From a virus (Duplodnaviria > Caudoviricetes): DNA of 59,141 nt. Made by a program: the position numbers and the translations under genes. Positions within the stretch are counted from its first letter, which is position 1; every line of letters starts with the position of its first letter. The stretch spans positions 1-59,141 of the IMG/VR virus record IMGVR_UViG_3300031851_000029. One strand, 5' to 3'. Shown here one piece after another: positions 1-59,141 of this stretch. The notes under the pieces were generated by a model. That model made no database searches and was not told the origin of the DNA. It saw nothing but the letters and a program-made list of their open reading frames with translations.

Positions 1-1225
1 TGTTAACTTCAGTAGAATCGTAGCCATCTCTATGCAAGTATTGGGGCATCCAGTTTCCTGGCATACGGCTTTCTACATACTGGCCCTTCTCGGGATCATG
101 CTCTAAGATACCTGCAATATCTTCTACATGTACAGGAGGCTCTCCATAAGAGCCATCATGAGTGTGGTTATTTAACTTCCACCTTATATCATGAATATTC
201 TCTGTAATCGTAGAGCCAACAGTGAACGTAGTATACGTTGCCGATACATCTAACTCTACATTCTTTATATAGAAAGAACTTTCATTGCTATATACATATG
301 TTGCATCTGAATAAACCTTCCCTGTCTCGTTGTTTCTCAAGTATAAGAAGCCTTCGGGGATAGTATCTCCGACTGTAAAGCTTTCTTGCAAAACAACAGG
401 AAGGTAAAGCTGTTCTAAATAACTTGCATCATTATCATCTAAAGCGGTAGATGTTTCTGCTTGATTAATTTTTCCATGAGTAATGATAGGCAAAGCTATA
501 GTGTAGTAATCGTCTATTGCTGTTGCTGTGCAACCTGAGCCTGTAGCCGCTTGATTTATGTCGGGAATTACATTGTAAGTAGAGCCCTGTACAGCTGGAC
601 CACCACCCCACTCTACTGGAGAAGTTTCATAAGTTACATAGTAGCTGTCTGCAGTGGGAAGTGCATGAAAAGTAGTCAGCCTCCCATTTGCAGTAACGCA
701 CCAATCGCCTGAAGCGTTAACATCATCATGAGTTGTTTTTTGATTTACAAAGTAAACTGCTGGATCAAATGATCCAGCAACAGTTACTGCTGTCGTATCA
801 TAAGGATTATAGTTTAATACAAACTCACGCTTAGCTGCACCTGCAGTAGGCAATTGCTCATCAAGAATTTCTGTAGTATAACGAGCACTAGCACCTTCAG
901 GGCCATAATTAGAAAGTTCAATTGGATTTAAAGCTGAAGCAGGTCCAATAAGTCTAGCAATGTTTGCTATGTCCAAATATGATTCTTCAGCTCCAGGCAA
1001 AGAACCTGCATCATTCAGCTTTCTGCCGTATTCTAAAGTAAGCTTTGTGCTTGAAGCGTCACTATAGGGGTAAGACTCACCCCATACATCTCCTACAGCT
1101 TTTTCAAGCTCTGAAGATACTCTTGAAAGGATCGCACTGTAAGCGTTTAACTTGTTAGCAACTAGTTGTTCTCCATCGGTCCATACGATATCTACACTAT
1201 TGCCTGATATTTTTTTATCTGCCAT
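1..1225 (-). CDS. Tail/baseplate-associated structural protein, possibly fibre-related (partial, runs off the window start)
   Basis: Not in the ORF track because it has no stop in the window. ATG at 1225 lies just after the previous stop. Reads MADKKISGNSVDIVW...IARLIGPASALNP...NHTHDG...PGNWMPQYLHRDGYD, and the frame is consistent at both ends. Follows the baseplate genes. Confidence 0.7.
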   Translation of the reverse strand, partial: MADKKISGNSVDIVWTDGEQLVANKLNAYSAILSRVSSELEKAVGDVWGESYPYSDASSTKLTLEYGRKLNDAGSLPGAEESYLDIANIARLIGPASALNPIELSNYGPEGASARYTTEILDEQLPTAGAAKREFVLNYNPYDTTAVTVAGSFDPAVYFVNQKTTHDDVNASGDWCVTANGRLTTFHALPTADSYYVTYETSPVEWGGGPAVQGSTYNVIPDINQAATGSGCTATAIDDYYTIALPIITHGKINQAETSTALDDNDASYLEQLYLPVVLQESFTVGDTIPEGFLYLRNNETGKVYSDATYVYSNESSFYIKNVELDVSATYTTFTVGSTITENIHDIRWKLNNHTHDGSYGEPPVHVEDIAGILEHDPEKGQYVESRMPGNWMPQYLHRDGYDSTEVN

Positions 1226-1226
1226 T

Positions 1227-3875
1227 TTAATGTCCTCTAGAAACTGGCGTTATAAACAAGCTGTAAGAATTAATTCCGCTTGCTTTAGGATTAATTGTCA
1301 AGAAATTGGCCCCACCAACGCCTGTACCTATATTGAAATCTTCTGTTACAAATCTAGCTCCGTATGGTATCGGAAGCGCTGGATTGCTTTTATCTACTCC
1401 GTTTAAATAAGCTGGAAGATCTAATCTAATTTTAATAGTATTAGATACAATAACCCTGCCAGATACCGGATCTTTTGCATAAGCATAAAACTCTACCAAG
1501 TCTGGTATAACAGCCACATAGCCACCTAGATTGAAATCTTGAGTAAAAGGTTCAGGTATAGTTAACAGCCTGTTATAAAAAGTCATGCTCGTAGGCTGAA
1601 CCTCATCTGGTCTTAAAGGATAGTAAGCTCCAGAAGACATATCGTTGGGATTCAAGATATCTTCTCTCCATTCATACAATACAACATTTGTTCCATCTAG
1701 AAAGGTTCCATTCCATTCCATAGCGTGAGGCTCATATAGCCATGCATAGCTTAACGCGTTTGGTTCATCCATGCGTGGGCAAGTTTCCGTGAGTACTATT
1801 TTTAATCCAGTAATCATAGAATCTGTAGAATCGTACATATTGATGATTTCTGCTATCTTTCTTCTGTACTTAATGGTGCTTCCATCATAAGTTACAAGCA
1901 AGTCAACAAAGCCATCTTCATATTGTCCTACACCATCATCAAAAAAACCTTGAACAGTAAAAGCAGAGAACCCTAGGGAGGTTCCATCTTCAAATGTTGC
2001 TGCAATTTCTCCGCTACTATGATCACAAGTTACTTTGTTTCCTACAGTACCAATAATGGGGTCATGTTTCAAAACTTGAAATACAGTAACATCTTCAGTA
2101 GAGACCCCTGGAGGTCTCTCTTCAAACGTCATGACCGTGTCGCTTCCATCATGCTGAACAGTTTTTATTCTTGTTGATACAGAATCCCAGTCATACGGAG
2201 AATTGTATATTGCACATATCTGTCCTGCACTATTAGTTAGCGCAGTATAAGTACTAGATGTTCCATTCAAGCTCCCAACTGTCGCTGGACTTAGAACTAT
2301 TGTAGTTTCAATATCTTCTACAACGTTGCCAACCGAATCATACACAGTCGCACACAGCTCTGAAAAATCTGTTCCATAATAAACCGGCCCATAGAGCTCC
2401 CCACCAATAAAGTCAGCTGAAGTTTCAAGTACAATACTGTCCACATGCTTTTCTACTGAAGAGATTTGAATTATTTTATTTGAAGTAGCATTTTTTACCG
2501 CTTTTATATCTAACCAATCAGATTTGTTACCACTTCTTTCTACATGGCTAGTTACTTCGTACTGAACTCTTGGCACAGCTTTGTATCTTAAGTAAATCTG
2601 ACTACTATCAGAGAAACTCATTCCATGCTGTATGTCGCTTATCTTGCTGTAAGCTGAGTGAACTTGAGGAACTGTTCCATCATACCCTCTGACACAATCA
2701 TAGAAAGAAGAGATTCCTTTAGAATAATAGAGAATTTTCTCACTGCCTATAGTTATAATGCCTTGACTCGGGTAACCATCTGCTTTAATACCTTCTATTA
2801 AGAAGGGGATTTGATGATCGTCTTCGTCTATAGCGTTTGAAAGCAGAAGGTCTTGAGCCTTGTAACCACCTATAGTGACAATTCCAAGATCTTCATCTAC
2901 GGCGTAGTGAGGATCGGTACTTTCTGAGAAGTTCAAATTCTTGACTTCATTTAATGTCTGAAATTTCCCTGCGCTGTCTACCACAATTACTTCTGTTTCT
3001 CCAGAAGCTAAAGGGAAGTAATTTGAAAAACATAACCTTCCAGTAGAGTTTGACTGCCCACAAGACTGGTAATGTTGATCAAGGATTTCTTGACTAAGGC
3101 TTTCTGTATGAGAGCCTATATCAATTGCATGTTCTCCATTCAACCAAAGAACATTATCTTCATCCACTTTAAACTCTAATTTTCTGTCTGCAACATTCTC
3201 TCTTATTAAAGAGCCGTCTGCGTCAGTAGTGTCTAGTCTGTAAGAAATTTCTCCTGAATCATCTATTTTGCCTGTAAAGTCGCTTACATATTTGAAGGCC
3301 CAGTATGGTCTTTTTATTAAATCCTTATCTCTAGTAAAAAGATTTACACTCACAGTGCTAAGAAGACAATCTTCTCTAAGCTGCAAATAATATAAATTAT
3401 CTGTCACAAGTAGATGATCAACTTTAGTTGTAAACGAATAATCAGAAAACAATCTAATTAAATGCCAGAATACAGCGTAAGTGCCAGTTTCAACTTTTGG
3501 CGTCCAAGTAGTGTGATCTTTATTTTTAAAAGGAGTATTCTTTATAAACTCTACTCCTTCAATTGTTCCAGATTGCCAATACTTCTGGAGTACACCTTCT
3601 AGTAAGCCGTATCTGTGCCCACCAAGATAAGTATTATACATCGTTCTGATGTTTGCTTCATCGGGTAGCAGCTTCTTGTCCCACTCCCAGCCTTCAATGG
3701 AATAGTCAGGGCTATATATCCCTGTTAAAGGAACAGTATCGTAAATATTCGATACAATATTCTCTATACTAAGGACAACTTCAGTCTTTTCATTTGAAAT
3801 GAAATCAATGTCAGAGTTGCCTGCAACCCCAACAGATATTGAACCAGAAGTCATTCCATTTTCTTTTAAAGACAT
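1227..3875 (-). CDS. Baseplate/tail structural protein (882 aa) with an Ig-like segment
   Basis: Long beta-rich ORF with AGGAG SD. The segment ATVYDSVGNVVEDIETTIVL...ALTNSAGQICAIY resembles a Big_1-type Ig fold. Lies downstream of baseplate J. Confidence 0.6.
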   Translation of the reverse strand: MSLKENGMTSGSISVGVAGNSDIDFISNEKTEVVLSIENIVSNIYDTVPLTGIYSPDYSIEGWEWDKKLLPDEANIRTMYNTYLGGHRYGLLEGVLQKYWQSGTIEGVEFIKNTPFKNKDHTTWTPKVETGTYAVFWHLIRLFSDYSFTTKVDHLLVTDNLYYLQLREDCLLSTVSVNLFTRDKDLIKRPYWAFKYVSDFTGKIDDSGEISYRLDTTDADGSLIRENVADRKLEFKVDEDNVLWLNGEHAIDIGSHTESLSQEILDQHYQSCGQSNSTGRLCFSNYFPLASGETEVIVVDSAGKFQTLNEVKNLNFSESTDPHYAVDEDLGIVTIGGYKAQDLLLSNAIDEDDHQIPFLIEGIKADGYPSQGIITIGSEKILYYSKGISSFYDCVRGYDGTVPQVHSAYSKISDIQHGMSFSDSSQIYLRYKAVPRVQYEVTSHVERSGNKSDWLDIKAVKNATSNKIIQISSVEKHVDSIVLETSADFIGGELYGPVYYGTDFSELCATVYDSVGNVVEDIETTIVLSPATVGSLNGTSSTYTALTNSAGQICAIYNSPYDWDSVSTRIKTVQHDGSDTVMTFEERPPGVSTEDVTVFQVLKHDPIIGTVGNKVTCDHSSGEIAATFEDGTSLGFSAFTVQGFFDDGVGQYEDGFVDLLVTYDGSTIKYRRKIAEIINMYDSTDSMITGLKIVLTETCPRMDEPNALSYAWLYEPHAMEWNGTFLDGTNVVLYEWREDILNPNDMSSGAYYPLRPDEVQPTSMTFYNRLLTIPEPFTQDFNLGGYVAVIPDLVEFYAYAKDPVSGRVIVSNTIKIRLDLPAYLNGVDKSNPALPIPYGARFVTEDFNIGTGVGGANFLTINPKASGINSYSLFITPVSRGH

Positions 3876-3914
3876 CTATAACTCCTGAAAAGTTTATGAG
3901 CAGATAACCTGAAG

Positions 3915-4799
3915 TTACTCTCCCCATTGTAAAGGATGCTCTATTAATATACTATTAGCTATCTTAGCACCATAAGAGTTAAGAAGCAACCTTTCTAAGT
4001 TACCTTCATCATTGATTAAAAGGTCTCTAGTTTTTTCTTTTAATGTGTCATCGTTAACTTCAAAAACTTTAACTGGTTGCCACATCATATTAAATGGAAA
4101 GCTAGAGTACACACCTTCAACTGATCCTCTTGCGATACTATAAGTAAACAGCCTACCGTTGATTTTATCAAAATAGTAATCACCAGGCTGAGTCATCGAA
4201 TTTAAATCTTCTACAGCGCTGGCAAAAACAAATGGATCTCCAAAATATGCAGACCTTACATTGCTTATAGGCAGCTGATTAAAAGTCGATCCATTTAAAA
4301 CAGATAGTCTATAAAAGACATCTGTATCATCAATCTTTATATTATAAGACTTCAAGTAATCTTCATACTCCAAAGACTTCTCTATTGAGAGAAATGGTAT
4401 CAGAGACAGCTGATTATAAACTTCTTTTAAGAAGTAAGCGTTTTCTTTTAAATTCGTATTGATTATATAGTCTGGATCAGACTTTCCGTAGTTCCAATTT
4501 TCCCAAACATGAATTTCACAAGACTTGATTTCAAGTCTTGGATCTTTTGCTAAAGGCACTCCTTCGCTATCGGTAACTAAAGAAATTTCAAGGACCCTTT
4601 TCTCAAAGAGTCCAACTTTTCTTTGTGGTGTCTGTACTATAGATTTTCTTTTAGGGGAGGGCGGCTCTTTTGAGTGAAGCAGCAACCTTCTTCGATATGC
4701 ATTCAGTGTCTCCTTTGGCAATCTTTGAAGCCCTAGATCTATGCCTATTTCATCAAGCGAAGTAGGAAACCTAAACTGCTCTGGAGTATACTTACTCAT
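3915..4799 (-). CDS. Baseplate wedge-type protein (294 aa)
   Basis: N-terminal LDEIGIDLGLQRLPKETLNAYRRRL matches the LD-x-G-x3-G-x-x-R-x3-E-x4-YR-x-R pattern of baseplate wedge proteins. Position fits. Confidence 0.6.
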   Translation of the reverse strand: MSKYTPEQFRFPTSLDEIGIDLGLQRLPKETLNAYRRRLLLHSKEPPSPKRKSIVQTPQRKVGLFEKRVLEISLVTDSEGVPLAKDPRLEIKSCEIHVWENWNYGKSDPDYIINTNLKENAYFLKEVYNQLSLIPFLSIEKSLEYEDYLKSYNIKIDDTDVFYRLSVLNGSTFNQLPISNVRSAYFGDPFVFASAVEDLNSMTQPGDYYFDKINGRLFTYSIARGSVEGVYSSFPFNMMWQPVKVFEVNDDTLKEKTRDLLINDEGNLERLLLNSYGAKIANSILIEHPLQWGE

Positions 4800-6417
4800 G
4801 CTGTACCTCTACACTATCGTAATGTTCTTTAAGCAGAAGCTTTTGCTTATTGAAGTCAGAAATAAATACATCTGATTTTAAATCATAGCGATGATAAGAA
4901 TCACCTGCACTTATACATAAGAAATTTTCTTTATCAAAGAAAATATCTTCTCCTTCAATAGCTTCTGGAAGCACATCATAACTCTTTACAGCTTGAAGCG
5001 ATTCGCACATTACTGCAGTCCTGCTTGTAACTTGAACTGTTTCTAAGCCAAGCATTTTTGTTTCACAATAAAAGTTCCATTGCCCAAGTTGATCAAATTC
5101 AGTATAAAATTTAAAATCTTCCCAAGTATTCTCTGGAAATCCACCTTCTGGTGGCAGTATGTTGCCAGAAAAATAATGGTAAGGTGCACTCCAGCTTAAA
5201 TCATCTTGGAGATACTCTTCTGTACCGTCTGGTTTAGCTCTTTTTATTGAAACCTTCTGAACAGGTAACACTAATGCTCTAAACCAAGTCCAAAGAGGAA
5301 TGGTCTCATTTAAAATAACTCTGTCTTTTAACGAAATAATATCCATATATGTATCATCACTTGGCGGGGTTCCACTGTTACTAAAATCTGTTAAGCTAGG
5401 TTCATACAAATGTACTCTTCCTGAGCTGTCTAAAATAAAAACTCTAGAGTCAACGGGGTTAACCGCCATCCCTACACCTAAAAATGTATTTGCGTCATCA
5501 TCTAAAAGTCTTTGTATTGCAAGATCTTCTTCTATTTCTTCTTCAAGATCCAAAACATCCAATCTACGATACTGGTGACCTTTAAGGTACCTAACACTCG
5601 TAGATCTTAAATGAGCTATACTGTCTGTATTCTCTAAATAAAAAGCTAGCGGACCTGAAAGATTGTTAGTGTTGCCTGTCTCCCACTTACTTAGAATTCT
5701 TCCAAAATCAGCTAAACCTTCGTAGCCATTACATAAATATATCTCTATATCACCATCAAATCCGTCCCATTCTACTAATTCTAATTTCTTAAAAATGTTT
5801 CTAGTTCGGTACCAACCATCATCTCTTACAGAAATGATTTCATTTACCTCATTTAGCTCGTCATCATAACCTTGAAGCCTAACATAATGCAAGCCATAAA
5901 AAGGTAAATCTTCTTTAGTTTGGCTATTTTTTCTTTTATAAGAGTCACTATTGAACACTCTTACTAACAATCTCTCTGAAACAATGTAGTCGTCTTCGAA
6001 ATATTCTGGATCGCTTGAAGACCAAACTTCTTTCTTGGTTACTTGTATTTTATCTTTTTTAACAATTCTACTTGGTACAGAATAAAGAAAGTCTTCAATT
6101 GAAGTAGCTCTCAAGAGAGGTATTTTAATACCATCTATTTCACCAGTAACTTTTGGGATTTTAAATATTCTCCTACCGTTCATAGTGATGATTTCAATTT
6201 GATCATCACCGTCTAAATCTACTTCATAAAGATTTCCATTAGAAGTATCTTCTTGCAATACTTTTAACATCTCACTTATTTTAACAGCATCGCTACCGTT
6301 TTTCGTAGAGAGTCCAGCATATGCTGTTAAAAATATGTTACCAAACGAAGAAGGGTCCTTCCTCATTCTTGCCCAAGCAGGAAAAACGTAAGTAATTCTT
6401 TGTTCAAAATAAGCCAT
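4792..6417 (-). CDS. Baseplate-region structural protein (541 aa)
   Basis: Directly downstream of baseplate J. N-terminal FP-x-W motif seen in wedge subunits. Confidence 0.5.
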   Translation of the reverse strand: MAYFEQRITYVFPAWARMRKDPSSFGNIFLTAYAGLSTKNGSDAVKISEMLKVLQEDTSNGNLYEVDLDGDDQIEIITMNGRRIFKIPKVTGEIDGIKIPLLRATSIEDFLYSVPSRIVKKDKIQVTKKEVWSSSDPEYFEDDYIVSERLLVRVFNSDSYKRKNSQTKEDLPFYGLHYVRLQGYDDELNEVNEIISVRDDGWYRTRNIFKKLELVEWDGFDGDIEIYLCNGYEGLADFGRILSKWETGNTNNLSGPLAFYLENTDSIAHLRSTSVRYLKGHQYRRLDVLDLEEEIEEDLAIQRLLDDDANTFLGVGMAVNPVDSRVFILDSSGRVHLYEPSLTDFSNSGTPPSDDTYMDIISLKDRVILNETIPLWTWFRALVLPVQKVSIKRAKPDGTEEYLQDDLSWSAPYHYFSGNILPPEGGFPENTWEDFKFYTEFDQLGQWNFYCETKMLGLETVQVTSRTAVMCESLQAVKSYDVLPEAIEGEDIFFDKENFLCISAGDSYHRYDLKSDVFISDFNKQKLLLKEHYDSVEVQHE

Positions 6418-6426
6418 TTACAAATC

Positions 6427-7698
6427 CTAAATTGCTAAGTCTAGTCTTTGAAACTTAATTTCTAGAGTTCCCAACTTTGCATATTCTTGTTTATCCACAC
6501 TGTAACTCATGGAGTCTAAAGTTAAACGTTCCGAGCTCTGAAGAGAACCTGAAAAACTTTTTCTTATGTAAACATGATCAAACATTTCCTCAGCAGTGCC
6601 ACGACCATGAATCGTAGATGTAATTCTAGCAGAAGAAGTTATTCGTGCATGAAGAGCCCTAAGTGAAACTTTGCTAATCACGCTATCTGTATTTTTTGAA
6701 AAATATTGATTCATAATCTGAATTATTTCTCTTCTAACAATATTTTGCGCTTCTATAGCTAACTTTTCTTTTGTATGAACTGTCAAGATAAAATCGAACT
6801 TAACTTCTACTCCAGGCATTGCTATTATTCTCAATCCTGCAGTTTGCAAACTAGATATTTTTTCTTGAACGGAGCCAACCATGTTCGTATTTGATTCTTT
6901 ATCAGTTCCAAAAACAAAAACAGCTGCAGTTCCGATTCCATAATAATTCGGAATTGTAGAAACGCTGCGAACTCCAGGAACAGTTAAGGCTCTCATGGCT
7001 ATTGCTGTTTCATTCGAAGAAGCTAAAGCAGTGTAATGGCTTGCAATCCTAAACCTTAAACTTTGATCATCTTCTAAATCTCTTCCATTTAGGATAGACC
7101 TTCTATTTTTACACAATAGTGTTTTTAGGTTAGATTGAGAATATCCAGTAAACGAATGAGAAAGCAAAACATTCTCTGCTACATTCATCGTTCTTCCAGC
7201 AGTCACAGCTTCAATTCCACAGTAAACTATACTGCCGCCAGCAGGAAGCGTATAAGCGCCCTTGGTCTTATAAGTAACTCTTTGCCCTGAAGCAATCCTA
7301 GAAGACGATTCTAAGGCTTCTCCTGCACTGACCACAGTGCCAGCAGGAATAGTAATGTCGCTTCCAGAATTAATATCTCCAAAAGTTCCAGAAGAAACAT
7401 AAAAGGCGAAATTCATTTCTATTGCATCACTGTTGGCAAACTGAACCTGAAGCCTACTTACTCCTCGATTTTCTCCAAGCGCATCTAAAGCTTTACCTTT
7501 AGCGCTTCCAATTTGTATGGCTTCAATAGCTTTCTCTGATCTTGCAGCGACAAGTCTATGCTCTGCAGTAGTTGCGTCAAGCAAACTCCTAGCTACACTA
7601 TCTGAAGCCCAGTGATTGACACCTGCTTTTTCTTTTAACTTGTTTTTTGTTCTGTCTACTACCTTGCTAAAGGGCTCTAAACTTGGTTTGATAGCCAT
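6427..7698 (-). CDS. Baseplate J-like wedge protein
   Basis: Motifs AKGKALDALGENRGVSR, IPAGTVV, NGRDLEDDQSLRFRI and ALTVPGVRSV are typical of baseplate J. Confidence 0.85.
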   Translation of the reverse strand: MAIKPSLEPFSKVVDRTKNKLKEKAGVNHWASDSVARSLLDATTAEHRLVAARSEKAIEAIQIGSAKGKALDALGENRGVSRLQVQFANSDAIEMNFAFYVSSGTFGDINSGSDITIPAGTVVSAGEALESSSRIASGQRVTYKTKGAYTLPAGGSIVYCGIEAVTAGRTMNVAENVLLSHSFTGYSQSNLKTLLCKNRRSILNGRDLEDDQSLRFRIASHYTALASSNETAIAMRALTVPGVRSVSTIPNYYGIGTAAVFVFGTDKESNTNMVGSVQEKISSLQTAGLRIIAMPGVEVKFDFILTVHTKEKLAIEAQNIVRREIIQIMNQYFSKNTDSVISKVSLRALHARITSSARITSTIHGRGTAEEMFDHVYIRKSFSGSLQSSERLTLDSMSYSVDKQEYAKLGTLEIKFQRLDLAI

Positions 7699-7705
7699 TT
7701 TTACC

Positions 7706-8134
7706 TCACACTAATCTTGGGATTAATCTATTTTCTCTCAAATCATATTCAATTTGTACATAAAGCGGTACATTAGAAGCAATTATTTTCCCATAAATTA
7801 ACACTGTAACTCTTGTCAATGCACTAGGTACTACTTCAACAACTAACGACTCAGGAGAAATTACCCCTTCAGCCATCAATACTGACTTGACTACACTTTT
7901 AATTCTTTCACCAGTTTCTCTGGTGTTTGGGAGTCCAGCAAAGCTGTCTAAACTTGCTCCAAATTCAGGGGACATGACCCAGTCTCCTCTAGATGACTGT
8001 AATCTTTTAATTATCGTTTGCTTTGCAACTCGACCTCCATCAGCAGTAGCTTTTTGAATGTCACCATTTGCTCCAAGCTTAAAGTCGCCTTCTTGACACC
8101 AGTGCAAGTCTATACTTTTTTTAGTAATTTTCAT
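7706..8134 (-). CDS. gp25-like baseplate wedge / sheath-initiator protein
   Basis: GDF...NGDI...IIKRLQSSRGDWVMSPEFGASL is the gp25/GPW-like pattern. Start moved to ATG 8134 (AGGA upstream), which removes the overlap with the previous gene. Confidence 0.8.
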   Translation of the reverse strand: MKITKKSIDLHWCQEGDFKLGANGDIQKATADGGRVAKQTIIKRLQSSRGDWVMSPEFGASLDSFAGLPNTRETGERIKSVVKSVLMAEGVISPESLVVEVVPSALTRVTVLIYGKIIASNVPLYVQIEYDLRENRLIPRLV

Positions 8135-8141
8135 AACAATC

Positions 8142-8480
8142 CTAGTCTTTCTCTGAAGCTGCAATTGCGCTCAAAGCGGCAATTGCTCCCGAAGCAACTA
8201 CGACAGGAACCAACATCGGTAACAAATCCATAAAAGGCGGCATAAAGAGAGACTGAGGCATACTTATTGGTCCAGCAAACATATCCATTGGAAATGGCAT
8301 AGGCATCTCCCCTGGAGTCATAGGCTTGTTGCCCAATCTAACTGAACCGCCCAAGGATGCACCATCTTCTGAGACTACGATATTGCCGTCTCCAGAACCC
8401 GTATTGATGACTACCTGACCACCTTCTTGAAAAGAAATATTTGCATCAGGGTAACCCATAAATTTTGTATTTACTGACAT
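8142..8480 (-). CDS. Small baseplate protein, possibly spike-related (112 aa)
   Basis: Short beta-repeat-like N-terminus followed by a Pro/Met-rich and hydrophobic C-terminus. Lies between hub and gp25. TAATG coupling. Confidence 0.4.
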   Translation of the reverse strand: MSVNTKFMGYPDANISFQEGGQVVINTGSGDGNIVVSEDGASLGGSVRLGNKPMTPGEMPMPFPMDMFAGPISMPQSLFMPPFMDLLPMLVPVVVASGAIAALSAIAASEKD

Positions 8481-9031
8481 TATTTGCCTCCGTTAATTTT
8501 GCTCATAATCTGACCAAGATTAGGCATCTTAAATGTAAAGGGACCACAAAGTGAAGCTATGGAAACAGGAAAAGTGGACTCAAGCTTATTCGCTATTTTT
8601 GCATCAGGGTATCCAGGCATTCCTGGAACTCCTATATCATCTAACAAATAAGCTTTACCTCTAGCAAGGTCTGAGGTGTTTTGTGAAAAAGCCTTGATAT
8701 AGAAAAGCCTCCCAATATAGTTTTCTTCTAATATTCCTACACTGTCCATTCTATCCGATGTTAGTACGTCGTTGTCAACTCTAACCCAAAAAGTTTTTGA
8801 TCCATTTCCACTATTTATTTCACCAATAAACCATAAACCTTTCTCATGCTCTAATTTTTCTGGTTCAAGACCGATACCTTCTATTCCACATATGTTTTTG
8901 ATTCGATAAGGACCGAAGCGTTTTAATTCCCTACTTGAGTGTATAGAAGCCTGTCTGCTTTCCTTATTGATTCTAGAACTGATAGCACTCTTGTTGCTAT
9001 CTCTTCCTTTATTTTTAAAAATATTTTCCAT
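8480..9031 (-). CDS. Hypothetical baseplate-region protein (183 aa)
   Basis: Tightly packed ORF between the hub and gp25 genes. Confidence 0.45.
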   Translation of the reverse strand: MENIFKNKGRDSNKSAISSRINKESRQASIHSSRELKRFGPYRIKNICGIEGIGLEPEKLEHEKGLWFIGEINSGNGSKTFWVRVDNDVLTSDRMDSVGILEENYIGRLFYIKAFSQNTSDLARGKAYLLDDIGVPGMPGYPDAKIANKLESTFPVSIASLCGPFTFKMPNLGQIMSKINGGK

Positions 9032-9033
9032 TT

Positions 9034-12000
9034 TTACCTTGGTCCATCTGGAAGTGTTGCTTTCCAGTCATTGAAGAATGACACCCTATGAGCCATTTTA
9101 TCTATAAAGCCTGATCTACCTTGATGTAATTCATCAAAAGCTGCCCACGAATGCTCTCTGTATCTTGAGTACTCCTCATTAAGTGTCGTAATACCATTTA
9201 TTGTATCTTCTGCAGAATTAGTAACTGCACCAAGAATACTACTAAACATTTCCGCTGGGCTCTTTAAAGTTAACCCAGCAACAATTGGTTTTCCATTTTT
9301 AAGTAATGGAATTACATTTACCGTCTCCTCTTCCATAGCTTTAGAAAAGAGCAGATTCATTCCAACCATCCATGCTGCCGAATTGGCAAGGTGCTTCCTA
9401 TTGTTCCATACTATGGTTCCTCCAGCCCCCGCTCCTGCAGCGCCCCCTAAGAAGCCCATCAATCTCTTGCCTCCGCTAAGCCATGGACTCAATGTTCTCG
9501 CTCCACCAAATACTAAAGCTGCACTTCCAAACACGGCTGCAAGGCCACTTGTAGTAGTTGTTCCAAATCTTGGCGCTATCATATCAATACCTGTAGCTTG
9601 ACCAAGATCGCTTTCTCGTAAAACATTTCTAAACTCATCTATTGGATTATCAGTACCAAAAGTTGCAGCGTACCTTTCTCTAAAATGCTCAATGTTTCGG
9701 ATATCATCTGCGCTCATGTTTTCATCAGTAAACCTATCTACAACAGCACTACTCCCACCAACTAAACGTGTAGCACCGATGTCATTATCTAACCGAGAAG
9801 CAATAGTCTTTGAATCACTATTCAGAGACTGGTAAGCCATTGCAAACAATTTGACCCCTTCTAGAACTGGCCAGCTTGATATTTCATTTGCATAGACGAG
9901 AGCATTTGGTTTTATTTCAGTTAAGAAACCTGTTTCGTGGCTAAACATGTGTATTACAGATTCAACTTCTACTGGTCCAGCCATATCGTTGTAATCATCC
10001 ATTAATATACAGACATCCCATGGACGAATTCTAGCATTACCTAAAATCATTATTTCACCCTTGTACATGCTTTTTAGCCCTGTCATAAGGGATCCTTGAC
10101 CATATCTAACTGCCATGCCATATCCGGTACAGTTTGGATATTGAACTGTTGCCATGTTAAGCATATAGTCGGGTATAGAACTGCTTGCTTGCATATCTAA
10201 ACTCTGCACTGTATTTGTTACAGACCCAGTTTCCGAATCCATTTTCAGGTACGAAACAAGTACATTGTTAACCACGCTAGTTTCGCTTGAAACTATACCG
10301 TTTGAAACAATATCTTGATCAGAGGAAAGTATGTGATACCTTCTGAATGGAACAAATCTTTGCTCCATTCCTGATAAGTATTCAGGTATGAGTTTCGTAA
10401 GCGCTGCTTGTTTCAACATGTTTTTGTGCTCAGTTCCTCCGCGAACAAGCACTGGTGGCGTAGGGGCGTTTGGTCCAGTTTGGCTTTCACGCAAACCTAT
10501 GTCTGCAAGTGCAGCCCAAGCCTCATCAGACATTCTTTCCGATTCTTCTGAACCGTAAGCTTCTTTAAGCTGAGCCTCCATGACAGAAACATCGATTTCA
10601 TCTTGTTCAATCATAGAGACAATGTAACTATGCAGCTTGTTGATTCTCGTAATAAAGTCTCTTGATCCCGGCTTGGACCAATACCTTTGGCTAGGTAAAC
10701 CAAAAAACATTGTGTATCTGAATTCATTTCCATATGGCCTTGCACCATAAATCCAACCAGGATGCCTTAAAGACATTTCTTCAAATGTATCGAAAATAGT
10801 TTGATTCACAAGCTTATATCTACAAGCTGTAGGCCTTACTCTTTTTTCAAGCATGTGAGGATCAGGCATTTCAAATGCCTTCTTCCACCAATCCCGAATG
10901 GTCGTGATTGTTGTCCCTGTAAAAGTTGCTGCAATTCCTGCAGCAAACTGCCTCGTCCACAGTGTCGTTTTTTCCCAGACTCCTTTTCTTTGCCAAAACC
11001 CAAGCGTCATGTACGAAGCAGGATTTGGAGGAAATAAGTTGTCGTCTGCTGGACTCAGTTTCAGTCTAGCTCTAACTCTTGCCATATCTTTTTTGTAAGA
11101 ACCAACCAGGCTACCATATCCCGACTTCATAAATCCCAGCAAGATGTCTAAACCCGCAGCACCGATTGCCATCGGAATAGCCATACGCAATACAGCACTT
11201 GGAGCTTTAATCAAAACATTTCCTACTGTTATTGCGCCAATATGCTTCAAAGGATTTGGAGAAGAAAGTAGCTTTCCCCAAGATGGAGTATTGCCGAAAC
11301 CTGGCCACCATACAGCTCTAGCTGTAAGCATATTCGTTTGCGCCGAAGTAACTGCAGCTCTAAGAGCTGGTCCGCTGGTACGAGATGTTATCAAAGGCAC
11401 AAGCGCTTTACCTGCTTGCCCTCCTTCGAGAACTAGTTGCTGCACAGCTTGTGCTCTAGCAAGGCTCCTACCTTTCAAGACACTAGCTGCTGGTGCGTTT
11501 ATGAAGGTAAGGATTTCGTCAGCGTTCGCTGCAATATCATCTATACTTGCTCCAAGCGGCCTTCCAACACTCATACCTCTAGACCCGTGCATTACTCCAG
11601 CCTTTACACCTCCCCCCGATCTGACTGTCCTGAAGAATGTTCCAACCCTAGTTGCTGCATTTACTCCAACGCCCCTTGTTGCTATCCTGCTGATGCCACT
11701 CAGCGTTGCCGCAATAGGTGCTCCTATAAGCCTCGAAACTGAAAAAGGTTTTGAAACTGCGGCTGATCCCTTAGCAGCTTGCCCAGCCGCCAATCTTGCA
11801 CCTGCAAACCTTATCATCACAACGCTACCTATCAATGCCCCGATTCCCGTCATTATTGGATGAGCTGTCATTGTATCTAAGAGCGAATTAACTACAGGCC
11901 AAGACCCTTGAAAGCCTTCCTTATGGTAAGGGTAGAAGTCTAAATCTGCATTCTTATCTTCACCGATTTGCCTTAAAGTGCCATACTCCCATCGACCAAA

Positions 12001-15000
12001 ATGAGCAACTTCTGGCTGCATCATCATTGCACCAAGCAATTGATGAGTTGTGTAATAAATCTTGTCGTGCCAGTCTGTGCTCCAATCGTTACCTTCAATA
12101 CCTTTGATTTTCTGAGTTAATTCAGTTCCAAAAGATTGGACAACTATATTGCAAAGATCTCCATTAGAGTTCCAAGACAAATCAACTATTCTGCCATTAA
12201 TTAAAACTTCCAACATATTTGGATCATTAGAGTAGCCAACTCTTAACTGAACATTTAATCCTGGACGAAGAACTATTGCTCCAAAAGGCTGCTCTTCTCC
12301 ACTATTGTGCATATGGTCATCACTTTCTGTAGTGATGCTTGGATCAGTATCCAACCCCTGTCTTTCTATTTCTTTTTGATTAAAATAATCCAAATCTACA
12401 GTAACATTTCTTTTTGTTCCATCTAGTGTTCCATTGATGTTTTGTAGAGTTATTTGAGCGGTATCTCCAGGATTTTTTCTAGTAGAATAAAAAGTAAATT
12501 CTTTTACCCCATTGAAAGAATAAAAATCATCCATGTTGAGCATTCTTGATTCATATTCATCTTCTTCAACAAAGAACAGCTTAAACGTAGGATATGCTCT
12601 TCTTACAGAAAGCTTATTTGATATAACATCACTAGCTGAAGAAGCCGCAAGCATCTGTAAGTTTTCTGGTTTATAGAAATTGTCGAATTCATTAAAAGCG
12701 CCAAGTCTTGTGTCGACAACAATATCTGCAGTTGCTTGAGCAGTTTCTTCTGTTACTACATTGCCCATATAGCCTTCTCTGCTACCCATCATTGCAGATA
12801 TAGAATCCATCTTAGTTACTAGCTCTTCGTAATTTTCGCGCTCTCCTGCCCATCCACTGATATTTAGAGTATTCCCATCATTTCCTGATAGTGGTGGTGG
12901 GTTGTCAATAATGGATTCACCAAGCTCTGTCTTTAAACTGCTAGTTGTTCCCGCTGGGGCTTGTGACTCATCTTCTGTTGCAGCTAAGATAAATGCCTCT
13001 CTAGTGAGAGCCTTTGCTCCAGCGGTCCCGCCACCTTTTGTAGTGGTTCCCGCTGAATATTGATGTTCAGCTGCTGCATTCTCTACCAAGACGCCTATAG
13101 CAGCTTGACTATCTGCTTGATAGTTAGCAAGTTGAGCCTCTTGACCCTCACCCTTTGCGCTGCCATAAAATGGATTTCCGGTAGGACCTGTGCTGACCCA
13201 AGCGCTGCTATTGTTTGGACCTACTGGTTTACCGTAAACCCTGCCTGCAGCAGCATCTTCACTATTCGTGCCCCCAGCCCACTCGTAAGTTGCATCGCTT
13301 CTCATCAAGTCTACTTCATCGCTAGCTTCTGGATGTGAAACTATTCTTGAAATTCTTTGCGTTACGTCAGAAGAATGATTGAATATCCCCAAGCCTCCAT
13401 CAGAATTAGGCTCGAGACCTTCTCTTTGCATTCTTTTGTGATGATGATAAGCGCTATGTACAACTGTACTAGTCTTTGCAAAGACTTCATCATAAATTGC
13501 ATCTTTTACTTCAAGGCTTGCATCTTCTGCTGCATTCCACATGTAGAAATCAGGCGAAACTGCATAATTGAATCTTGTAGTATAATAGGGATGATTTGGT
13601 AAATCTAAATCAGGGTAAGCAGGCATACCAGTATATTCATCTACAAGATCAGAAAAACTAGGTACTTCGATATTGTCTAAACCAAGTGAGACAATTAAGC
13701 CCTCATCACTTATAACTATATCTGCAACTTCTTTTAATATCTTCCTTAATTCTTGTAACTTTGCAGTTTCTCCTGCAATCGTACCTATAGAGGCAACATC
13801 GGGATCTGGAACTATACCTGCTTGAGTTTGCCCAATGTAGGAGTCTTCAGTAGGTGATTCGCCCTGAATGATTTCGTCGCCGTCAACCATTTCTACGGTT
13901 GCGCCAACCCCTCCGCCAGCTAAACCAGCAATTCCAATAGTGGCCATTTGTCCACTAATAGAACCAGCAGTTGCAAAAGCTGACCACGCCCCGCCAGCTG
14001 CCCCGGTCAAAGCAGCATCAGTTGGATCTGGAACTAATAGCCAACCCGCAATTGCTACAATAGTCAAAACTGTAGCCGTAGCCCCCATAGCAACTCCAGA
14101 GTAATTCGCTGCAGTAGACATTGCCTCGACCCATCGACTTGTCATAGGAGAGTTTGACAAGTACACAGGGCTAAAGAACCAATCATTAAAATAATCGAAT
14201 TCAAGTGCAGTTGGTACTCTTGTCATATAAAGCGCAGAGTTCCAGTCAGCAACCAGGGATGCTGCAAGCGTTGGAGTGAAGATGTCGAAAATTCCAGCTT
14301 CAATATTTTGATTGATGCTTATTACTTCGGACATGTAATTTTTTCTAATATTTTTAACTTGCTCCCTGTAAAGGGCCAAAGTTGAGTTTGCATTATCTTG
14401 ATTGCCATGAATTCCATCTCCTGAAAGAAGTAGCATACCGCCATCTATACTGCCCTCCCAGGCTTCCCCTGCGACACCCTTTATTGTCCCCATGAAGCCT
14501 TCTACATCGTCCCCTGCCATCCCTGCTGCTACGTGGACTATATAGCCTCTATCATCGTCACTCAGCTCTATTGACATATCAGAAACTATTCTATCTGCTA
14601 AACCACCCATGGCTGCATCTTTGGCATCCATAGTCAAACCCAAAGTCGAAGCCAAACTTCTATAACTATCGTAGCCAGCGTTGTTGGCTATAGCTTCTGT
14701 AAGAAATGCTTCTACATAAGTGACATATCCAGTCCATTGCCGCCCAGCGACATACTCTTCTGGCATGTTGAAAAGCCTTTGCATCACTTCTTGTCTAGGC
14801 AGACTGTTAGGCAAAGTATCCTCTCTTAACGAGAGTCTTGCAGATCTAAGAGTATTATAGACCGTATAGTATAAGCCTTGAAGCTTTGCCATAGTCATGT
14901 TGTCAGCCCCATCACCAGACAATCTTGCTTCTAGTTGAGGATGTATGTTGTAAAAATCAGTTGTATCAACAATGAACTTATCAGTTCCCGTATCAACTAC

Positions 15001-18000
15001 GTTGGAAAAGCTTCCTAGATTTACAACCGTTGGAATCACAGAAACGCTTGGATCTATACCATGAGCCTCCGAGGTGCCAAAAACAGAACCTTCGCTTCTT
15101 GCATCTATTGTACTCAGTATACTGTTGGTGCTTAATATGTAAAAGTCGCTTTCACCTGAAGAGTCGCCTGATTCGTATATTCGATCTATGGAGCCTCCTC
15201 CCTGCCCTGCACCATCTTCGTCAATAAACCTATCTCCAACATAAACTGTAGGGCCAGACCAACCACCCCCATAGCTACCAGATGGAGCGAGTTCGGTTTG
15301 AGATTGTCCGGTTACATGTCCAGAAGCTATCATTTGTTGCCAAAATGCTCCATCTCCTGATTCCGTTACAATTGCCTTTCTGTCAGCGGTAGATTGCGTC
15401 CCAGCCATAAAGCGCGTATGGATTATACGATCTGTATCTATCATAGCTAACGACTTTATACTTTCTATATTTTCGTAGCCGAAGTCCTCAGGAGTAAGCT
15501 CGTGTTCTTCAAGAAGCGCAGCTATATCATCTTGTTCATAGTATCTGTCTGATATTTGATTAAGAAGTAAGTTGCTTACACCTTCTCCAGTCAAATTTAA
15601 GCTTAGTATGCATTTGAGAATCGCTTCTCTAACCTTGTCTAAAGGTTCTTTTGATGGACCAGCAAAATCTAAAGCTTCCGTATTGTATGGATTCGTTTCA
15701 GACAATTCAAAAACCATAGAGCTCATACCAGCATAACCCTCAATAGTATTAGTAGAGGTTCTATGAATTACAGTTCTTTTCTTAAGGAATTCTTGTGCAC
15801 TTTCTTCTGGGATGACAAAATCATTCACTTTATAAGTGCCCAGCAACCTGGTAATAAAGGTTCTTGTAGCAACAGCGTGTCCGTCTGGAATTGCTCTAAA
15901 TTTTCTAGCATTAGATTGAAGCTTTTGCCTCATATATTCAAGCAATGCGCCTTCTTCAGAAAGGTTGTCGTTTCTAGAATTATCTGCGCTAGTTGAGAAT
16001 TCAAAAACATAGCTTGGCTCCATTGAGCCCAGGTGCTGATGCGTTGGGAATTCGTGACCAAGTATAGGTATGTTAGCAACAATATGAGTTAGAGACCCTA
16101 CTACGTTTGTCATGACTAAATTGTCTGGAGACTTTACTGCAAAGATTGAATCCCTTCCATGCTCTTGAAACCCGACTGAACTTCTTCCGTTATACATGCT
16201 CTGAGTGACTGGCATATTGTAATCTGGCTGAATTCCTGGAACAAAGTTTGAATTTTGTAGTAAGAAACTATAGTTTACAGTTCTTTTGAGAATATTTGTA
16301 GCTTCAGTTGTATCTTCATAAGGTACCCATCCATCCCTATACATATCCATAAAATAATTATTTATTTCTTCTTTTTCTTCATCTGTTAAAGTTGTCCCAC
16401 TGCTAGCAGCTGGAGGTGAAGTTACTATTGCCGGATCTGGTATTCCTGTTAAAGACTCTTCGTCTACCTCTTCTTCGCAAACCTCAGCGTCGTCATAACC
16501 TGGATCAGCAGATTCAGCTGGCAGCATGTTTATGTATCTTGGATGATTTCCTGCATACTGGAATGTACCGTCTTCCGCTTGTTGGAGATGAAGCGCTAAC
16601 TCTGGGTCAATTATGCTACCATTTACATAAACTTCGTAGTGTAAGTGTGGGTTTGTAGAGGTTCCAGTATTCCCTACATAGCCGATAATATCTCCTCTTT
16701 CGACAGTAACCCTTGTGAATCCATTTCCAGTAGCTGCTCTACTAGTGCCCTGAATTCTTGCATTGTCTACTATTCCACCAAAAGCTTCACCGAAATTATC
16801 TAAGTGTAAGAAGTTGAAAGAGTATTCGATTAACGTTCCGTCATCACCTTCAACACTCCCTTCAAGGCGTAACTGGTTACCTCCATAGGAAGTTATTCCG
16901 TATTGCTGCTTAGCGTAATCAAGAGCAAGCTGTTTTCTAGCAGTGCTTTTGCCATCAAATTCATCAGCGCTCGTCCCTTGTGCATTCACCGCAAAGGCGT
17001 CTAATAAGTAGTCGTATCCAAGGTAACGCCCATCATAGTTCCAACTTGGTGGTGGAGCTAAAACGTTTACTGGCTGAATTGATCTTACGGTCAAGGTACC
17101 GCTTATTGGAGCGTAAATAGGGGTACCTATTCCTCCAGTGATATCAACACCTTTATGCGAATTGCTCTTGCTAGTGCCTACTCTGTATCCAAAGTCCCCG
17201 CTTACATTCTTCGAATCTACAACTGGATGAAAAACATACTCTGCTTCGTTAGCTATTCCTGGAGTTGTAAAGTCTGTACCACTGCGATCAGTTACTCTTT
17301 GACTAGTTTCGGTAGCACTGTTATGGTCCCATGCTTCTACATAGCTAAAGTCTACTTCTGGATTAGACGTAGAGCCTTGACTTACTGATGCAGTTCCAGC
17401 TCGTGATTGTCTTGCTACTTCCGATATAGTTCTAGCAGCATCATGAAGCTTTTGACGTTCTGGTGTGACTGCTTCCTCTCTACGATCTACTCTCATCTGT
17501 ATGATGCGCGGGTCTACTTGATAAGAAGTATACTCAGTCCAAACGAAGTCGATACCAAGAGTATGTTTCATTACCTGGTCTATTATTTCATTTCTATGAG
17601 TTTTCAAAGTGCGTGGGCCATGAAGAGCATCAACGATTAGATAATTTTCAAGACCTGGTGCTTCGTCATCAGTGAAACCTTCTGGAAATCTGCCTGAAGT
17701 GTATCTTATCCATTCGCCTGCAAAACCACCCATAATATCTGCTGCATCTACATCGAAGCATTCGTAAAGATTTTTTTGCTGTAAATAATTTGAGTAACGT
17801 ATATAGATATTCGAAAGGTTAGGTACCACTGCAGCAGCTCGAGACATTACAGACGGTCTTGCAGCAAGATCAAAAGTCGTTCCCGAATGAGTTAGCAGCA
17901 TATCTTCAAAAGTTCTTCCACCAACAATGTTTAATGTCCTTTCAGAAACTACATCGTATGTTCTTATTTCTGCAGGAGTATCAGCGATTTCACCAACAAA

Positions 18001-18564
18001 AGTTGGCCTACGTTGCATTTGAGCACCAAAAGTATCTATAGTTCTCTTAATGCTGCCACCCGTAGATGTTTCAAACGATTTAGTTGCCCATTCATTTCTA
18101 TATAGCCAATTTGAAGAGTATGGAAAATAGTTAAACCATCTCAAGTCCAAATCTAGAACCCAGGTGCCAGGACTTCCTTTAAAGTTTTGAATAGTCAAAT
18201 TTGTTAAAGTGAAAGCCATATTCTGGTAGCGTGGCCACGTAGGACATATACTGTCTCTCAAGTATGCATTTTGTACGTAACAAAAAGGGCTTTCCCTGAA
18301 TTGGCATATGAGCCTGTGCATATGTAAAAATAGATCTGGAGTAAAAACTATTCTTACCGATACCTGAACAACACCATGCCCAGAAGGTATTTTTGTAGAA
18401 ACTTTAGTACGTAAAGTTTTCCACTGCCACATCATGTCTTCTTTTCTAATAGAAATATTAGTAGGTGGAATTAAAAGATCTACATCGTTAATTTGAAATA
18501 TAACTTCAGTTGCATCTCTTTCCGAGTCTACAGTAGACGAGACTATTGATTCTTTTGTTGGCAT
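9034..18564 (-). CDS. Giant baseplate hub / tail-tip protein with M23 peptidoglycan endopeptidase (3176 aa)
   Basis: M23 zinc motifs HKGVD (17143-17157) and GNTGTSTNPHLHYEV (HLH at 16639-16647). Hub-like motifs LRPGLNVQLRVGYSNDP and YKGEIMILGNARIRPWD. Several Gly/Ala hydrophobic segments. Confidence 0.75.
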   Translation of the reverse strand: MPTKESIVSSTVDSERDATEVIFQINDVDLLIPPTNISIRKEDMMWQWKTLRTKVSTKIPSGHGVVQVSVRIVFTPDLFLHMHRLICQFRESPFCYVQNAYLRDSICPTWPRYQNMAFTLTNLTIQNFKGSPGTWVLDLDLRWFNYFPYSSNWLYRNEWATKSFETSTGGSIKRTIDTFGAQMQRRPTFVGEIADTPAEIRTYDVVSERTLNIVGGRTFEDMLLTHSGTTFDLAARPSVMSRAAAVVPNLSNIYIRYSNYLQQKNLYECFDVDAADIMGGFAGEWIRYTSGRFPEGFTDDEAPGLENYLIVDALHGPRTLKTHRNEIIDQVMKHTLGIDFVWTEYTSYQVDPRIIQMRVDRREEAVTPERQKLHDAARTISEVARQSRAGTASVSQGSTSNPEVDFSYVEAWDHNSATETSQRVTDRSGTDFTTPGIANEAEYVFHPVVDSKNVSGDFGYRVGTSKSNSHKGVDITGGIGTPIYAPISGTLTVRSIQPVNVLAPPPSWNYDGRYLGYDYLLDAFAVNAQGTSADEFDGKSTARKQLALDYAKQQYGITSYGGNQLRLEGSVEGDDGTLIEYSFNFLHLDNFGEAFGGIVDNARIQGTSRAATGNGFTRVTVERGDIIGYVGNTGTSTNPHLHYEVYVNGSIIDPELALHLQQAEDGTFQYAGNHPRYINMLPAESADPGYDDAEVCEEEVDEESLTGIPDPAIVTSPPAASSGTTLTDEEKEEINNYFMDMYRDGWVPYEDTTEATNILKRTVNYSFLLQNSNFVPGIQPDYNMPVTQSMYNGRSSVGFQEHGRDSIFAVKSPDNLVMTNVVGSLTHIVANIPILGHEFPTHQHLGSMEPSYVFEFSTSADNSRNDNLSEEGALLEYMRQKLQSNARKFRAIPDGHAVATRTFITRLLGTYKVNDFVIPEESAQEFLKKRTVIHRTSTNTIEGYAGMSSMVFELSETNPYNTEALDFAGPSKEPLDKVREAILKCILSLNLTGEGVSNLLLNQISDRYYEQDDIAALLEEHELTPEDFGYENIESIKSLAMIDTDRIIHTRFMAGTQSTADRKAIVTESGDGAFWQQMIASGHVTGQSQTELAPSGSYGGGWSGPTVYVGDRFIDEDGAGQGGGSIDRIYESGDSSGESDFYILSTNSILSTIDARSEGSVFGTSEAHGIDPSVSVIPTVVNLGSFSNVVDTGTDKFIVDTTDFYNIHPQLEARLSGDGADNMTMAKLQGLYYTVYNTLRSARLSLREDTLPNSLPRQEVMQRLFNMPEEYVAGRQWTGYVTYVEAFLTEAIANNAGYDSYRSLASTLGLTMDAKDAAMGGLADRIVSDMSIELSDDDRGYIVHVAAGMAGDDVEGFMGTIKGVAGEAWEGSIDGGMLLLSGDGIHGNQDNANSTLALYREQVKNIRKNYMSEVISINQNIEAGIFDIFTPTLAASLVADWNSALYMTRVPTALEFDYFNDWFFSPVYLSNSPMTSRWVEAMSTAANYSGVAMGATATVLTIVAIAGWLLVPDPTDAALTGAAGGAWSAFATAGSISGQMATIGIAGLAGGGVGATVEMVDGDEIIQGESPTEDSYIGQTQAGIVPDPDVASIGTIAGETAKLQELRKILKEVADIVISDEGLIVSLGLDNIEVPSFSDLVDEYTGMPAYPDLDLPNHPYYTTRFNYAVSPDFYMWNAAEDASLEVKDAIYDEVFAKTSTVVHSAYHHHKRMQREGLEPNSDGGLGIFNHSSDVTQRISRIVSHPEASDEVDLMRSDATYEWAGGTNSEDAAAGRVYGKPVGPNNSSAWVSTGPTGNPFYGSAKGEGQEAQLANYQADSQAAIGVLVENAAAEHQYSAGTTTKGGGTAGAKALTREAFILAATEDESQAPAGTTSSLKTELGESIIDNPPPLSGNDGNTLNISGWAGERENYEELVTKMDSISAMMGSREGYMGNVVTEETAQATADIVVDTRLGAFNEFDNFYKPENLQMLAASSASDVISNKLSVRRAYPTFKLFFVEEDEYESRMLNMDDFYSFNGVKEFTFYSTRKNPGDTAQITLQNINGTLDGTKRNVTVDLDYFNQKEIERQGLDTDPSITTESDDHMHNSGEEQPFGAIVLRPGLNVQLRVGYSNDPNMLEVLINGRIVDLSWNSNGDLCNIVVQSFGTELTQKIKGIEGNDWSTDWHDKIYYTTHQLLGAMMMQPEVAHFGRWEYGTLRQIGEDKNADLDFYPYHKEGFQGSWPVVNSLLDTMTAHPIMTGIGALIGSVVMIRFAGARLAAGQAAKGSAAVSKPFSVSRLIGAPIAATLSGISRIATRGVGVNAATRVGTFFRTVRSGGGVKAGVMHGSRGMSVGRPLGASIDDIAANADEILTFINAPAASVLKGRSLARAQAVQQLVLEGGQAGKALVPLITSRTSGPALRAAVTSAQTNMLTARAVWWPGFGNTPSWGKLLSSPNPLKHIGAITVGNVLIKAPSAVLRMAIPMAIGAAGLDILLGFMKSGYGSLVGSYKKDMARVRARLKLSPADDNLFPPNPASYMTLGFWQRKGVWEKTTLWTRQFAAGIAATFTGTTITTIRDWWKKAFEMPDPHMLEKRVRPTACRYKLVNQTIFDTFEEMSLRHPGWIYGARPYGNEFRYTMFFGLPSQRYWSKPGSRDFITRINKLHSYIVSMIEQDEIDVSVMEAQLKEAYGSEESERMSDEAWAALADIGLRESQTGPNAPTPPVLVRGGTEHKNMLKQAALTKLIPEYLSGMEQRFVPFRRYHILSSDQDIVSNGIVSSETSVVNNVLVSYLKMDSETGSVTNTVQSLDMQASSSIPDYMLNMATVQYPNCTGYGMAVRYGQGSLMTGLKSMYKGEIMILGNARIRPWDVCILMDDYNDMAGPVEVESVIHMFSHETGFLTEIKPNALVYANEISSWPVLEGVKLFAMAYQSLNSDSKTIASRLDNDIGATRLVGGSSAVVDRFTDENMSADDIRNIEHFRERYAATFGTDNPIDEFRNVLRESDLGQATGIDMIAPRFGTTTTSGLAAVFGSAALVFGGARTLSPWLSGGKRLMGFLGGAAGAGAGGTIVWNNRKHLANSAAWMVGMNLLFSKAMEEETVNVIPLLKNGKPIVAGLTLKSPAEMFSSILGAVTNSAEDTINGITTLNEEYSRYREHSWAAFDELHQGRSGFIDKMAHRVSFFNDWKATLPDGPR

Positions 18565-21500
18565 CAGTCCTCCATGATCCTGTTAATTTGATGTGCAGTT
18601 ATAGGCCTTCTTGTATCGTTTACCACGATACTTCCAGAAGATCCAGTCCTAGACATCATACTCATTATATCACTCATTCCCGATCTATTCACTATTTCTC
18701 CACGCATTCTATAAGCATTATTTCTCTGCATTCTAGCTTGCCCAAGATTGATTGGCCTATTGAGCATTTCTGGGTCCGATTGTTGTGGAAGTGAATTTGG
18801 CTGAATGTGTCTATCTGTAGCAGTTCCAGACATAATAGATGCGTTCACTTTAGCATCTGAGAATTCACCAGGTTGAATTATTGGAGTAGGCGAATAGCCA
18901 CTATCTCCAAGTAACGAGCCAACCCCTATACTTGCAACAGCACCTAAGGCTAACGGACCCATCATTTTTGTAGAAGTTAAAGCCTGAGCTCTTCTTATTG
19001 CTTTTGATCCCCTATTCATGAAAGCGCCAATTTGTTCTGCTTGATTTCTTCCTGCAGCCATCATCTGTCCTTGAACGGAGCCTGCTTCTGCAATGCTTGA
19101 TTGCCACATTCTTAATGCATCTGCAGAATCCATCTTGGCCATATTCGATAGTCTTCTCATAGTCTTTACGCCTTCAACTCCGGTTTCTCTAGCCGTGCTA
19201 GAAGCTAACTTGAGGCTTTGCATAATTTCACTTAAATCCACTGAGGTTCCTACTAAAGCATTATTAATCTTCTTTCTTGTTGCAACATCTAAAATGTCAG
19301 AAGTGTCTATTCCAGTAATAGTCATTTTACCTGCTTCTAGATCTGTTCCTCTAAAAACAGTTTTTCTAATAAAGGCTTCAAAAGCTTCAGTGCTTTCGCC
19401 TCCAGAACGAATCATTTGATTAATAGCTTTTTCACCAGCTTCTGTGACTTCTAAACCGACACCAAGCTTCTTAGCTTTGATACCTACTTCTTCTACAGCA
19501 GTTAAAAGGGACATTGCTTGCTGTTGCTTTGCAACATCGCCTGGTCCAAGAGTTGTTCCAACTAGCCCCATTCTTAGCTGATCTAGCGCAACGTCATACC
19601 TACCAACATCTTTTGCAATACGCTCTTTAATAGCCTCTTGATAAGCAAACTGACCCACATCTAGGGGTTGACCAGTTTTTATATGCTCACCTAAATTTTC
19701 AAGACCCTCTTTAGAAGCGTCTACCATCATCCTAGTATGAGCTCTATATTTTATATCTTGTGATAAGATTTCTTCTGATTTTTGATGAATCATTTTTCTC
19801 ATATTCTTACCAGGGAATATGAGTTTATATAAGTCACCATCGAAGTCACCAATCATGCCAGAAGCAATAGACATGTCTAAGGGTCTTACTTTCTGACCAT
19901 AGTGAACCCCAATCTGCATATTGGGGAATAGCAGTCTTGCACCACCTTCACCTGAAGAGTACTTCGTTATGTTCTGAGCCATAGTTGTAAAGAATGCTTT
20001 TTTAGCACCTGCAGTGCCTTTTTCCATATTGGAAATATCTGCAAAGCTAGTTATATTCTTTCCAGCTGCTTTGTTTATTCTGGCTAAAGCTCGATTTCCT
20101 TCTTCTGTAGCTGTGAATGCTTTAAATACAGCGTCATCTGCACCATACCCAACTTCTGCAGCATGCCTAAAGATGCTTGAAGGTGCGATATGGCCTGGGC
20201 CTAACTGAGGATCTCTAACTACAAAAGCATCAACACCAGTCATTTTATCAGATTCCATCCCTGTAAAGAATCTTTCAAAGATTGTGCCAGCATCTTGTGC
20301 TGCTTTCGCTCCAGAACCACCTTCACCTAAAGCTGTTAATGAATTCTTTTCTCCAGCTATGTATTGGCTCATAGCTGAAAGAAAAGTTTCAGTTTCAGCA
20401 AAAACTGCTCTACCTTTAGTATGTCCAAAAGCTTTTTTTGCCCTACCTATTTGTTCATCGTTCAGATCCCAAGAAGGAGAGCTTTTAGTTGAAAGCGTTT
20501 CTCTACGCCCAGAGCTATATTCTGCTGCTGCTTCTTTACCCTGAACACCACTAACTGAATCCCCAGGCATTCCGCCTAAAGATACACTTTGACCTACAGC
20601 CATAGCTGAGCCACGTAGCTTCCCTCTTAGAAGTCCTCTGTTAGTTGCTGCCCATATTTCTGCCATGTCTCCTTTAAAGGAACGCATTGCTTCAACCGAT
20701 CTTCCCATATCTTCTGTTGATCTCATTGAGATAGAATCTATTCGAGCTAAATCTCCTGAAAAAGTAGACATTCTTCTTACATATTCGTTTTCGATAGTCA
20801 TGGCACCTTCCAGTCCTGGAATCTTAGTACCTTTCATCATGTCGATTGTGTCTCCACCAGCAACAAAGAAACCCCCAGAATGACCAAAAGCAGTTTTAGC
20901 AGCATTTTTGATATTGCCACTTCCTTCAAAATCAAGCATAAAGCCGCCAGCGCCTCTAAATCTTTCGCTTCTAAGGAAAGACTTCATGCTCTCTGGATCT
21001 CTACCCATCAGCTCTTTGTAGCTAACTCTCTCCATTTTTTGAAATCTAGATTGCTCGGTTATTCTAGTGTTGCCAGCAATAGACTCTTCCATCCTAGTAA
21101 GGGACCTAAGTGTTGATAACTCTTTTTCAGTACCTTCTTTTCTTGCAAGGAGCCCTGTCATGAAATCTGATACAGTATCTACGGGTAAGCCCATAATATT
21201 TTGCAACCTATGTTGCAAGAACTGATAAGTTCTAGGCTCCATTGAGCCTAAATTTCTTCTATATTCAGAAGCTTGCGGTCCTGGAACCAAAGAGCCTAAA
21301 CCTAGCGCCCAACCTTCTTTTGCAACCTTGATTATTTCCTCCGCATTATGCCCACCAAGATGCTTGCTTATCAGCCTTCCAACAGCTTTGTCAGCATCTT
21401 TAATTCCTGCTTTTTGACCTATCTTTCCTAAATGTTCTTGAACTCCAGCAAAAGCCATTCCTGCTAATCTTGGGTTTATAGGCTGGCCAGATTTAGCCAG

Positions 21501-23897
21501 ACCTTGAGCTGTAGCCTCAATTACTGAAGTTAAATACTTATATTGCTTTTTAAAAGCCATAGTCTCTTTGCCGTAATCAAGTTTGCTTAATGCACCACTA
21601 GCCAAACTGTTTACTTCTGATCTAAATGCATTCGCATTTTGACCTGTAATCAAAGTGGCCCCTCCAACTAGTTGGTTTGCCAAATAAGCAGGACTCTTCT
21701 TCAGCATCGATCCTTCAGTCAAAAGCATGTTTGATTCATTTATGTTGGCTGATCGTAAAACCTCAGTCATTGAGACTCCACCAACTTGCTGTTGTGCTAT
21801 TCGAGAACTAACGTTTTCATTTATAGGCTTTACAGTTCCCTTGAATAGGGGGCCGAACACTTTAGCAAAAGCAGATTGAACAGTATATTGCCCTGAAAAA
21901 TGAAGCATCTTCTTTTGTGTAGTGCTTGTCATTTCTTCTAAACCGATATCTAAAGACTTAATTCCAGCCCATCTAGGCAATCCTACTTCTCCCAAGTTTT
22001 CATTAAAACCCATCAAAGCCATTCCCCCGTCTTTGCCGCCAAACACTTTGTAAAAATCATCCATACTGCTGATAGTTTGCCCTGCTAAACTTGGGCTAAG
22101 GAGCTTTGTGCTTTGCCCTTGGCCAACTTTAAGCCTGCCTCCAGCTTGTTGCTGGTGCATCAATTCATTTGTCAATAGAGTTGAGATTTTTTTGTGACCG
22201 CTAGTCCTTGGATCTACAATAGTCTTAGTTAAATCATTAGTAACCATCAGACCCCTCTTGGGATCTCCCATGTAAGCTTCACCCTCACCAAGACCGAGCC
22301 CCCTACCTTTAACATCTAGTACGTGGGCTCTTTGAATTGCACCACTTGCAACGTCTGCTGCCAAGTCTAGACTTTGTCCTACTGAACGAACTGTTCCTGA
22401 AACTCCGAAACCAGGCAAAGGATTGAAGCCTTGATTGCTGAATATAGAGGATCTACCAATAAACTGCTTTTCTCTTGCAGTTACAGGCTGTAGGGTTCTG
22501 TCTAATTCTATACCAATGCCTCTCATCTTCGAAAGAGTTCCCCCCTCTCTCATAGACATGGAAAAATATGCACTTTCATCTTTCATCAAATTGACCATTG
22601 GGTCTCCAGCAGTATCTAAGAATCCTGGGCTATTAGCACCTAACAATGCTCTAAAAACTCTATTCTCACTCCTTGTAAGCTTCTGCGCATCTAAGAAAGT
22701 TACCGTATTCTGCTGAACTGCAAGGTTACCTTGCATCTTGTTGAAAAGTGCTCCACTATGCCTAAAGGACCTTGGCATCTGTTCCGACACGTCAGTTAAG
22801 GCGCTATGGTAAAATTTAGGCTGTAGATATTCTAAGCCACGCTTACCTGCCATCTCTTCAAATTTGCGTACTGCAAATTCGCTGAATGTGAAAAACGCTC
22901 CGTTCTTTTTACCAAGTTCACCTACCACCATAGACTGAGTGAGGCTTTTGCTGCCTCCACTAGTCATTCTTGAAACTTCTGGAGCATCTCCATAAAGCCT
23001 TCTTGTTGCATACGTAGTAGTTCCTTGCCCGCCTCTGTATATACCAACATGCCCTATACTTCCCTTGTTTTGTACAAGGGCGCTTGCCAACTGTATAGGG
23101 ACATTGATGAAATTAGAAGTTCCTCTACTCGCTGCAAGAGGGCTCTTGTATACTCTTGCATATGTAGAAGTGCCACCACCTTCTTTGATCTGGCCTAATT
23201 GAACTAAATCTTTAGCGTTTGCACCTGCAGCTTTCATTATCCTGCTATACCTACTCCTTGCTAAAGGATCTAAGTCATCTGGATTTAGTATTGGGTTGAA
23301 TTTTGGGCTTAAGCCTTGAAGGTCGACTTGTGCTGGGCCAGTAATTACGTTTGCATATGGACTAAGATTTTTGAAGAGTCTTCTTGCCTTGCCTTTTCTC
23401 TCTTCATCTCCAGATGACATCACAGATTCCATAACTTGTTTTATCATCTTTTCTTCAGATTCGATCATACTGCTTTGATCTTTAGATAAGAGTTCTAACA
23501 ATTGGTCTTTTATTCCTGGGGCAAGTCCACTGTCTGATTGATCAACTAGCTCAATAGCACTACCAATAAGTACTCTTCTGCTTTCTGCGCCTTCTTCAAG
23601 CATTTTTCTAATTTGGCCTCCCTCAAGAAGGCTTTGCCTCAAGTTGTCAGCTTTGATTCGGTTGTTTCTTTCTAGAAGCTTGTCTAGATTCTCACCGACT
23701 CTCATGTTCGCTTCTTTTATACCGTTATTGATGCCACCACCCAATAGTGCCCTATTAGACTTTATTCCATTGAGTGCAAAAGCGCCGCCGACAAACATTG
23801 GTGCTATTCCAATTGCTCTCCCAACAAGAGAGCCTGCTAGCGTAGCATCTGATAGAATTTGATTTTTCTTATCATTAGGATCATCACTGAATGACAT
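18564..23897 (-). CDS. Putative virion-associated single-chain two-barrel RNA polymerase (1777 aa)
   Basis: Catalytic GDFDGD (19833-19850) preceded by FVVRDPQL (R-x-P, 20208-20216), as in the beta' barrel. Upstream AKVFGPLFKG (21837-21863) resembles the two-lysine motif of the beta barrel. Embedded in the tail operon. Confidence 0.75.
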   Translation of the reverse strand: MSFSDDPNDKKNQILSDATLAGSLVGRAIGIAPMFVGGAFALNGIKSNRALLGGGINNGIKEANMRVGENLDKLLERNNRIKADNLRQSLLEGGQIRKMLEEGAESRRVLIGSAIELVDQSDSGLAPGIKDQLLELLSKDQSSMIESEEKMIKQVMESVMSSGDEERKGKARRLFKNLSPYANVITGPAQVDLQGLSPKFNPILNPDDLDPLARSRYSRIMKAAGANAKDLVQLGQIKEGGGTSTYARVYKSPLAASRGTSNFINVPIQLASALVQNKGSIGHVGIYRGGQGTTTYATRRLYGDAPEVSRMTSGGSKSLTQSMVVGELGKKNGAFFTFSEFAVRKFEEMAGKRGLEYLQPKFYHSALTDVSEQMPRSFRHSGALFNKMQGNLAVQQNTVTFLDAQKLTRSENRVFRALLGANSPGFLDTAGDPMVNLMKDESAYFSMSMREGGTLSKMRGIGIELDRTLQPVTAREKQFIGRSSIFSNQGFNPLPGFGVSGTVRSVGQSLDLAADVASGAIQRAHVLDVKGRGLGLGEGEAYMGDPKRGLMVTNDLTKTIVDPRTSGHKKISTLLTNELMHQQQAGGRLKVGQGQSTKLLSPSLAGQTISSMDDFYKVFGGKDGGMALMGFNENLGEVGLPRWAGIKSLDIGLEEMTSTTQKKMLHFSGQYTVQSAFAKVFGPLFKGTVKPINENVSSRIAQQQVGGVSMTEVLRSANINESNMLLTEGSMLKKSPAYLANQLVGGATLITGQNANAFRSEVNSLASGALSKLDYGKETMAFKKQYKYLTSVIEATAQGLAKSGQPINPRLAGMAFAGVQEHLGKIGQKAGIKDADKAVGRLISKHLGGHNAEEIIKVAKEGWALGLGSLVPGPQASEYRRNLGSMEPRTYQFLQHRLQNIMGLPVDTVSDFMTGLLARKEGTEKELSTLRSLTRMEESIAGNTRITEQSRFQKMERVSYKELMGRDPESMKSFLRSERFRGAGGFMLDFEGSGNIKNAAKTAFGHSGGFFVAGGDTIDMMKGTKIPGLEGAMTIENEYVRRMSTFSGDLARIDSISMRSTEDMGRSVEAMRSFKGDMAEIWAATNRGLLRGKLRGSAMAVGQSVSLGGMPGDSVSGVQGKEAAAEYSSGRRETLSTKSSPSWDLNDEQIGRAKKAFGHTKGRAVFAETETFLSAMSQYIAGEKNSLTALGEGGSGAKAAQDAGTIFERFFTGMESDKMTGVDAFVVRDPQLGPGHIAPSSIFRHAAEVGYGADDAVFKAFTATEEGNRALARINKAAGKNITSFADISNMEKGTAGAKKAFFTTMAQNITKYSSGEGGARLLFPNMQIGVHYGQKVRPLDMSIASGMIGDFDGDLYKLIFPGKNMRKMIHQKSEEILSQDIKYRAHTRMMVDASKEGLENLGEHIKTGQPLDVGQFAYQEAIKERIAKDVGRYDVALDQLRMGLVGTTLGPGDVAKQQQAMSLLTAVEEVGIKAKKLGVGLEVTEAGEKAINQMIRSGGESTEAFEAFIRKTVFRGTDLEAGKMTITGIDTSDILDVATRKKINNALVGTSVDLSEIMQSLKLASSTARETGVEGVKTMRRLSNMAKMDSADALRMWQSSIAEAGSVQGQMMAAGRNQAEQIGAFMNRGSKAIRRAQALTSTKMMGPLALGAVASIGVGSLLGDSGYSPTPIIQPGEFSDAKVNASIMSGTATDRHIQPNSLPQQSDPEMLNRPINLGQARMQRNNAYRMRGEIVNRSGMSDIMSMMSRTGSSGSIVVNDTRRPITAHQINRIMED

Positions 23898-26800
23898 TAT
23901 AATACTCCTCCGTAAGCACCAAGCGCACCCATAATCTCTGTAGATCTATCATCATTCATGTAGAAGTTTCCGTGACCTTGATTCATCATACCCTCAAGCC
24001 TAGACACAGATGCTTCACCAGGCGACCTATACTGAACCCCTGGCCCTCTACCAGCATTAAAGATTTGTCCAGCAATACTGAACGGGTCTGGGCCAGGAAG
24101 TTTTCGTAAGAAGTCATCAGAGCCTTCAAGGTAAGGTTTTCTTGCGTTATTTCTAACTGCTGAATGCCAATATCCGTACTCATGTAAATCTTTTCCTAAA
24201 TTATCAATATATTTTACTTCAACATCGTCTATATTAACATCTTCGTGCCAGCCAATCCAGTCTGTACTAGGCATCATACCGCTATATTTGTGTTGCTGTA
24301 AGTTATTAAATTGACTACCCAAATGAGAATCTGAAGCTGCCGTTTGAGAACCAACGTATAGACTTGGGTCACCTCTGTCAGATCTATCCCAGATTGCCTT
24401 ATAAAGATGATGCTGATCTTTAGGAATCATACTTAAGATCTTGCTCCTTTCTTTTGGACCAGCCATGCTGAATGCATCAAAGAAAGGTTTTTCAGAATCT
24501 GGCAATGTCATATAGATTGACATTGCATCTGATTGGGGGTTGACACCATATCTCGTTTGAGAAGCCATATTTGTGTGGAACCGCTGATCTCCACTTCTGC
24601 CTTGCATTTGAGCCATAGAAGCTAATTGCATTTGCTTTTGAAATTCAAGCTTATCGAAAAAGCTTTGCTGCTCATCAGCTTCTCTTCGCCACAAAGGCTT
24701 GCCTGCGATGTCTAAGGGATCCATAAAGTCTATAGCGCTATAAAAAGCAGGTCTGAACCAGTCTCTTATTGGTTTGTCCCAAAAAGCAAATTGACTACCA
24801 TACATTCTCTGATACTGATATTCTTCAATCATGTCTCGATCAGACATAAGTTTTTGCACTGGCCTGAAACCACCAGGAACCATGTACTCCACAGGAGCAA
24901 CTGCTTTTCTTATAAATTTTTGAGCTGAAGCTTGAGCTCCCTGAGTTATATTAGATAAGAGGGGAACCTCTATAGCGTTTGGATCAACCCTGTCAAAGGT
25001 TCTACTGATTCTTTCGTTGTAAAGTCGGTCAACGCCATCCATCATGGCGTTTTCTGCATCAGTTGTTATTCCTTCTGATCTTTTTGTATATAACCTTTGT
25101 CTAATGTTCTTGAACTCTTTAGACATAGGCGCAACGTCTGCAAGGATAGCCATCTTAAAAATATCTGGATAATCTTCTTTAGAAAACCCTTTTAAAGCTG
25201 GATTGATAGCTTCATAACCGCTACCCGGAAGTCTAAGGTGTCCTTCATCAATAAGCCTGTAAGGATCTCCATGCTTAAATCTATCTGGAAGCCAATAAGG
25301 CATCCTATTCATTAGGGGATTATACTCTTCTATTTCTCCTCTCTTCTTTGGCAAAAAACGTCTAATTGGCTCAGTCATAAAAAGACCACCACCAAGATTT
25401 AAGTCCCAAAAAGCTTCTCCAGGATCAGTCATTGATCCTGCACTTGCCATTATCGGTCTTTGTGTTCCAAAAGTTTCTATGCCTGTGTTTGCTTTTTGAA
25501 CCATGTTTTTGGCCCAACCCGTCAAGCCTTCTAGTTCTCTAAACTGATGCTGCATGCCTCCAGCAATATATCCTGCAGAAAACGGAGAGTAAGGAACACC
25601 CGCTGACTTGCCTCCAAGTCCAGGAGCCGCTCCTCTTATTTCGGGCTTGTGCTTAAACTCTATACTTCCATCAGGGCCCTCCCTCATGTATTCTGAAGTA
25701 TGCATGAGCTTTGCAGGCTTTATTAGTCTGCCAATGGTTCCAGAAAGCAACCCTCCTATAACTGGAACATCTTCAAATGCTGCACCACTAATTGGGTAGG
25801 GTCTATCCCAATAGTTTTCTTTTTCTATGTGGTAAGTAAAGTTCTTTAAAAAGAATTTTCTAATTGGAGATATTTCATCTTCATTTTCACCCCAAGCAGA
25901 CTTCTGTCTAGCTCGGCTCATCATAGCTACGTATGCATGAGGTCTATGATATTTTACTTCAGCGCCCTCAAATGGTGTACCACCACCTTCCCACCACCTA
26001 CCTCTTTTGACAGCTACTTGCTTCTGACCACTATATATTGCACTAAGCTCAGAAGGACCTTCCATGCTTCCTAAAAGAGCACCAGTGGCAAGCTGTTGAA
26101 AAGCTAGAGCTCCAGCAAATAAAGTTCCAACTCTGCCAAGTCTACTTTTAAAACCATGTTTTGCCAGAACTCCAACTTCTCCTCTAACTTGGTTTCCATG
26201 CAGGGCTTCTCCCTGCATATTTGCACCAAAGAGGCTGTGTATGAATTTTGCTCCAAATCCATGAAGCCCTCTAGCTATTTTTGCAGCGTTGCCATCACCT
26301 TGGTACTTTAATCCAATATCATCCAATCTCTCAGCAAGAGCTTTGTTCACAATATTATTATTTTTTAACTCTTCTCTTCTCGTTTCAGTTGCAGTCTCAA
26401 ACACATGATGCAACTCTCTAAGCATACCATCTACTGGGCCAGCACCTTTTGAAGAAGCATGCTTATAGAGGTAAGAGTAAAGCTTAGATCTTTGCCTTCT
26501 GGTTCTTAAGTCTTCTGGGCCTTTGATACCCATTTGATCTAAGAAGGGTTCTATCTCAGATAAGTTCTTTCTTAAGTAACTATTTATAGGTGAAGTGCCG
26601 TCTTTTAAGTTTGGACTTTCTCTAAGTATTTTATAAAGAGATTCTCCTACACCAGTACTTAAAGATTTTGGTAGATCTGTTGTGGTGGCGTTTATCATTG
26701 ATTGGCCCAAGCCAATACTCTTCCTTAAGTCACCAGACATGTGCTCTAGCATTTTGCCAGTGAGCCCACCTCTCATGAATAAATCTGGCATACTCATTAT

Positions 26801-28201
26801 GCCAAGACCTATTCCCATCAAGGCCCCAGTCTTCCAGTCTGAAATACCTGGAAGGAACCCCTCCATTGTTCTTCTATAAGTATTCATTCCAGTTACAGCG
26901 CCTATTGCAGACTTTGCAATATGCATCTTAGTTGCTGTAGTAGCTATGCCTTCTATTACTCCCTGATCGAAACCAGGCAGTATGACCTGACCAAAAAAGC
27001 TTGCAACACCAACTGCAAACGCTGCTTTTGGTGAACCACCCTTTCTTACCTTATTGAACAAATAAGCTGCAGTAGCAGACACTGCTCCTGATGCTATAAA
27101 TTCACCAGGAAGACTGTAGTTCCTCCTTACCCAGTCAACTTGTTGTAGTGCTGCATAGCCTGCACCTATCTTTGCAGCTTTGCCTCCATACCTTAAGAAC
27201 ATGTTGAGTGGCTTACCAGAAGTAACGCCAAGCTTCATTCCTAAGCTTTTTTCAAGATGTGGTGTTGCGTTCTGTAAAAATGGTACTTGCTCAATTACTC
27301 CTTGCAGGAGCCTGTTGAACCTTTCCATTCCAAATGCAAGGGGAACTTGTGCATAGCTAGCAGCTAGCTTTGCGCCTCCCATTGCCCCCGCTTTTTCAAG
27401 CGGGATCGGAGCAAAACCTTTTCTAGATTTAAATTGACCTTCTGAAAAATTAGCAAAAAGTCTATCAGCTTTAGTTTGTGAGCCAACGCCCCATTTGTCT
27501 GTAATGCCAAGTGATTGCAATACGGAATAGAAAGCAGTATTAACTTTAGCAGAAGTGGAATGCCTGCCTTTATGAATTCCTTTTTCAAAAACATCTGCTT
27601 CAAATGGAGCTGTCTCCATTAATGCAGCTTTATTAGAGACAACTGTCCAATTGCCTTTTGTAGACTTGCCACCTATACTAGGAGTCATTCTCCTACTTAA
27701 AAGCTTACCTGTTCTAGAGTTTAGATCTTGCTCATATCTGAGTTCAAAATCAGATAAATCCATCCCTGCTTTTGCAAAATTCTCTTCACCAATTATTTGT
27801 CTTAAGTATTGTTTTGTTTCATCTGTGGATGTAAACTCAGCTCCATATTCATAGAAGCCAACTTTTTTTGTTGCATCAATTACAGATTTGCCAACATCTA
27901 AATTCTTGGCTGCACCAGATGTAAAAGGCGATAAGAACTCAGAGACTCTAAAAGTATTCAGTAAAGAGAAAGGAGTTCTTTCAGCAAAGGCTCTCCAATG
28001 CGATTGTGCTAAGTCTATCCCGAACCTAGATTGACCTTGCGGTCCTTTACCTACTCTTGTATTGGCTGCTACGCCAAAAGCACCAGCACCTAAAGCTGCA
28101 CTTACAGCTAAGTTTTTAAACCCTTCTTGAGGGGGCGACCAAGGAGTGTATTCTTCAGAGCTCCATATAGGCGATGCACTAGAATATGGTTGATATGCCA
28201 T
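23897..28201 (-). CDS. Tape-measure-like / DNA-ejection protein (1434 aa)
   Basis: First large gene after the two tail chaperones. Helical and Gly/Ala-rich with several hydrophobic segments. Confidence 0.6.
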   Translation of the reverse strand: MAYQPYSSASPIWSSEEYTPWSPPQEGFKNLAVSAALGAGAFGVAANTRVGKGPQGQSRFGIDLAQSHWRAFAERTPFSLLNTFRVSEFLSPFTSGAAKNLDVGKSVIDATKKVGFYEYGAEFTSTDETKQYLRQIIGEENFAKAGMDLSDFELRYEQDLNSRTGKLLSRRMTPSIGGKSTKGNWTVVSNKAALMETAPFEADVFEKGIHKGRHSTSAKVNTAFYSVLQSLGITDKWGVGSQTKADRLFANFSEGQFKSRKGFAPIPLEKAGAMGGAKLAASYAQVPLAFGMERFNRLLQGVIEQVPFLQNATPHLEKSLGMKLGVTSGKPLNMFLRYGGKAAKIGAGYAALQQVDWVRRNYSLPGEFIASGAVSATAAYLFNKVRKGGSPKAAFAVGVASFFGQVILPGFDQGVIEGIATTATKMHIAKSAIGAVTGMNTYRRTMEGFLPGISDWKTGALMGIGLGIMSMPDLFMRGGLTGKMLEHMSGDLRKSIGLGQSMINATTTDLPKSLSTGVGESLYKILRESPNLKDGTSPINSYLRKNLSEIEPFLDQMGIKGPEDLRTRRQRSKLYSYLYKHASSKGAGPVDGMLRELHHVFETATETRREELKNNNIVNKALAERLDDIGLKYQGDGNAAKIARGLHGFGAKFIHSLFGANMQGEALHGNQVRGEVGVLAKHGFKSRLGRVGTLFAGALAFQQLATGALLGSMEGPSELSAIYSGQKQVAVKRGRWWEGGGTPFEGAEVKYHRPHAYVAMMSRARQKSAWGENEDEISPIRKFFLKNFTYHIEKENYWDRPYPISGAAFEDVPVIGGLLSGTIGRLIKPAKLMHTSEYMREGPDGSIEFKHKPEIRGAAPGLGGKSAGVPYSPFSAGYIAGGMQHQFRELEGLTGWAKNMVQKANTGIETFGTQRPIMASAGSMTDPGEAFWDLNLGGGLFMTEPIRRFLPKKRGEIEEYNPLMNRMPYWLPDRFKHGDPYRLIDEGHLRLPGSGYEAINPALKGFSKEDYPDIFKMAILADVAPMSKEFKNIRQRLYTKRSEGITTDAENAMMDGVDRLYNERISRTFDRVDPNAIEVPLLSNITQGAQASAQKFIRKAVAPVEYMVPGGFRPVQKLMSDRDMIEEYQYQRMYGSQFAFWDKPIRDWFRPAFYSAIDFMDPLDIAGKPLWRREADEQQSFFDKLEFQKQMQLASMAQMQGRSGDQRFHTNMASQTRYGVNPQSDAMSIYMTLPDSEKPFFDAFSMAGPKERSKILSMIPKDQHHLYKAIWDRSDRGDPSLYVGSQTAASDSHLGSQFNNLQQHKYSGMMPSTDWIGWHEDVNIDDVEVKYIDNLGKDLHEYGYWHSAVRNNARKPYLEGSDDFLRKLPGPDPFSIAGQIFNAGRGPGVQYRSPGEASVSRLEGMMNQGHGNFYMNDDRSTEIMGALGAYGGVL

Positions 28202-28204
28202 GCG

Positions 28205-28870
28205 TTACCTCCTTTGACTTAGCTTACGTAACTGCCCCTTGCTCAATTTGCCTTGCTGAGCTTCTTCAATATCGAACGCTCCCATAGCCTTCTTGATAGC
28301 TCTGTTATCTGCAGCAAAGTCAATGCCGTGACCTTGGTCCCGCTTACTTTCACTTCGAACTTCTTCAAGAGTCTTAATCTGTGACAAATCAAGCTTTTCA
28401 TAATCTGGGTTCTGTTTAGAAAGTATATTCTCAGCAATAGTAAAATTTCTTAAGAATGTTGGCCTTGACCAACTTTCCATTTCTTGAATCTTGTAACTAA
28501 AAACAGTCATTACTACAGATCTCATATACTCAAATACAGTATCGGATGGATGCTGTCTTCTCAATACAGCCAAATCATCTCTTAAGGTTTCTTGATCACA
28601 GTCTCCAGATAAAAACAGAATCAGCCGACCCACTGACATAGTGAGGCCGGCTGACAAGTTATCAGACAATAATCTGTAGTTACCTATATAGCAACGCTCA
28701 AATACTAAGTCCCAAAGCTCGAATTCTGAATAAACCCCAGCCTCTCTAAGGCTTCTGAAAACCTTATACTCGTGTATAGATAGCAACCTATAGGACAGCT
28801 TAATATCTTCATTGGGAAACCAAGTCTGGTATAAGTTGCCACTAGCTTCTATAATGGCATCTATATCCAT
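28205..28870 (-). CDS. Tail assembly chaperone (second)
   Basis: Position between the tube genes and the tape-measure-like gene. YRLLSIHEYK...VFERCYI parallels FTHLKRGQWK...VVTYCTL of the preceding gene. Confidence 0.55.
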   Translation of the reverse strand: MDIDAIIEASGNLYQTWFPNEDIKLSYRLLSIHEYKVFRSLREAGVYSEFELWDLVFERCYIGNYRLLSDNLSAGLTMSVGRLILFLSGDCDQETLRDDLAVLRRQHPSDTVFEYMRSVVMTVFSYKIQEMESWSRPTFLRNFTIAENILSKQNPDYEKLDLSQIKTLEEVRSESKRDQGHGIDFAADNRAIKKAMGAFDIEEAQQGKLSKGQLRKLSQRR

Positions 28871-28877
28871 TGTAACT

Positions 28878-29675
28878 CTATAGCTGCGTTGTGAGCATCA
28901 TCGCTTGCTGTGGTGACAGGAAGTATGAATTAAGCAGTATCACCTGATAAAGGCTATCTACTACTCCTGCTTTTGAGTTATAAAAGAACTCAACAGGAAG
29001 TGGCTTTGGCCATAAAGTACAATAAGTTACAACTTTTTCTTTAAGAGCATCTTCAACGTCAGTTGAGCCAGTCTCTTGAGCCTTAGCCATTAACTCTTGA
29101 ATCTTCTTCCACTGACCTCGTTTAAGGTGTGTAAAGATATATACATCGCCTTCACCGAAAGCCATTACATGTACAGCATTTTTTCCCAACTGCGCTTTCC
29201 ATCTCTCAATAGTAGCGAGGTTAGGTGCTCCTGGGGTATTAGAAAGTAGCTCCATGATTTGTCCTTTCATGGTGTCTGCACCTTCTACCTCAGCTGCATC
29301 TGCATCTGCGCTGGTAGCTCTAGCATCAAGCTCATTTGCTGCTGCTTCTAATTCTTGATCAAAGTCCATATTTGCTGCTCCTTTGGGCTGACGCTCTGGC
29401 GGAATTTGTGTCCGTAAAGCAGACTTGCTTTGCTGCTTCTTTACTCTTTTTGCCGTGGGCGCTGCTGCCTTCGGCCCTGCAGTTTTTGGTAGAGCCTGCT
29501 GCTCTGCGTTATTTACATCGTATCCACTTTCGACAATTTCATCATTCAAATCTTCTAAATTGGTCAATACATCTTCTGCACTTACAGAAATACTGCTAAG
29601 TGCTTGTACTTGGTCTTGTGAGAGTTCGCCTCCAACGGCGAGAGTCTCACCAACTTGTTTTGCAGAAATTGGCAT
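28878..29675 (-). CDS. Tail assembly chaperone with a low-complexity N-terminal extension
   Basis: IERWKAQLG...YIFTHLKRGQWK...VVTYCTLWP...AGVVDSL is a chaperone-like pattern. AGGAG SD. Position fits. Confidence 0.6.
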   Translation of the reverse strand: MPISAKQVGETLAVGGELSQDQVQALSSISVSAEDVLTNLEDLNDEIVESGYDVNNAEQQALPKTAGPKAAAPTAKRVKKQQSKSALRTQIPPERQPKGAANMDFDQELEAAANELDARATSADADAAEVEGADTMKGQIMELLSNTPGAPNLATIERWKAQLGKNAVHVMAFGEGDVYIFTHLKRGQWKKIQELMAKAQETGSTDVEDALKEKVVTYCTLWPKPLPVEFFYNSKAGVVDSLYQVILLNSYFLSPQQAMMLTTQL

Positions 29676-29693
29676 TATAATATCTCCTATTGA

Positions 29694-29915
29694 TTATATC
29701 CAGACAATAATGTTGTCTTTAGTATTGTTTATAATATCTTTTATTTCATATGCTGTCAACGTATCGTTGACTCTTGAATTCCCTGAAAGGAAGTTCTTTT
29801 TTATAGCTTTGGTGTCTTGATTAAGTATAACAACTTTTGTTCTATCGGGATAGAAAAAGTTATAATGTCCCACCTCACTTAAATAAACTTTTGTACCTTT
29901 CTCAAGCAACATCAT
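29694..29915 (-). CDS. Small hypothetical protein (73 aa)
   Basis: TAATG coupling with the upstream gene and AGGAG just upstream. Fills the gap in the operon. Confidence 0.55.
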   Translation of the reverse strand: MMLLEKGTKVYLSEVGHYNFFYPDRTKVVILNQDTKAIKKNFLSGNSRVNDTLTAYEIKDIINNTKDNIIVWI

Positions 29916-30649
29916 TAATCTCCTACTGATAGTGCTCTTGCGAAAAAACTATACTCTTCTAATATCACATTTTCATCTATCTGTATACCTGAAGACCTAC
30001 TTACAAAAAAAGCACTGTGAAGCTCTACATTGAATTGGTTGGCAAATTCAATTTTAATGTTTGTTGGACCAATAAGAGTCAAGTCAGTATTTCTATATTG
30101 TTGTCCCCCACGTGCAGCAGCCTCAGCTTCCGCTTGAGTCATATTCAATAAGCCAGCCCTATCCCAGTAGTGAGATTGCAATTCAGAAGTAAGAAATTGT
30201 ATATTTTTGTCTATGTCTAATACACCACTGTCTGCAGCTTCATATCCATTTTGTGCTATTCCACCAGTTCCACCAGTTCTCCACAAATCGCCTATATTCC
30301 TTGCGTAAGTAGGTGGGCGCTGATCTCCAGGTGTAATAACTACACCTTCATCATCTACAAGAGCGCTACGTGTGAGCTCCTCTAATGGACTACCACTAGT
30401 ATCTCTACCCATCAGTATAGATTCAAATAAATAATCTGGATCTACTTGGTTGACAACAAGTGTACCTTGTATGATCTTTTGTCCTGGAGCTACAGCGTCA
30501 AACAGACGAGAAGAATAGCCGTATATTGGCTGCATAGAGTCTTGTTCAGTATAAGATATGCCAGCAGCTTCCAACAGTGGTTGACCGTCAACAGTTATGA
30601 AGACGTTAGCACCGCAAAAGTAATCATATGGATAAAAATTAGTAGCCAT
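29915..30649 (-). CDS. Tail-tube-like protein (paralogue 3)
   Basis: YFCGANV...ISYTEQDSMQPIYGY...GQKIIQGTL...IQIDENVILEEYSFFAR aligns by eye with the tail tube protein. Confidence 0.7.
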   Translation of the reverse strand: MATNFYPYDYFCGANVFITVDGQPLLEAAGISYTEQDSMQPIYGYSSRLFDAVAPGQKIIQGTLVVNQVDPDYLFESILMGRDTSGSPLEELTRSALVDDEGVVITPGDQRPPTYARNIGDLWRTGGTGGIAQNGYEAADSGVLDIDKNIQFLTSELQSHYWDRAGLLNMTQAEAEAAARGGQQYRNTDLTLIGPTNIKIEFANQFNVELHSAFFVSRSSGIQIDENVILEEYSFFARALSVGD

Positions 30650-30655
30650 TATTCA

Positions 30656-31936
30656 CTATCCTACATCATAGCCAGGTGGCCTACCGTTGATAGTTGCTGG
30701 AAGTTCAACACCCTCTTGGCTCTGCGCCTCTCTAATCACTCTTCTGGTAGCTCTAGCCTTACTCAGCCTGGACTTAAGGGCTGTTTCTTGCGCTTTCATA
30801 CCGTCTTTAATGTCCCCACGAACTTGACTAGTCATGCTTTCAGCTTCACCTCTCAACTGAGCAAAGACTTCTGGAGGAAGTTCATCTGGACGGTAAGAAA
30901 GTATAGAGCTTTCGTGAATTGTGCTTAATTGTTTAACATCTTGCGCTACAAACTGTATAACGACTTCTGTCACCATATCGTTTACTGAAGTTGTGATCCC
31001 TTCTGATATTATTTCAATCCCTTCGATCATCATAGTTGCAACTTTAGGAACGTTAAAAGCAACTGAAGAAACTCCAAGATATGGATCTTTCATCGAAAGC
31101 CTTCTGTCTCTTCTTGCTGCTCTGCTTCTTCCTTGTGCGTCTTTTACTATATTGGTTCCGTCTAATACGGGATCAGGCCAATTTGTTTCTGAAGGGTGCT
31201 CCTCTCTAAAAGCCTCTACAGCCTCATTTGCACTAACTGTAAAGTTTACTTTTGACTTTGGAAGCACTTCTGACTGATAACGCAGAATCATGTCAAAAGG
31301 TTTGAGAAGTGTAGATATGCGAGTGTTCCCTGGATAAGTATCCAGAGTACCTGGCTGGCGATAACCGCCTTGGCCTAATGAATCCATGTCTAAAGAAAAG
31401 CTACTATCAGATGGATTAAATTTTGACTGGGGCTGATATGCAAGTTTTCTAAGTGGATGGTCTTCTACGACTAATAGAACCATTGTCCCAGCAATGGTTC
31501 TTACTGACCTTGCAAAGCCTTTAGTTCCTCTATGCCCAAGTGCTCTTACCGGAGCTTTCGGCTCATGTATTGAGATTGAGACAGTTGCAAGACTTTCTAA
31601 ATGAACTGGTGTCCCAGCTCTAATCTTTTCTTCTAATCTGTTTATGTCGCTTTGCAAGGCTTCTATGTAGCGCCTCTCTCCTCCTAGCTCCTGTGGTCCA
31701 GCCATAGTCGTGTCAGTTGATTCTGCCGCAAGTGCTCTGCCAGATCCACTGACAGCGCTCATCTCACTTCCAGCTGCAGTTACTACAGAGTCCGTGTTGA
31801 TCGCCGCAAGTCTGGCCTTCTGTATTCTAAGTTGAGCAATATCGTGTTCACTAGGCGCAGAAGTATGCCCATAGTAAGCGAATGCTGCTACATCTGAACC
31901 TGAAAAAGAGTATCTATTTTGATCGTAGTATGCCAT
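30656..31936 (-). CDS. Tail-tube-like protein with insertions (paralogue 2)
   Basis: SFSGSD...SISIHEPKAPVRALG...RTIAGTMV...GIEIISEGITTSVNDMVTE. Start moved to ATG 31936 because the track's TTG start lies inside an intergenic hairpin. Confidence 0.7.
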   Translation of the reverse strand: MAYYDQNRYSFSGSDVAAFAYYGHTSAPSEHDIAQLRIQKARLAAINTDSVVTAAGSEMSAVSGSGRALAAESTDTTMAGPQELGGERRYIEALQSDINRLEEKIRAGTPVHLESLATVSISIHEPKAPVRALGHRGTKGFARSVRTIAGTMVLLVVEDHPLRKLAYQPQSKFNPSDSSFSLDMDSLGQGGYRQPGTLDTYPGNTRISTLLKPFDMILRYQSEVLPKSKVNFTVSANEAVEAFREEHPSETNWPDPVLDGTNIVKDAQGRSRAARRDRRLSMKDPYLGVSSVAFNVPKVATMMIEGIEIISEGITTSVNDMVTEVVIQFVAQDVKQLSTIHESSILSYRPDELPPEVFAQLRGEAESMTSQVRGDIKDGMKAQETALKSRLSKARATRRVIREAQSQEGVELPATINGRPPGYDVG

Positions 31937-31952
31937 GGAAGCCCCAATAGGT

Positions 31953-31986
31953 AGTTGCAGTGGAAGCCTAAACTCCCACTGCAACT
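31953..31986. other. Intergenic 11-bp perfect hairpin downstream of the tail tube gene
   Basis: AGTTGCAGTGG (31953-31963) pairs with CCACTGCAACT (31976-31986). The T-run follows only on the plus strand. Confidence 0.7.
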
Positions 31987-31999
31987 TTTAAACTAAATA

Positions 32000-32635
32000 T
32001 TAAGGCGCGCCCATTGATGATCCAGCCGTACTCATGTCCCATTGACCTAACTGCTGCCATGGAAGTATAGTTCTGCAAACGTAAGTCATCTGATTTTCAA
32101 TAACAATATCGTCAATTGAGAAACCAGAACCTTCGTTGAGAATTTCAACACCATAGATACGCATAGTAGCAGCCTTTCCATATTCGTTAGCAGCAACAAT
32201 CGTTACATCGAATGGTGGAAGTTGGTCTACATAAAATGCGCCTCTAACAGTAAAGTTGTCACCGATATCTGCCGCATCGAATGTGACTCCAGCGGGGTCC
32301 GTTAGATCAGCCGTGCTTGAAGCATCGTTTAGATCTGCAGGTGATGAGAAGATCTCATCTTTGTCAGCAAGGAAATTCATATTGGAAAACGGTGTTCCAA
32401 ACAGAATGTGCTGATCGAGTAAAAGGGAAATAAGAGTCCCGGCAATACCACGCTTGCCACGAGAGAAAGAAAGTGGATCAACTCTACCCATAACATATAT
32501 GGGGGCCTTCTCACGCTGTACTGCATAAGAGATAGCCTGGAGCTGACCTACGGTCTCGCCATCGATAACGGCTCTGATATCTACGCCTGAAAAACTTGTA
32601 TAAGTTCTTGATAATTCTAATGCTGTTGTAGCCAT
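32000..32635 (-). CDS. Major tail tube protein
   Basis: Immediately follows the sheath gene, with AGGAG SD. Reads SFSGVDI...ISYAVQREKAPIYVMG...GKRGIAGTL...YGVEILNEGSGFSIDD. Confidence 0.85.
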   Translation of the reverse strand: MATTALELSRTYTSFSGVDIRAVIDGETVGQLQAISYAVQREKAPIYVMGRVDPLSFSRGKRGIAGTLISLLLDQHILFGTPFSNMNFLADKDEIFSSPADLNDASSTADLTDPAGVTFDAADIGDNFTVRGAFYVDQLPPFDVTIVAANEYGKAATMRIYGVEILNEGSGFSIDDIVIENQMTYVCRTILPWQQLGQWDMSTAGSSMGAP

Positions 32636-32645
32636 GTTCTATCTC

Positions 32646-34703
32646 CTAGCTTGTTAGCTCTGTCTCTTCTGCTGCAAGAGAAGTTTCGATTGTGATTGCC
32701 TCAATAGAGAACGGTGGAATCATTTTCAACTTAATTGTAAGTCTACCCATGATTTTGTCTTGTCTCGTATAAGACATGCTTGCAATAGCACCCTGGTTAA
32801 AGCCGAGTGCCTTTTCTGCCTTCAAGAAGCCGTCAATTGCAGTTTGTAAAGACATAAGTCTAGTACTTGAGAATTCCTTACCAATGTAATTCTTGGCAAT
32901 GTCTCTAATACCATCAATCTGTCTATTAACGGATCTAATTGTTGACAATCTTGTATAGTCTGAATTGGGGTGAGCTGCAGTTCTGCACGAAACAATAATG
33001 AAGCCAACGCCATCTTCTCTTCTAAGTCCACATGTTCTAGCTCTTGCAAGCTGGTTCATTTGTGGGCCTCGGAGCCTGATTGGCGAACTAACCCTTCTAA
33101 CTCTACCATTGATACCAATTGGCTCTTCATTTTGTGGGGTAACAGCAATCTTGCCTGCAAGACTAGCTGAAAACTGTCCACGATAATTAGAGCCACCATT
33201 GTATGAGTTTCTGTGCACTGGGTGCTCATAGCTAAACAATACATGCTTGCCAATATCAACTGGCTTGTCATTAGCATCTAGCAATTCATCTGCATCTCCT
33301 ATACCGTAAACAAAGTTGGTTCCATTTGGCAAAGACTCACCTTTTGTAAGAATGAGACCACCGTAAGCAGCACCATCACCAGAAGTTGAGTCGTCAAGAA
33401 TACCATCTCTGTAACCAGCTTGACCACCAACGAATGTGTGACCAAGCACACCATCGCCACCATCTGCGGATCCGTCAATACCAAGATCTGTTCCAAAGTA
33501 AGTATAAGATGGAAGCTCGCCTGCCCACTCAGCAACAGTCATTCTGTCATAAGCTGCAGGTGGAGAGAAAGAGATAAATCCAAGCATTGACTTCCATACA
33601 GTAGAAGCTCTGTAACAAAAACTAGCAAGCTGGTGAGCATAGCTACATTCTCTTACTTCTGCTTCTGTGGCAGCAGCCCACTTTGTTGCAACGGCAGCAG
33701 GGACAGTGTCACCTGTTAACTGTGCATGAGTCAGTGTATTAGTTGCTAAAGCGGGATCTCCATCATCAAGGAAGTAAGTATAAACTTTTCCTCGATACTG
33801 GTATTGCCACAACCAACCAAGAACATCGTTAGCTGTATCGCCAGCAGTAGGTACTGACGAATAGTCTGGTGTATAAAGAGCAGAACCTGATGCAGTAGAC
33901 CAGTGAGAGAAGTTGTCTTGATCTACGATATTTCGTGAATCGACATAAGTCCCACATGGAATAACATAGTCTCCATCTCTATAGTCAAGCATAGAGTATG
34001 CATGCTCAAGTGCAGCATATCTTTCAAGTAAAGACATTGCCGCACCATCATCGCCAGCAGCAGAACCAAGATAAGTCCAAGTACCGGCTGACCATGTTGG
34101 GACTACCGAAGCAAACGGACCTTCTGTTGAAGCACCTAAAGTACCAACAAGATCTGCAAGCACTGGTGTTAAATCTGGATCATCTGGATTGTTGATATCT
34201 CCAATAGTGAAGGCACCAAGTGCTGCAGTATCTACAACAACACTTAATACTCCAATATCTACGACAAGGATTTCTGAGCTATCATAAGCCCAAGAACCAT
34301 CCTCTCTGTCCCAGAGAAGTATTCTCGGGTCACCAGCTGAATCAGCAGTAACGATAAGAGAGTACCTGTCTAGGATTTGTTCATCTCTATACTCGGGAGT
34401 AATAGAGATAGCTTGCACTCCAGATTCGAGTGCCAAAAAGGCACCCTTTTGACCACCAATACGCATCACTGCAATATTGTCGGATCCTTGAGCAAGCGCC
34501 TCATGAAGAGGCTTCATTATTTCGGCTGTAGCGCCAAATTCTTTTTCTGCAGCAGACACACTACGGACATTGTATAGTCTGTAAGTTAAACCACTGCTTG
34601 CTGAACCAAGAATTATTATTCTTGGCTGTGTCGAAACTGAAGGAGAATGGAATGCACCATCTAAATAAGTGGCTCCAACTCCTGGTATACTTTCGTAAGG
34701 CAT
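32646..34703 (-). CDS. Tail sheath protein
   Basis: N-terminal IPGVGATYLDG, AEKEFG, and C-terminal YTRLSTIR...YIGK...LTIKLKMIPPFSIEAITI. AGGAGG SD. Confidence 0.9.
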   Translation of the reverse strand: MPYESIPGVGATYLDGAFHSPSVSTQPRIIILGSASSGLTYRLYNVRSVSAAEKEFGATAEIMKPLHEALAQGSDNIAVMRIGGQKGAFLALESGVQAISITPEYRDEQILDRYSLIVTADSAGDPRILLWDREDGSWAYDSSEILVVDIGVLSVVVDTAALGAFTIGDINNPDDPDLTPVLADLVGTLGASTEGPFASVVPTWSAGTWTYLGSAAGDDGAAMSLLERYAALEHAYSMLDYRDGDYVIPCGTYVDSRNIVDQDNFSHWSTASGSALYTPDYSSVPTAGDTANDVLGWLWQYQYRGKVYTYFLDDGDPALATNTLTHAQLTGDTVPAAVATKWAAATEAEVRECSYAHQLASFCYRASTVWKSMLGFISFSPPAAYDRMTVAEWAGELPSYTYFGTDLGIDGSADGGDGVLGHTFVGGQAGYRDGILDDSTSGDGAAYGGLILTKGESLPNGTNFVYGIGDADELLDANDKPVDIGKHVLFSYEHPVHRNSYNGGSNYRGQFSASLAGKIAVTPQNEEPIGINGRVRRVSSPIRLRGPQMNQLARARTCGLRREDGVGFIIVSCRTAAHPNSDYTRLSTIRSVNRQIDGIRDIAKNYIGKEFSSTRLMSLQTAIDGFLKAEKALGFNQGAIASMSYTRQDKIMGRLTIKLKMIPPFSIEAITIETSLAAEETELTS

Positions 34704-34724
34704 AAGACCTCCTAAAACCTATAA

Positions 34725-35495
34725 TTATAAATTGCGTTTCATTTCAGATTCTGATAAATCAATACCTGCACTGAATTCTATTGTTCTGAGCAACGGTGTT
34801 GCCTTTAATTCGAACTCCCTAAATCTAACAAAAAAGTTGATAGGGCGATATAATAATCTTTGACCTCCAGAGGTCATGTAAGTGTCGGGTCCTCGACCCT
34901 TCCAAAAAAATCTTTCCACTCCCTGGACTTCAAAAGCCCAAGCATGATTTACAAATAACTTTTCCAACCAAAGTGCTCTTTCATTAGCAAGCTTATTTGT
35001 TTTAGCCCAACAAGAGAACTCAATTAAATGGTCTATTGGTCTGGACTCTACTATTACTGCTTTGTTTGGATAGTCTGCGCTTCTTGCTTCATAAGAGTGG
35101 ATACTCTTTCTTTGTGGTCTTCCCGTACCTTTTGTATTCATATTTGCAGGCTCTCTTTTGAGAACCCTAAAGCAAATAACTTCATTACCAAAATCACTAA
35201 TTCTATCTGGTGGATATTCTTCTACCAGCGAAACAGTGCTTTCAGAATTTGTTGCGTCTCTTTCTTGAGCATCTTTAATAATATCAGATGCTATTTCAAA
35301 AAAACGTGTCAAACTCATTGGTGTTGTATTGGGTAAGAATCTACTCGCGTCAAATTCCCAAGGATTTGTAAGCTTAGTAGCTACTTCATACTTATGAGTA
35401 ACTGAGTCACCTTCAACAACAGACACTTGAAAGACTTCTCTTTCATCAAGAAGCTCTTCTGGTACAGTTTCTGTTAGTGTTGTTATTTCAGACAT
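34725..35495 (-). CDS. Tail completion/terminator-like protein
   Basis: Position just before the sheath gene. IEFSCWAKTNKLANERALWLEKLF fits the tail-completion pattern. Confidence 0.6.
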   Translation of the reverse strand: MSEITTLTETVPEELLDEREVFQVSVVEGDSVTHKYEVATKLTNPWEFDASRFLPNTTPMSLTRFFEIASDIIKDAQERDATNSESTVSLVEEYPPDRISDFGNEVICFRVLKREPANMNTKGTGRPQRKSIHSYEARSADYPNKAVIVESRPIDHLIEFSCWAKTNKLANERALWLEKLFVNHAWAFEVQGVERFFWKGRGPDTYMTSGGQRLLYRPINFFVRFREFELKATPLLRTIEFSAGIDLSESEMKRNL

Positions 35496-36070
35496 TACTT
35501 ATCTAGCCTTATTGCGTCATCTTCTCTGCAATGAATAGCGATATATTCAATGCGACCATAATCTGCGCGGTATTTGTTTATAGTTTGTGGTTTATAAATC
35601 GATTCTCTACTATATGGTACTATTATGTCTCCTTCAGTATCAAGTTCTATCTCAACTATCTTATCTCTATAAGAGATAGATGTGTCATACCTAAAGTAGA
35701 AGATTTTTGTATCTACTCTAATCTGACCCGGAAATAGCTGACGAACTCTAGTCGAGAGACCACCATCTGCACCTACATAAGTAGAGTAACACGTTTCTTT
35801 CTTTTCGTCCCAATAGAAACCTTCTCCTAAGCAAAATTTGCAATCAGGATCAGCTTCTTTTGTTAATTCATCTTTACAAACGCAAGCCACTGGCTTGTCA
35901 TCTGAGTCTAACCTAGCTCTTCTTACTAAAACTGTCTTTCCGTGAGGAAGAGAAGTTGGGCCTCCAAAGACTATTTCATCAAATTCAGAACGCAAGTCTA
36001 TTTCCCTACCAGAACTGGAGGGGTTGTTAGTTTGCGATCTATTTGGAAATAATTTTCTTTTGAAAGACAT
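35495..36070 (-). CDS. Neck/head-closure protein with a Zn-binding insert
   Basis: CVC...CKFCLGEG motif. Position in the neck module. Confidence 0.6.
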   Translation of the reverse strand: MSFKRKLFPNRSQTNNPSSSGREIDLRSEFDEIVFGGPTSLPHGKTVLVRRARLDSDDKPVACVCKDELTKEADPDCKFCLGEGFYWDEKKETCYSTYVGADGGLSTRVRQLFPGQIRVDTKIFYFRYDTSISYRDKIVEIELDTEGDIIVPYSRESIYKPQTINKYRADYGRIEYIAIHCREDDAIRLDK

Positions 36071-36075
36071 TCTTA

Positions 36076-37104
36076 TTACTCGTCATCTGGTTCGTTCGAG
36101 CCTATAGGGCGTCGATTAACATAACCAGTTTTAAATTTTCTCTGACTCGTCCTTCTAAGCTTTTTGTTTCCAGCTGGAACTGGATAGTAAAAGTCTACAG
36201 GATTGTGCCAAAGTCTTCCGACTCTACGTCGGTCTGGATCGCGTTTTCCTTTTACGGCTACTTCAGGACTGAACCCTTGGCCAGGAACAATGCTTCCACC
36301 AGCGTTTACAACGCGCCACCACTCATCTCTACTATCTTTAATATCTTTAATAGTAGCTCTTGCATCTGAAGAGTTGGAGATCATTAAATCTCCAAGATTC
36401 TTCTTTTTCCCACCAACGTTTGCAGGTAGCAAGAGTAGTCTGAGCGCCGCGTCGTATATTACAAACTTAACCCTAGCCATAGAAAGCATACTTCCTACTG
36501 GACCATGAGTTATTCTGTCTGCCTCTATAGAAGACCAATGAATCATTAAGCTCAATGTGTCGTCTGGAATACTTTCGACCCAGTTGCCACACTCGAGTCT
36601 CAATAAGTCTGGTGAAGCATAATAAGGGCGATATTGCGTTGAAAAGGTAAGTTGTTCATCTGAAGCTAAAGTGTTACCACTTGTTCCAGCAACTGTATCT
36701 TCTATAATTACTACAATTAAAGTGTTTTTAGCAATATCTTGTATAGATATTACTGGAGGCTCTTCAACTCTAAAATTTAATACAGCATAAACCGTGTTGC
36801 CTGAAACTTGAGAAACCCAGACATCTTGAAATACTCCAGCAGAAGTACTAGAGGGAACAGTGTAGGTTGCTTCATAAAACCCAGTAGATATATTAGCGAC
36901 AGTGACACTTATATCTTCTAGTTCCGATGTATACACTCCAGAATCCACTTCAGCAGCTATTGTTGCGCTATCTACAGAGCTTGAGCCAGGGTATACGTGG
37001 CATTCTGGTGCAGAGTCTGCATCTATGAATTCACCACAAGCATCTCTGAGGGTCATTCTCAATGTGACCGAATCTCCAGGATTAACACAAGCTCTAGTAG
37101 ACAT
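36076..37104 (-). CDS. Head-tail adaptor-like protein with an N-terminal Ig-like domain
   Basis: Beta-rich N-terminus, then FSTQYRPYYAS and KKNLGDLMIS. Position after the capsid genes. Confidence 0.55.
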   Translation of the reverse strand: MSTRACVNPGDSVTLRMTLRDACGEFIDADSAPECHVYPGSSSVDSATIAAEVDSGVYTSELEDISVTVANISTGFYEATYTVPSSTSAGVFQDVWVSQVSGNTVYAVLNFRVEEPPVISIQDIAKNTLIVVIIEDTVAGTSGNTLASDEQLTFSTQYRPYYASPDLLRLECGNWVESIPDDTLSLMIHWSSIEADRITHGPVGSMLSMARVKFVIYDAALRLLLLPANVGGKKKNLGDLMISNSSDARATIKDIKDSRDEWWRVVNAGGSIVPGQGFSPEVAVKGKRDPDRRRVGRLWHNPVDFYYPVPAGNKKLRRTSQRKFKTGYVNRRPIGSNEPDDE

Positions 37105-37113
37105 TTCTTTACC

Positions 37114-38220
37114 TTAAAGTTCTATAGTCAGTATATCATCACTGACTGTTAGTTTTTTAGCCAACTCTACAGGTTCTCCTGCATTACTTAATGCAGTATC
37201 GAAATTGCCTGATATTGGATAAGCAAGAACAGTTACAGTTGCATCAGTTACAGTACTGACATCTAACTCTTCTGAAAAAGTAACAGTAATAGTTCTGTTT
37301 TTAAAAGATTGATGAGTAGCTCCATCTGAAGGAAGCATTTCTATAACTGTCAAAGCAGTGGCATCACTTGTAAGTGATGTTTCTGTGCCTATTATAGAAG
37401 TAGAAGCTGTTTCTGGAACGCTTGTTATCGCTGCGCTGCCAGCAGTAAAGCTGAAACTATATGAAGTCGACATTAGAGCTTTTGCTCTTACGTTGACAGT
37501 ATAAATGTCATCTACAGCAAAGCCTGAGCCACTGAATCTAACTTGAACGCCACTGTCGGCGTCAAGCCTTCTGAATCTTCTAGAAGTAACTCTTCCAGTT
37601 ACTGCGTTAGCTTCTATATCTGAAGCTGGCCAGTATTTATACTGAGCAGTTCCTATATCGCCAGCTTGAGTAATTTTAATATTATATTGGTCGTCAGAGG
37701 TTCCTTCATAGCTTCCATATGTATGAAGCAGCCCTGTAGTTGAAACTACAGCAGTATAGTCTGGATCCCAAACAGTTCTGTGAGATATCCCCCTTGATGT
37801 GCCATCTGAACTATCGCCAATAAGGTATACATTATACTCTGTATCTGGCTTCAATAAGCTCTTAGGCCTAAGTAACAACTTATGCCTGCTGACACCTTCA
37901 TCTGTAGAAGAAGTATATTCTGGTGACGGATCTATTTCCGCTCCAGTCACATCAACATAAACAAAATCAAAACTACATTCTACCGTTCCTGTAAATCCGG
38001 GAGAATTCAGAAAGAAAGGGTTGCTTCCAGTATCTGAGTCTATCCAGGTAGCAGAATCAGGACCCGATGTTTGATCATAGTCTGGGCCGTAAGCAACTAC
38101 ACAATCTTTAACAGATTGCAAGTCTACACCTTGATCAAAGGTGATCTGTATAGTTGCTCCTACAGGTACTCCTGTAGCCTCATCATTCGGATATATTGCT
38201 GATATAGACGGTGCTGACAT
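37114..38220 (-). CDS. Ig-like (Big_5/SbsA-type) virion protein
   Basis: Two Ig starts: IYPNDEATGVPVGATIQITFDQGVD and MLPSDGATHQ...ITVTFSEELD. Confidence 0.7.
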   Translation of the reverse strand: MSAPSISAIYPNDEATGVPVGATIQITFDQGVDLQSVKDCVVAYGPDYDQTSGPDSATWIDSDTGSNPFFLNSPGFTGTVECSFDFVYVDVTGAEIDPSPEYTSSTDEGVSRHKLLLRPKSLLKPDTEYNVYLIGDSSDGTSRGISHRTVWDPDYTAVVSTTGLLHTYGSYEGTSDDQYNIKITQAGDIGTAQYKYWPASDIEANAVTGRVTSRRFRRLDADSGVQVRFSGSGFAVDDIYTVNVRAKALMSTSYSFSFTAGSAAITSVPETASTSIIGTETSLTSDATALTVIEMLPSDGATHQSFKNRTITVTFSEELDVSTVTDATVTVLAYPISGNFDTALSNAGEPVELAKKLTVSDDILTIEL

Positions 38221-38416
38221 TTTCTTCCTCTTCTACAGTTTCTTCTTCTTCCATGAAGCTTACTTCTGGTAACAGATCGCTTCTTATTTCGATTGTTACA
38301 AATTCTCCTTCCTCTTCAATCTTACTAACTCTGCGTCTTAGCTTACCTTTTCTTCTACTTCTGATATCAATAACTTTACTGTCTTTGATTTCTTCTTCGG
38401 TTTTAAACCAACCCAT
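38183..38416 (-). CDS. Small highly charged hypothetical protein (77 aa)
   Basis: GGAG SD upstream. Has a basic patch followed by an acidic tail. Fills the gap after the capsid terminator. Confidence 0.55.
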   Translation of the reverse strand: MGWFKTEEEIKDSKVIDIRSRRKGKLRRRVSKIEEEGEFVTIEIRSDLLPEVSFMEEEETVEEEENVSTVYISNISE

Positions 38417-38439
38417 GTGATCTCCAAGGTAGTTTTATT

Positions 38440-38470
38440 AAAAAAGGGGGGTGAGAAGCCTCACCCCCCT
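38440..38470 (-). terminator. Intrinsic terminator after the major capsid gene
   Basis: Minus strand reads AGGGGGGTGAG-GCTT-CTCACCCCCCT followed by TTTTT. Confidence 0.9.
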
Positions 38471-38509
38471 CAATAAGTAGAGGCCTTAAGTTAAAACTTA
38501 ACTCAAAGC

Positions 38510-39832
38510 TTATACAGTAGCTGTGCCAGGAGGCAGAGGAATAGCGTCACCAGTGTAACCGGCACCTGCAGGATCTACGTTAACAGCAACATTGCCATCG
38601 AAGTAGTTTCTACCAGCGAATACATTCTTGAAGACACCAACGCCTTGACCTTCGTGTGCTACAGCAAAGCCGTAACGCTCGCGGATCTTGACCTTGACAA
38701 CGTCAACGTTCTCTTCACGCCACTCAACAGTCTGAGGATCCTCATCAACCATGTAGAAGCCAACGTTCCCTTGGGAAAGGAGGAATACATCGCCAACGTT
38801 TGCATCAACATCGAATGGTACGAGTGGTGAAGCAACAACGCGGAAGTTGAAGGGGAAGTAACCTGGGACATTAGGTGCAGAAGTAGCGTTCTGGCTGTAA
38901 GCTTCAACAGCTGAAGCTGGATCACCAGAAGGAGATCCACCTGGAACTAGAGCGCGACCAGCACTTGGACCCATGGCACCCATAGCTCCGTTACCCCAAG
39001 GGGCTTGAGGACCTGGATTACCAGAATACTGGTTAAACCAAGCTCCACCACCGTGGGCAAGCATCATAGTTCTTAGAACTGGATCTTGCAACCAAGAGTA
39101 GAACTGAAGCGGGTGACAAAGTAGGATATTCGGTGTGAATCCTTCCTGACTCATGTGGGCAAAACCTCTCATGAGATCATCCATTGTCATGGAACCATTA
39201 CCTGCAAGAGCACCATCACGACCAGCAGTTACACCATAAAGTGAATTGGCTGGAGTGCGGTTGTCGTACATGGTGGTACCAAGAGCTTGGAGGAAAGAAG
39301 CAGCCTTTTGCTCCTTGTGGCGAACAAGAGCCTGGCCCATAAGGCGAAGGTTCATTGCCATGATATCCCAAGTCGAGTAGCGAAGTGCTTCATCAGTGAA
39401 AGCAGCAGCGATACCACACTTCCCGATCCAAGCAGTGCTTACTGCACCACCAATCTGGAAGTTGACTTCTGGATACTGACCATGCTCCTGAATATCCTGA
39501 GCGTAAACAGCACCCATGGCTCCAGCTAGAACTTGTGTGTTCAGGCCTTGAGACTGAACTTTATTGTAAAGTCCAGTGATAACCATGTTAGGCTCGAGTG
39601 GCTCACGGATTATAATTTCAGTAGCTTTAGCAAGAAGAGGAGTAATCTCTGAACTTCTTACAAGGTCTCTGTTTTTAGGGGAAATGGTCTCTGCAAAAGT
39701 AGACCATTCGATTCTTTCGTCACTGTCTGGAAGGTGACCTCTATTTAGGATGATATCTGCTACATAACGAGCAGCTGCATCCTCATTCGAGGGTAGCTCT
39801 AAGACGCGACCATCAGTTAATTTGAAACTCAT
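38510..39832 (-). CDS. Major capsid protein (440 aa)
   Basis: Follows protease, scaffold and decoration genes and is followed by a strong terminator. HK97-like features KCGIAAAFTDEA...WDI and the C-terminal KIRERYG. Codon use suggests high expression. Confidence 0.85.
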   Translation of the reverse strand: MSFKLTDGRVLELPSNEDAAARYVADIILNRGHLPDSDERIEWSTFAETISPKNRDLVRSSEITPLLAKATEIIIREPLEPNMVITGLYNKVQSQGLNTQVLAGAMGAVYAQDIQEHGQYPEVNFQIGGAVSTAWIGKCGIAAAFTDEALRYSTWDIMAMNLRLMGQALVRHKEQKAASFLQALGTTMYDNRTPANSLYGVTAGRDGALAGNGSMTMDDLMRGFAHMSQEGFTPNILLCHPLQFYSWLQDPVLRTMMLAHGGGAWFNQYSGNPGPQAPWGNGAMGAMGPSAGRALVPGGSPSGDPASAVEAYSQNATSAPNVPGYFPFNFRVVASPLVPFDVDANVGDVFLLSQGNVGFYMVDEDPQTVEWREENVDVVKVKIRERYGFAVAHEGQGVGVFKNVFAGRNYFDGNVAVNVDPAGAGYTGDAIPLPPGTATV

Positions 39833-39841
39833 TTTCGTCTC

Positions 39842-41245
39842 CTATAGAAAGTTAACCAACAGAACAGCGACACGGTCGGCTACTGTTTCATTGCTTAGGG
39901 TTATTAAATCAGTAAATCCACCAGTAGCACTACCGGGCATCTGCATAGATGCATCGAAACTGCTGCCTTCGAATCCTGTACGAACTCTGTCCATAAGTCC
40001 TCTTGGCTCTTCCTTAATAGCGATAACTCTTCCAAGAGTACCAGTAGCATCGACAGTCAAGTTTGACCATTCGTCGAATCCAATAGTATCTCCTGGCTTT
40101 GCATCGGTAACTGCAAGCAGAGACACAAGACGGTCATCTGAAGAAGCAGCAGGAGTAGCAGAGTCATGATGGTAATAGCTAAGCGTTGTAGCTAAGCCTG
40201 TGTTTGAGGCACCAGTAGCATCCCAAGCATCAGAGCGAACAATAACGAGTCCAGCTTCAGCGTCTACAAAGAAATCGCCAGAGTTACGTAAAGAAGCAAC
40301 GTTGTCTCTCTTGTTTGTAAAGATGCCAGCAGAAGCCCCATCAGCAAATGGGGTACGATCTGTATGGCGAGCTAGCGAGCCGCCAGCACTATCAGTTGCT
40401 AAAGCGTAGCCAATGACAGGGTCACCAGCCTCAATTAGCATTGAAGCTCTATCGTCATCACTGTAGCGTGCAAGAGCAGAAAGCTCTGCTGAGCTTGCCC
40501 AAACCACTCCACCACCAACCGAAGCCGGGAAGCTAGTACCTGAGGCACCAAAAGCAGTGGCACCAGAAACGTCTACACCAGTTGTTTGAGCGAGGCCAAT
40601 AACTGGCATCTGCATTTGCGCTTGTGTAAAGAACTGAACCAAGTGTTGCTTCTGATAGTTTGTGAAATCGAGTCCACGCTCATCTGTAAGCTCACCGCCC
40701 CATGAATAAACATCATAAGCTGAAACTCCAATTGGAGCTGAGATGAAATCATTCAGAACAGCTTGAACGTCAGCAATAAGAGTATTGTCATACGGAGCAC
40801 CTGTTCCGCAAACTTCTTCTCTTACCAAACCTCGATCAACGAGGCCATCTGCAACGTCTGCAAGGCTAAGAGCACCTGCAGCAACTTCTAGAGCTGTAAC
40901 GTCTTGACCAGTGGTAACGTTCTTAGTTTTAGCTTCAACGTCTGCACTTGTGTAAGTGATGCAAGCATCACCAACGGCAGCAGTTCCAGCGTTAATAGTG
41001 GCGTTGAGACCACCAAGGCAAATATTGCCTCTTTTTGTCATAGAAACTACTTTTCCAGAACCTATAACGAAATAGTCCTGGGAAGCAGTTCCTTGCCAAG
41101 CAACAGGTAGCCAGTCGGCGGGCTTAAATTCCCCTGCAGGAACAGCGACACCACCAGTTGGAGTAACTACTATGTTGTTTGGCGTAATGTTATCGAATAC
41201 ATCATCACGAGTTCTAAAGGAACTCGAAAATCTTTTAACAGCCAT
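39842..41245 (-). CDS. Head decoration/cement-like structural protein (467 aa)
   Basis: Directly upstream of the capsid gene, with AGGAG SD. Ala/Gly/Thr-rich. C-terminal MPGSATGG. Confidence 0.6.
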   Translation of the reverse strand: MAVKRFSSSFRTRDDVFDNITPNNIVVTPTGGVAVPAGEFKPADWLPVAWQGTASQDYFVIGSGKVVSMTKRGNICLGGLNATINAGTAAVGDACITYTSADVEAKTKNVTTGQDVTALEVAAGALSLADVADGLVDRGLVREEVCGTGAPYDNTLIADVQAVLNDFISAPIGVSAYDVYSWGGELTDERGLDFTNYQKQHLVQFFTQAQMQMPVIGLAQTTGVDVSGATAFGASGTSFPASVGGGVVWASSAELSALARYSDDDRASMLIEAGDPVIGYALATDSAGGSLARHTDRTPFADGASAGIFTNKRDNVASLRNSGDFFVDAEAGLVIVRSDAWDATGASNTGLATTLSYYHHDSATPAASSDDRLVSLLAVTDAKPGDTIGFDEWSNLTVDATGTLGRVIAIKEEPRGLMDRVRTGFEGSSFDASMQMPGSATGGFTDLITLSNETVADRVAVLLVNFL

Positions 41246-41246
41246 T

Positions 41247-42344
41247 TTAATCTCCTAATTGGATGTAATTTTTGGGATGAAAACCACGCCTTAAGTAGCG
41301 CCTCTTGCTTTTTAGATAATTCTCAGCAAAATTCAGTCCATCTTTTTCAAGTAATTTTGAATATGTTTCTACTACCTTCTTTTCGAAGGCTCCTAATTTT
41401 TTAGATCCAACACTTTCTCTTGGTGAGGAAGTGTCATCTGCTGTAGTGATTGAAGGATTTTCAATCATTTTTACAGTCTTAACTTCGTTACTTTGAACAT
41501 TTGTATCATCTTTCTTAATACTATCAAACCACTCTACCATATCTGCAAGTCTTGGATCTTCTTTTTGTAAAGAAATTTCTTTATTTACTTTACTATTTAA
41601 ATAATTTAAAGCTTGAGACAGTTGTTTTTCCAAATCCTCAACTCTCAATAGCGCATTAGTATAATCTGTTTTCAGCTCTTGGCTAGAATTATTTTCCCAA
41701 CCCATAATCAAAGCTTCTTTGTTTAAAGCTTCTTGCTTAAGTTCAGATGACCACTCAGAGTCACGTTCACAAGATGGTAAACCCCAGCCTTGTTCATCGG
41801 ACTTTTTAGAAATACACTCTTCAATCTTTCTATAGAGTGCAGGCGATGCATGCTGTTCGGCTCTAGAGAGAACGCTCACTGCATGCTCTGCATCTACAAC
41901 CGGATAAGTTCTATCCGGTCCACAAAAAGTAGAATCTTTTAATACTTCTTCTTTTTTACTTTCTTCTTCTTCTTCTTCTTCTTGATTATTGGCATCGGCC
42001 TGGTTTTGAATACTGGCTTTTGCTTCATCTTGTGCTCCTGCGATAGTTTCTAGAACTTTCTTAGCAACCGCTTCAACAATTGAATCGAAATTCAATGGCT
42101 CTTCAGAAGCTGGAGTATTTTCTAATTCTTGTACCTTTTCTTCAACTGAGTCTAGAATAGCTTCAGTTTCAGGATTGGCGTCGTCGATTAATTCAGCAGA
42201 ATCTGAGTCTTCCGAACCGAAAGAAGCGTCATGCTCCTCTTGCTCTTCGGCTGTCGGTTCAACAGCTGGTGCAGTAAGAGTTTCATCTTCTCCAGTTAAG
42301 GAATCGACTTCGATTTCTGTTTCATTGTCATGATTTTCCATCAT
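41247..42344 (-). CDS. Scaffold-like acidic protein
   Basis: Glu-rich and coiled-coil-like. Contains FCGPDRTYPVVDAEHA (DUF6582-like). Lies between the protease and capsid genes. Confidence 0.6.
   Translation of the reverse strand: MMENHDNETEIEVDSLTGEDETLTAPAVEPTAEEQEEHDASFGSEDSDSAELIDDANPETEAILDSVEEKVQELENTPASEEPLNFDSIVEAVAKKVLETIAGAQDEAKASIQNQADANNQEEEEEEESKKEEVLKDSTFCGPDRTYPVVDAEHAVSVLSRAEQHASPALYRKIEECISKKSDEQGWGLPSCERDSEWSSELKQEALNKEALIMGWENNSSQELKTDYTNALLRVEDLEKQLSQALNYLNSKVNKEISLQKEDPRLADMVEWFDSIKKDDTNVQSNEVKTVKMIENPSITTADDTSSPRESVGSKKLGAFEKKVVETYSKLLEKDGLNFAENYLKSKRRYLRRGFHPKNYIQLGD
41961..41981. repeat. (TTC)7 microsatellite encoding poly-Glu
   Basis: ttc x7 on the plus strand encodes EEEEEEE in the scaffold protein. 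Confidence 0.8.
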
Positions 42345-43648
42345 TCCCTTCCTTTACTTTTCATTGTATGACCAGCTGGTAATAGATCATTATCAACTGT
42401 ATATTTTGGATTGCTAGGCTTGCCTTCCTTAGCTAAAGTTAAAAATGCATTAACTCTAGCCATGGCCCACCCTCTTTTTATATAAATATTAGACTTTGAT
42501 TTTGGAAATGATTTCATACCTCTATCATAAACAGTCGTCAATGTATTAAATTCAATTTTATTGCTCTCTGCACAATTAGAATTGTGCTTTGCAGCTTTTT
42601 TCTGTAAGGACTGCAACACGCTAAGCGAATCATCACTTACAGAGCTTTTTACATCATTATCGTAAGTAAGCTTAATTTTGATTTCTTCCTTACCAGACTT
42701 AGTAATTATCTCTGCCTCTCCTGAAGAGTGCAGAGTCTTCATTGCTTGTTCTGAAATGTCTAACATATGATCGTATTCTTTGCTTTCTATATCTTTGACA
42801 TCTTCTAAAGAAGCACCAATATTCGTATTATCTTTAATAGAATACATAGAATCTGTCAAATAAACAGTATGCTTGTCAACTTTAATTGTTGAAAGATCTT
42901 GTATCTGAACAGAATCAGAAAGTTCCATAGATAAGACTTGAGACAAATCATCTGCTGGCATATTGACTACAGATCCTTCAAGAACTTCAAATTTGCCAGT
43001 AACGAATACACATAAATCGTTATCATAAATGTTCCCATGCCTATGCTCACACATATCGCCTAAAGCCCAATCGTTTAAACAAACAGAGCAAACGTGCCTG
43101 TCTGTTGTTGAGCCTGCAGAAAAAGTAATATACCTGCCGTCAAGGAATTTTTCAATAGCATCTTGCTCTGAAATTCTAGCAGTAACCCTCATTCTTCCCA
43201 ATCCAGGCCAAGACTTTCTAGTTAAAAGGCCATATTTTTTCATAGCCTTATAGATTCTTTCTGGATCGTCAGCGTCAAAGGCTGACTGAACATTCATATA
43301 GTCGTTAACGTTATCAAAAAAGCCAATAGCTTCTTCAGAAGTGTCATCCCAGTAGCCACTTACAAATCTTCCAATTGGTTCATTTTGCTCATCATGGTTT
43401 CGGATAATTGGTTTGGGATACGGATTTAACAAGCTCTGAATTCCAGCTTGCTGACCAGCCACTGTATAGATTCTGTTGTTAATTCTTCTTCCAGAATGAC
43501 TTAGGTCGTAAGTAACATACAAGCCTTTTTTGTCGTCAGCTCTGCTAAATAAAGAATCAATTACACCTATCTTGTCTTTTCGTGACAAAGTGGCGTAAGA
43601 AGGGTCTGGGTTTATTTTAATAAAATCAACTAGTTTTAGTTTACTCAT
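42341..43648 (-). CDS. Prohead (capsid maturation) protease
   Basis: PKPIIRNHD...PIGR, FSAGS, CSVC...CEH and EGSVVNMPAD motifs. Follows the portal gene. Has an extra C-terminal WAMARVNAFL...DNDLLPAGH domain. Confidence 0.8.
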   Translation of the reverse strand: MSKLKLVDFIKINPDPSYATLSRKDKIGVIDSLFSRADDKKGLYVTYDLSHSGRRINNRIYTVAGQQAGIQSLLNPYPKPIIRNHDEQNEPIGRFVSGYWDDTSEEAIGFFDNVNDYMNVQSAFDADDPERIYKAMKKYGLLTRKSWPGLGRMRVTARISEQDAIEKFLDGRYITFSAGSTTDRHVCSVCLNDWALGDMCEHRHGNIYDNDLCVFVTGKFEVLEGSVVNMPADDLSQVLSMELSDSVQIQDLSTIKVDKHTVYLTDSMYSIKDNTNIGASLEDVKDIESKEYDHMLDISEQAMKTLHSSGEAEIITKSGKEEIKIKLTYDNDVKSSVSDDSLSVLQSLQKKAAKHNSNCAESNKIEFNTLTTVYDRGMKSFPKSKSNIYIKRGWAMARVNAFLTLAKEGKPSNPKYTVDNDLLPAGHTMKSKGRE

Positions 43649-45546
43649 ACTTGCCTCTGGGCATCAAATCGCGCAGTAGAATTAGGCGGAATTTCATTCA
43701 AGTCTATACTATATACATTTATACTACTATCCAGCAACCTTATACAAGTATCGCTATCCATTTTGGCATTATCAACACCAATCAATCTGTTTAGTTCTCT
43801 TTTTGAATCTTTTATTTTTGCAGATACTATAACACCGTAATTAAAAGCTTTGCAAGCATACACTGTTGTTATTGCATCTATTCTTATTTTAAGATTATTA
43901 AATATAGCAATATCGCTGACGTTAGAGTTAGCGACTATGTCCTGTCTTGAAGAGATTAAAGAATTGATTTGATTGTATTCAAATTTATAGTCTTGAATGA
44001 TTTTCTTTTTAATATCTAGCAATTCATCTGCCGATATATTTGAGTCAGCGAGACCATCAAATAGCTTATCTTCTATAAGTGATATAGAAGAGGAGTATTC
44101 ATCTGAGAGTAATCTATCTAGTGTCGGTGCAGTTTTCTTTCCAAACTGATTTTCCGGCGCAGATTGATTTTCTGACTCATTTGTAGAAAATAAAGAACCC
44201 TTCAACAATGCTAAAGGTTTCTCGAAAAGCTCAAAGTAGGTTTCTCCCATTTCATTACTAGACATTGGGGCTTCACCTATTCTCTTTCTAGCTTCGCTTA
44301 AAGTGATCAATTTGTTTGCAAAGAGCTGTATCGTTTGATTTTCAATTTTAATTTTTTGCTCTTTGTCTACTGAACCAAATTTAATGTTGACCCTTTTCAT
44401 AGGGTCAAATGCATCAAATTCGTAGCCACCTTCAAGAAGCATTTCGTTAAATACTGCATGCTCTACAAATATTTTAATTATCTGTTGAAGGGCTTCTACG
44501 TCTTGAATAGCACTTTTAGAAAGTACGTTTGCTGTCGCTCTGTTTGCCGTGTCACCTTCGCCCATATCTACAGACGAGACCCCAAGTCCTGCAAACACTC
44601 TCTTCTTAAAATAATCTAAGTAGCCTTCAATCCTAAGGGCTCTACCCTCAGAACCAACTGATTTTATACTGTGTCTATGATCTGAAACGTAGACACCTCC
44701 TGCAGGCATATAATCGATTGCCTCTCTTACAACTTCAGTTTCTTTCTTGCCTTCTGGACCATATCGTTCTGGAAATTCATCAGAACCTACCGTGTAGTGG
44801 AATAGCGGAAAAAGATTTGACTCTATGAGCTCTTCTACATTTTCTTCTAATCTTCTAAGCAGTGCAATATCATCTAGCACAGGAAGCAACTCGGGCGTAC
44901 CCATTGCAAAGCCTGCTTTCTTGTTATCATAAAAGTGTATAAGATCGTGTGGAAAGAACTCTTTAGTTTCACCTGTTGGCGTCTGCTGTAGGACTTTCTT
45001 CACTTCACCGTTTTTAGAACTTTTAAAATATAAGGTTTCAAATGGCAGGATAAAGTAACCAGCTACAGGATCAACAGTCCTTCCAGTAGTTAAGGTTCTC
45101 ACTTTTCCTCTAGAGCCTCGCACATCTCTAGCTTTTACCCACATGCAGTTTGAGAATCGAACTAAATCATAAGCAGTTTCTGCCAGCAGTATTGAAAATG
45201 GTTTGCCTGTAGCAATCTCCATTTCTGCAACTCTAGTCTTTATGTATTTTACGTAATCTTCGTTTAAGCCTACGATTTCAAAACCAGAAACAAGGAATCT
45301 ATTAGTTTTCTTTTTAATTGCTCTAAAAATATAACCGTCTGTATCTTGTGCAATAGATATTTCTTCTAAATCATACTCTGGCTTATACCAGCTACCCCTG
45401 TGCCTTTCAGTGTAATGAAGCCCGCGATTAGCAACCTTTATTACTCCAGGCTTAGATGGAAAAAGTGTTCTAGAATCTTCTAAAGATTTAGATACTTTTT
45501 TATCTTCTATAACGCCTAAGGCTAATTTAAATAAATCTGATCTCAT
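43645..45546 (-). CDS. Portal protein
   Basis: FFPHDLIHF...GTPELLPVLDD, FAGLGVSSVDMGEGDTANRATA and ITLSEARKRIG are portal motifs. Position fits. Confidence 0.85.
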   Translation of the reverse strand: MRSDLFKLALGVIEDKKVSKSLEDSRTLFPSKPGVIKVANRGLHYTERHRGSWYKPEYDLEEISIAQDTDGYIFRAIKKKTNRFLVSGFEIVGLNEDYVKYIKTRVAEMEIATGKPFSILLAETAYDLVRFSNCMWVKARDVRGSRGKVRTLTTGRTVDPVAGYFILPFETLYFKSSKNGEVKKVLQQTPTGETKEFFPHDLIHFYDNKKAGFAMGTPELLPVLDDIALLRRLEENVEELIESNLFPLFHYTVGSDEFPERYGPEGKKETEVVREAIDYMPAGGVYVSDHRHSIKSVGSEGRALRIEGYLDYFKKRVFAGLGVSSVDMGEGDTANRATANVLSKSAIQDVEALQQIIKIFVEHAVFNEMLLEGGYEFDAFDPMKRVNIKFGSVDKEQKIKIENQTIQLFANKLITLSEARKRIGEAPMSSNEMGETYFELFEKPLALLKGSLFSTNESENQSAPENQFGKKTAPTLDRLLSDEYSSSISLIEDKLFDGLADSNISADELLDIKKKIIQDYKFEYNQINSLISSRQDIVANSNVSDIAIFNNLKIRIDAITTVYACKAFNYGVIVSAKIKDSKRELNRLIGVDNAKMDSDTCIRLLDSSINVYSIDLNEIPPNSTARFDAQRQV

Positions 45547-47312
45547 TATGAATTTCCTGTTATTCTTGAAATTCTATTCCTGATTCTTGACCTGTCTTCT
45601 TCAGTAAGGTCACCAGTGCAACCTGGTAAAGGAATCAATCTTTCTTGATATAAGTTTGAAACTTGAATCGCATCCCCCTTGGAAGTTAATGAAAGCTTTT
45701 CATTAGGATATACTATACTAATAGCTTGCATAACTTTTTCAGGGTTCTCTTTCAAGTCATCACAATTTTTTAATCCGCCTTTTCCTAGGGCTATAACAAT
45801 CTGAATTAATTTAATTAAGTCTGTAATTAGCATTATTATACCCATAGCCTCTATATTCAAAGCAAGTTTTCCACCAAAAAGACTATTGAGGCTCTTCACT
45901 ACAAAAAGTATTTGACTAAAGAAGTCAGCAATCATTTGTTTAAAATCTTGCAATGCAAGTATGCTTTTTTGAAAAGTTTTTATATCTCCAATAGCTGGGA
46001 CTTTATTGGTTCCGTCTTCCCTGCTTTTTCTTCTTTTATCCATAAAGGATTGGAATGTATCGCTAACTCCAACTGTAAAGCCGGTAGGAATAGTACCCGG
46101 CATAGCATTTTCTGAAGCAGCGCCAGAGCTGTTTCTGTCAAAAGATAAGAATCCACTAGTTGCATCAGATACCGCTTGCCCTGCAGAGTTGGTAACGTCT
46201 CTTGCGAGCGAGAAACCCGCGTTTGCAGTCTCTATGGGGTCGCCACTTTCGGTCCACCTTTCACTTCCTTCAAGGTCTCCACCCATGAAGCCGCCAGGCA
46301 TATTTGCTGCAGTTGTTGCAGTTATGCCTGGAGTGGGAGATACGGAAAGGTTGGGACCACTGCCACCAACCATGTCGCCTAAAGCCGAACCAGCAGCCAT
46401 CATAGTGTCTTGCAATTCATCTGCAGCATCAATTAGCTCTTGAACTGTTCTCATGGCTCCAATTGCGCAATCAATTGGTGCCATAACCAATTGCATCACT
46501 TGCTGTATTAGTGCAGCTATTGCATCTACGATCCATTTGATAATGGGTCCGAGAATCATAGTCCAATCAATACTAATACTGAGTGCCATCATTATGTATT
46601 TCTTTATTAGCATGCTCAATGCTAATAGAAGCATAATTAAATCTGGTATACAAATCAGACTAAAGCCGTCAAAAAAATCACAAAGGTCGACTAGCATGTC
46701 CATTGGGTCGAGCATTTTCCCAATGGCATCCATTATCTCTTCGATATCTTTCAAAAAGTCTTCAAAGCCTAACAATAAATTCAAAGGCTGAATTTGCCAA
46801 CTGAACTCTGTTTTAAGATCGCAATCAAAGCAATCATCAAAATAGTCTAGGATTTCGTCTGCTGATAATATCTCTGAAGATACACCCATTTCGTCTAGTG
46901 ACTTTTGAAGCATACTTTTATATGGTTGGCTCTTTTCAATAACAGTGCCACCCAAAGAAACATTAAGTACTGAGTTCTTGCTAGGGTCTCCTAAGTTTAT
47001 ATCAACTTCTGCATCACAAAAACTTTCTTCACCTGAGCCTTGAGAGGCGCCTCTACCTGCAGGGGGTACGGATACGCTCTTTTTGCTTTTCGCCGCCTGT
47101 TCACTTGCTTTTTGTGCTAAGAAATCGTTTGCTTTTCCAAAACGATTTAAAGACACTTCTGTACTGTCCACAGCCATTGAGCAAGTTTGAACAGAATGCC
47201 ATGTTGCTGCAGTAGCACCCTCTCTGGTGCCAGCTCGTTTTGCTGCTTGTTCATACCTTTGGCAAATAAGCGAAAGGTAAACATACCTGTAATGTTCGTC
47301 GCTACTACTCAT
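45546..47312 (-). CDS. Hypothetical Cys-containing helical protein (588 aa)
   Basis: Long ORF coupled to the portal gene by TAATG. Contains CFDCD, several isolated Cys residues and long hydrophobic/amphipathic helices. Confidence 0.6.
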   Translation of the reverse strand: MSSSDEHYRYVYLSLICQRYEQAAKRAGTREGATAATWHSVQTCSMAVDSTEVSLNRFGKANDFLAQKASEQAAKSKKSVSVPPAGRGASQGSGEESFCDAEVDINLGDPSKNSVLNVSLGGTVIEKSQPYKSMLQKSLDEMGVSSEILSADEILDYFDDCFDCDLKTEFSWQIQPLNLLLGFEDFLKDIEEIMDAIGKMLDPMDMLVDLCDFFDGFSLICIPDLIMLLLALSMLIKKYIMMALSISIDWTMILGPIIKWIVDAIAALIQQVMQLVMAPIDCAIGAMRTVQELIDAADELQDTMMAAGSALGDMVGGSGPNLSVSPTPGITATTAANMPGGFMGGDLEGSERWTESGDPIETANAGFSLARDVTNSAGQAVSDATSGFLSFDRNSSGAASENAMPGTIPTGFTVGVSDTFQSFMDKRRKSREDGTNKVPAIGDIKTFQKSILALQDFKQMIADFFSQILFVVKSLNSLFGGKLALNIEAMGIIMLITDLIKLIQIVIALGKGGLKNCDDLKENPEKVMQAISIVYPNEKLSLTSKGDAIQVSNLYQERLIPLPGCTGDLTEEDRSRIRNRISRITGNS

Positions 47313-47313
47313 A

Positions 47314-47622
47314 CTAGTCTTCTGTCAAATCTATTAAGTCGAATGCTTGCATTCTTTCTGACTCGCCAGAATCGATTAAATCTTTATAAAAAACAGCTCT
47401 AGTCATTACAGCTGAGTTCTGCTTAATTTGTATATTGTGTTGCTCATTGGGGTCAATTATTTTGATAATTGATTCTATGATTTCAGCAAGATCGTCTACG
47501 TGAACAAAATCTCTGCCAATTTTCATATAAAGTCTTTGATAAGTTTCTTCTAGAGCTTTAGGATCTTTATTCTCCTCTTCATCTGGAGTCTTCCCATCCA
47601 TTTCATCTTTTAAAAAACCCAT
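47314..47622 (-). CDS. Hypothetical protein (102 aa)
   Basis: TAATG-coupled ORF in the operon. Confidence 0.6.
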   Translation of the reverse strand: MGFLKDEMDGKTPDEEENKDPKALEETYQRLYMKIGRDFVHVDDLAEIIESIIKIIDPNEQHNIQIKQNSAVMTRAVFYKDLIDSGESERMQAFDLIDLTED

Positions 47623-48155
47623 TACATTACACCCTTGAGTAAGTCTGTAATATTCTGACCTGAACTGTCAGAATCTTCTTCAAACATACTATCAGAATCT
47701 TCTTTCTCTAGGGCAATTTTTTCTTCTAATGCTTGTCTATACATAGTAAAGCTAATTTCATCTGCTTTGAATCCAAAGACAACTTTAGTAGCTTTTCTTA
47801 ACTTAGGTCTTTTCGAGATATCCATTTTAAAAGTTGGCAAGTCTGGATTTCCTTCCAGCTGGTTTAAAATTTTCTTTTCAACAGCTTCTGTCTTGGATCT
47901 AATCCTATCTATTTGAGCTCTAAGAACATCAATTCTATCGTTGACAACTTTTGCCTCATCCATAGTCAAAGGCTTCTGTGTAGAGAAAGACCCATCATCT
48001 TTGTAATTGAAGGGTTGTGACTCTTTGTTAAGAACTCTTTTGGCAGTTGTAGAAGCGTCTGTTGGGGACGCACCATTATTTCTTTTCAGCTTATCTTGTA
48101 CATTAGGCTTGGTTGGGTCATATATTCTTTTAAAAACATCATCAACTTTACTCAT
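47622..48155 (-). CDS. Hypothetical protein (177 aa)
   Basis: TAATG-coupled ORF in the operon. Confidence 0.6.
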   Translation of the reverse strand: MSKVDDVFKRIYDPTKPNVQDKLKRNNGASPTDASTTAKRVLNKESQPFNYKDDGSFSTQKPLTMDEAKVVNDRIDVLRAQIDRIRSKTEAVEKKILNQLEGNPDLPTFKMDISKRPKLRKATKVVFGFKADEISFTMYRQALEEKIALEKEDSDSMFEEDSDSSGQNITDLLKGVM

Positions 48156-48598
48156 TAGGCACCAACTTTTCTGAGGAAGTAAGAAACTCTTAACTGCATG
48201 TTCTCTCTTATTTGAGCACTTTCGTTACCAGGGCAATAAAGTCTAACCCATATCGGATGATTTGTAAAAGTATCTGCAGCTTCTGTAGTTCCTATATCTG
48301 GTATAGATATACTTTCTCCAGACTTGACTAAGTCCCACTCTGATTCAGTTGGTCTTCTTTTCCCATACATCAATTTAATCCCCCAACCAGTCAATCCGAA
48401 CTCACCTGCATCATTGTAGCCACCAATCATTTCTGGAGTTATAACAATATCTGTATAGTAAACTGAAGGATCTCTGTTTCTTAAAAAGAAAACCTGTTCG
48501 TGAGAATTACCAATATGGCCGTTATGAAATGATCTTAGTGGATCTTCATCAAAAGCTTCATAGTTTTCATTATAAAATATTAATCTTTCACTAGCCAT
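48155..48598 (-). CDS. Hypothetical beta-rich protein (147 aa)
   Basis: TAATG-coupled ORF. Probably structural, judged from context only. Confidence 0.6.
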   Translation of the reverse strand: MASERLIFYNENYEAFDEDPLRSFHNGHIGNSHEQVFFLRNRDPSVYYTDIVITPEMIGGYNDAGEFGLTGWGIKLMYGKRRPTESEWDLVKSGESISIPDIGTTEAADTFTNHPIWVRLYCPGNESAQIRENMQLRVSYFLRKVGA

Positions 48599-49407
48599 TA
48601 GAATCTACTACCTCTACTTTGATTGAACCCTCTACTGTGGCTCTTGCCTTCTCTTTGTCCACCAAACATTACTCCTGAAAGCCCTGCCCCACCCATCATT
48701 GCATTTCTTGCTTTCATTGTTTGTAATCCTGTGCCTGCACTATTTAACACGGAAGACATTACTCCGCGAGCGCCATCTGCATTATCGAACTTTTTAGTCA
48801 TTGTCAAACCACCACTTGGACTAGCTTGATTGTTCAAAGCAGCTCTTTTTAATCCTCTGGCAGCAAAGCCACCAGCTGCACCAACTGCAAAACCTTGTCC
48901 AAATTCACCACCAGTAGCATATGAAGTTGTACCGCCAATAAGCCCCATACCCAAAGCTGATCCAATCTGACCCATCCCAGATTGTATTCCCATAGCAGAC
49001 TTGGAATGTTCAGCAGCAGACCACGAGGATCCGTGTACTGCTCCTTCAGGAGGAGGAGTAACAGGCTTATTAGCTGCTACGCCTGGAGCCAATTTGGGGC
49101 CCACTGATGGTGGAGGAGAGTTTTTTGGGATTACTCCACTAGCGACATCTCTTTTGTGATGAAAGCTTGCATTCGCCTGCATTGTTTCAAAGAAGTCAGC
49201 CATTCTGTTTCCTGGACGAGATGACGCAGGACCCATGGTTTGAACTTCTACTGCTGGCGATTTTTTTGCCTCTGGCATTACGGTTTTACTTCTAGGTGCT
49301 CTAGTAGGTCCGCTTGGCACCCAAAGACCACTACTGCCCATCTTGAAGCCTGCCGTAGACACACCTTCACCAATAACCTGGCCTACTAAGTTTGTAGCTG
49401 CTCTCAT
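48598..49407 (-). CDS. Gly-rich protein with glycine-zipper-like segments (269 aa)
   Basis: AGGAG SD. Contains GSALGMGLIGGTTSYATGGEFGQGFAVGAAGG. Confidence 0.6.
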   Translation of the reverse strand: MRAATNLVGQVIGEGVSTAGFKMGSSGLWVPSGPTRAPRSKTVMPEAKKSPAVEVQTMGPASSRPGNRMADFFETMQANASFHHKRDVASGVIPKNSPPPSVGPKLAPGVAANKPVTPPPEGAVHGSSWSAAEHSKSAMGIQSGMGQIGSALGMGLIGGTTSYATGGEFGQGFAVGAAGGFAARGLKRAALNNQASPSGGLTMTKKFDNADGARGVMSSVLNSAGTGLQTMKARNAMMGGAGLSGVMFGGQREGKSHSRGFNQSRGSRF

Positions 49408-49416
49408 TTTAAACTC

Positions 49417-51603
49417 CTATTTCTTTTTCCAGCTTCTGCTTCCTCTTTTGCTTCTTCGGGGTCCCGAACGCTGAGGGGAACTAAACTGGTTTGATTGATT
49501 TTGAATTGATTCTAAAACACTAGGTTCTGTTTTCTTTTTATGAAATATATCACCTCTAGAGCGTTTTTCTCTAGTTTTTTCTTGTGTTCTATATTTTTGT
49601 TTAACTGATCTATCAGAATCAATACTTCCTTCGCCTCTCATTATTCTCATGATTTCCAAAGCTCCTGGAAACCCAGCTTTCTTAAGCGCTCTAGCGTTTT
49701 GATCTACATCATCGTCAGGAGAACTATACCAGTCGCTTTTCTTGCGTCTTTCAACTAAGCCTGGTTTTGAGTAAGGAAGGTTATTCTTACTATAGATGGA
49801 CTCTTCTAGAGAGAGTCCAGCTAAAGCTAACATCATTGCATCTAATCTGTGATCGCCTATGCTTTTCTTTTCCATTCCATAGACAGGCTTATTTGTTGTA
49901 GCATGCCTTCTGAGAACGATATAGTTTAGAAATTGTTTTGCTAAAACTTCGTCCCTGTGTGGGAAGTGGAATCTATTGTCTTCAAGAACTCGTACAGCAT
50001 TTTCTACTAGGTAATGCTTTCCCGACTTAACTATTGTCTGGCCAGTAAGAGGGTCTTTAAGATTTATGTTCTTGGAAAAGTTGAAAGATACTAGACGATC
50101 TACTATTTTTGAAGTTTCTTCGTCCATGGCAGACTTATGACTTTTCCCTCTTTTTCTATGAGATAATAATTTTAAGTCTTCTATAATTGTGTGACCGTAG
50201 CCTTCGTCAGCGTAGATGTAGTCTGGCTTCCACTTAAAGTTTAATCTAATGACTTCCTCTACCCATCTTTTTGCAGAATACTCAGAAGCTCCGACATTGT
50301 GAGCTTCAAGTGCTACCCACTTGCCAACAGAAGCAGAGAATCCAATTACAAAGAATTCTGTTCCTGCGTTTTTGTTCCAGTCGATTCCAATACACTTAAT
50401 CATATTGGCAGGGTCTGGTATTCCTAAATTAGTCCTAAGATAGGAGTAATCCATCGTAGCTGCGTATTCATAATCTGCTCTTGCATTATGAACCCAGTCC
50501 ATTTTGAATACACCGCTCCCACCTTCAATAAACTGAGCCATATACTCAGCTACAAAACCTTCTGAAGTACTTTCTGCTTCTAGCTCTTCTTTGATCTCGC
50601 TCCAATGCGGAAGCACTGTTGATGGATAATAGTCTTCCTTATAGTCTGCTCTTTCAAGACACCATTCGTGAAACTTTCCTTTCTTTCCGATAGGGGTAGA
50701 AGTAGCAATCATTATTGTGTCAGATCTAGTAAGCAAAATAGGTGTAACTACTTTCTCTAATATCTCTTCTGGAATCATATCCATTTCGTCAAGATATATG
50801 ATGTCAGCGCTCTGACCACGTATCGTACCACCACCAGAACCATCAGTTTTCACACCCATTCCAGAAACAAAGCCTGAAATCTTAGCTTTAGTATTATCGC
50901 TAAGCTTAAACTCCATTCTAAAAAATGGACTCTTTACATAGAGTCCATTAGCTGAAGACGTTGACACATAAGAGCATAGCTCTTCGTTTCTTTTTAAAAG
51001 CTTTTCCATTTCGTTAAAAATGTTTGTTAACTGTGCTTGGTAGGGAGTGACTACCATTATTTCTGGTCCAGCAAAAAGTTCTTTGCCAGCAGAATCCTTA
51101 CCTCTTCTAAGCCTTAAGTTATATATGTAATAAATTAGTTTGAGTGCAATAATGAAGGTCTTTCCAGATCGACGACCTTCCCTAACCACGGTTCTTTTAG
51201 AAGAACATCTAAGTTGCTCTTTCTGATAATCTCTAATATGCCAGTTTGGGTCATCGTCGCTAAAGCCAAACATTAACTCTGCCCAGGCAACTGGGTCTAT
51301 CGTAGACAAGAGTATCTTTCTAGCTCGATCTAGCGGAATATCTGACTGCATTGCTATTTCTTTTGCTTTTGCAGCAGAACCTCTAGGGAGTCCTCTTTTG
51401 ATAAAACCACAATTGACTTTAAATTCTCCATACTTGTCTACTTGTCTTAGTTGACAATTGATACAAGTTCTATGTGCGTCTGTATTCAAGTTATACTTTT
51501 CAGCAAACTCTTCTACTAATTCTTCTGATATTGAGGCAGAAGGATCTTGATGCGTATACCCGTATTCGTTAGTTCTGTAGAGTTTTTTAAGTCTTTTATC
51601 CAT
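49417..51603 (-). CDS. terL: Terminase large subunit
   Basis: Walker A EGRRSGKT, Walker B IIYLDEMD, coupling motif ATSTP, and nuclease residues in GIDWN, DEGYG and DHRLDA. Confidence 0.95.
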   Translation of the reverse strand: MDKRLKKLYRTNEYGYTHQDPSASISEELVEEFAEKYNLNTDAHRTCINCQLRQVDKYGEFKVNCGFIKRGLPRGSAAKAKEIAMQSDIPLDRARKILLSTIDPVAWAELMFGFSDDDPNWHIRDYQKEQLRCSSKRTVVREGRRSGKTFIIALKLIYYIYNLRLRRGKDSAGKELFAGPEIMVVTPYQAQLTNIFNEMEKLLKRNEELCSYVSTSSANGLYVKSPFFRMEFKLSDNTKAKISGFVSGMGVKTDGSGGGTIRGQSADIIYLDEMDMIPEEILEKVVTPILLTRSDTIMIATSTPIGKKGKFHEWCLERADYKEDYYPSTVLPHWSEIKEELEAESTSEGFVAEYMAQFIEGGSGVFKMDWVHNARADYEYAATMDYSYLRTNLGIPDPANMIKCIGIDWNKNAGTEFFVIGFSASVGKWVALEAHNVGASEYSAKRWVEEVIRLNFKWKPDYIYADEGYGHTIIEDLKLLSHRKRGKSHKSAMDEETSKIVDRLVSFNFSKNINLKDPLTGQTIVKSGKHYLVENAVRVLEDNRFHFPHRDEVLAKQFLNYIVLRRHATTNKPVYGMEKKSIGDHRLDAMMLALAGLSLEESIYSKNNLPYSKPGLVERRKKSDWYSSPDDDVDQNARALKKAGFPGALEIMRIMRGEGSIDSDRSVKQKYRTQEKTREKRSRGDIFHKKKTEPSVLESIQNQSNQFSSPQRSGPRRSKRGSRSWKKK

Positions 51604-52424
51604 TACATCCTTCTATAGTTTGAAAAGTAGTCTCTAGGCTGGTGCATGTAAGTTGCTTCCATACCCATAGCACTTCTTGCGTTAAGGTGTGAGTTTTGCA
51701 TTGCAGACACAGCTCTTTGTCTTTGCGTAAAAGCGTTTCCAGTCATAAACGAAGCAGTACTACCGGCAGTATCAATCCTTCTTTTCATTCTTTCTCTTTG
51801 GTAGCCAGCTTTTAAATAATTAACACCATTTTTAACTACAGAGTTTCCTACCATGCCTAAACCAATCGCCGCTGCAGTAATCACTGGGTGCCTTCCCATT
51901 TTTGCTCCAACAATAGCTCCAAAAAAAGTTCCTGGAATACCTGCAATTTCTCCACCCATTTGTGCACCCATGAAGCCCATACCCATTGTACTAAAGCCCT
52001 TAATCATGCCCGGTGGCTTAACTTTACTAATGTTTGGAAGAGTAGACTTTGGAAACAATACAGCGTTTGATGCTGCCATTACGGCAACATCTGTGTAGGC
52101 TGCATTGATTGCACCACCCATCCCCCCTTCTTTTGCACCAAGGTACACGTTATAGGCGCTACCAGCTACGCCGAGACCAGCCATCCCGTAGCCACCCAAC
52201 CTTCCTGCAGGTAGCTTGTGGCCAGTTACTTCTGGCATCTTCACTCTGTTAGCAACCCCACCCTCAATGGAATTTCTAAAAATATGAGGACCCCAAGATT
52301 CGTATCTGACTCCGGGTCCAGCAGGTGCAAGACCAGCTCTTGCTATCTCTTCAGGGGATAATGGCCAGAAGCCAGCGCTTAATCGAGCTCCTTGCTCTAC
52401 ATAATTAAATAAGGAATCTAACAT
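51603..52424 (-). CDS. Gly-rich protein with glycine-zipper-like segments (273 aa)
   Basis: Contains MGMGFMGAQMGGEIAGIPGTFFGAIVGA. Coupled to terL by TAATG. Confidence 0.6.
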   Translation of the reverse strand: MLDSLFNYVEQGARLSAGFWPLSPEEIARAGLAPAGPGVRYESWGPHIFRNSIEGGVANRVKMPEVTGHKLPAGRLGGYGMAGLGVAGSAYNVYLGAKEGGMGGAINAAYTDVAVMAASNAVLFPKSTLPNISKVKPPGMIKGFSTMGMGFMGAQMGGEIAGIPGTFFGAIVGAKMGRHPVITAAAIGLGMVGNSVVKNGVNYLKAGYQRERMKRRIDTAGSTASFMTGNAFTQRQRAVSAMQNSHLNARSAMGMEATYMHQPRDYFSNYRRM

Positions 52425-52426
52425 TT

Positions 52427-55400
52427 CTACATCCTGTGGTGGTTGATTGGGCTATTGAACATTTGATGATTTTGATGGCGTTGAAGTTGGGCCATCTCCT
52501 CTCTTCTTCTACGATGATTTGACTGATACATTGAGTAAGCAGCTGGAGTTCTTTTGTTCCAGATTGAAGTACTTGTACCAAGCGTATCAAGAGTTAAGGC
52601 TTTATCTAAAGAGCCATAACCCATTCTATGTGATAACTTGTACTTATGTCTACCTCCTTTGGTAGCCATAAGCTCTCCTCCTTCGAAAAGTAACTGATTC
52701 ATATAATCTTTATGTGGAGTGTTTGACCAGTTAAATAACTTTGGAGCCTTATAGTCTGCATCAAAACCCATTTCGGAGTATCGTTCACCTATAGACGCCG
52801 CTTCAGTAGCCATAGCATTGTTGTAAAAGCCTTGCTCTTGAGCTGACCACATTAATGCTCTAGTAGACATCAGGTTTGCATTTTTGGCAACTGAGGAAGG
52901 GTTGACTAATGTGTTGAAGGTTATTGTGCTGCCAGAAGCAGCTACTACATCTGCATATGCTTTGTACATAGGCATGCCCCACATATTTCTTTCAGAACCT
53001 TGAGCTAATGCTGCAGTTCTAGAAAAAATCTGTGAATTGTACATTTCTTTACTACCCTTCTTTCGGAAAGGAAGGTAAGAAGCGCTACCTCTTCTTAGGA
53101 GTTCTAAGTTCAAGTTCACGCCATCTGCAAAGACGAAACCAACTGAACGTCCATACGTTTGGTTTTTTGGGTCAATTAACAATTCAATGTTATCTCCCCC
53201 ATTAAGCATTGACCTTAAAGCAGCAGTTGCATTGTCAGCATAAGGCATTGCAGATCTACCTGCGTGAGCGGTTTCTGGAGCATCAATACCAGCCATACGA
53301 ATTTTTATTGATTCATTTAGGCCAAAGAAGTCAGAGAGTGCATTTGTCCCTTTTTGTTTAAGTACAATTGTATCTGCATCTTCTGCGGAGAGCTTGTAGT
53401 TGTTAATATTTACTTTTAACAAGTTACCTTTAGCCATACCTTCATAGCCAGCCAAATCTACATAATTCGTACCTTCTGCTTGCTGGTATCTTGTATAGTG
53501 AACGCTGCTGCTGCGCACCATGTCTCTGATACTCGCGCCGACAGATCGGGCATCGCCTCCTGGAGCTAATCTAAACTTCTTCCAATACTGTCCAATAGAA
53601 CTATTTTCGTCGAAGTGGTTTACGTTATAAACCTCACGAATATATTTCTCTCGCTCAGCTAGCATATCTTGGTGTTCAAAAATAAACGTAGATGCTATTG
53701 GCCCTCTATATGGAGAACCAAAGTCAGTCATACTTTTTCTTCTTTGTGCATTTAGACCATTATCTAAGAAGCCAGATTCGCCTTTATGTGGCATTTCCAT
53801 GCTTGAGAATTCAGCTTGACCTTCAAGCCAACGCTCGTAGTTCATAGTTCTAAAAGTCTCTGGACCTTGCCTTTGTCTTCTTACGTCATGCTTATGCCCA
53901 GCAAGTGCACCTAATAGTGTTACACCACCTGCAAACATGCCTGCGTATCTGAATACTCTTCCAGCTTTCACATCCATTGCTTTCCAGCCAGCCCACTTGG
54001 CTTTATCTCCACCAACTATTCTTCCGCCTGATTCAGCTGCTGCTTCCATATCGCTAAACATTTTAGCTTTTGATTGACCGCTTACTGTGTTTGCAACCTT
54101 AGAAAAATGGTCGTCCAAATATTCGCTTCCTGAATTCACAAGAGAGGTTAAAGCATTTGTGAACTCGCGCGAATTTACTGGATTGTGGGTTCTGCTGTTA
54201 GCATCTAAGAACCCTTTTCTTACAAAATCTTCTTCCATGTCAGATGCGACTTTTGCCACATCTACCAAAGCATATTTGCCTTGAGATTTCACATGCTCTA
54301 CTACTTCACCTATATTGGTGAAAGGAGTTCTCATCGGTATTGCAATGGGAACACTTCTTGGAACGCCTTGCGGATCTATTCTTTTTACTTGACCAAGCCT
54401 GTAGCCATTACTTTGGTGGGTTACACCTTCTTTAGTAATATCTAGCCAAGCTCTAGAAAATCTTTTTTGTAATTCTGCTTTTTGAGTTACCTTTCCTATT
54501 TCTTCTGCTGCTGAAGCATATCTTAAAGCAGCATGGAACGCTCCCTTACCTTCTTGCGCTTGCTGTAGTAGTCTAAGTCCTTCTTTGCTTCCTGATGCTA
54601 CTTCTCTAAGTGCTGAAGTCTGTCTAAGGGATTGTTTAAGTACGAGGTTCTCGGTAACGCCTGCATCCATAAAGGCTGCGTGTACCTCTTTACTTGTTAG
54701 CGCTTTCCACGCTTCCTCTTTTGTTTTAGCTATTGAGTAGCCGTAGAGCCTTGCCTGAACATCCATTCCCAGAGAGAAAGGACTTTTGCCTTTCATTATT
54801 CCCAAGCCTTGGGAATGCGATTGTTGCGCTTTTACAACATCGATAATGTCTCTTACGTCACCTTTACCAGTGTTTTTGAGGTAGGCTTCAAATACTCCAG
54901 TCCAGTCCCCTGTAATCAGCGCAGCTGCTCGCGCGCGGTTGACTTCTTTACCAGTTACTGCAAGCACATCGCTAGTACTTAAAGAGGTCTCTGCTATTAC
55001 GTTTCTGAAGCCGGAAACTTTTTTTATTTTTTGGATATATTCCGACTGGCTGATTTTCTGCCCAAAGAATTCGTCTCTTGCTCCTTGTTCGAGCGCAGCG
55101 AGTTTCGCGCCGATTTGTTTTGATTCGAAATTTGCGTTAGCGATCCATATTGCGTTTCCTTTTGCTTTTCTAAGGAATGCACCCTCTGGGTCGAATATTT
55201 GATCAATACTAATGTTTTGTGCTGTAGCTACCCTTACGTCTGATCCAGCCTTCTTCATGCGTTGCTTGATCGCTTCGTCACTCAGCGCTTGGTCTCTGAC
55301 TTTGCCTTCTAAATCTGCAAGCCAAGGGTACTTGCCTTCCTGAAGCCACTTGTGAATAATAGGCTCTCGTGCCGAGAGTTCGCTTTGCAGGTCTGCAAGC

Positions 55401-55756
55401 GACATGCTACGGATTTCTTTTACTGTAAGCCCTCTAGTTCTCCCTTCTTCCGAACCCTTTGCCATGAGGACTTGAGCGACCAGTGAGTCCTTCCAGGTTG
55501 CCTCTCCCCTCGCTATAAGCTGCTGTAGGCCTGGGTGTGCTTGATGCACATCGCTAGCTGATGTAGCAAGCCTAAGTATGTCTTGATCTCTCTTACCTGG
55601 CTTCACTACAGTCAGGTTGGGTTCTATGACAAACTGATTTATCTCTTTGTTGCTGGTATTATATAAAGCAATTTCATGGATACCTACACCCCTACCGAGA
55701 CCCATGGTCTCGATATCCATAATTACGGCTTGCTTATATAATTGCTTCCAGTCCAA
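52427..55756 (-). CDS. Dual nuclease: N-terminal DEDDh exonuclease-like domain plus C-terminal staphylococcal-nuclease (SNase) domain (1109 aa)
   Basis: Exo I MDIETMG, Exo II-like IANANFE and Exo III HAAFMD. SNase motifs DADT, IRMAGIDAPE and YGR...NLELLRRG. TTG start. Confidence 0.8.
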   Translation of the reverse strand: MDWKQLYKQAVIMDIETMGLGRGVGIHEIALYNTSNKEINQFVIEPNLTVVKPGKRDQDILRLATSASDVHQAHPGLQQLIARGEATWKDSLVAQVLMAKGSEEGRTRGLTVKEIRSMSLADLQSELSAREPIIHKWLQEGKYPWLADLEGKVRDQALSDEAIKQRMKKAGSDVRVATAQNISIDQIFDPEGAFLRKAKGNAIWIANANFESKQIGAKLAALEQGARDEFFGQKISQSEYIQKIKKVSGFRNVIAETSLSTSDVLAVTGKEVNRARAAALITGDWTGVFEAYLKNTGKGDVRDIIDVVKAQQSHSQGLGIMKGKSPFSLGMDVQARLYGYSIAKTKEEAWKALTSKEVHAAFMDAGVTENLVLKQSLRQTSALREVASGSKEGLRLLQQAQEGKGAFHAALRYASAAEEIGKVTQKAELQKRFSRAWLDITKEGVTHQSNGYRLGQVKRIDPQGVPRSVPIAIPMRTPFTNIGEVVEHVKSQGKYALVDVAKVASDMEEDFVRKGFLDANSRTHNPVNSREFTNALTSLVNSGSEYLDDHFSKVANTVSGQSKAKMFSDMEAAAESGGRIVGGDKAKWAGWKAMDVKAGRVFRYAGMFAGGVTLLGALAGHKHDVRRQRQGPETFRTMNYERWLEGQAEFSSMEMPHKGESGFLDNGLNAQRRKSMTDFGSPYRGPIASTFIFEHQDMLAEREKYIREVYNVNHFDENSSIGQYWKKFRLAPGGDARSVGASIRDMVRSSSVHYTRYQQAEGTNYVDLAGYEGMAKGNLLKVNINNYKLSAEDADTIVLKQKGTNALSDFFGLNESIKIRMAGIDAPETAHAGRSAMPYADNATAALRSMLNGGDNIELLIDPKNQTYGRSVGFVFADGVNLNLELLRRGSASYLPFRKKGSKEMYNSQIFSRTAALAQGSERNMWGMPMYKAYADVVAASGSTITFNTLVNPSSVAKNANLMSTRALMWSAQEQGFYNNAMATEAASIGERYSEMGFDADYKAPKLFNWSNTPHKDYMNQLLFEGGELMATKGGRHKYKLSHRMGYGSLDKALTLDTLGTSTSIWNKRTPAAYSMYQSNHRRRREEMAQLQRHQNHQMFNSPINHHRM

Positions 55757-55766
55757 AATCAGTACC

Positions 55767-56561
55767 TTAGTCTAACAATATCTCATCATCATCGTCTTGG
55801 TTGCCAGGAAGAGCTTTAGATTTATCAACCCCTTCCAACTCTGTCAGTGCCTCACGTAGTTTTTGAATTTCTGTCAAAATCTTACTCTCATTATTCCCAC
55901 CGCCAACTTTAAGCATCCAGTCGGCTTTAGATTTACGAGTTTCCATAAGTTTATCAAGCCACTTTTCTCTACGACGTTCTAGACGATCTAGCATATCAAC
56001 TGCTGGGTGCAGTTTTGCAGTTTCTGCTTTTTCTCCTGATTCGCTGAATCCTAAAACATCTACCCTCATGAAGTCTCTACCTTGTCCTGACTTGTCTCCA
56101 ACAGCCATTATCATTAAGGTTCTATTCTTATAGAGGTCAATAAGTGCTAGTTCATTAACTACTGACATTTCCACTGGATTAGCAGGGTCTACATTTAGGT
56201 GGGTAACGTACTCTATGATCTTCTGCTGCATGTAGAACTTTTCGAGGATACACTCTCGGCCTATTGGGTAATTGGCGTCGGGTCCATAGTCAAGCTTGTT
56301 ATCAGCGCCCCTCTCGGGGATAGGGCAGCGCTCTACAAAGGGACACTTCTTGGGGCCTAAGCACATCACTGGGGCTACTGCATGTAGCCCTGTCTGTATT
56401 CGGTTGATAGAGTTGGTTATCTTCTGCTGCTTTTCAGGTGCGAGAGAAGTGAAATACTCCATATATTCTGGTTCTACTTGCTGAATCTCAGCAATAGCCT
56501 GCTCTTGAGAACGTACTAAGTTTAAACCAATTGGCTCTAATTCTTTTTTGTCATCACTCAT
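55767..56561 (-). CDS. Putative terminase small subunit (Cys-cluster protein)
   Basis: C-x5-CP-x4-CP...C cluster and a helical C-terminus with HPAVDMLDRL. Lies near the head of the packaging operon. Inferred mainly from position. Confidence 0.5.
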   Translation of the reverse strand: MSDDKKELEPIGLNLVRSQEQAIAEIQQVEPEYMEYFTSLAPEKQQKITNSINRIQTGLHAVAPVMCLGPKKCPFVERCPIPERGADNKLDYGPDANYPIGRECILEKFYMQQKIIEYVTHLNVDPANPVEMSVVNELALIDLYKNRTLMIMAVGDKSGQGRDFMRVDVLGFSESGEKAETAKLHPAVDMLDRLERRREKWLDKLMETRKSKADWMLKVGGGNNESKILTEIQKLREALTELEGVDKSKALPGNQDDDDEILLD

Positions 56562-56634
56562 TGGGTAATCTCGGAAAAACTATTCATATAGTGTGTGAAT
56601 ATTTGTAATAATAATATAAAGTTAGGCCGCAAAG

Positions 56635-56922
56635 CTAGTCTAGGTCGGTATCAGGTTCAGTTTGGTTCGCGAGAAGCTCTTCAAGGCACTCGATAAGCAT
56701 GTCTGGGACTAATTCGGAGTTATCTTTAAGCATATCTATGAAGCCTGGCTCAAAGGTGAGTGCTAAATCAACAGTCTTTCTAGCGTAGACACAATCAATT
56801 CCTCGTTCAGAGGAATCGGCAAGAACTGAATGCCTATAGTAGTGAGTACCAACTATCTTCTTAGCAAAGTCGACATAAGCATTGAGTAGTTTGGAATATT
56901 TATAAAATTCTTCGTGGTTCAT
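56635..56922 (-). CDS. Hypothetical protein (95 aa)
   Basis: GGAG SD 7 nt upstream of the ATG. First gene of the minus-strand cluster. Confidence 0.6.
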   Translation of the reverse strand: MNHEEFYKYSKLLNAYVDFAKKIVGTHYYRHSVLADSSERGIDCVYARKTVDLALTFEPGFIDMLKDNSELVPDMLIECLEELLANQTEPDTDLD

Positions 56923-56977
56923 ATACTGGCTCCATGAAAGTATAACATAACAAAAAATAACATCAAAGTCTCTATAT

Positions 56978-57052
56978 AAAAAGGCGAAAACTAGATATTT
57001 CTAAAATTTTCAAAAAGGTTTTGTGGCGCGCGGCGAAAAAAGCCGAAAACTA
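56978..57052. repeat. 16-bp imperfect direct repeat in the AT-rich divergence region
   Basis: AAAAAGGCGAAAACTA (56978-56993) and AAAAAGCCGAAAACTA (57037-57052), plus a partial GGCGAAAA at 57032. Confidence 0.6.
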
Positions 57053-57161
57053 ATCCTAATTAGGCAGAATGAAAATATATACTCTATTTATACCTATTAT
57101 ATATTATAGAATAGAATTGAACGGTCCTAACGAGCCCACCCCGGTCTACGCATGACTAACT

Positions 57162-57175
57162 CCTTTTTTTAATGG
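57162..57175 (+). promoter_or_regulatory. Repeated element copy 1 (putative phage promoter)
   Basis: CCTTTTTTTAATGG with no terminator hairpin before it. Followed by the hairpin GTCATC-ATAA-GATGGC. Confidence 0.55.
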
Positions 57176-57222
57176 TCATCATAAGATGGCTGTAATTGAT
57201 AGCAACACACAGGAGTACTGCT

Positions 57223-57546
57223 ATGCAAGCAAATAACGTAATCCAGCTTCCTCTCGTTCCCAATCCCGAAAGTGTCGAGGGTTTCTGGCTCAAGGTCTAC
57301 ATGGTTCTTACCAAAATGGTCGCTGATCCAGAGACCAAAGTCAAAGTCCGCTCTAACGAGATCCAGTTCTTCCTTAACGGCCTGCGGGTCGATCTGCGGA
57401 AGTTCCACATCTACGTCAAGAACGAGGGGAGCGAGATGCTGTCTGTACCTAACCCTAGCTGCATGCAAGCAGCATTCGGGCAGGCAATCCAAGACGCTAA
57501 CAAGGGTAGCATCGAAGACATCTTCGACGACTTCCTTGGTCTTTAG
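57223..57546 (+). CDS. Early-region hypothetical protein (107 aa)
   Basis: AGGAG SD at 57211 and ATG at 57223. C/G-ending codons. Followed by a terminator. Confidence 0.8.
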   Translation: MQANNVIQLPLVPNPESVEGFWLKVYMVLTKMVADPETKVKVRSNEIQFFLNGLRVDLRKFHIYVKNEGSEMLSVPNPSCMQAAFGQAIQDANKGSIEDIFDDFLGL

Positions 57547-57554
57547 ATAGGATT

Positions 57555-57588
57555 AGGTGCTCATCGCAAGATGGGCACCTTTTTCTTT
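57555..57588 (+). terminator. Intrinsic terminator
   Basis: AGGTGCTCATC-GCAA-GATGGGCACCT followed by TTTTCTTT. Confidence 0.85.
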
Positions 57589-57593
57589 AATGG
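57578..57593 (+). promoter_or_regulatory. Repeated element copy 2 (putative phage promoter)
   Basis: CCTTTTTCTTTAATGG overlapping the terminator tail. Confidence 0.55.
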
Positions 57594-57640
57594 TCTATAG
57601 CGGGCAATCAAGCCTACTATCTATACACTTTGGAGGTGTC

Positions 57641-58057
57641 ATGACCACATTCGTAAAGACAATCGCAGCCATTCTGTTAACCCTGGTGGCGGTAGGTATC
57701 ATCGACTTCAACATGAGAGCGGAAGAGGAGAGCACATGCTCATTCTCATCTGCTGAGTGGTGTGGGATGATGTACCAGGACAGATTAGCTGATGCTCATC
57801 AAGAGCTGGCTAGCTGTCAGATGCAGCATCCACAAGGTCCTCATGCCAACCACGATGAGGGCTGCATCCATAGCCTCTGTGATGAGAGTACGGAAGCATT
57901 CACTCAGTGGGTGTTTCCAGCCAACTCATACCTGCTCAGGCGAGTAGAGCTCTCTGACAAGGACTATGAGCTTCAGGTATTGCTTGCCGAGCACATCGGT
58001 GGCACACCCGAGCAGTGGCCTATGCCAGTCAAAACAGTAGCAGAGATGGGCTACTAG
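57641..58057 (+). CDS. Membrane-anchored or secreted Cys/His-rich early protein (138 aa)
   Basis: GGAGG SD at 57632 and ATG at 57641. N-terminal hydrophobic helix IAAILLTLVAVGII. Confidence 0.8.
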   Translation: MTTFVKTIAAILLTLVAVGIIDFNMRAEEESTCSFSSAEWCGMMYQDRLADAHQELASCQMQHPQGPHANHDEGCIHSLCDESTEAFTQWVFPANSYLLRRVELSDKDYELQVLLAEHIGGTPEQWPMPVKTVAEMGY

Positions 58058-58074
58058 CAGAAGATAGGGTAAGT

Positions 58075-58114
58075 CCTATTCAGTAGAAATACTGGGTAGG
58101 CACCTTTTTCTTTT
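58075..58114 (+). terminator. Intrinsic terminator
   Basis: CCTATTCAGTA-GAAA-TACTGGGTAGG followed by CACCTTTTTCTTTT. Confidence 0.75.
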
Positions 58115-58119
58115 AATGG
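58103..58119 (+). promoter_or_regulatory. Repeated element copy 3 (putative phage promoter)
   Basis: CCTTTTTCTTTTAATGG followed by the perfect hairpin ATGGCA-ATTT-TGCCAT. Confidence 0.55.
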
Positions 58120-58145
58120 CAATTTTGCCATACATGGAGTCAAAA

Positions 58146-58400
58146 ATGACTGGCCCTGACGCACATGCTCATTCTCTGAAGTTTCTTGAGATTGCATGCA
58201 GTTTGGATTCGAACGATGTGGAAGGTTGGACTAACCTTCTTCAGGAGGCTGGAGATTCAATGTCTCTTCACAATCACACCAACGGGCACTGGTTCGGCGG
58301 GTATGCCAGCCTGAATGGTAGCTGGATTGTGCATTGTACGTATTGGGTCTACCCTATCCGCATTGACTGCGGAGAAGAAGTTTCAAAGCGACTTGAGTGA
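58146..58400 (+). CDS. Early-region hypothetical protein (84 aa)
   Basis: GGAG SD at 58136 and ATG at 58146. Followed by a terminator. Confidence 0.7.
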   Translation: MTGPDAHAHSLKFLEIACSLDSNDVEGWTNLLQEAGDSMSLHNHTNGHWFGGYASLNGSWIVHCTYWVYPIRIDCGEEVSKRLE

Positions 58401-58413
58401 AAGCAAAAAGACT

Positions 58414-58450
58414 AAGGTGCTCATCTTCGGGTGAGTGCCTTTTCTTTTTT
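58414..58450 (+). terminator. Intrinsic terminator
   Basis: AAGGTGCTCATC-TTCG-GGTGAGTGCCTT followed by TTCTTTTTT. The left arm matches the terminator at 57555. Confidence 0.85.
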
Positions 58451-58455
58451 AATGG
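58438..58455 (+). promoter_or_regulatory. Repeated element copy 4 (putative phage promoter)
   Basis: CCTTTTCTTTTTTAATGG. Confidence 0.55.
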
Positions 58456-58850
58456 CGCTATTAGTGACTCTATAGCGTAAGTCAGATCCTTCAAGTGGTG
58501 TTGGGGACGAGGGCGTGTCGATAACTGCAGGTTATTGTAAGTGTGATGAGTCTTAAGTCACACAAGCAGTAATGGTTATCGGCATTAAGGGGGATTGTGT
58601 ACCTGCCATGTATCCCCCACCTATCTCAGGTTATTAACCTATCTCAGGTTAAAGTCTAAGCTTGTTGGAACATACCGAAACGTAATGCTACCTGTACTGA
58701 TTCAAACTCAGTATTTAAGGTAGACGATCTGGTGCTGATAGTTAGCGTAAAAACCAGTAAGGTATTTGGCCACACCAAGAACAAAGAAGTAGCTTCTTTC
58801 GAGGAGCTATATGTGGCAACATTCGCATCATTATGATGCAACATCGCCCT
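58452..58850 (+). ncRNA. Large structured RNA of unknown class (~400 nt; stand-alone ncRNA or structured leader)
   Basis: No credible long ORF. At least ten nested helices found by hand, with many G-U pairs that work only on the plus strand, a UUCG tetraloop, a long-range closing helix and two possible pseudoknots. Confidence 0.7.
58619..58651 (+). repeat. Tandem 15-nt direct repeat, each copy a mini-hairpin
   Basis: ACCTATCTCAGGTTA at 58619-58633 and 58637-58651. Confidence 0.85.
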
Positions 58851-58855
58851 AGAGG

Positions 58856-58880
58856 CAACAACAACAACAACAACAAGGAG
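58856..58880 (+). promoter_or_regulatory. (CAA)7 unstructured translational enhancer plus SD
   Basis: CAA x7 (58856-58876) runs into AAGGAG, 7 nt before ATG 58888. Confidence 0.65.
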
Positions 58881-58887
58881 TAACTAC

Positions 58888-59141
58888 ATGTTTACACATG
58901 AAGTTCAAATCGGAGCAATCGATCTGGTTGCTCAAAACGTGGAAGGACTCAATAGTGAGCTCTTCTACATCATGGTGGCAAATGTCACCTTCTTCGTACT
59001 CATCTTTGCCGTTGAGTACATCACCCTGAAGGTACAGGCACGTCGTCTGAACACCTTCATCAACAACAACAACAACGTCCAGGAGGACACCATGGCAAAC
59101 GCCAACAATCAAGATCAAGACAACAACACTGAAACCACCAC
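58888..59141 (+). CDS. Early-region protein with an N-terminal TM helix and an internal second start (partial, runs off the window end)
   Basis: Not in the ORF track. Reads MFTHEVQIGAIDLVAQNVEGLNSELFYIMVANVTFFVLIFAVEYITLKVQARRLNTFINNNNNVQEDTMANANNQDQDNNTETT. Second SD AGGAGG at 59081 with an in-frame ATG at 59092. Confidence 0.75.
   Translation, partial: MFTHEVQIGAIDLVAQNVEGLNSELFYIMVANVTFFVLIFAVEYITLKVQARRLNTFINNNNNVQEDTMANANNQDQDNNTETT

What the first reader, a model, noticed from the sequence alone, without database searches (positions are those of the whole stretch)
18564..23897. Single-chain two-barrel RNA polymerase hidden in the tail operon
Seen: GDFDGD (19833-19850), an upstream R-x-P (VVRDPQL) and, further N-terminal, K-x6-KG (AKVFGPLFKG), in beta then beta' order in one polypeptide. 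Established: DFDGD is the Mg-binding loop of two-barrel polymerases; R-x-P and the two lysines are conserved in their barrels; single-chain versions exist (SPbeta YonO, crAss-like virion RNAP). Inference: a divergent polymerase that is packaged and injected. Outside these motifs it looks like a tape-measure protein and would probably be mis-annotated as one.
Basis: partly seen in the sequence, partly recalled or inferred. Interest (0 to 1): 0.85.

Follow-up and report, generated by a model that had tools for sequence, protein, structure and literature searches.

The report
Polymerase-like protein in tape-measure slot
A giant gene sitting where a contractile-tailed marine phage should have its tail tape-measure gene carries the conserved active-site signature of cell-type (two-barrel) RNA polymerases, so it is probably an enzyme delivered with the DNA to start transcription, although its fold could not be confirmed.

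Summary
ORF 18564-23897 (-), 1777 aa, contains AKVFGPLFKG, VVRDPQL and GDFDGD at the stated places. In 82 aligned homologues both lysines, R-x-P and all three aspartates are invariant or nearly so. That is 7 of the 8 residues reported as universal in two-barrel RNA polymerases; the eighth, an acidic residue, is not conserved.

The gene lies in the tape-measure slot of a 0305phi8-36-like myovirus structural module: tail chaperones, giant 1, target, giant hub. This arrangement holds in 8 of 8 related viral loci. The slot protein of phage 0305phi8-36 is a mass-spectrometry-verified virion protein.

AlphaFold2 gives a confident core (pLDDT 87.8), but Foldseek found no significant match to any solved polymerase. 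There were only recurrent weak beta-subunit hits. Profile comparisons with P23-45 gp96 and crAss gp66 aligned nothing, or only the DFDGD motif.

Three relatives also encode a YonO/QDE-1-like polymerase gene downstream of repeated hairpin-TTTAATGG elements. This mirrors the two-polymerase scheme of Thermus phage P23-45.

Verdict: probably (about 0.6) an injected virion RNA polymerase, a new variant of a known kind. Neither the fold nor any activity is shown.

The parts
18564..23897 (-). Target ORF, 1777 aa (P0001): tape-measure-slot protein with a two-barrel-polymerase signature
   Evidence: It has 104 homologue clusters, typically 1650-2050 aa long. No Pfam, PHROG or PDB sequence match was found.
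19098..22550 (-). Core, aa 450-1600, predicted as a confident compact fold
   Evidence: AlphaFold2 with 43 sequences: mean pLDDT 87.8, pTM 0.86. Strand-rich modules surround both motif groups.
21837..21866 (-). AKVFGPLFKG: basic pair K679 and K686, candidates for the Rpb2 K979/K987 role
   Evidence: K679 81/81, F681 79/81, K686 79/81 plus 2 R. They lie on two short strands in the model.
21696..21698 (-). K734, a third near-invariant basic residue 48 aa after K686
   Evidence: 80/81 K plus 1 R. Its equivalence to the funnel arginine of Rpb2 is inference.
20202..20222 (-). VVRDPQL: R1228-x-P1230
   Evidence: R 82/82, P 82/82, and L/V/I/M at +4 in 81/82. It sits at the end of a strand.
19833..19850 (-). 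GDFDGD: candidate Mg-binding aspartate triad D1351, D1353, D1355
   Evidence: Each Asp is 81/81 and G1350 is 72/82. The motif lies in a loop after a short helix and before a strand. It is a unique match in the window.
23772..23828 (-). N-terminal hydrophobic segment, aa 24-42
   Evidence: Kyte-Doolittle 19-aa window, 1.68. A conserved P/G pattern appears in the family consensus.
18906..18965 (-). C-proximal hydrophobic segment, aa 1645-1664
   Evidence: Kyte-Doolittle 1.71. It is conserved in the family consensus.
18567..18635 (-). C-terminal tail with the h-x-h-N-D-x-R motif (N1760, D1761, R1763), shared with giant 1
   Evidence: D1761 and R1763 are invariant in 28 sequences. The same motif ends giant 1 and giant 2 in 6 related loci and in 0305phi8-36 gp145 and gp146.
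23897..28201 (-). Giant 1, 1434 aa (P0112): homologue of 0305phi8-36 gp145, a virion protein
   Evidence: BLASTP gives 5e-50 to the ME3 1263-aa ORF and 5e-18 to gp145. gp145 was detected by mass spectrometry according to its record note.
9034..18564 (-). Giant 3, 3176 aa: baseplate-hub-type protein with a Peptidase_M23 domain
   Evidence: Pfam PF01551 at 2e-12. BLASTP matches the ME3 'baseplate hub' and 0305phi8-36 gp147 at about 1e-11.
28205..29675 (-). Two small ORFs (265 and 221 aa) in the position of the two-gene tail chaperone
   Evidence: They occupy the position of 0305phi8-36 orf143/144 (PMC2147016 passages). There is a weak BLASTP hit to ME3. Their function is inferred from position.

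Best explanation
The 1777-aa product is the tape-measure-slot virion protein of a marine 0305phi8-36-like contractile-tailed phage. Its central ~1150 residues form a very divergent single-chain two-barrel nucleotide polymerase. K679, K686 and K734 would hold the NTP and the RNA 3' end. R1228-x-P1230 and the D1351/D1353/D1355 triad would hold the catalytic Mg2+. Proposed mechanism (inferred): the protein is assembled into the tail with giant 1 through the shared C-terminal N-D-x-R tail. It is expelled on sheath contraction and anchored in the host envelope by its two hydrophobic segments. It then transcribes the first-entering genes as the DNA passes. In relatives those genes include a YonO/QDE-1-like second polymerase gene. 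Shown: the motifs, their conservation, the synteny and a confident predicted fold. Inferred: the barrel fold, presence in virions, injection, RNA synthesis and promoter choice.
For: (1) Seven of the eight residues reported as invariant in all two-barrel RNAPs (PMC2919709, passages read) are invariant or nearly so across 82 homologues, and they lie in the right order. In the 43-sequence alignment 13 core columns are invariant, and 7 of them are these residues. (2) The family is large and keeps the signature: 104 clusters at E<=1e-3. (3) The model is confident (pLDDT 87.8, pTM 0.86) and has strand-rich modules at both motif groups. The aspartate loop follows a short helix and precedes a strand. 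(4) Foldseek gave recurrent weak hits to second-largest RNAP subunits. In the PDB 6 of 50 listed rows were of this kind (E 0.24-2.1, prob up to 0.44). In BFVD 9 of 50 listed rows were named RNA polymerase (prob up to 0.72). (5) Pfam RNA_pol_Rpb1_2 hits the G001 homologue at its DFDGD region (14.3 bits, E 0.0037, model positions 124-155; below the cut-off). (6) Context: the gene sits in the tape-measure slot between chaperones plus giant 1 and the hub, in 8 of 8 IMG/VR loci and in ME3. The slot protein gp146 and gp145 of 0305phi8-36 are MS-verified virion proteins. (7) The ME3 slot protein (1603 aa) is a Foldseek match (E 2.3e-5, prob 1.00). It has the K-F-F-S-x3-K, R-E-P and G-D-H-D-Q-D motifs in the same order. 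(8) Precedents found by the same logic were validated biochemically: P23-45 gp96 (PMC10770324, sections read) and crAss gp66 (bioRxiv 2020.03.07.982082, passages). (9) Relatives G001, G002 and G004 encode a second, YonO/QDE-1-like polymerase gene downstream of repeated hairpin-TTTAATGG elements. This parallels the virion and non-virion polymerase pair of P23-45.
Against: There was no significant structural match to any solved polymerase. For the core, 0 of 161 PDB matches had E<=1e-3. P23-45 gp96, crAss gp66 and QDE-1 do not appear among the 50 rows shown. The 286-aa DFDGD fragment (pLDDT 90.2) gave 0 RNAP rows; its hits were helical proteins such as TolC. The family profile finds nothing meaningful in PDB sequences. 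hhalign against gp96 aa 1-1200 gave probability 0.3%. hhalign against 52 crAss gp66 cores aligned only 13 columns at the motif, E 0.17. hhalign against the lineage's own YonO-like family gave nothing. Pfam hits on 28 members were scattered, with no family matched by more than one member and none matching RNA_pol_Rpb1_2. The eighth universal residue, an acidic residue in the first barrel, is not invariant: the best columns are D562 at 60/81 and D528 at 58/77 acidic. The best BFVD match is a 798-aa ME3 protein. If it is the only 798-aa ORF of ME3, it has no acidic triad, so the fold can exist without the catalytic motif. 0305phi8-36 gp146 in the same slot has no DxDxD. A compact 1150-aa domain is awkward cargo for a tail lumen.
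Confidence: 0.6

Rival explanations
1. It is an ordinary tape-measure or ejection protein. It sets tail length and forms part of the trans-envelope channel. The conserved acidic loop and basic residues bind a metal or serve another, non-polymerase role, structural or hydrolytic.
For: It occupies the exact slot of 0305phi8-36 gp146, which was assigned as tape measure from tail length (PMC2147016 passages). It has terminal hydrophobic segments and no cysteines. A conserved C-terminal tail is the only part that stays alignable in this lineage. gp146 lacks DxDxD. No significant fold or profile link to any polymerase was found.
Against: The most conserved positions of the whole family are the polymerase signature, and 7 of the 13 invariant core columns belong to it. 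A ruler has no need for an invariant G-D-[FYW]-D-[GA]-D loop plus R-x-P plus a lysine pair. The core is predicted compact and mixed alpha/beta, not a long helical ruler. The weak Foldseek hits go repeatedly to RNAP beta-type subunits, whereas rows named tape measure have prob <=0.06.
Confidence: 0.2
2. It is a two-barrel polymerase-type enzyme, but its job is not early-gene expression. It could be a motor that pulls the long genome into the cell by transcribing it, a primer-making or RNA-templated polymerase, or an enzyme acting on host nucleic acids.
For: The same active-site evidence applies. Relatives already carry a YonO/QDE-1-like polymerase that could do the gene expression. Two-barrel enzymes include RNA-dependent and DNA polymerases (PMC2919709 passages; PMC10770324 section 11).
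Against: Both tested virion two-barrel enzymes, gp96 and gp66, are DNA-dependent RNAPs that transcribe the earliest genes. A pair of polymerases in one phage is reported as common (PMC10770324 discussion). Nothing in the sequence points to another template.
Confidence: 0.12
3. It is a degenerate or inactive relic of a polymerase, kept only as a structural scaffold.
For: The eighth universal acidic residue is not conserved. A motif-less structural relative may exist in ME3.
Against: Relics lose catalytic residues. Here the residues are invariant across sequences only 19-55% identical.
Confidence: 0.05

Closest known systems
Thermus phage P23-45 gp96, the tape-measure-fused virion RNA polymerase (Chaban et al. 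2024, PMC10770324)
   Same: A DFDGD-bearing giant virion protein in the tape-measure position. Membrane segments and a metallopeptidase belong to the same module. The phage has a second, non-virion two-barrel polymerase encoded by an early gene. The enzyme is unrecognisable by sequence outside the motif.
   Different: No sequence or profile similarity was found. The host virus here is contractile-tailed, not a siphovirus. The polymerase part is its own 1777-aa ORF with hydrophobic segments at both ends, and the M23 peptidase is in the next ORF, the hub. The R-x-P to DxDxD spacing is 110-147 aa in most members, with a helical insert.
crAss-like phage phi14:2 gp66 virion RNA polymerase (Drobysheva et al., bioRxiv 2020.03.07.982082)
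   Same: A single-chain enzyme of about 2000 aa with a DFDxD motif at about two-thirds of its length. It is the middle gene of three consecutive giant virion-protein genes.
   Different: It comes from a podovirus-like crAss phage. hhalign aligns only 13 columns at the motif, E 0.17. gp66 does not appear among the Foldseek rows shown.
YonO / QDE-1-type single-chain polymerases (Pfam PF05183 RdRP)
   Same: Both barrels lie in one chain, with the basic pair before R-x-P and DxDGD (PMC2919709; PMC5467207).
   Different: The target has no PF05183 signal. The lineage carries a separate gene of this type: G001 952 aa, PF05183 E 0.0024 (below the cut-off), and the top three PDB profile hits are QDE-1 at E 0.13-0.17. 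That gene is not detectably related to the target.
Bacillus phage 0305phi8-36 gp146, 'hypothetical tape measure protein'
   Same: The same slot in a syntenic structural module: terminase, portal, capsid, sheath, tube, chaperones, gp145, slot, hub. It also carries the shared C-terminal N/D-D-R tail.
   Different: No BLASTP or HMM similarity to the target. It is 2537 aa long and has no DxDxD or R-x-P motif.
Acinetobacter phage vB_AbaM_ME3 1603-aa ORF (33172-37983)
   Same: The same slot. It is a Foldseek match of the predicted core (E 2.3e-5, prob 1.00). It has K-x-F-S-x3-K, R-x-P and G-D-x-D-x-D motifs in the same order and at the same relative position.
   Different: No sequence-level similarity. 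R-x-P lies about 45 aa before the triad, without the insert. The identification of the BFVD entry with this ORF rests on length only.

Membership tests
Two-barrel (double-psi beta-barrel) RNA polymerases | DxDxD Mg-binding aspartate triad | tested here: met
   D1351, D1353 and D1355 are 81/81 each. The family pattern is G-D-[FYW...]-D-[GA]-D.
Two-barrel (double-psi beta-barrel) RNA polymerases | Invariant R-x-P upstream of the triad (Rpb1 R446/P448; QDE-1 R962/P964, per PMC2919709) | tested here: met
   R1228 82/82 and P1230 82/82. The spacing to the triad is 110-147 aa in most members, against 45 in QDE-1.
Two-barrel (double-psi beta-barrel) RNA polymerases | Two invariant basic residues in the other barrel, N-terminal in single-chain forms (Rpb2 K979/K987; QDE-1 R738/K743) | tested here: met
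   K679 81/81 and K686 79/81 plus 2 R. They are 7 residues apart, against 8 in Rpb2 and 5 in QDE-1.
Two-barrel (double-psi beta-barrel) RNA polymerases | Fourth invariant acidic residue in the lysine-bearing barrel (Rpb2 D837; QDE-1 D709) | tested here: inconclusive
   No invariant D or E lies upstream of K679. The best columns are D562 (60/81 acidic) and D528 (58/77). The alignment is least reliable in this region.
Two-barrel (double-psi beta-barrel) RNA polymerases | Two double-psi beta-barrel folds forming one active site | tested here: inconclusive
   The models are confident and have strand clusters at both motif groups. Foldseek against the PDB gave 0 hits with E<=1e-3. There were weak beta-subunit hits for the core (6 of 50 rows) and none for the DFDGD fragment.
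Two-barrel (double-psi beta-barrel) RNA polymerases | Template-dependent, Mg-dependent NTP polymerisation | not testable with these tools
   This needs a biochemical assay.
P23-45 gp96-type tape-measure-fused virion RNAP | Detectable homology to gp96 | tested here: not met
   BLASTP found nothing. hhalign gave probability 0.3%. The family profile finds no match in the P23-45 genome.
P23-45 gp96-type tape-measure-fused virion RNAP | Polymerase, membrane segments and metallopeptidase in one tape-measure polypeptide | tested here: not met
   The M23 peptidase is in the next ORF, the hub homologue. No fused forms occur among the 104 hits. The longest members (3265 and 3221 aa) carry an internal insert of about 1400 aa between R-x-P and the triad.
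Tail tape measure protein | Gene between the tail chaperones and the baseplate hub | tested here: met
   Shown by synteny with 0305phi8-36 orf143-147 and ME3. As in 0305phi8-36, one gene (giant 1) lies between the chaperones and the slot.
Tail tape measure protein | Length proportional to tail length; extended helical protein in the tube lumen | not testable with these tools
   No virion images exist for this phage. The AlphaFold2 core of 1151 aa is compact (pTM 0.86), which is atypical for a ruler.
YonO / QDE-1 family (PF05183) | Match to the family profile | tested here: not met
   Pfam gave 0 families for P0001 at E<=1, and no PF05183 hit in 28 members.

The most novel reading that the evidence does not exclude
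A whole lineage of contractile-tailed phages runs a two-polymerase cascade: marine 0305phi8-36-like viruses, and possibly Acinetobacter phage ME3. The protein in the tape-measure slot would be an injected RNA polymerase of a sequence family unrelated to any described one. It would recognise the repeated hairpin-T-run-TTTAATGG elements at the leading genome end and so switch on a second, YonO/QDE-1-like polymerase. Transcription coupled to tail ejection would then not be a Thermus siphovirus oddity but a recurrent solution in long-tailed phages.
Probability: 0.3. Interest if true: 0.8.

Novelty: new variant of a known kind. Interest (0 to 1): 0.66.

Why it matters
If confirmed, three things follow.

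- **Wider distribution.** Tape-measure-associated virion RNA polymerases would extend from one group of Thermus siphoviruses to a large, unannotated family. The family has 104 clusters at 50% identity, and every source name seen for it is 'hypothetical protein' or absent. Its members are large contractile-tailed phages from marine and other metagenomes.
- **A testable mechanism.** It would add a very divergent minimal two-barrel polymerase for studies of polymerase evolution. It would also make an injection-coupled transcription model testable, with candidate promoter elements and possibly a cultured relative (ME3).
- **Annotation.** These genes are currently nameless or would be called tape measure proteins.

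Tried and rejected
**Sequence and profile searches that found nothing for the target**
- Pfam and PHROGs on P0001 gave no family.
- tblastn against 50,697 phage records gave no match.
- phmmer and a family-profile hmmsearch against PDB sequences gave nothing, or noise only.
- The ESM Atlas gave no usable hit and holds no model.
- Pfam on 28 family members gave only scattered single hits.
- The family profile found nothing in the genomes of ME3, P23-45 or 0305phi8-36.

**Structure and profile-profile comparisons**
- Foldseek of the whole core against the PDB gave no significant hit.
- Foldseek of the DFDGD fragment gave only helical look-alikes.
- hhalign against gp96 aligned nothing.
- hhalign against the crAss gp66 family aligned only the motif.
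- hhalign against ME3 proteins and gp146 aligned nothing.
- hhalign against the YonO-like family aligned nothing.

**Leads that turned out wrong or limited**
- I searched ME3 and 0305phi8-36 for D-[FY]-D-x-D and D-x-D-G-D patterns to find their polymerases. The first hits fell in unrelated genes.
- The YonO-like gene of 0305phi8-36 lies outside the tail module. So the target is not simply that known enzyme.
- Giant 1 and the target are not paralogues by BLASTP.
- The search for a T7-type polymerase (PF00940) in relatives had no working positive control, so it says nothing.

**Technical failures**
- One MAFFT run on full-length crAss proteins timed out. It was replaced by trimmed sequences.
- Complex prediction, sequencing-run tools and the metagenome and genome contig scans were not used.
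Full report
**1. The observation**

The window holds a minus-strand ORF at 18564-23897 that encodes 1777 aa. Its translation contains three motifs:
- AKVFGPLFKG (aa 678-687)
- VVRDPQL (aa 1226-1232)
- GDFDGD (aa 1350-1355, nt 19833-19850)

The degenerate DNA pattern for GDFDGD occurs once in the window and in none of 100 shuffles.

**2. The surroundings**

All large genes of the window are on the minus strand and form a phage structural module:
- terminase at 49417-51603
- portal at 43645-45546
- major capsid protein at 38510-39832
- tail sheath at 32646-34703
- tube-like proteins at 29915-32635
- baseplate wedge proteins at 6427-8164

Three giant ORFs lie between the tube genes and the baseplate:
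- 1434 aa at 23897-28201
- the 1777-aa target
- 3176 aa at 9034-18564, with a Peptidase_M23 domain

BLASTP of the window's proteins against ORFs of Acinetobacter phage ME3 and Bacillus phage 0305phi8-36 shows a syntenic module. Terminase, portal, capsid, sheath and tube all match. Giant 1 matches the ME3 1263-aa ORF (5e-50) and 0305phi8-36 gp145 (5e-18). Giant 3 matches the ME3 'baseplate hub' and gp147 (about 1e-11). The target has no BLASTP match.

The target sits where 0305phi8-36 has gp146. That gene is annotated 'hypothetical tape measure protein; identified as virion protein by mass spectrometry', and it lies downstream of the two tail chaperone genes. Hardies et al. 2007 (PMC2147016, passages) assigned gp146 from tail length. 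They noted that only its last 60 residues stay alignable in relatives.

So the target occupies the tape-measure slot of a 0305phi8-36-like myovirus. The window is an IMG/VR record judged 45% complete.

**3. The family**

- Word-based searches found only 8 relatives.
- A full phmmer scan of 1.84 billion representatives with aa 450-1600 found 104 proteins at E<=1e-3, 67 of them at E<=1e-30. Most are 1650-2050 aa long.
- All source names seen are 'hypothetical protein' or absent. One relative comes from a Tara Oceans sample.
- Eight IMG/VR loci carry a homologue; two pairs among them are near-identical. All 8 show the same three consecutive giant ORFs after two ORFs of about 220-290 aa.
- Five of five relatives searched have exactly one copy. 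Two of them are complete genomes with terminal repeats, 161 kb and 183 kb.

**4. Conservation**

In 82 aligned sequences (19-55% identical to the query) the counts are as follows:

| Residue | Conservation |
|---|---|
| K679 | 81/81 |
| F681 | 79/81 |
| K686 | 79/81 plus 2 R |
| K734 | 80/81 |
| R1228 | 82/82 |
| P1230 | 82/82 |
| D1351, D1353, D1355 | 81/81 each |

In the 43-sequence alignment only 13 core columns are invariant, and 7 of them are these residues.

Ruprich-Robert and Thuriaux 2010 (PMC2919709, passages) list eight residues shared by all two-barrel polymerases:
- the three aspartates
- R-x-P
- two basic residues
- one further aspartate in the other barrel

Seven of the eight are met here. 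No invariant acidic residue lies upstream of K679; the best columns are D562 (60/81) and D528 (58/77).

The distance from K686 to R1228 is fairly stable at 455-771 aa. The distance from R-x-P to the triad is 110-147 aa in most members. It reaches 1493 aa in the longest, which points to an insertion hot spot.

**5. The fold**

AlphaFold2 with 43 sequences gave a confident model of aa 450-1600, with mean pLDDT 87.8 and pTM 0.86. Strand clusters surround both motif groups. The aspartate loop follows a short helix and precedes a strand, and a helical insert of about 60 aa lies between the R-x-P strands and the later strands. This is compatible with a barrel. I had no coordinates, so I could not check topology or distances.

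Foldseek against the PDB, whole core:
- There were 161 matches at E<=10 and none at E<=1e-3.
- Of the 50 rows shown, 6 are second-largest RNAP subunits or phage AR9 RNAP chains, with E 0.24-2.1 and prob 0.10-0.44.
- gp96, gp66 and QDE-1 are not among the rows shown.

Foldseek against BFVD:
- There were 5 matches at E<=1e-3. Two are ME3 proteins, one is unnamed, one is a 'minor tail protein' and one is a Microcystis phage protein.
- Nine of the 50 rows shown are named RNA polymerase, with prob 0.01-0.72.
- Rows named tape measure had prob <=0.06.

A separate model of aa 1215-1500 (pLDDT 90.2) gave no RNAP row at all.

The structural test therefore neither confirms nor excludes two barrels. The repeated weak beta-subunit hits are suggestive only.

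**6. Profile tests**

- The family profile finds nothing meaningful in PDB sequences.
- hhalign against gp96 aa 1-1200 gave probability 0.3%.
- hhalign against 52 crAss gp66-family cores gave one hit, DFDGD on DFDID: 13 columns, E 0.17.
- Pfam on 28 members gave no family matched by more than one member.
- A six-frame search with Pfam RNA_pol_Rpb1_2 hit the G001 homologue at its DFDGD region. The score was 14.3 bits and E 0.0037 at model positions 124-155, below the cut-off. This is not independent of the motif.

Chaban et al. state that many two-barrel families share no significant similarity beyond the DxDxD region (PMC10770324 section 12). These negatives therefore weigh little either way.

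**7. ME3 and 0305phi8-36**

ME3 has the same three giants: 1263 aa, 1603 aa and 2329 aa. The 1603-aa protein matches a BFVD entry by length (E 2.3e-5, prob 1.00). It carries the following motifs:
- K-F-F-S-x3-K at aa 632
- R-E-P about 45 aa before the triad
- G-D-H-D-Q-D at aa 1216

So the signature seems to extend to a cultured phage.

Two results cut the other way:
- gp146 of 0305phi8-36 has no such motifs.
- The best BFVD hit is a 798-aa ME3 protein. If it is the only 798-aa ORF of ME3, it has no acidic triad.

The fold can therefore occur without the catalytic motif.

**8. Other features of the protein**

- It has hydrophobic segments at aa 24-42 and aa 1645-1664, and no cysteines.
- Its conserved C-terminal tail carries h-x-h-N-D-x-R about 15 residues from the end.
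- The same tail ends giant 1 in the window and in 6 related loci. It also ends gp145, gp146 and the ME3 1603-aa protein.
- Giant 1 and the target are otherwise unrelated.

I read this tail as a shared assembly or docking signal. That reading is inference.

**9. A second polymerase and repeated elements in relatives**

At the right end of the window, plus-strand small ORFs are separated by repeated elements. Each consists of a GC-rich hairpin of variable sequence, a T run and an invariant TTTAATGG. They lie at 57167, 57585, 58111 and 58447.

The same element occurs in two relatives:
- It occurs 6 times in G001, all within about 2 kb of the genome ends. A reversed-pattern control found 0.
- It occurs 7 times within 3.8 kb in G004.

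TTTAATGG is identical in 9 of 9 aligned copies. In the window alone the 9-mer count is not significant: 3 found against 1.07 expected.

A polymerase-like gene lies just downstream of these elements in relatives:
- G001 encodes a 952-aa protein with R-Y-P and G-D-D-D-G-D motifs. It hits Pfam RdRP PF05183 at E 0.0024 and 17.1 bits, below the cut-off.
- Homologues exist in G002 (4e-71) and in G004, just after the element cluster.
- No homologue was found in the window or in the incomplete records G003 and G005.
- The two homologues alone get no Pfam RdRP hit.
- The top three PDB hits of the family profile are QDE-1 chains, at E 0.13-0.17.

0305phi8-36 has a gene of the same type, orf99 (PMC2147016 passages). 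The lineage thus seems to pair a YonO/QDE-1-like polymerase gene at the genome end with the slot protein. This resembles the P23-45 scheme, in which the tape-measure-fused virion enzyme transcribes the gene of the non-virion enzyme (PMC10770324 abstract and discussion). The window ends about 0.7 kb after its last element, so its own copy, if any, is not visible.

**10. Verdict**

The most likely reading, at about 0.6, is a virion-delivered single-chain two-barrel RNA polymerase in the tape-measure slot of a contractile-tailed phage.

It works like P23-45 gp96 and crAss gp66 but is not a detectable member of either family. I file it as a new variant of a known kind.

Three things are missing:
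- a fold comparison with coordinates
- the eighth universal residue
- any biochemical or virion data

My four literature searches found no paper describing this family. The supplements of PMC10770324, which list polymerase families and a survey of viral genomes, were not readable and could change the novelty call.

Noticed in passing
window 57112-57197, 57530-57615, 58056-58141, 58392-58477 (+); also G001 1408-1840 and 160258-161015; G004 94195-97955: A repeated element made of a GC-rich hairpin of variable sequence (often with a tetraloop), a T run and an invariant TTTAATGG. It sits between small plus-strand ORFs next to the structural module. In G001 the copies cluster at the genome ends. 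In G001 and G004 they lie upstream of a YonO/QDE-1-like polymerase gene. It could be a terminator fused to a phage-specific promoter.
   Followed up: partly
L129:1849-4707 (G001), L138:1501-4548 (G002, minus strand of the locus), L139:214-3312 (G004): Relatives encode a protein of about 950-1030 aa with R-x-P and G-D-[DN]-D-G-D motifs. The G001 copy has a weak Pfam RdRP (PF05183) hit, and the top PDB profile hits of the family are QDE-1. This makes it a candidate second, non-virion polymerase. It is not present in the part of the genome the window covers.
   Followed up: partly
window 18567-18635 and 23897-23980 (-); L013-L020 C-termini: Giant 1 and the target end with the same short motif (hydrophobic-x-hydrophobic-N-D-x-R, about 15 residues before the C-terminus), although they are otherwise unrelated. 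The motif also ends 0305phi8-36 gp145 and gp146. It is possibly a common tail-assembly or docking signal.
   Followed up: partly
window 9034-18564 (-): The 3176-aa hub-type protein carries a Peptidase_M23 domain at about aa 620-655. This domain is its only similarity to the P23-45 tape measure protein (5e-05). It also has three hydrophobic segments and 10 cysteines, whereas giants 1 and 2 have none.
   Followed up: partly
window 52427-55756 (-): A 1109-aa ORF next to the terminase gene has a staphylococcal-nuclease domain (PF00565, 1e-14) at aa 818-926.
   Followed up: no
P0084 (3265 aa), P0095 (3221 aa), P0077, P0079: Some family members carry insertions of about 700-1500 aa between R-x-P and the aspartate triad. 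The rest of the architecture is kept.
   Followed up: no
ME3 record KU935715, 224453-226849 (-): A 798-aa ORF outside the structural module is probably the best BFVD structural match of the target's core (E 1.8e-6). It has no acidic triad, so it may be a non-catalytic relative of the fold.
   Followed up: partly

What the first reader, a model, noticed from the sequence alone, without database searches (positions are those of the whole stretch)
58452..58850. Unrecognised ~400-nt multi-domain structured RNA
Seen helices: CGCTAT/ATAGCG (58456/58472); closing AGGGCG/CGCCCT (58510/58845); long arm TGTCGATAACT/GGTTATCGGCA (58516/58574), TTATTGT/GCAGTAA and GTGTGAT/GTCACAC; GGGGGAT/ATCCCCC (58589/58612); TGTTG-GA-ACATA with TATGT-GG-CAACA (58663/58810). 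The last encloses CTACCT/AGGTAG, GTACTGA-TTCAAAC-TCAGTAT (T-loop-like), CTGGT/ACCAG and TAGCTTCT-TTCG-AGGAGCTA. GCATCA/TGATGC lies at 58825. All helices nest consistently, and the G-U pairs point to the plus strand. I do not see the hallmarks of tmRNA, RNase P, or group I/II introns. Inference: a new large phage ncRNA, ribozyme or regulatory leader.
Basis: partly seen in the sequence, partly recalled or inferred. Interest (0 to 1): 0.85.

Follow-up and report, generated by a model that had tools for sequence, protein, structure and literature searches.

The report
New structured leader RNA in marine phage
A roughly 430-base untranslated stretch in front of an early gene of an uncultured marine phage folds into a conserved RNA with many helices and a pseudoknot; it matches no described RNA family and its function is unknown.

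Summary
Window 58401-58887 has no conserved ORF. It folds much better than shuffles on the + strand (z -4.45; - strand -2.25) and matches none of 4227 Rfam families. I found four further distinct homologues: one viral contig and three metagenome sequences. In the 5' domain 17 of 45 pairs change on both sides, against 8.6 in shuffles and 1-3 when partners are slid. The "T-loop" is not conserved. The closing helix and the 58663/58810 helix are not secured; a rival closure exists. The RNA begins at a reiterated unit-start motif just after a terminator and runs without a terminator into the Shine-Dalgarno site of a small membrane-protein gene. Neighbouring units have leaders of only 30-50 nt. My best reading is a new family of cis-acting structured 5' leader RNA; the mechanism is unproven. 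Predicted SD occlusion was no better than with shuffled leaders. Rivals are a processed trans-acting RNA, an antiterminator and a ribozyme. The family is narrow, limited to one phage clade.

The parts
58414..58441 (+). Intrinsic terminator of the upstream 94-aa gene, followed by a T run
   Evidence: 12-pair stem plus T tail. Each homologue also has a GC-rich hairpin plus T run at this place.
58447..58455 (+). Unit-start motif TTTTAATGG; probable promoter or transcript start of the RNA-plus-gene unit
   Evidence: All 3 window matches are on the + strand within 57167-58455. A fourth TTTAATGG is seen at 57581. In the homologous contig 7 of 10 matches lie on one strand within 3.8 kb, against 1 and 1 for the controls. 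The motif is invariant in 5 of 5 homologues.
58455..58478 (+). P1, hairpin at the presumed 5' end (58455-58461 pairs with 58472-58478)
   Evidence: The third pair is U-A in 3 sequences, A-U in 1 and G-C in 1. A metagenome variant, C58476T, gives G-U.
58479..58492 (+). Conserved single-stranded linker AAGUCAGAUCCU
   Evidence: Invariant except for one position in 5 sequences.
58488..58506 (+). P2 hairpin with invariant loop GUGGUG (58495-58500)
   Evidence: 6 pairs, 100% of cells paired. The apical pair is A-U, U-A or U-G.
58506..58515 (+). Invariant junction GACGAG followed by GGCG; the 5' strand of two mutually exclusive closing helices
   Evidence: AGGGCG:CGCCCU has P 0.92 in the window. GACGAG(R):(Y)CUUGUC has P 0.81-0.89 in two homologues, 0.34 in one and 0 in two.
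58516..58584 (+). P4, long irregular arm (outer 58516-58526 with 58574-58584; inner 58531-58547 with 58557-58573)
   Evidence: In the inner arm 8 of 12 pairs change on both sides and 100% of cells pair. The outer arm pairs at 10-11 of 11 positions in 4 of 5 sequences after a one-base register shift in two rows.
58527..58532 (+). P4 bulge GCAGGU, the 5' half of the pseudoknot
   Evidence: 6 pairs, 100% of cells paired, 2 pairs changed on both sides (L258 reads GCAGAC with GUCUGC).
58589..58618 (+). P5 hairpin. Its loop (58600-58606) holds ACCUGC (58601-58606), the 3' half of the pseudoknot
58620..58652 (+). P5b region. The window has two tandem copies of CCTATCTCAGGTTA; homologues have one copy plus a 7-bp hairpin
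58661..58674 (+).
   Evidence: unresolved.
58688..58723 (+).
   Evidence: P7 is invariant in 5 of 5. The enclosed hairpin differs in sequence, length and loop in every homologue.
58729..58757 (+). P8 (CUGGU with ACCAG) with inner hairpin P8a and the conserved internal loop GUAAAA
   Evidence: 3 of 9 pairs change on both sides and 100% of cells pair.
58758..58789 (+). Partly conserved A-rich stretch ending in CCAAGAACAAAGAAG
58790..58809 (+). P9 hairpin with a UUCG loop. Homologues carry an 8-bp hairpin of unrelated sequence here
58810..58850 (+).
   Evidence: P10 is weak or absent in homologues. For the closure.
58856..58876 (+). Unstructured CAA-repeat spacer running into the Shine-Dalgarno site
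   Evidence: CA/A-rich spacers are also seen in L002, L275 and L007.
58875..58890 (+). Shine-Dalgarno AAGGAG and the ATG of the downstream gene
   Evidence: GGAG lies 6-10 nt before the ATG in 5 of 5 homologues.
58888..59141 (+). Start of the downstream gene (predicted membrane helix, then an Asn/Asp-rich part); it runs off the window
   Evidence: It is homologous to the 342-aa protein of L002 (E 1e-5). No Pfam or PHROG family matches.

Best explanation
Window 58455 to about 58855 is a member of a previously undescribed family of structured RNA. It forms the long 5' leader of one early-type transcription unit in a clade of uncultured marine tailed phages.

Transcription is inferred to start at the reiterated motif TTTTAATGG, directly after the terminator of the preceding gene. 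The RNA begins with hairpin P1.

It then folds into a 5' domain made of P2 with an invariant GUGGUG loop, a long arm P4, hairpin P5 and hairpin P5b. The bulge of P4 is tied to the loop of P5 by a 6-bp pseudoknot. A 3' domain follows (P7, P8/P8a, P9).

A CA-rich unstructured spacer links the fold to the Shine-Dalgarno site of a gene for a small membrane-anchored protein. A strong terminator follows that gene in the homologues.

I infer that the fold acts in cis on this mRNA. It would control translation initiation or stability, probably through a bound factor or ligand, since its loops and junctions are invariant.

Shown: conservation, strand, helices, pseudoknot and genomic position. Inferred: the transcript start, action in cis and the mode of control.
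For: - Non-coding: every frame carries 4-15 stops, and the longest ORFs lie in different columns in the five homologues.
- Folding: z -4.45 on the + strand (0 of 100 shuffles), -2.25 on the - strand. The homologue L002 gives z -4.51.
- Island of conservation: between the window and L002, the two genes just upstream (57595-58444) and the downstream gene have no nucleotide similarity except a 37-nt patch, yet the RNA aligns.
- Covariation, 5' domain including the pseudoknot: 45 pairs, 90.2% of cells paired, 17 pairs changed on both sides. Shuffles give 8.6 +/- 1.9 (0 of 500 reach it) and slid partners give 1-3.
- Covariation, P1+P7+P8+P8a: 22 pairs, 97.3% of cells paired, 4 changed on both sides against 0-1 when slid.
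- Pseudoknot: GCAGGU:ACCUGC becomes GCAGAC:GUCUGC in L258.
- Leader position: the unit-start motif occurs only at the heads of the + strand units. The other three units have leaders of 30-50 nt.
- No terminator-like site lies between the RNA and the ATG in the window, L002 or L275. L258 has only two weak ones.
- A strong terminator follows the gene in L002, L258 and L275.
- GGAG lies 6-10 nt before the ATG in 5 of 5 homologues.
- Relatives L007 and L004 carry unrelated long non-coding stretches (about 0.7 and about 1.3 kb) at the same place before a gene of the same architecture. For 781 nt of L004, z is -9.47.
Against: - There are no expression data: no RNA run holds the stretch. Transcript ends are therefore inferred.
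- The unit-start motif has no sigma-70 -35 box, and the promoter scan did not flag it.
- Predicted pairing of the SD site is not informative. It is 0.54-1.00 in the five leaders but 0.63-0.73 on average with 20 shuffled leaders each (2-13 of 20 shuffles reach the observed value), and the partner differs between homologues.
- Only five distinct sequences are known. Two of them are close to each other, so the shuffle statistics overstate independence.
- The alignment used for one search was fitted to the model.
- The long-range closure is unresolved.
- Invariant loops and a pseudoknot fit a trans-acting RNA or a ribozyme equally well.
- Similarity of the downstream protein to L007's is weak (E 4e-4 over 37 aa) and to L004's is not significant.
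Confidence: 0.5

Rival explanations
1. A stable trans-acting non-coding RNA, cut out of the leader by host RNases. It would work as a scaffold, decoy or multimer during host takeover, in the manner proposed for large ornate RNAs. The downstream gene would merely share its promoter.
For: Loops and junctions are invariant while stems vary, and there is a tertiary pseudoknot. The spacer between the fold and the SD site is variable, A/CA-rich and unstructured, so it is a plausible cleavage zone. The predicted SD occlusion is no better than chance. The 6-bp bulge-loop pairing could equally form between molecules.
Against: No terminator or conserved 3' end sits between the RNA and the gene. The RNA is always linked to the same gene in 5 of 5 homologues. 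Relatives keep a long leader at this gene, but not this sequence.
Confidence: 0.25
2. A cis-acting RNA that modifies RNA polymerase or the elongation complex (processive antitermination of the HK022 put or EAR type), so that transcription passes downstream terminators.
For: The RNA sits immediately after the presumed start of a unit, in a region dense with terminators.
Against: The unit looks monocistronic. It ends at a strong terminator followed by a new unit-start motif. Known antiterminator RNAs are several-fold smaller (recalled, not checked here). No homology to them was reported by Rfam.
Confidence: 0.08
3. A self-cleaving or otherwise catalytic RNA (ribozyme) embedded in the leader.
For: The size, the multi-helix junctions, the pseudoknot and the strictly conserved unpaired nucleotides are typical of catalytic RNAs.
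Against: No match to any ribozyme or intron family in Rfam 15. No exon-like flanks or interrupted gene. Nothing here tests chemistry.
Confidence: 0.07
4. A DNA-level element (replication origin, recombination hotspot or cassette boundary) whose inverted repeats only look like RNA helices.
For: The window has a 14-nt tandem duplication. Mosaic joints fall at the terminator/motif boundary: variant X8 and the swapped upstream genes.
Against: By my tally, 32 of 225 pair cells are G-U, which would be A-C mismatches on the other strand or in DNA cruciforms. The - strand folds worse. The duplication is absent from the four homologues. Compensatory changes extend over about 300 nt of irregular helices.
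Confidence: 0.03
5. Chance structure in a fast-evolving spacer with no function.
For: The family is very small, and two of the five sequences are close to each other.
Against: z is -4.45 and -4.51 in two sequences about 72-75% identical in column terms. There are 17 doubly changed pairs against 1-3 in slid controls. Blocks of 15-21 nt are invariant amid unalignable flanks.
Confidence: 0.02

Closest known systems
Riboswitch-type and protein-operator 5' leaders (for example long-range kissing-loop riboswitches, or the T4 gene 32 pseudoknot operator noted in PMC10690425)
   Same: It lies between the transcript start and the SD site of one gene. Stems are variable, junctions are invariant, and a pseudoknot ties two helices together.
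   Different: No Rfam family matches. It is about 400 nt, several times the usual aptamer size. No conserved expression platform was found. The ligand or protein is unknown. The downstream gene has no known function.
Large ornate non-coding RNAs (GOLLD, ROOL, raiA, OLE)
   Same: Large size, many helices, phage association for some of them, and unknown function.
   Different: Their Rfam models gave no hit here or in the homologues. This RNA is tightly linked to one downstream gene and is known from a single phage clade. Multimer formation is untested.
phi29 pRNA
   Same: A phage-encoded structured RNA whose loop-loop complementarity covaries (recalled, not checked here).
   Different: pRNA is much shorter, is a separate transcript and belongs to a different phage group. 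No sequence or model match was seen. Nothing links this RNA to packaging.
PeSL cassettes of T4-type phages (PMC2839356; abstract and passages read). This comparison concerns the flanking punctuation only.
   Same: Reiterated stem-loop terminators joined to a promoter-like AT-rich motif, flanking small orphan genes in a plastic region. Mosaic joints fall at these cassettes.
   Different: PeSLs carry clear sigma-70 -35 and -10 boxes. Here only a TTTAAT-like element is seen, with no -35. The phage is unrelated to the T4 type (terminase at most 30% identical to any isolate).

Membership tests
Any Rfam 15 family (including GOLLD, ROOL, raiA, OLE, HEARO, tmRNA, RNase P, 6S, group I/II introns, known riboswitches and small ribozymes) | Covariance-model score at or above the family's gathering threshold | tested here: not met
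   0 matches over the whole window. The permissive scan of 58000-59141 gave only snR71 (18.7 bits against 60; E 5.8; - strand) and a lncRNA fragment (E 7.4). The permissive scan of six related loci gave 3 matches, all far below threshold and none in the RNA.
tRNA / tmRNA | ARAGORN-detectable cloverleaf or tag-peptide structure | tested here: not met
   0 genes in the window. The 'T-loop-like' loop is not conserved.
Conserved structured RNA (generic) | Folding energy better than shuffles on one strand | tested here: met
   z -4.45 (+ strand) against -2.25 (- strand). The homologue gives z -4.51.
Conserved structured RNA (generic) | Helices kept by compensatory changes beyond the controls | tested here: met
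   17 of 45 pairs changed on both sides, against 8.6 +/- 1.9 in shuffles and 1-3 when slid. 4 of 22 against 0-1 when slid. Only 5 sequences.
Conserved structured RNA (generic) | No conserved reading frame | tested here: met
Cis-regulatory 5' leader / riboswitch | Lies between the transcript start and the start codon of the regulated gene, with no terminator of its own | tested here: inconclusive
   The position fits in 5 of 5 homologues. The transcript start is inferred from a motif, not mapped.
Cis-regulatory 5' leader / riboswitch | Conserved expression platform (SD-sequestering or terminator/antiterminator alternative) | tested here: not met
   SD pairing is no higher than with shuffled leaders and the partners differ. 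No conserved terminator. Two mutually exclusive closing helices exist, but their meaning is open.
Cis-regulatory 5' leader / riboswitch | Ligand- or protein-dependent change of structure and expression | not testable with these tools
   Needs in-line or SHAPE probing and reporter assays.
Ribozyme | Catalytic activity of the transcript | not testable with these tools
   Needs an in vitro assay.
PeSL-type regulatory cassette (flanking motif only) | Stem-loop terminator joined to a promoter, reiterated between small genes | tested here: met
   Terminators at 57555-57580, 58075-58100 and 58414-58441, each followed by a T run plus TTTAATGG. The motif is clustered on one strand.
PeSL-type regulatory cassette (flanking motif only) | Sigma-70-like -35 and -10 boxes | tested here: not met
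   None of the four sites was flagged by the promoter scan. By eye, no -35 hexamer lies 16-18 nt upstream of TTTAAT.

The most novel reading that the evidence does not exclude
This clade of marine phages places a hypervariable class of very large, highly structured RNAs (about 0.43 kb here, about 0.7 kb in L007, about 1.3 kb in L004) in front of one membrane-protein gene. The window's version, with its invariant loops and covarying bulge-loop pseudoknot, would then be an autonomous functional RNA of a new class rather than a passive leader. It could be a ligand- or protein-sensing device far larger than known riboswitches, a ribozyme, or a self-assembling RNA whose 6-bp loop-bulge pairing forms between molecules.
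Probability: 0.2. Interest if true: 0.85.

Novelty: new variant of a known kind. Interest (0 to 1): 0.6.

Why it matters
Structured RNAs above about 400 nt with conserved tertiary contacts are rare. Where their function has been solved, most turned out to be ribozymes, ribonucleoprotein cores or self-assembling particles.

This one has clear covariation, a pseudoknot and a defined genomic role: it is the leader of one early gene in phages that have no cultured relative. It can be tested directly by in vitro transcription, chemical probing and reporter fusions, without needing the unknown host.

It also marks a locus where related phages carry even larger structured leaders. That points to an unexplored layer of RNA-based control in marine phage early regions.

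The weight of the finding is limited by the small family (five sequences, one clade) and by the absence of any expression or functional data.

Tried and rejected
**Homologue searches that added nothing**
- blastn and megablast against 50,697 phage records gave no match.
- The 166-aa neighbouring protein gave no related viral locus.
An nhmmer screen of all 245 loci held at that point found only L002 and L059, which are the same contig.
- Three more specific viral patterns found only that contig.
- The metagenome pattern gave 80 stretches, of which 74 were chance.
- The genome contigs pattern gave 47 stretches and 0 true hits.
- Covariance models R1 and R2 found nothing in the nine other related viral loci, nor in the whole records of five of them. 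Only L004-L007 had the full upstream flank.

**Other negative or uninformative results**
- The 16-mer shared by L004 and L007 hit nine viral stretches. Four are the L004-L007 contigs. The other five are coding sequence and matched by chance.
- RNA evidence: no RNA holder is listed among 13 runs. Laying four DNA-contig runs gave only near-identical pieces and one mosaic variant. Neither says anything about expression.
- SD occlusion was tested as the mechanism and gave no support. Pairing was not above shuffled leaders.
- The N4-like virion RNA polymerase context is rejected. The 3176-aa protein matches endolysin and peptidase families, not a polymerase.
- CM realignment did not fix a one-base register offset of P4a in L002 and L288. 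This lowers that helix to 67% paired. A script allowing shifts of up to 2 bases gives 10 of 11 pairs; that is a fitted result.

**Literature**
- listing and abstract starts only; nothing matched this RNA.
- listing only.
- PMC10690425: passages read. Its IMG/VR candidates are 29-151 nt long and had to occur in at least 3 regions, so this RNA is unlikely to be listed whole.
- PMC2839356: abstract and passages read.
- My statement that the family is undescribed rests only on Rfam 15 and these searches.

**Tool status**

Full report
**Context.** The window is a 59,141-base IMG/VR virus record judged about 45% complete. Positions 1-56922 carry a - strand block of virion and packaging genes. These include the terminase, portal and major head protein, and giant proteins of 3176, 1777 and 1434 aa. 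The terminase is at most 30% identical to that of any isolated phage, so the host is unknown. Public runs that hold the stretch are labelled marine or viral metagenomes. From about 57160 a + strand cluster of small genes with no known family begins. The finding lies in the fourth intergenic space of that cluster.

**The observation.** Window 58401-58887 has no ORF of 70 aa or more. In the five homologues every frame carries 4-15 stops, and the longest ORFs fall in different places. The + strand of 58452-58850 folds to -129.6 kcal/mol (z -4.45; 0 of 100 shuffles). The - strand gives z -2.25. Rfam 15 gives no match at gathering thresholds anywhere in the window. Near the region the permissive scan gives only two hits with E>5. 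ARAGORN finds no tRNA or tmRNA.

**Homologues.**
- A conserved 264-aa protein about 2 kb away retrieved ten related viral loci. Only L002, from a 108-kb contig, has an alignable counterpart.
- An exact 21-nt block from the most conserved part found 80 metagenome stretches. Six are true by covariance model. They collapse to L002's sequence plus three new ones: L288 (identical to L324), L275 and L258.
- Further viral and genome scans added nothing.
- The family therefore stands at five distinct sequences, with the window the most divergent. Mean column identity over the five is 75%.
- Between the window and L002, the two upstream genes and the downstream gene have no nucleotide similarity apart from one 37-nt patch. 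The RNA is an island of conservation.

**Structure.** On the model-based alignment of the 5' domain I counted a structure that includes a pseudoknot.
- There are 45 pairs and 90.2% of cells pair.
- 17 pairs change on both sides, against 8.6 +/- 1.9 in column shuffles (0 of 500 reach it). Sliding the partners by 1-3 columns leaves 1-3. The slid control is the fairer one for related sequences.
- The inner long arm has 8 of 12 pairs doubly changed with no unpaired cell.
- P2 keeps an invariant GUGGUG loop while its apical pair is A-U, U-A or U-G.
- P5 changes at both ends.
- The outer long arm scores only 67% because two rows sit one base out of register. Allowing a shift gives 10-11 of 11 pairs in four of five sequences (a fitted result).

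**The pseudoknot.** The P4 bulge GCAGGU (58527-58532) pairs with ACCUGC in the P5 loop (58601-58606). In L258 the pairing reads GCAGAC with GUCUGC, which is two compensated positions. L288 and L275 show the U-G intermediate.

**Other helices.** On the MAFFT alignment, P1, P7, P8 and P8a give 22 pairs, 97.3% of cells paired and 4 doubly changed pairs, against 0-1 when slid. P7 is invariant. By my tally, G-U pairs make up 32 of 225 cells in the 5' domain, which fixes the + strand.

- The hairpin with the 'T-loop' has a different stem and loop in each homologue.
- P9 is replaced by an unrelated 8-bp hairpin, and P10 is weak or missing.
- The outer closing helix has pairing probability 0.92 in the window but about 0 elsewhere.
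- In L002 and L288 the invariant GACGAG pairs instead with the invariant CUUGUC (P 0.81-0.89).
Both closures stay open; they may even be alternative states.

**Anatomy of the locus.**
- TTTTAATGG occurs three times in the window. All three are on the + strand between 57167 and 58455. A fourth TTTAATGG lies at 57581.
- Each stands at the head of a gene unit and is followed by a hairpin. Three of the four come directly after an intrinsic terminator.
- In L002's contig 7 of 10 matches lie on one strand within 3.8 kb, while the reversed-pattern control gives 1 and 1. There the RNA plus its 342-aa gene fill the space between two consecutive motifs.
- A strong terminator follows the gene in L002, L258 and L275.
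- Leaders of the other three window units are 30-50 nt. This one is about 433 nt.
- No terminator-like site separates the RNA from the ATG in the window, L002 or L275. L258 has two weak ones.
- A CAA-repeat or A-rich spacer leads to a GGAG 6-10 nt before the ATG in all five.
- The arrangement of terminator plus AT-rich motif between orphan genes resembles the PeSL cassettes of T4-type phages (PMC2839356, passages read). No -35 box is present, however. Mosaic joints fall at this boundary.

**Relatives.** L007 has 729 non-coding bases at the same place, ending in a CA-rich spacer and an SD site before an ATG that opens with the same first residues. Its z-score is only -2.6, against -2.24 on the other strand. 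L004 has about 1.3 kb between a unit-start-like motif and an SD site plus ATG. For 781 nt of it, z is -9.47. Neither aligns with the window RNA or is hit by the models. The downstream proteins share the architecture, but similarity is weak (L007, E 4e-4) or not significant (L004).

**Mechanism.** The position argues for a cis-acting leader. I tested the simplest mechanism, occlusion of the SD site. The SD is predicted paired in all five (0.54-1.00). Leaders shuffled 20 times each give 0.63-0.73 on average, and the partners differ between homologues. That result is therefore no evidence for occlusion. The invariant loops, junctions and pseudoknot suggest recognition of a ligand or protein, or an autonomous activity. 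I rank the cis-regulatory leader first (0.5), then a processed trans-acting RNA (0.25), an antiterminator (0.08), a ribozyme (0.07), a DNA element (0.03) and chance (0.02).

**Novelty.** There is no Rfam 15 family, and nothing in the papers I could search. A 2023 survey of IMG/VR lists candidates of only 29-151 nt that occur in at least three regions (PMC10690425, passages read). I file the RNA as a new family within the known kind 'structured phage leader or non-coding RNA'. It is unusual for its size and for the covarying bulge-loop pseudoknot. Interest is moderate to high but capped by the narrow distribution and the lack of functional data.

Noticed in passing
window 57160-57190, 57555-57600, 58075-58135, 58414-58478: A reiterated cassette sits at the head of each + strand unit: a GC-rich terminator hairpin (absent at the first site), a T run, TTTAATGG and then a short hairpin. 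It resembles PeSL cassettes of T4-type phages but has no -35 box. It is probably a promoter for a phage-specific or modified polymerase.
   Followed up: partly
L004 1092-2430 (- strand): About 1.3 kb lacks any convincing ORF between a unit-start-like motif (TTTAACGG plus hairpin) and an SD site plus ATG. For 781 nt of it, z is -9.47, with many GAAA-type loops. It has no Rfam match and may be a very large structured RNA in its own right.
   Followed up: partly
L007 2872-3600 (- strand): A 729-nt non-coding stretch sits at the same position and ends in a CA-rich spacer plus SD site. It folds only modestly better than shuffles (z -2.6). It shares an exact 16-mer with L004's leader, though at a different relative position.
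   Followed up: partly
window 59062-59095: Inside the downstream ORF, a 37-nt patch is conserved at nucleotide level between the window and L002 (89%). It holds AGGAGG (59082-59087) and an in-frame ATG (59092) within a small hairpin. This suggests a second, internal translation start giving a shorter product without the membrane helix.
   Followed up: no
window 58856-58876 and 59061-59076: CAA repeats occur twice. One copy forms the untranslated spacer before the SD site, and the other lies inside the ORF, where it encodes a run of Asn. L007's CA-rich spacer gave a weak CrcZ-like Rfam hit (19.4 bits against 95). Hfq/Crc-type A-rich motifs are a possible lead.
   Followed up: no
window 58620-58651: There is a tandem duplication of the 14-mer CCTATCTCAGGTTA, 4 nt apart. 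It is specific to the window; the four homologues have one copy followed by a 7-bp hairpin.
   Followed up: yes
window 58445-58668 (run X8): A metagenome contig joins an L258-type upstream terminator to a window-type RNA 5' part. It carries 3 substitutions or indels, one of which (C58476T) turns a G-C pair of P1 into G-U. This is evidence of recombination at the cassette boundary.
   Followed up: partly
window 9034-18564 (- strand): A 3176-aa protein matches endolysin and metallo-endopeptidase families. It is followed by proteins of 1777 and 1434 aa with no family. These are probably giant virion or ejection proteins.
   Followed up: no
L002 1931-1960 (- strand), L258 5164-5193, L275 2536-2565: A nearly identical 13-bp GC-rich terminator follows the downstream gene in three homologues, although the gene itself diverges.
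   Followed up: no
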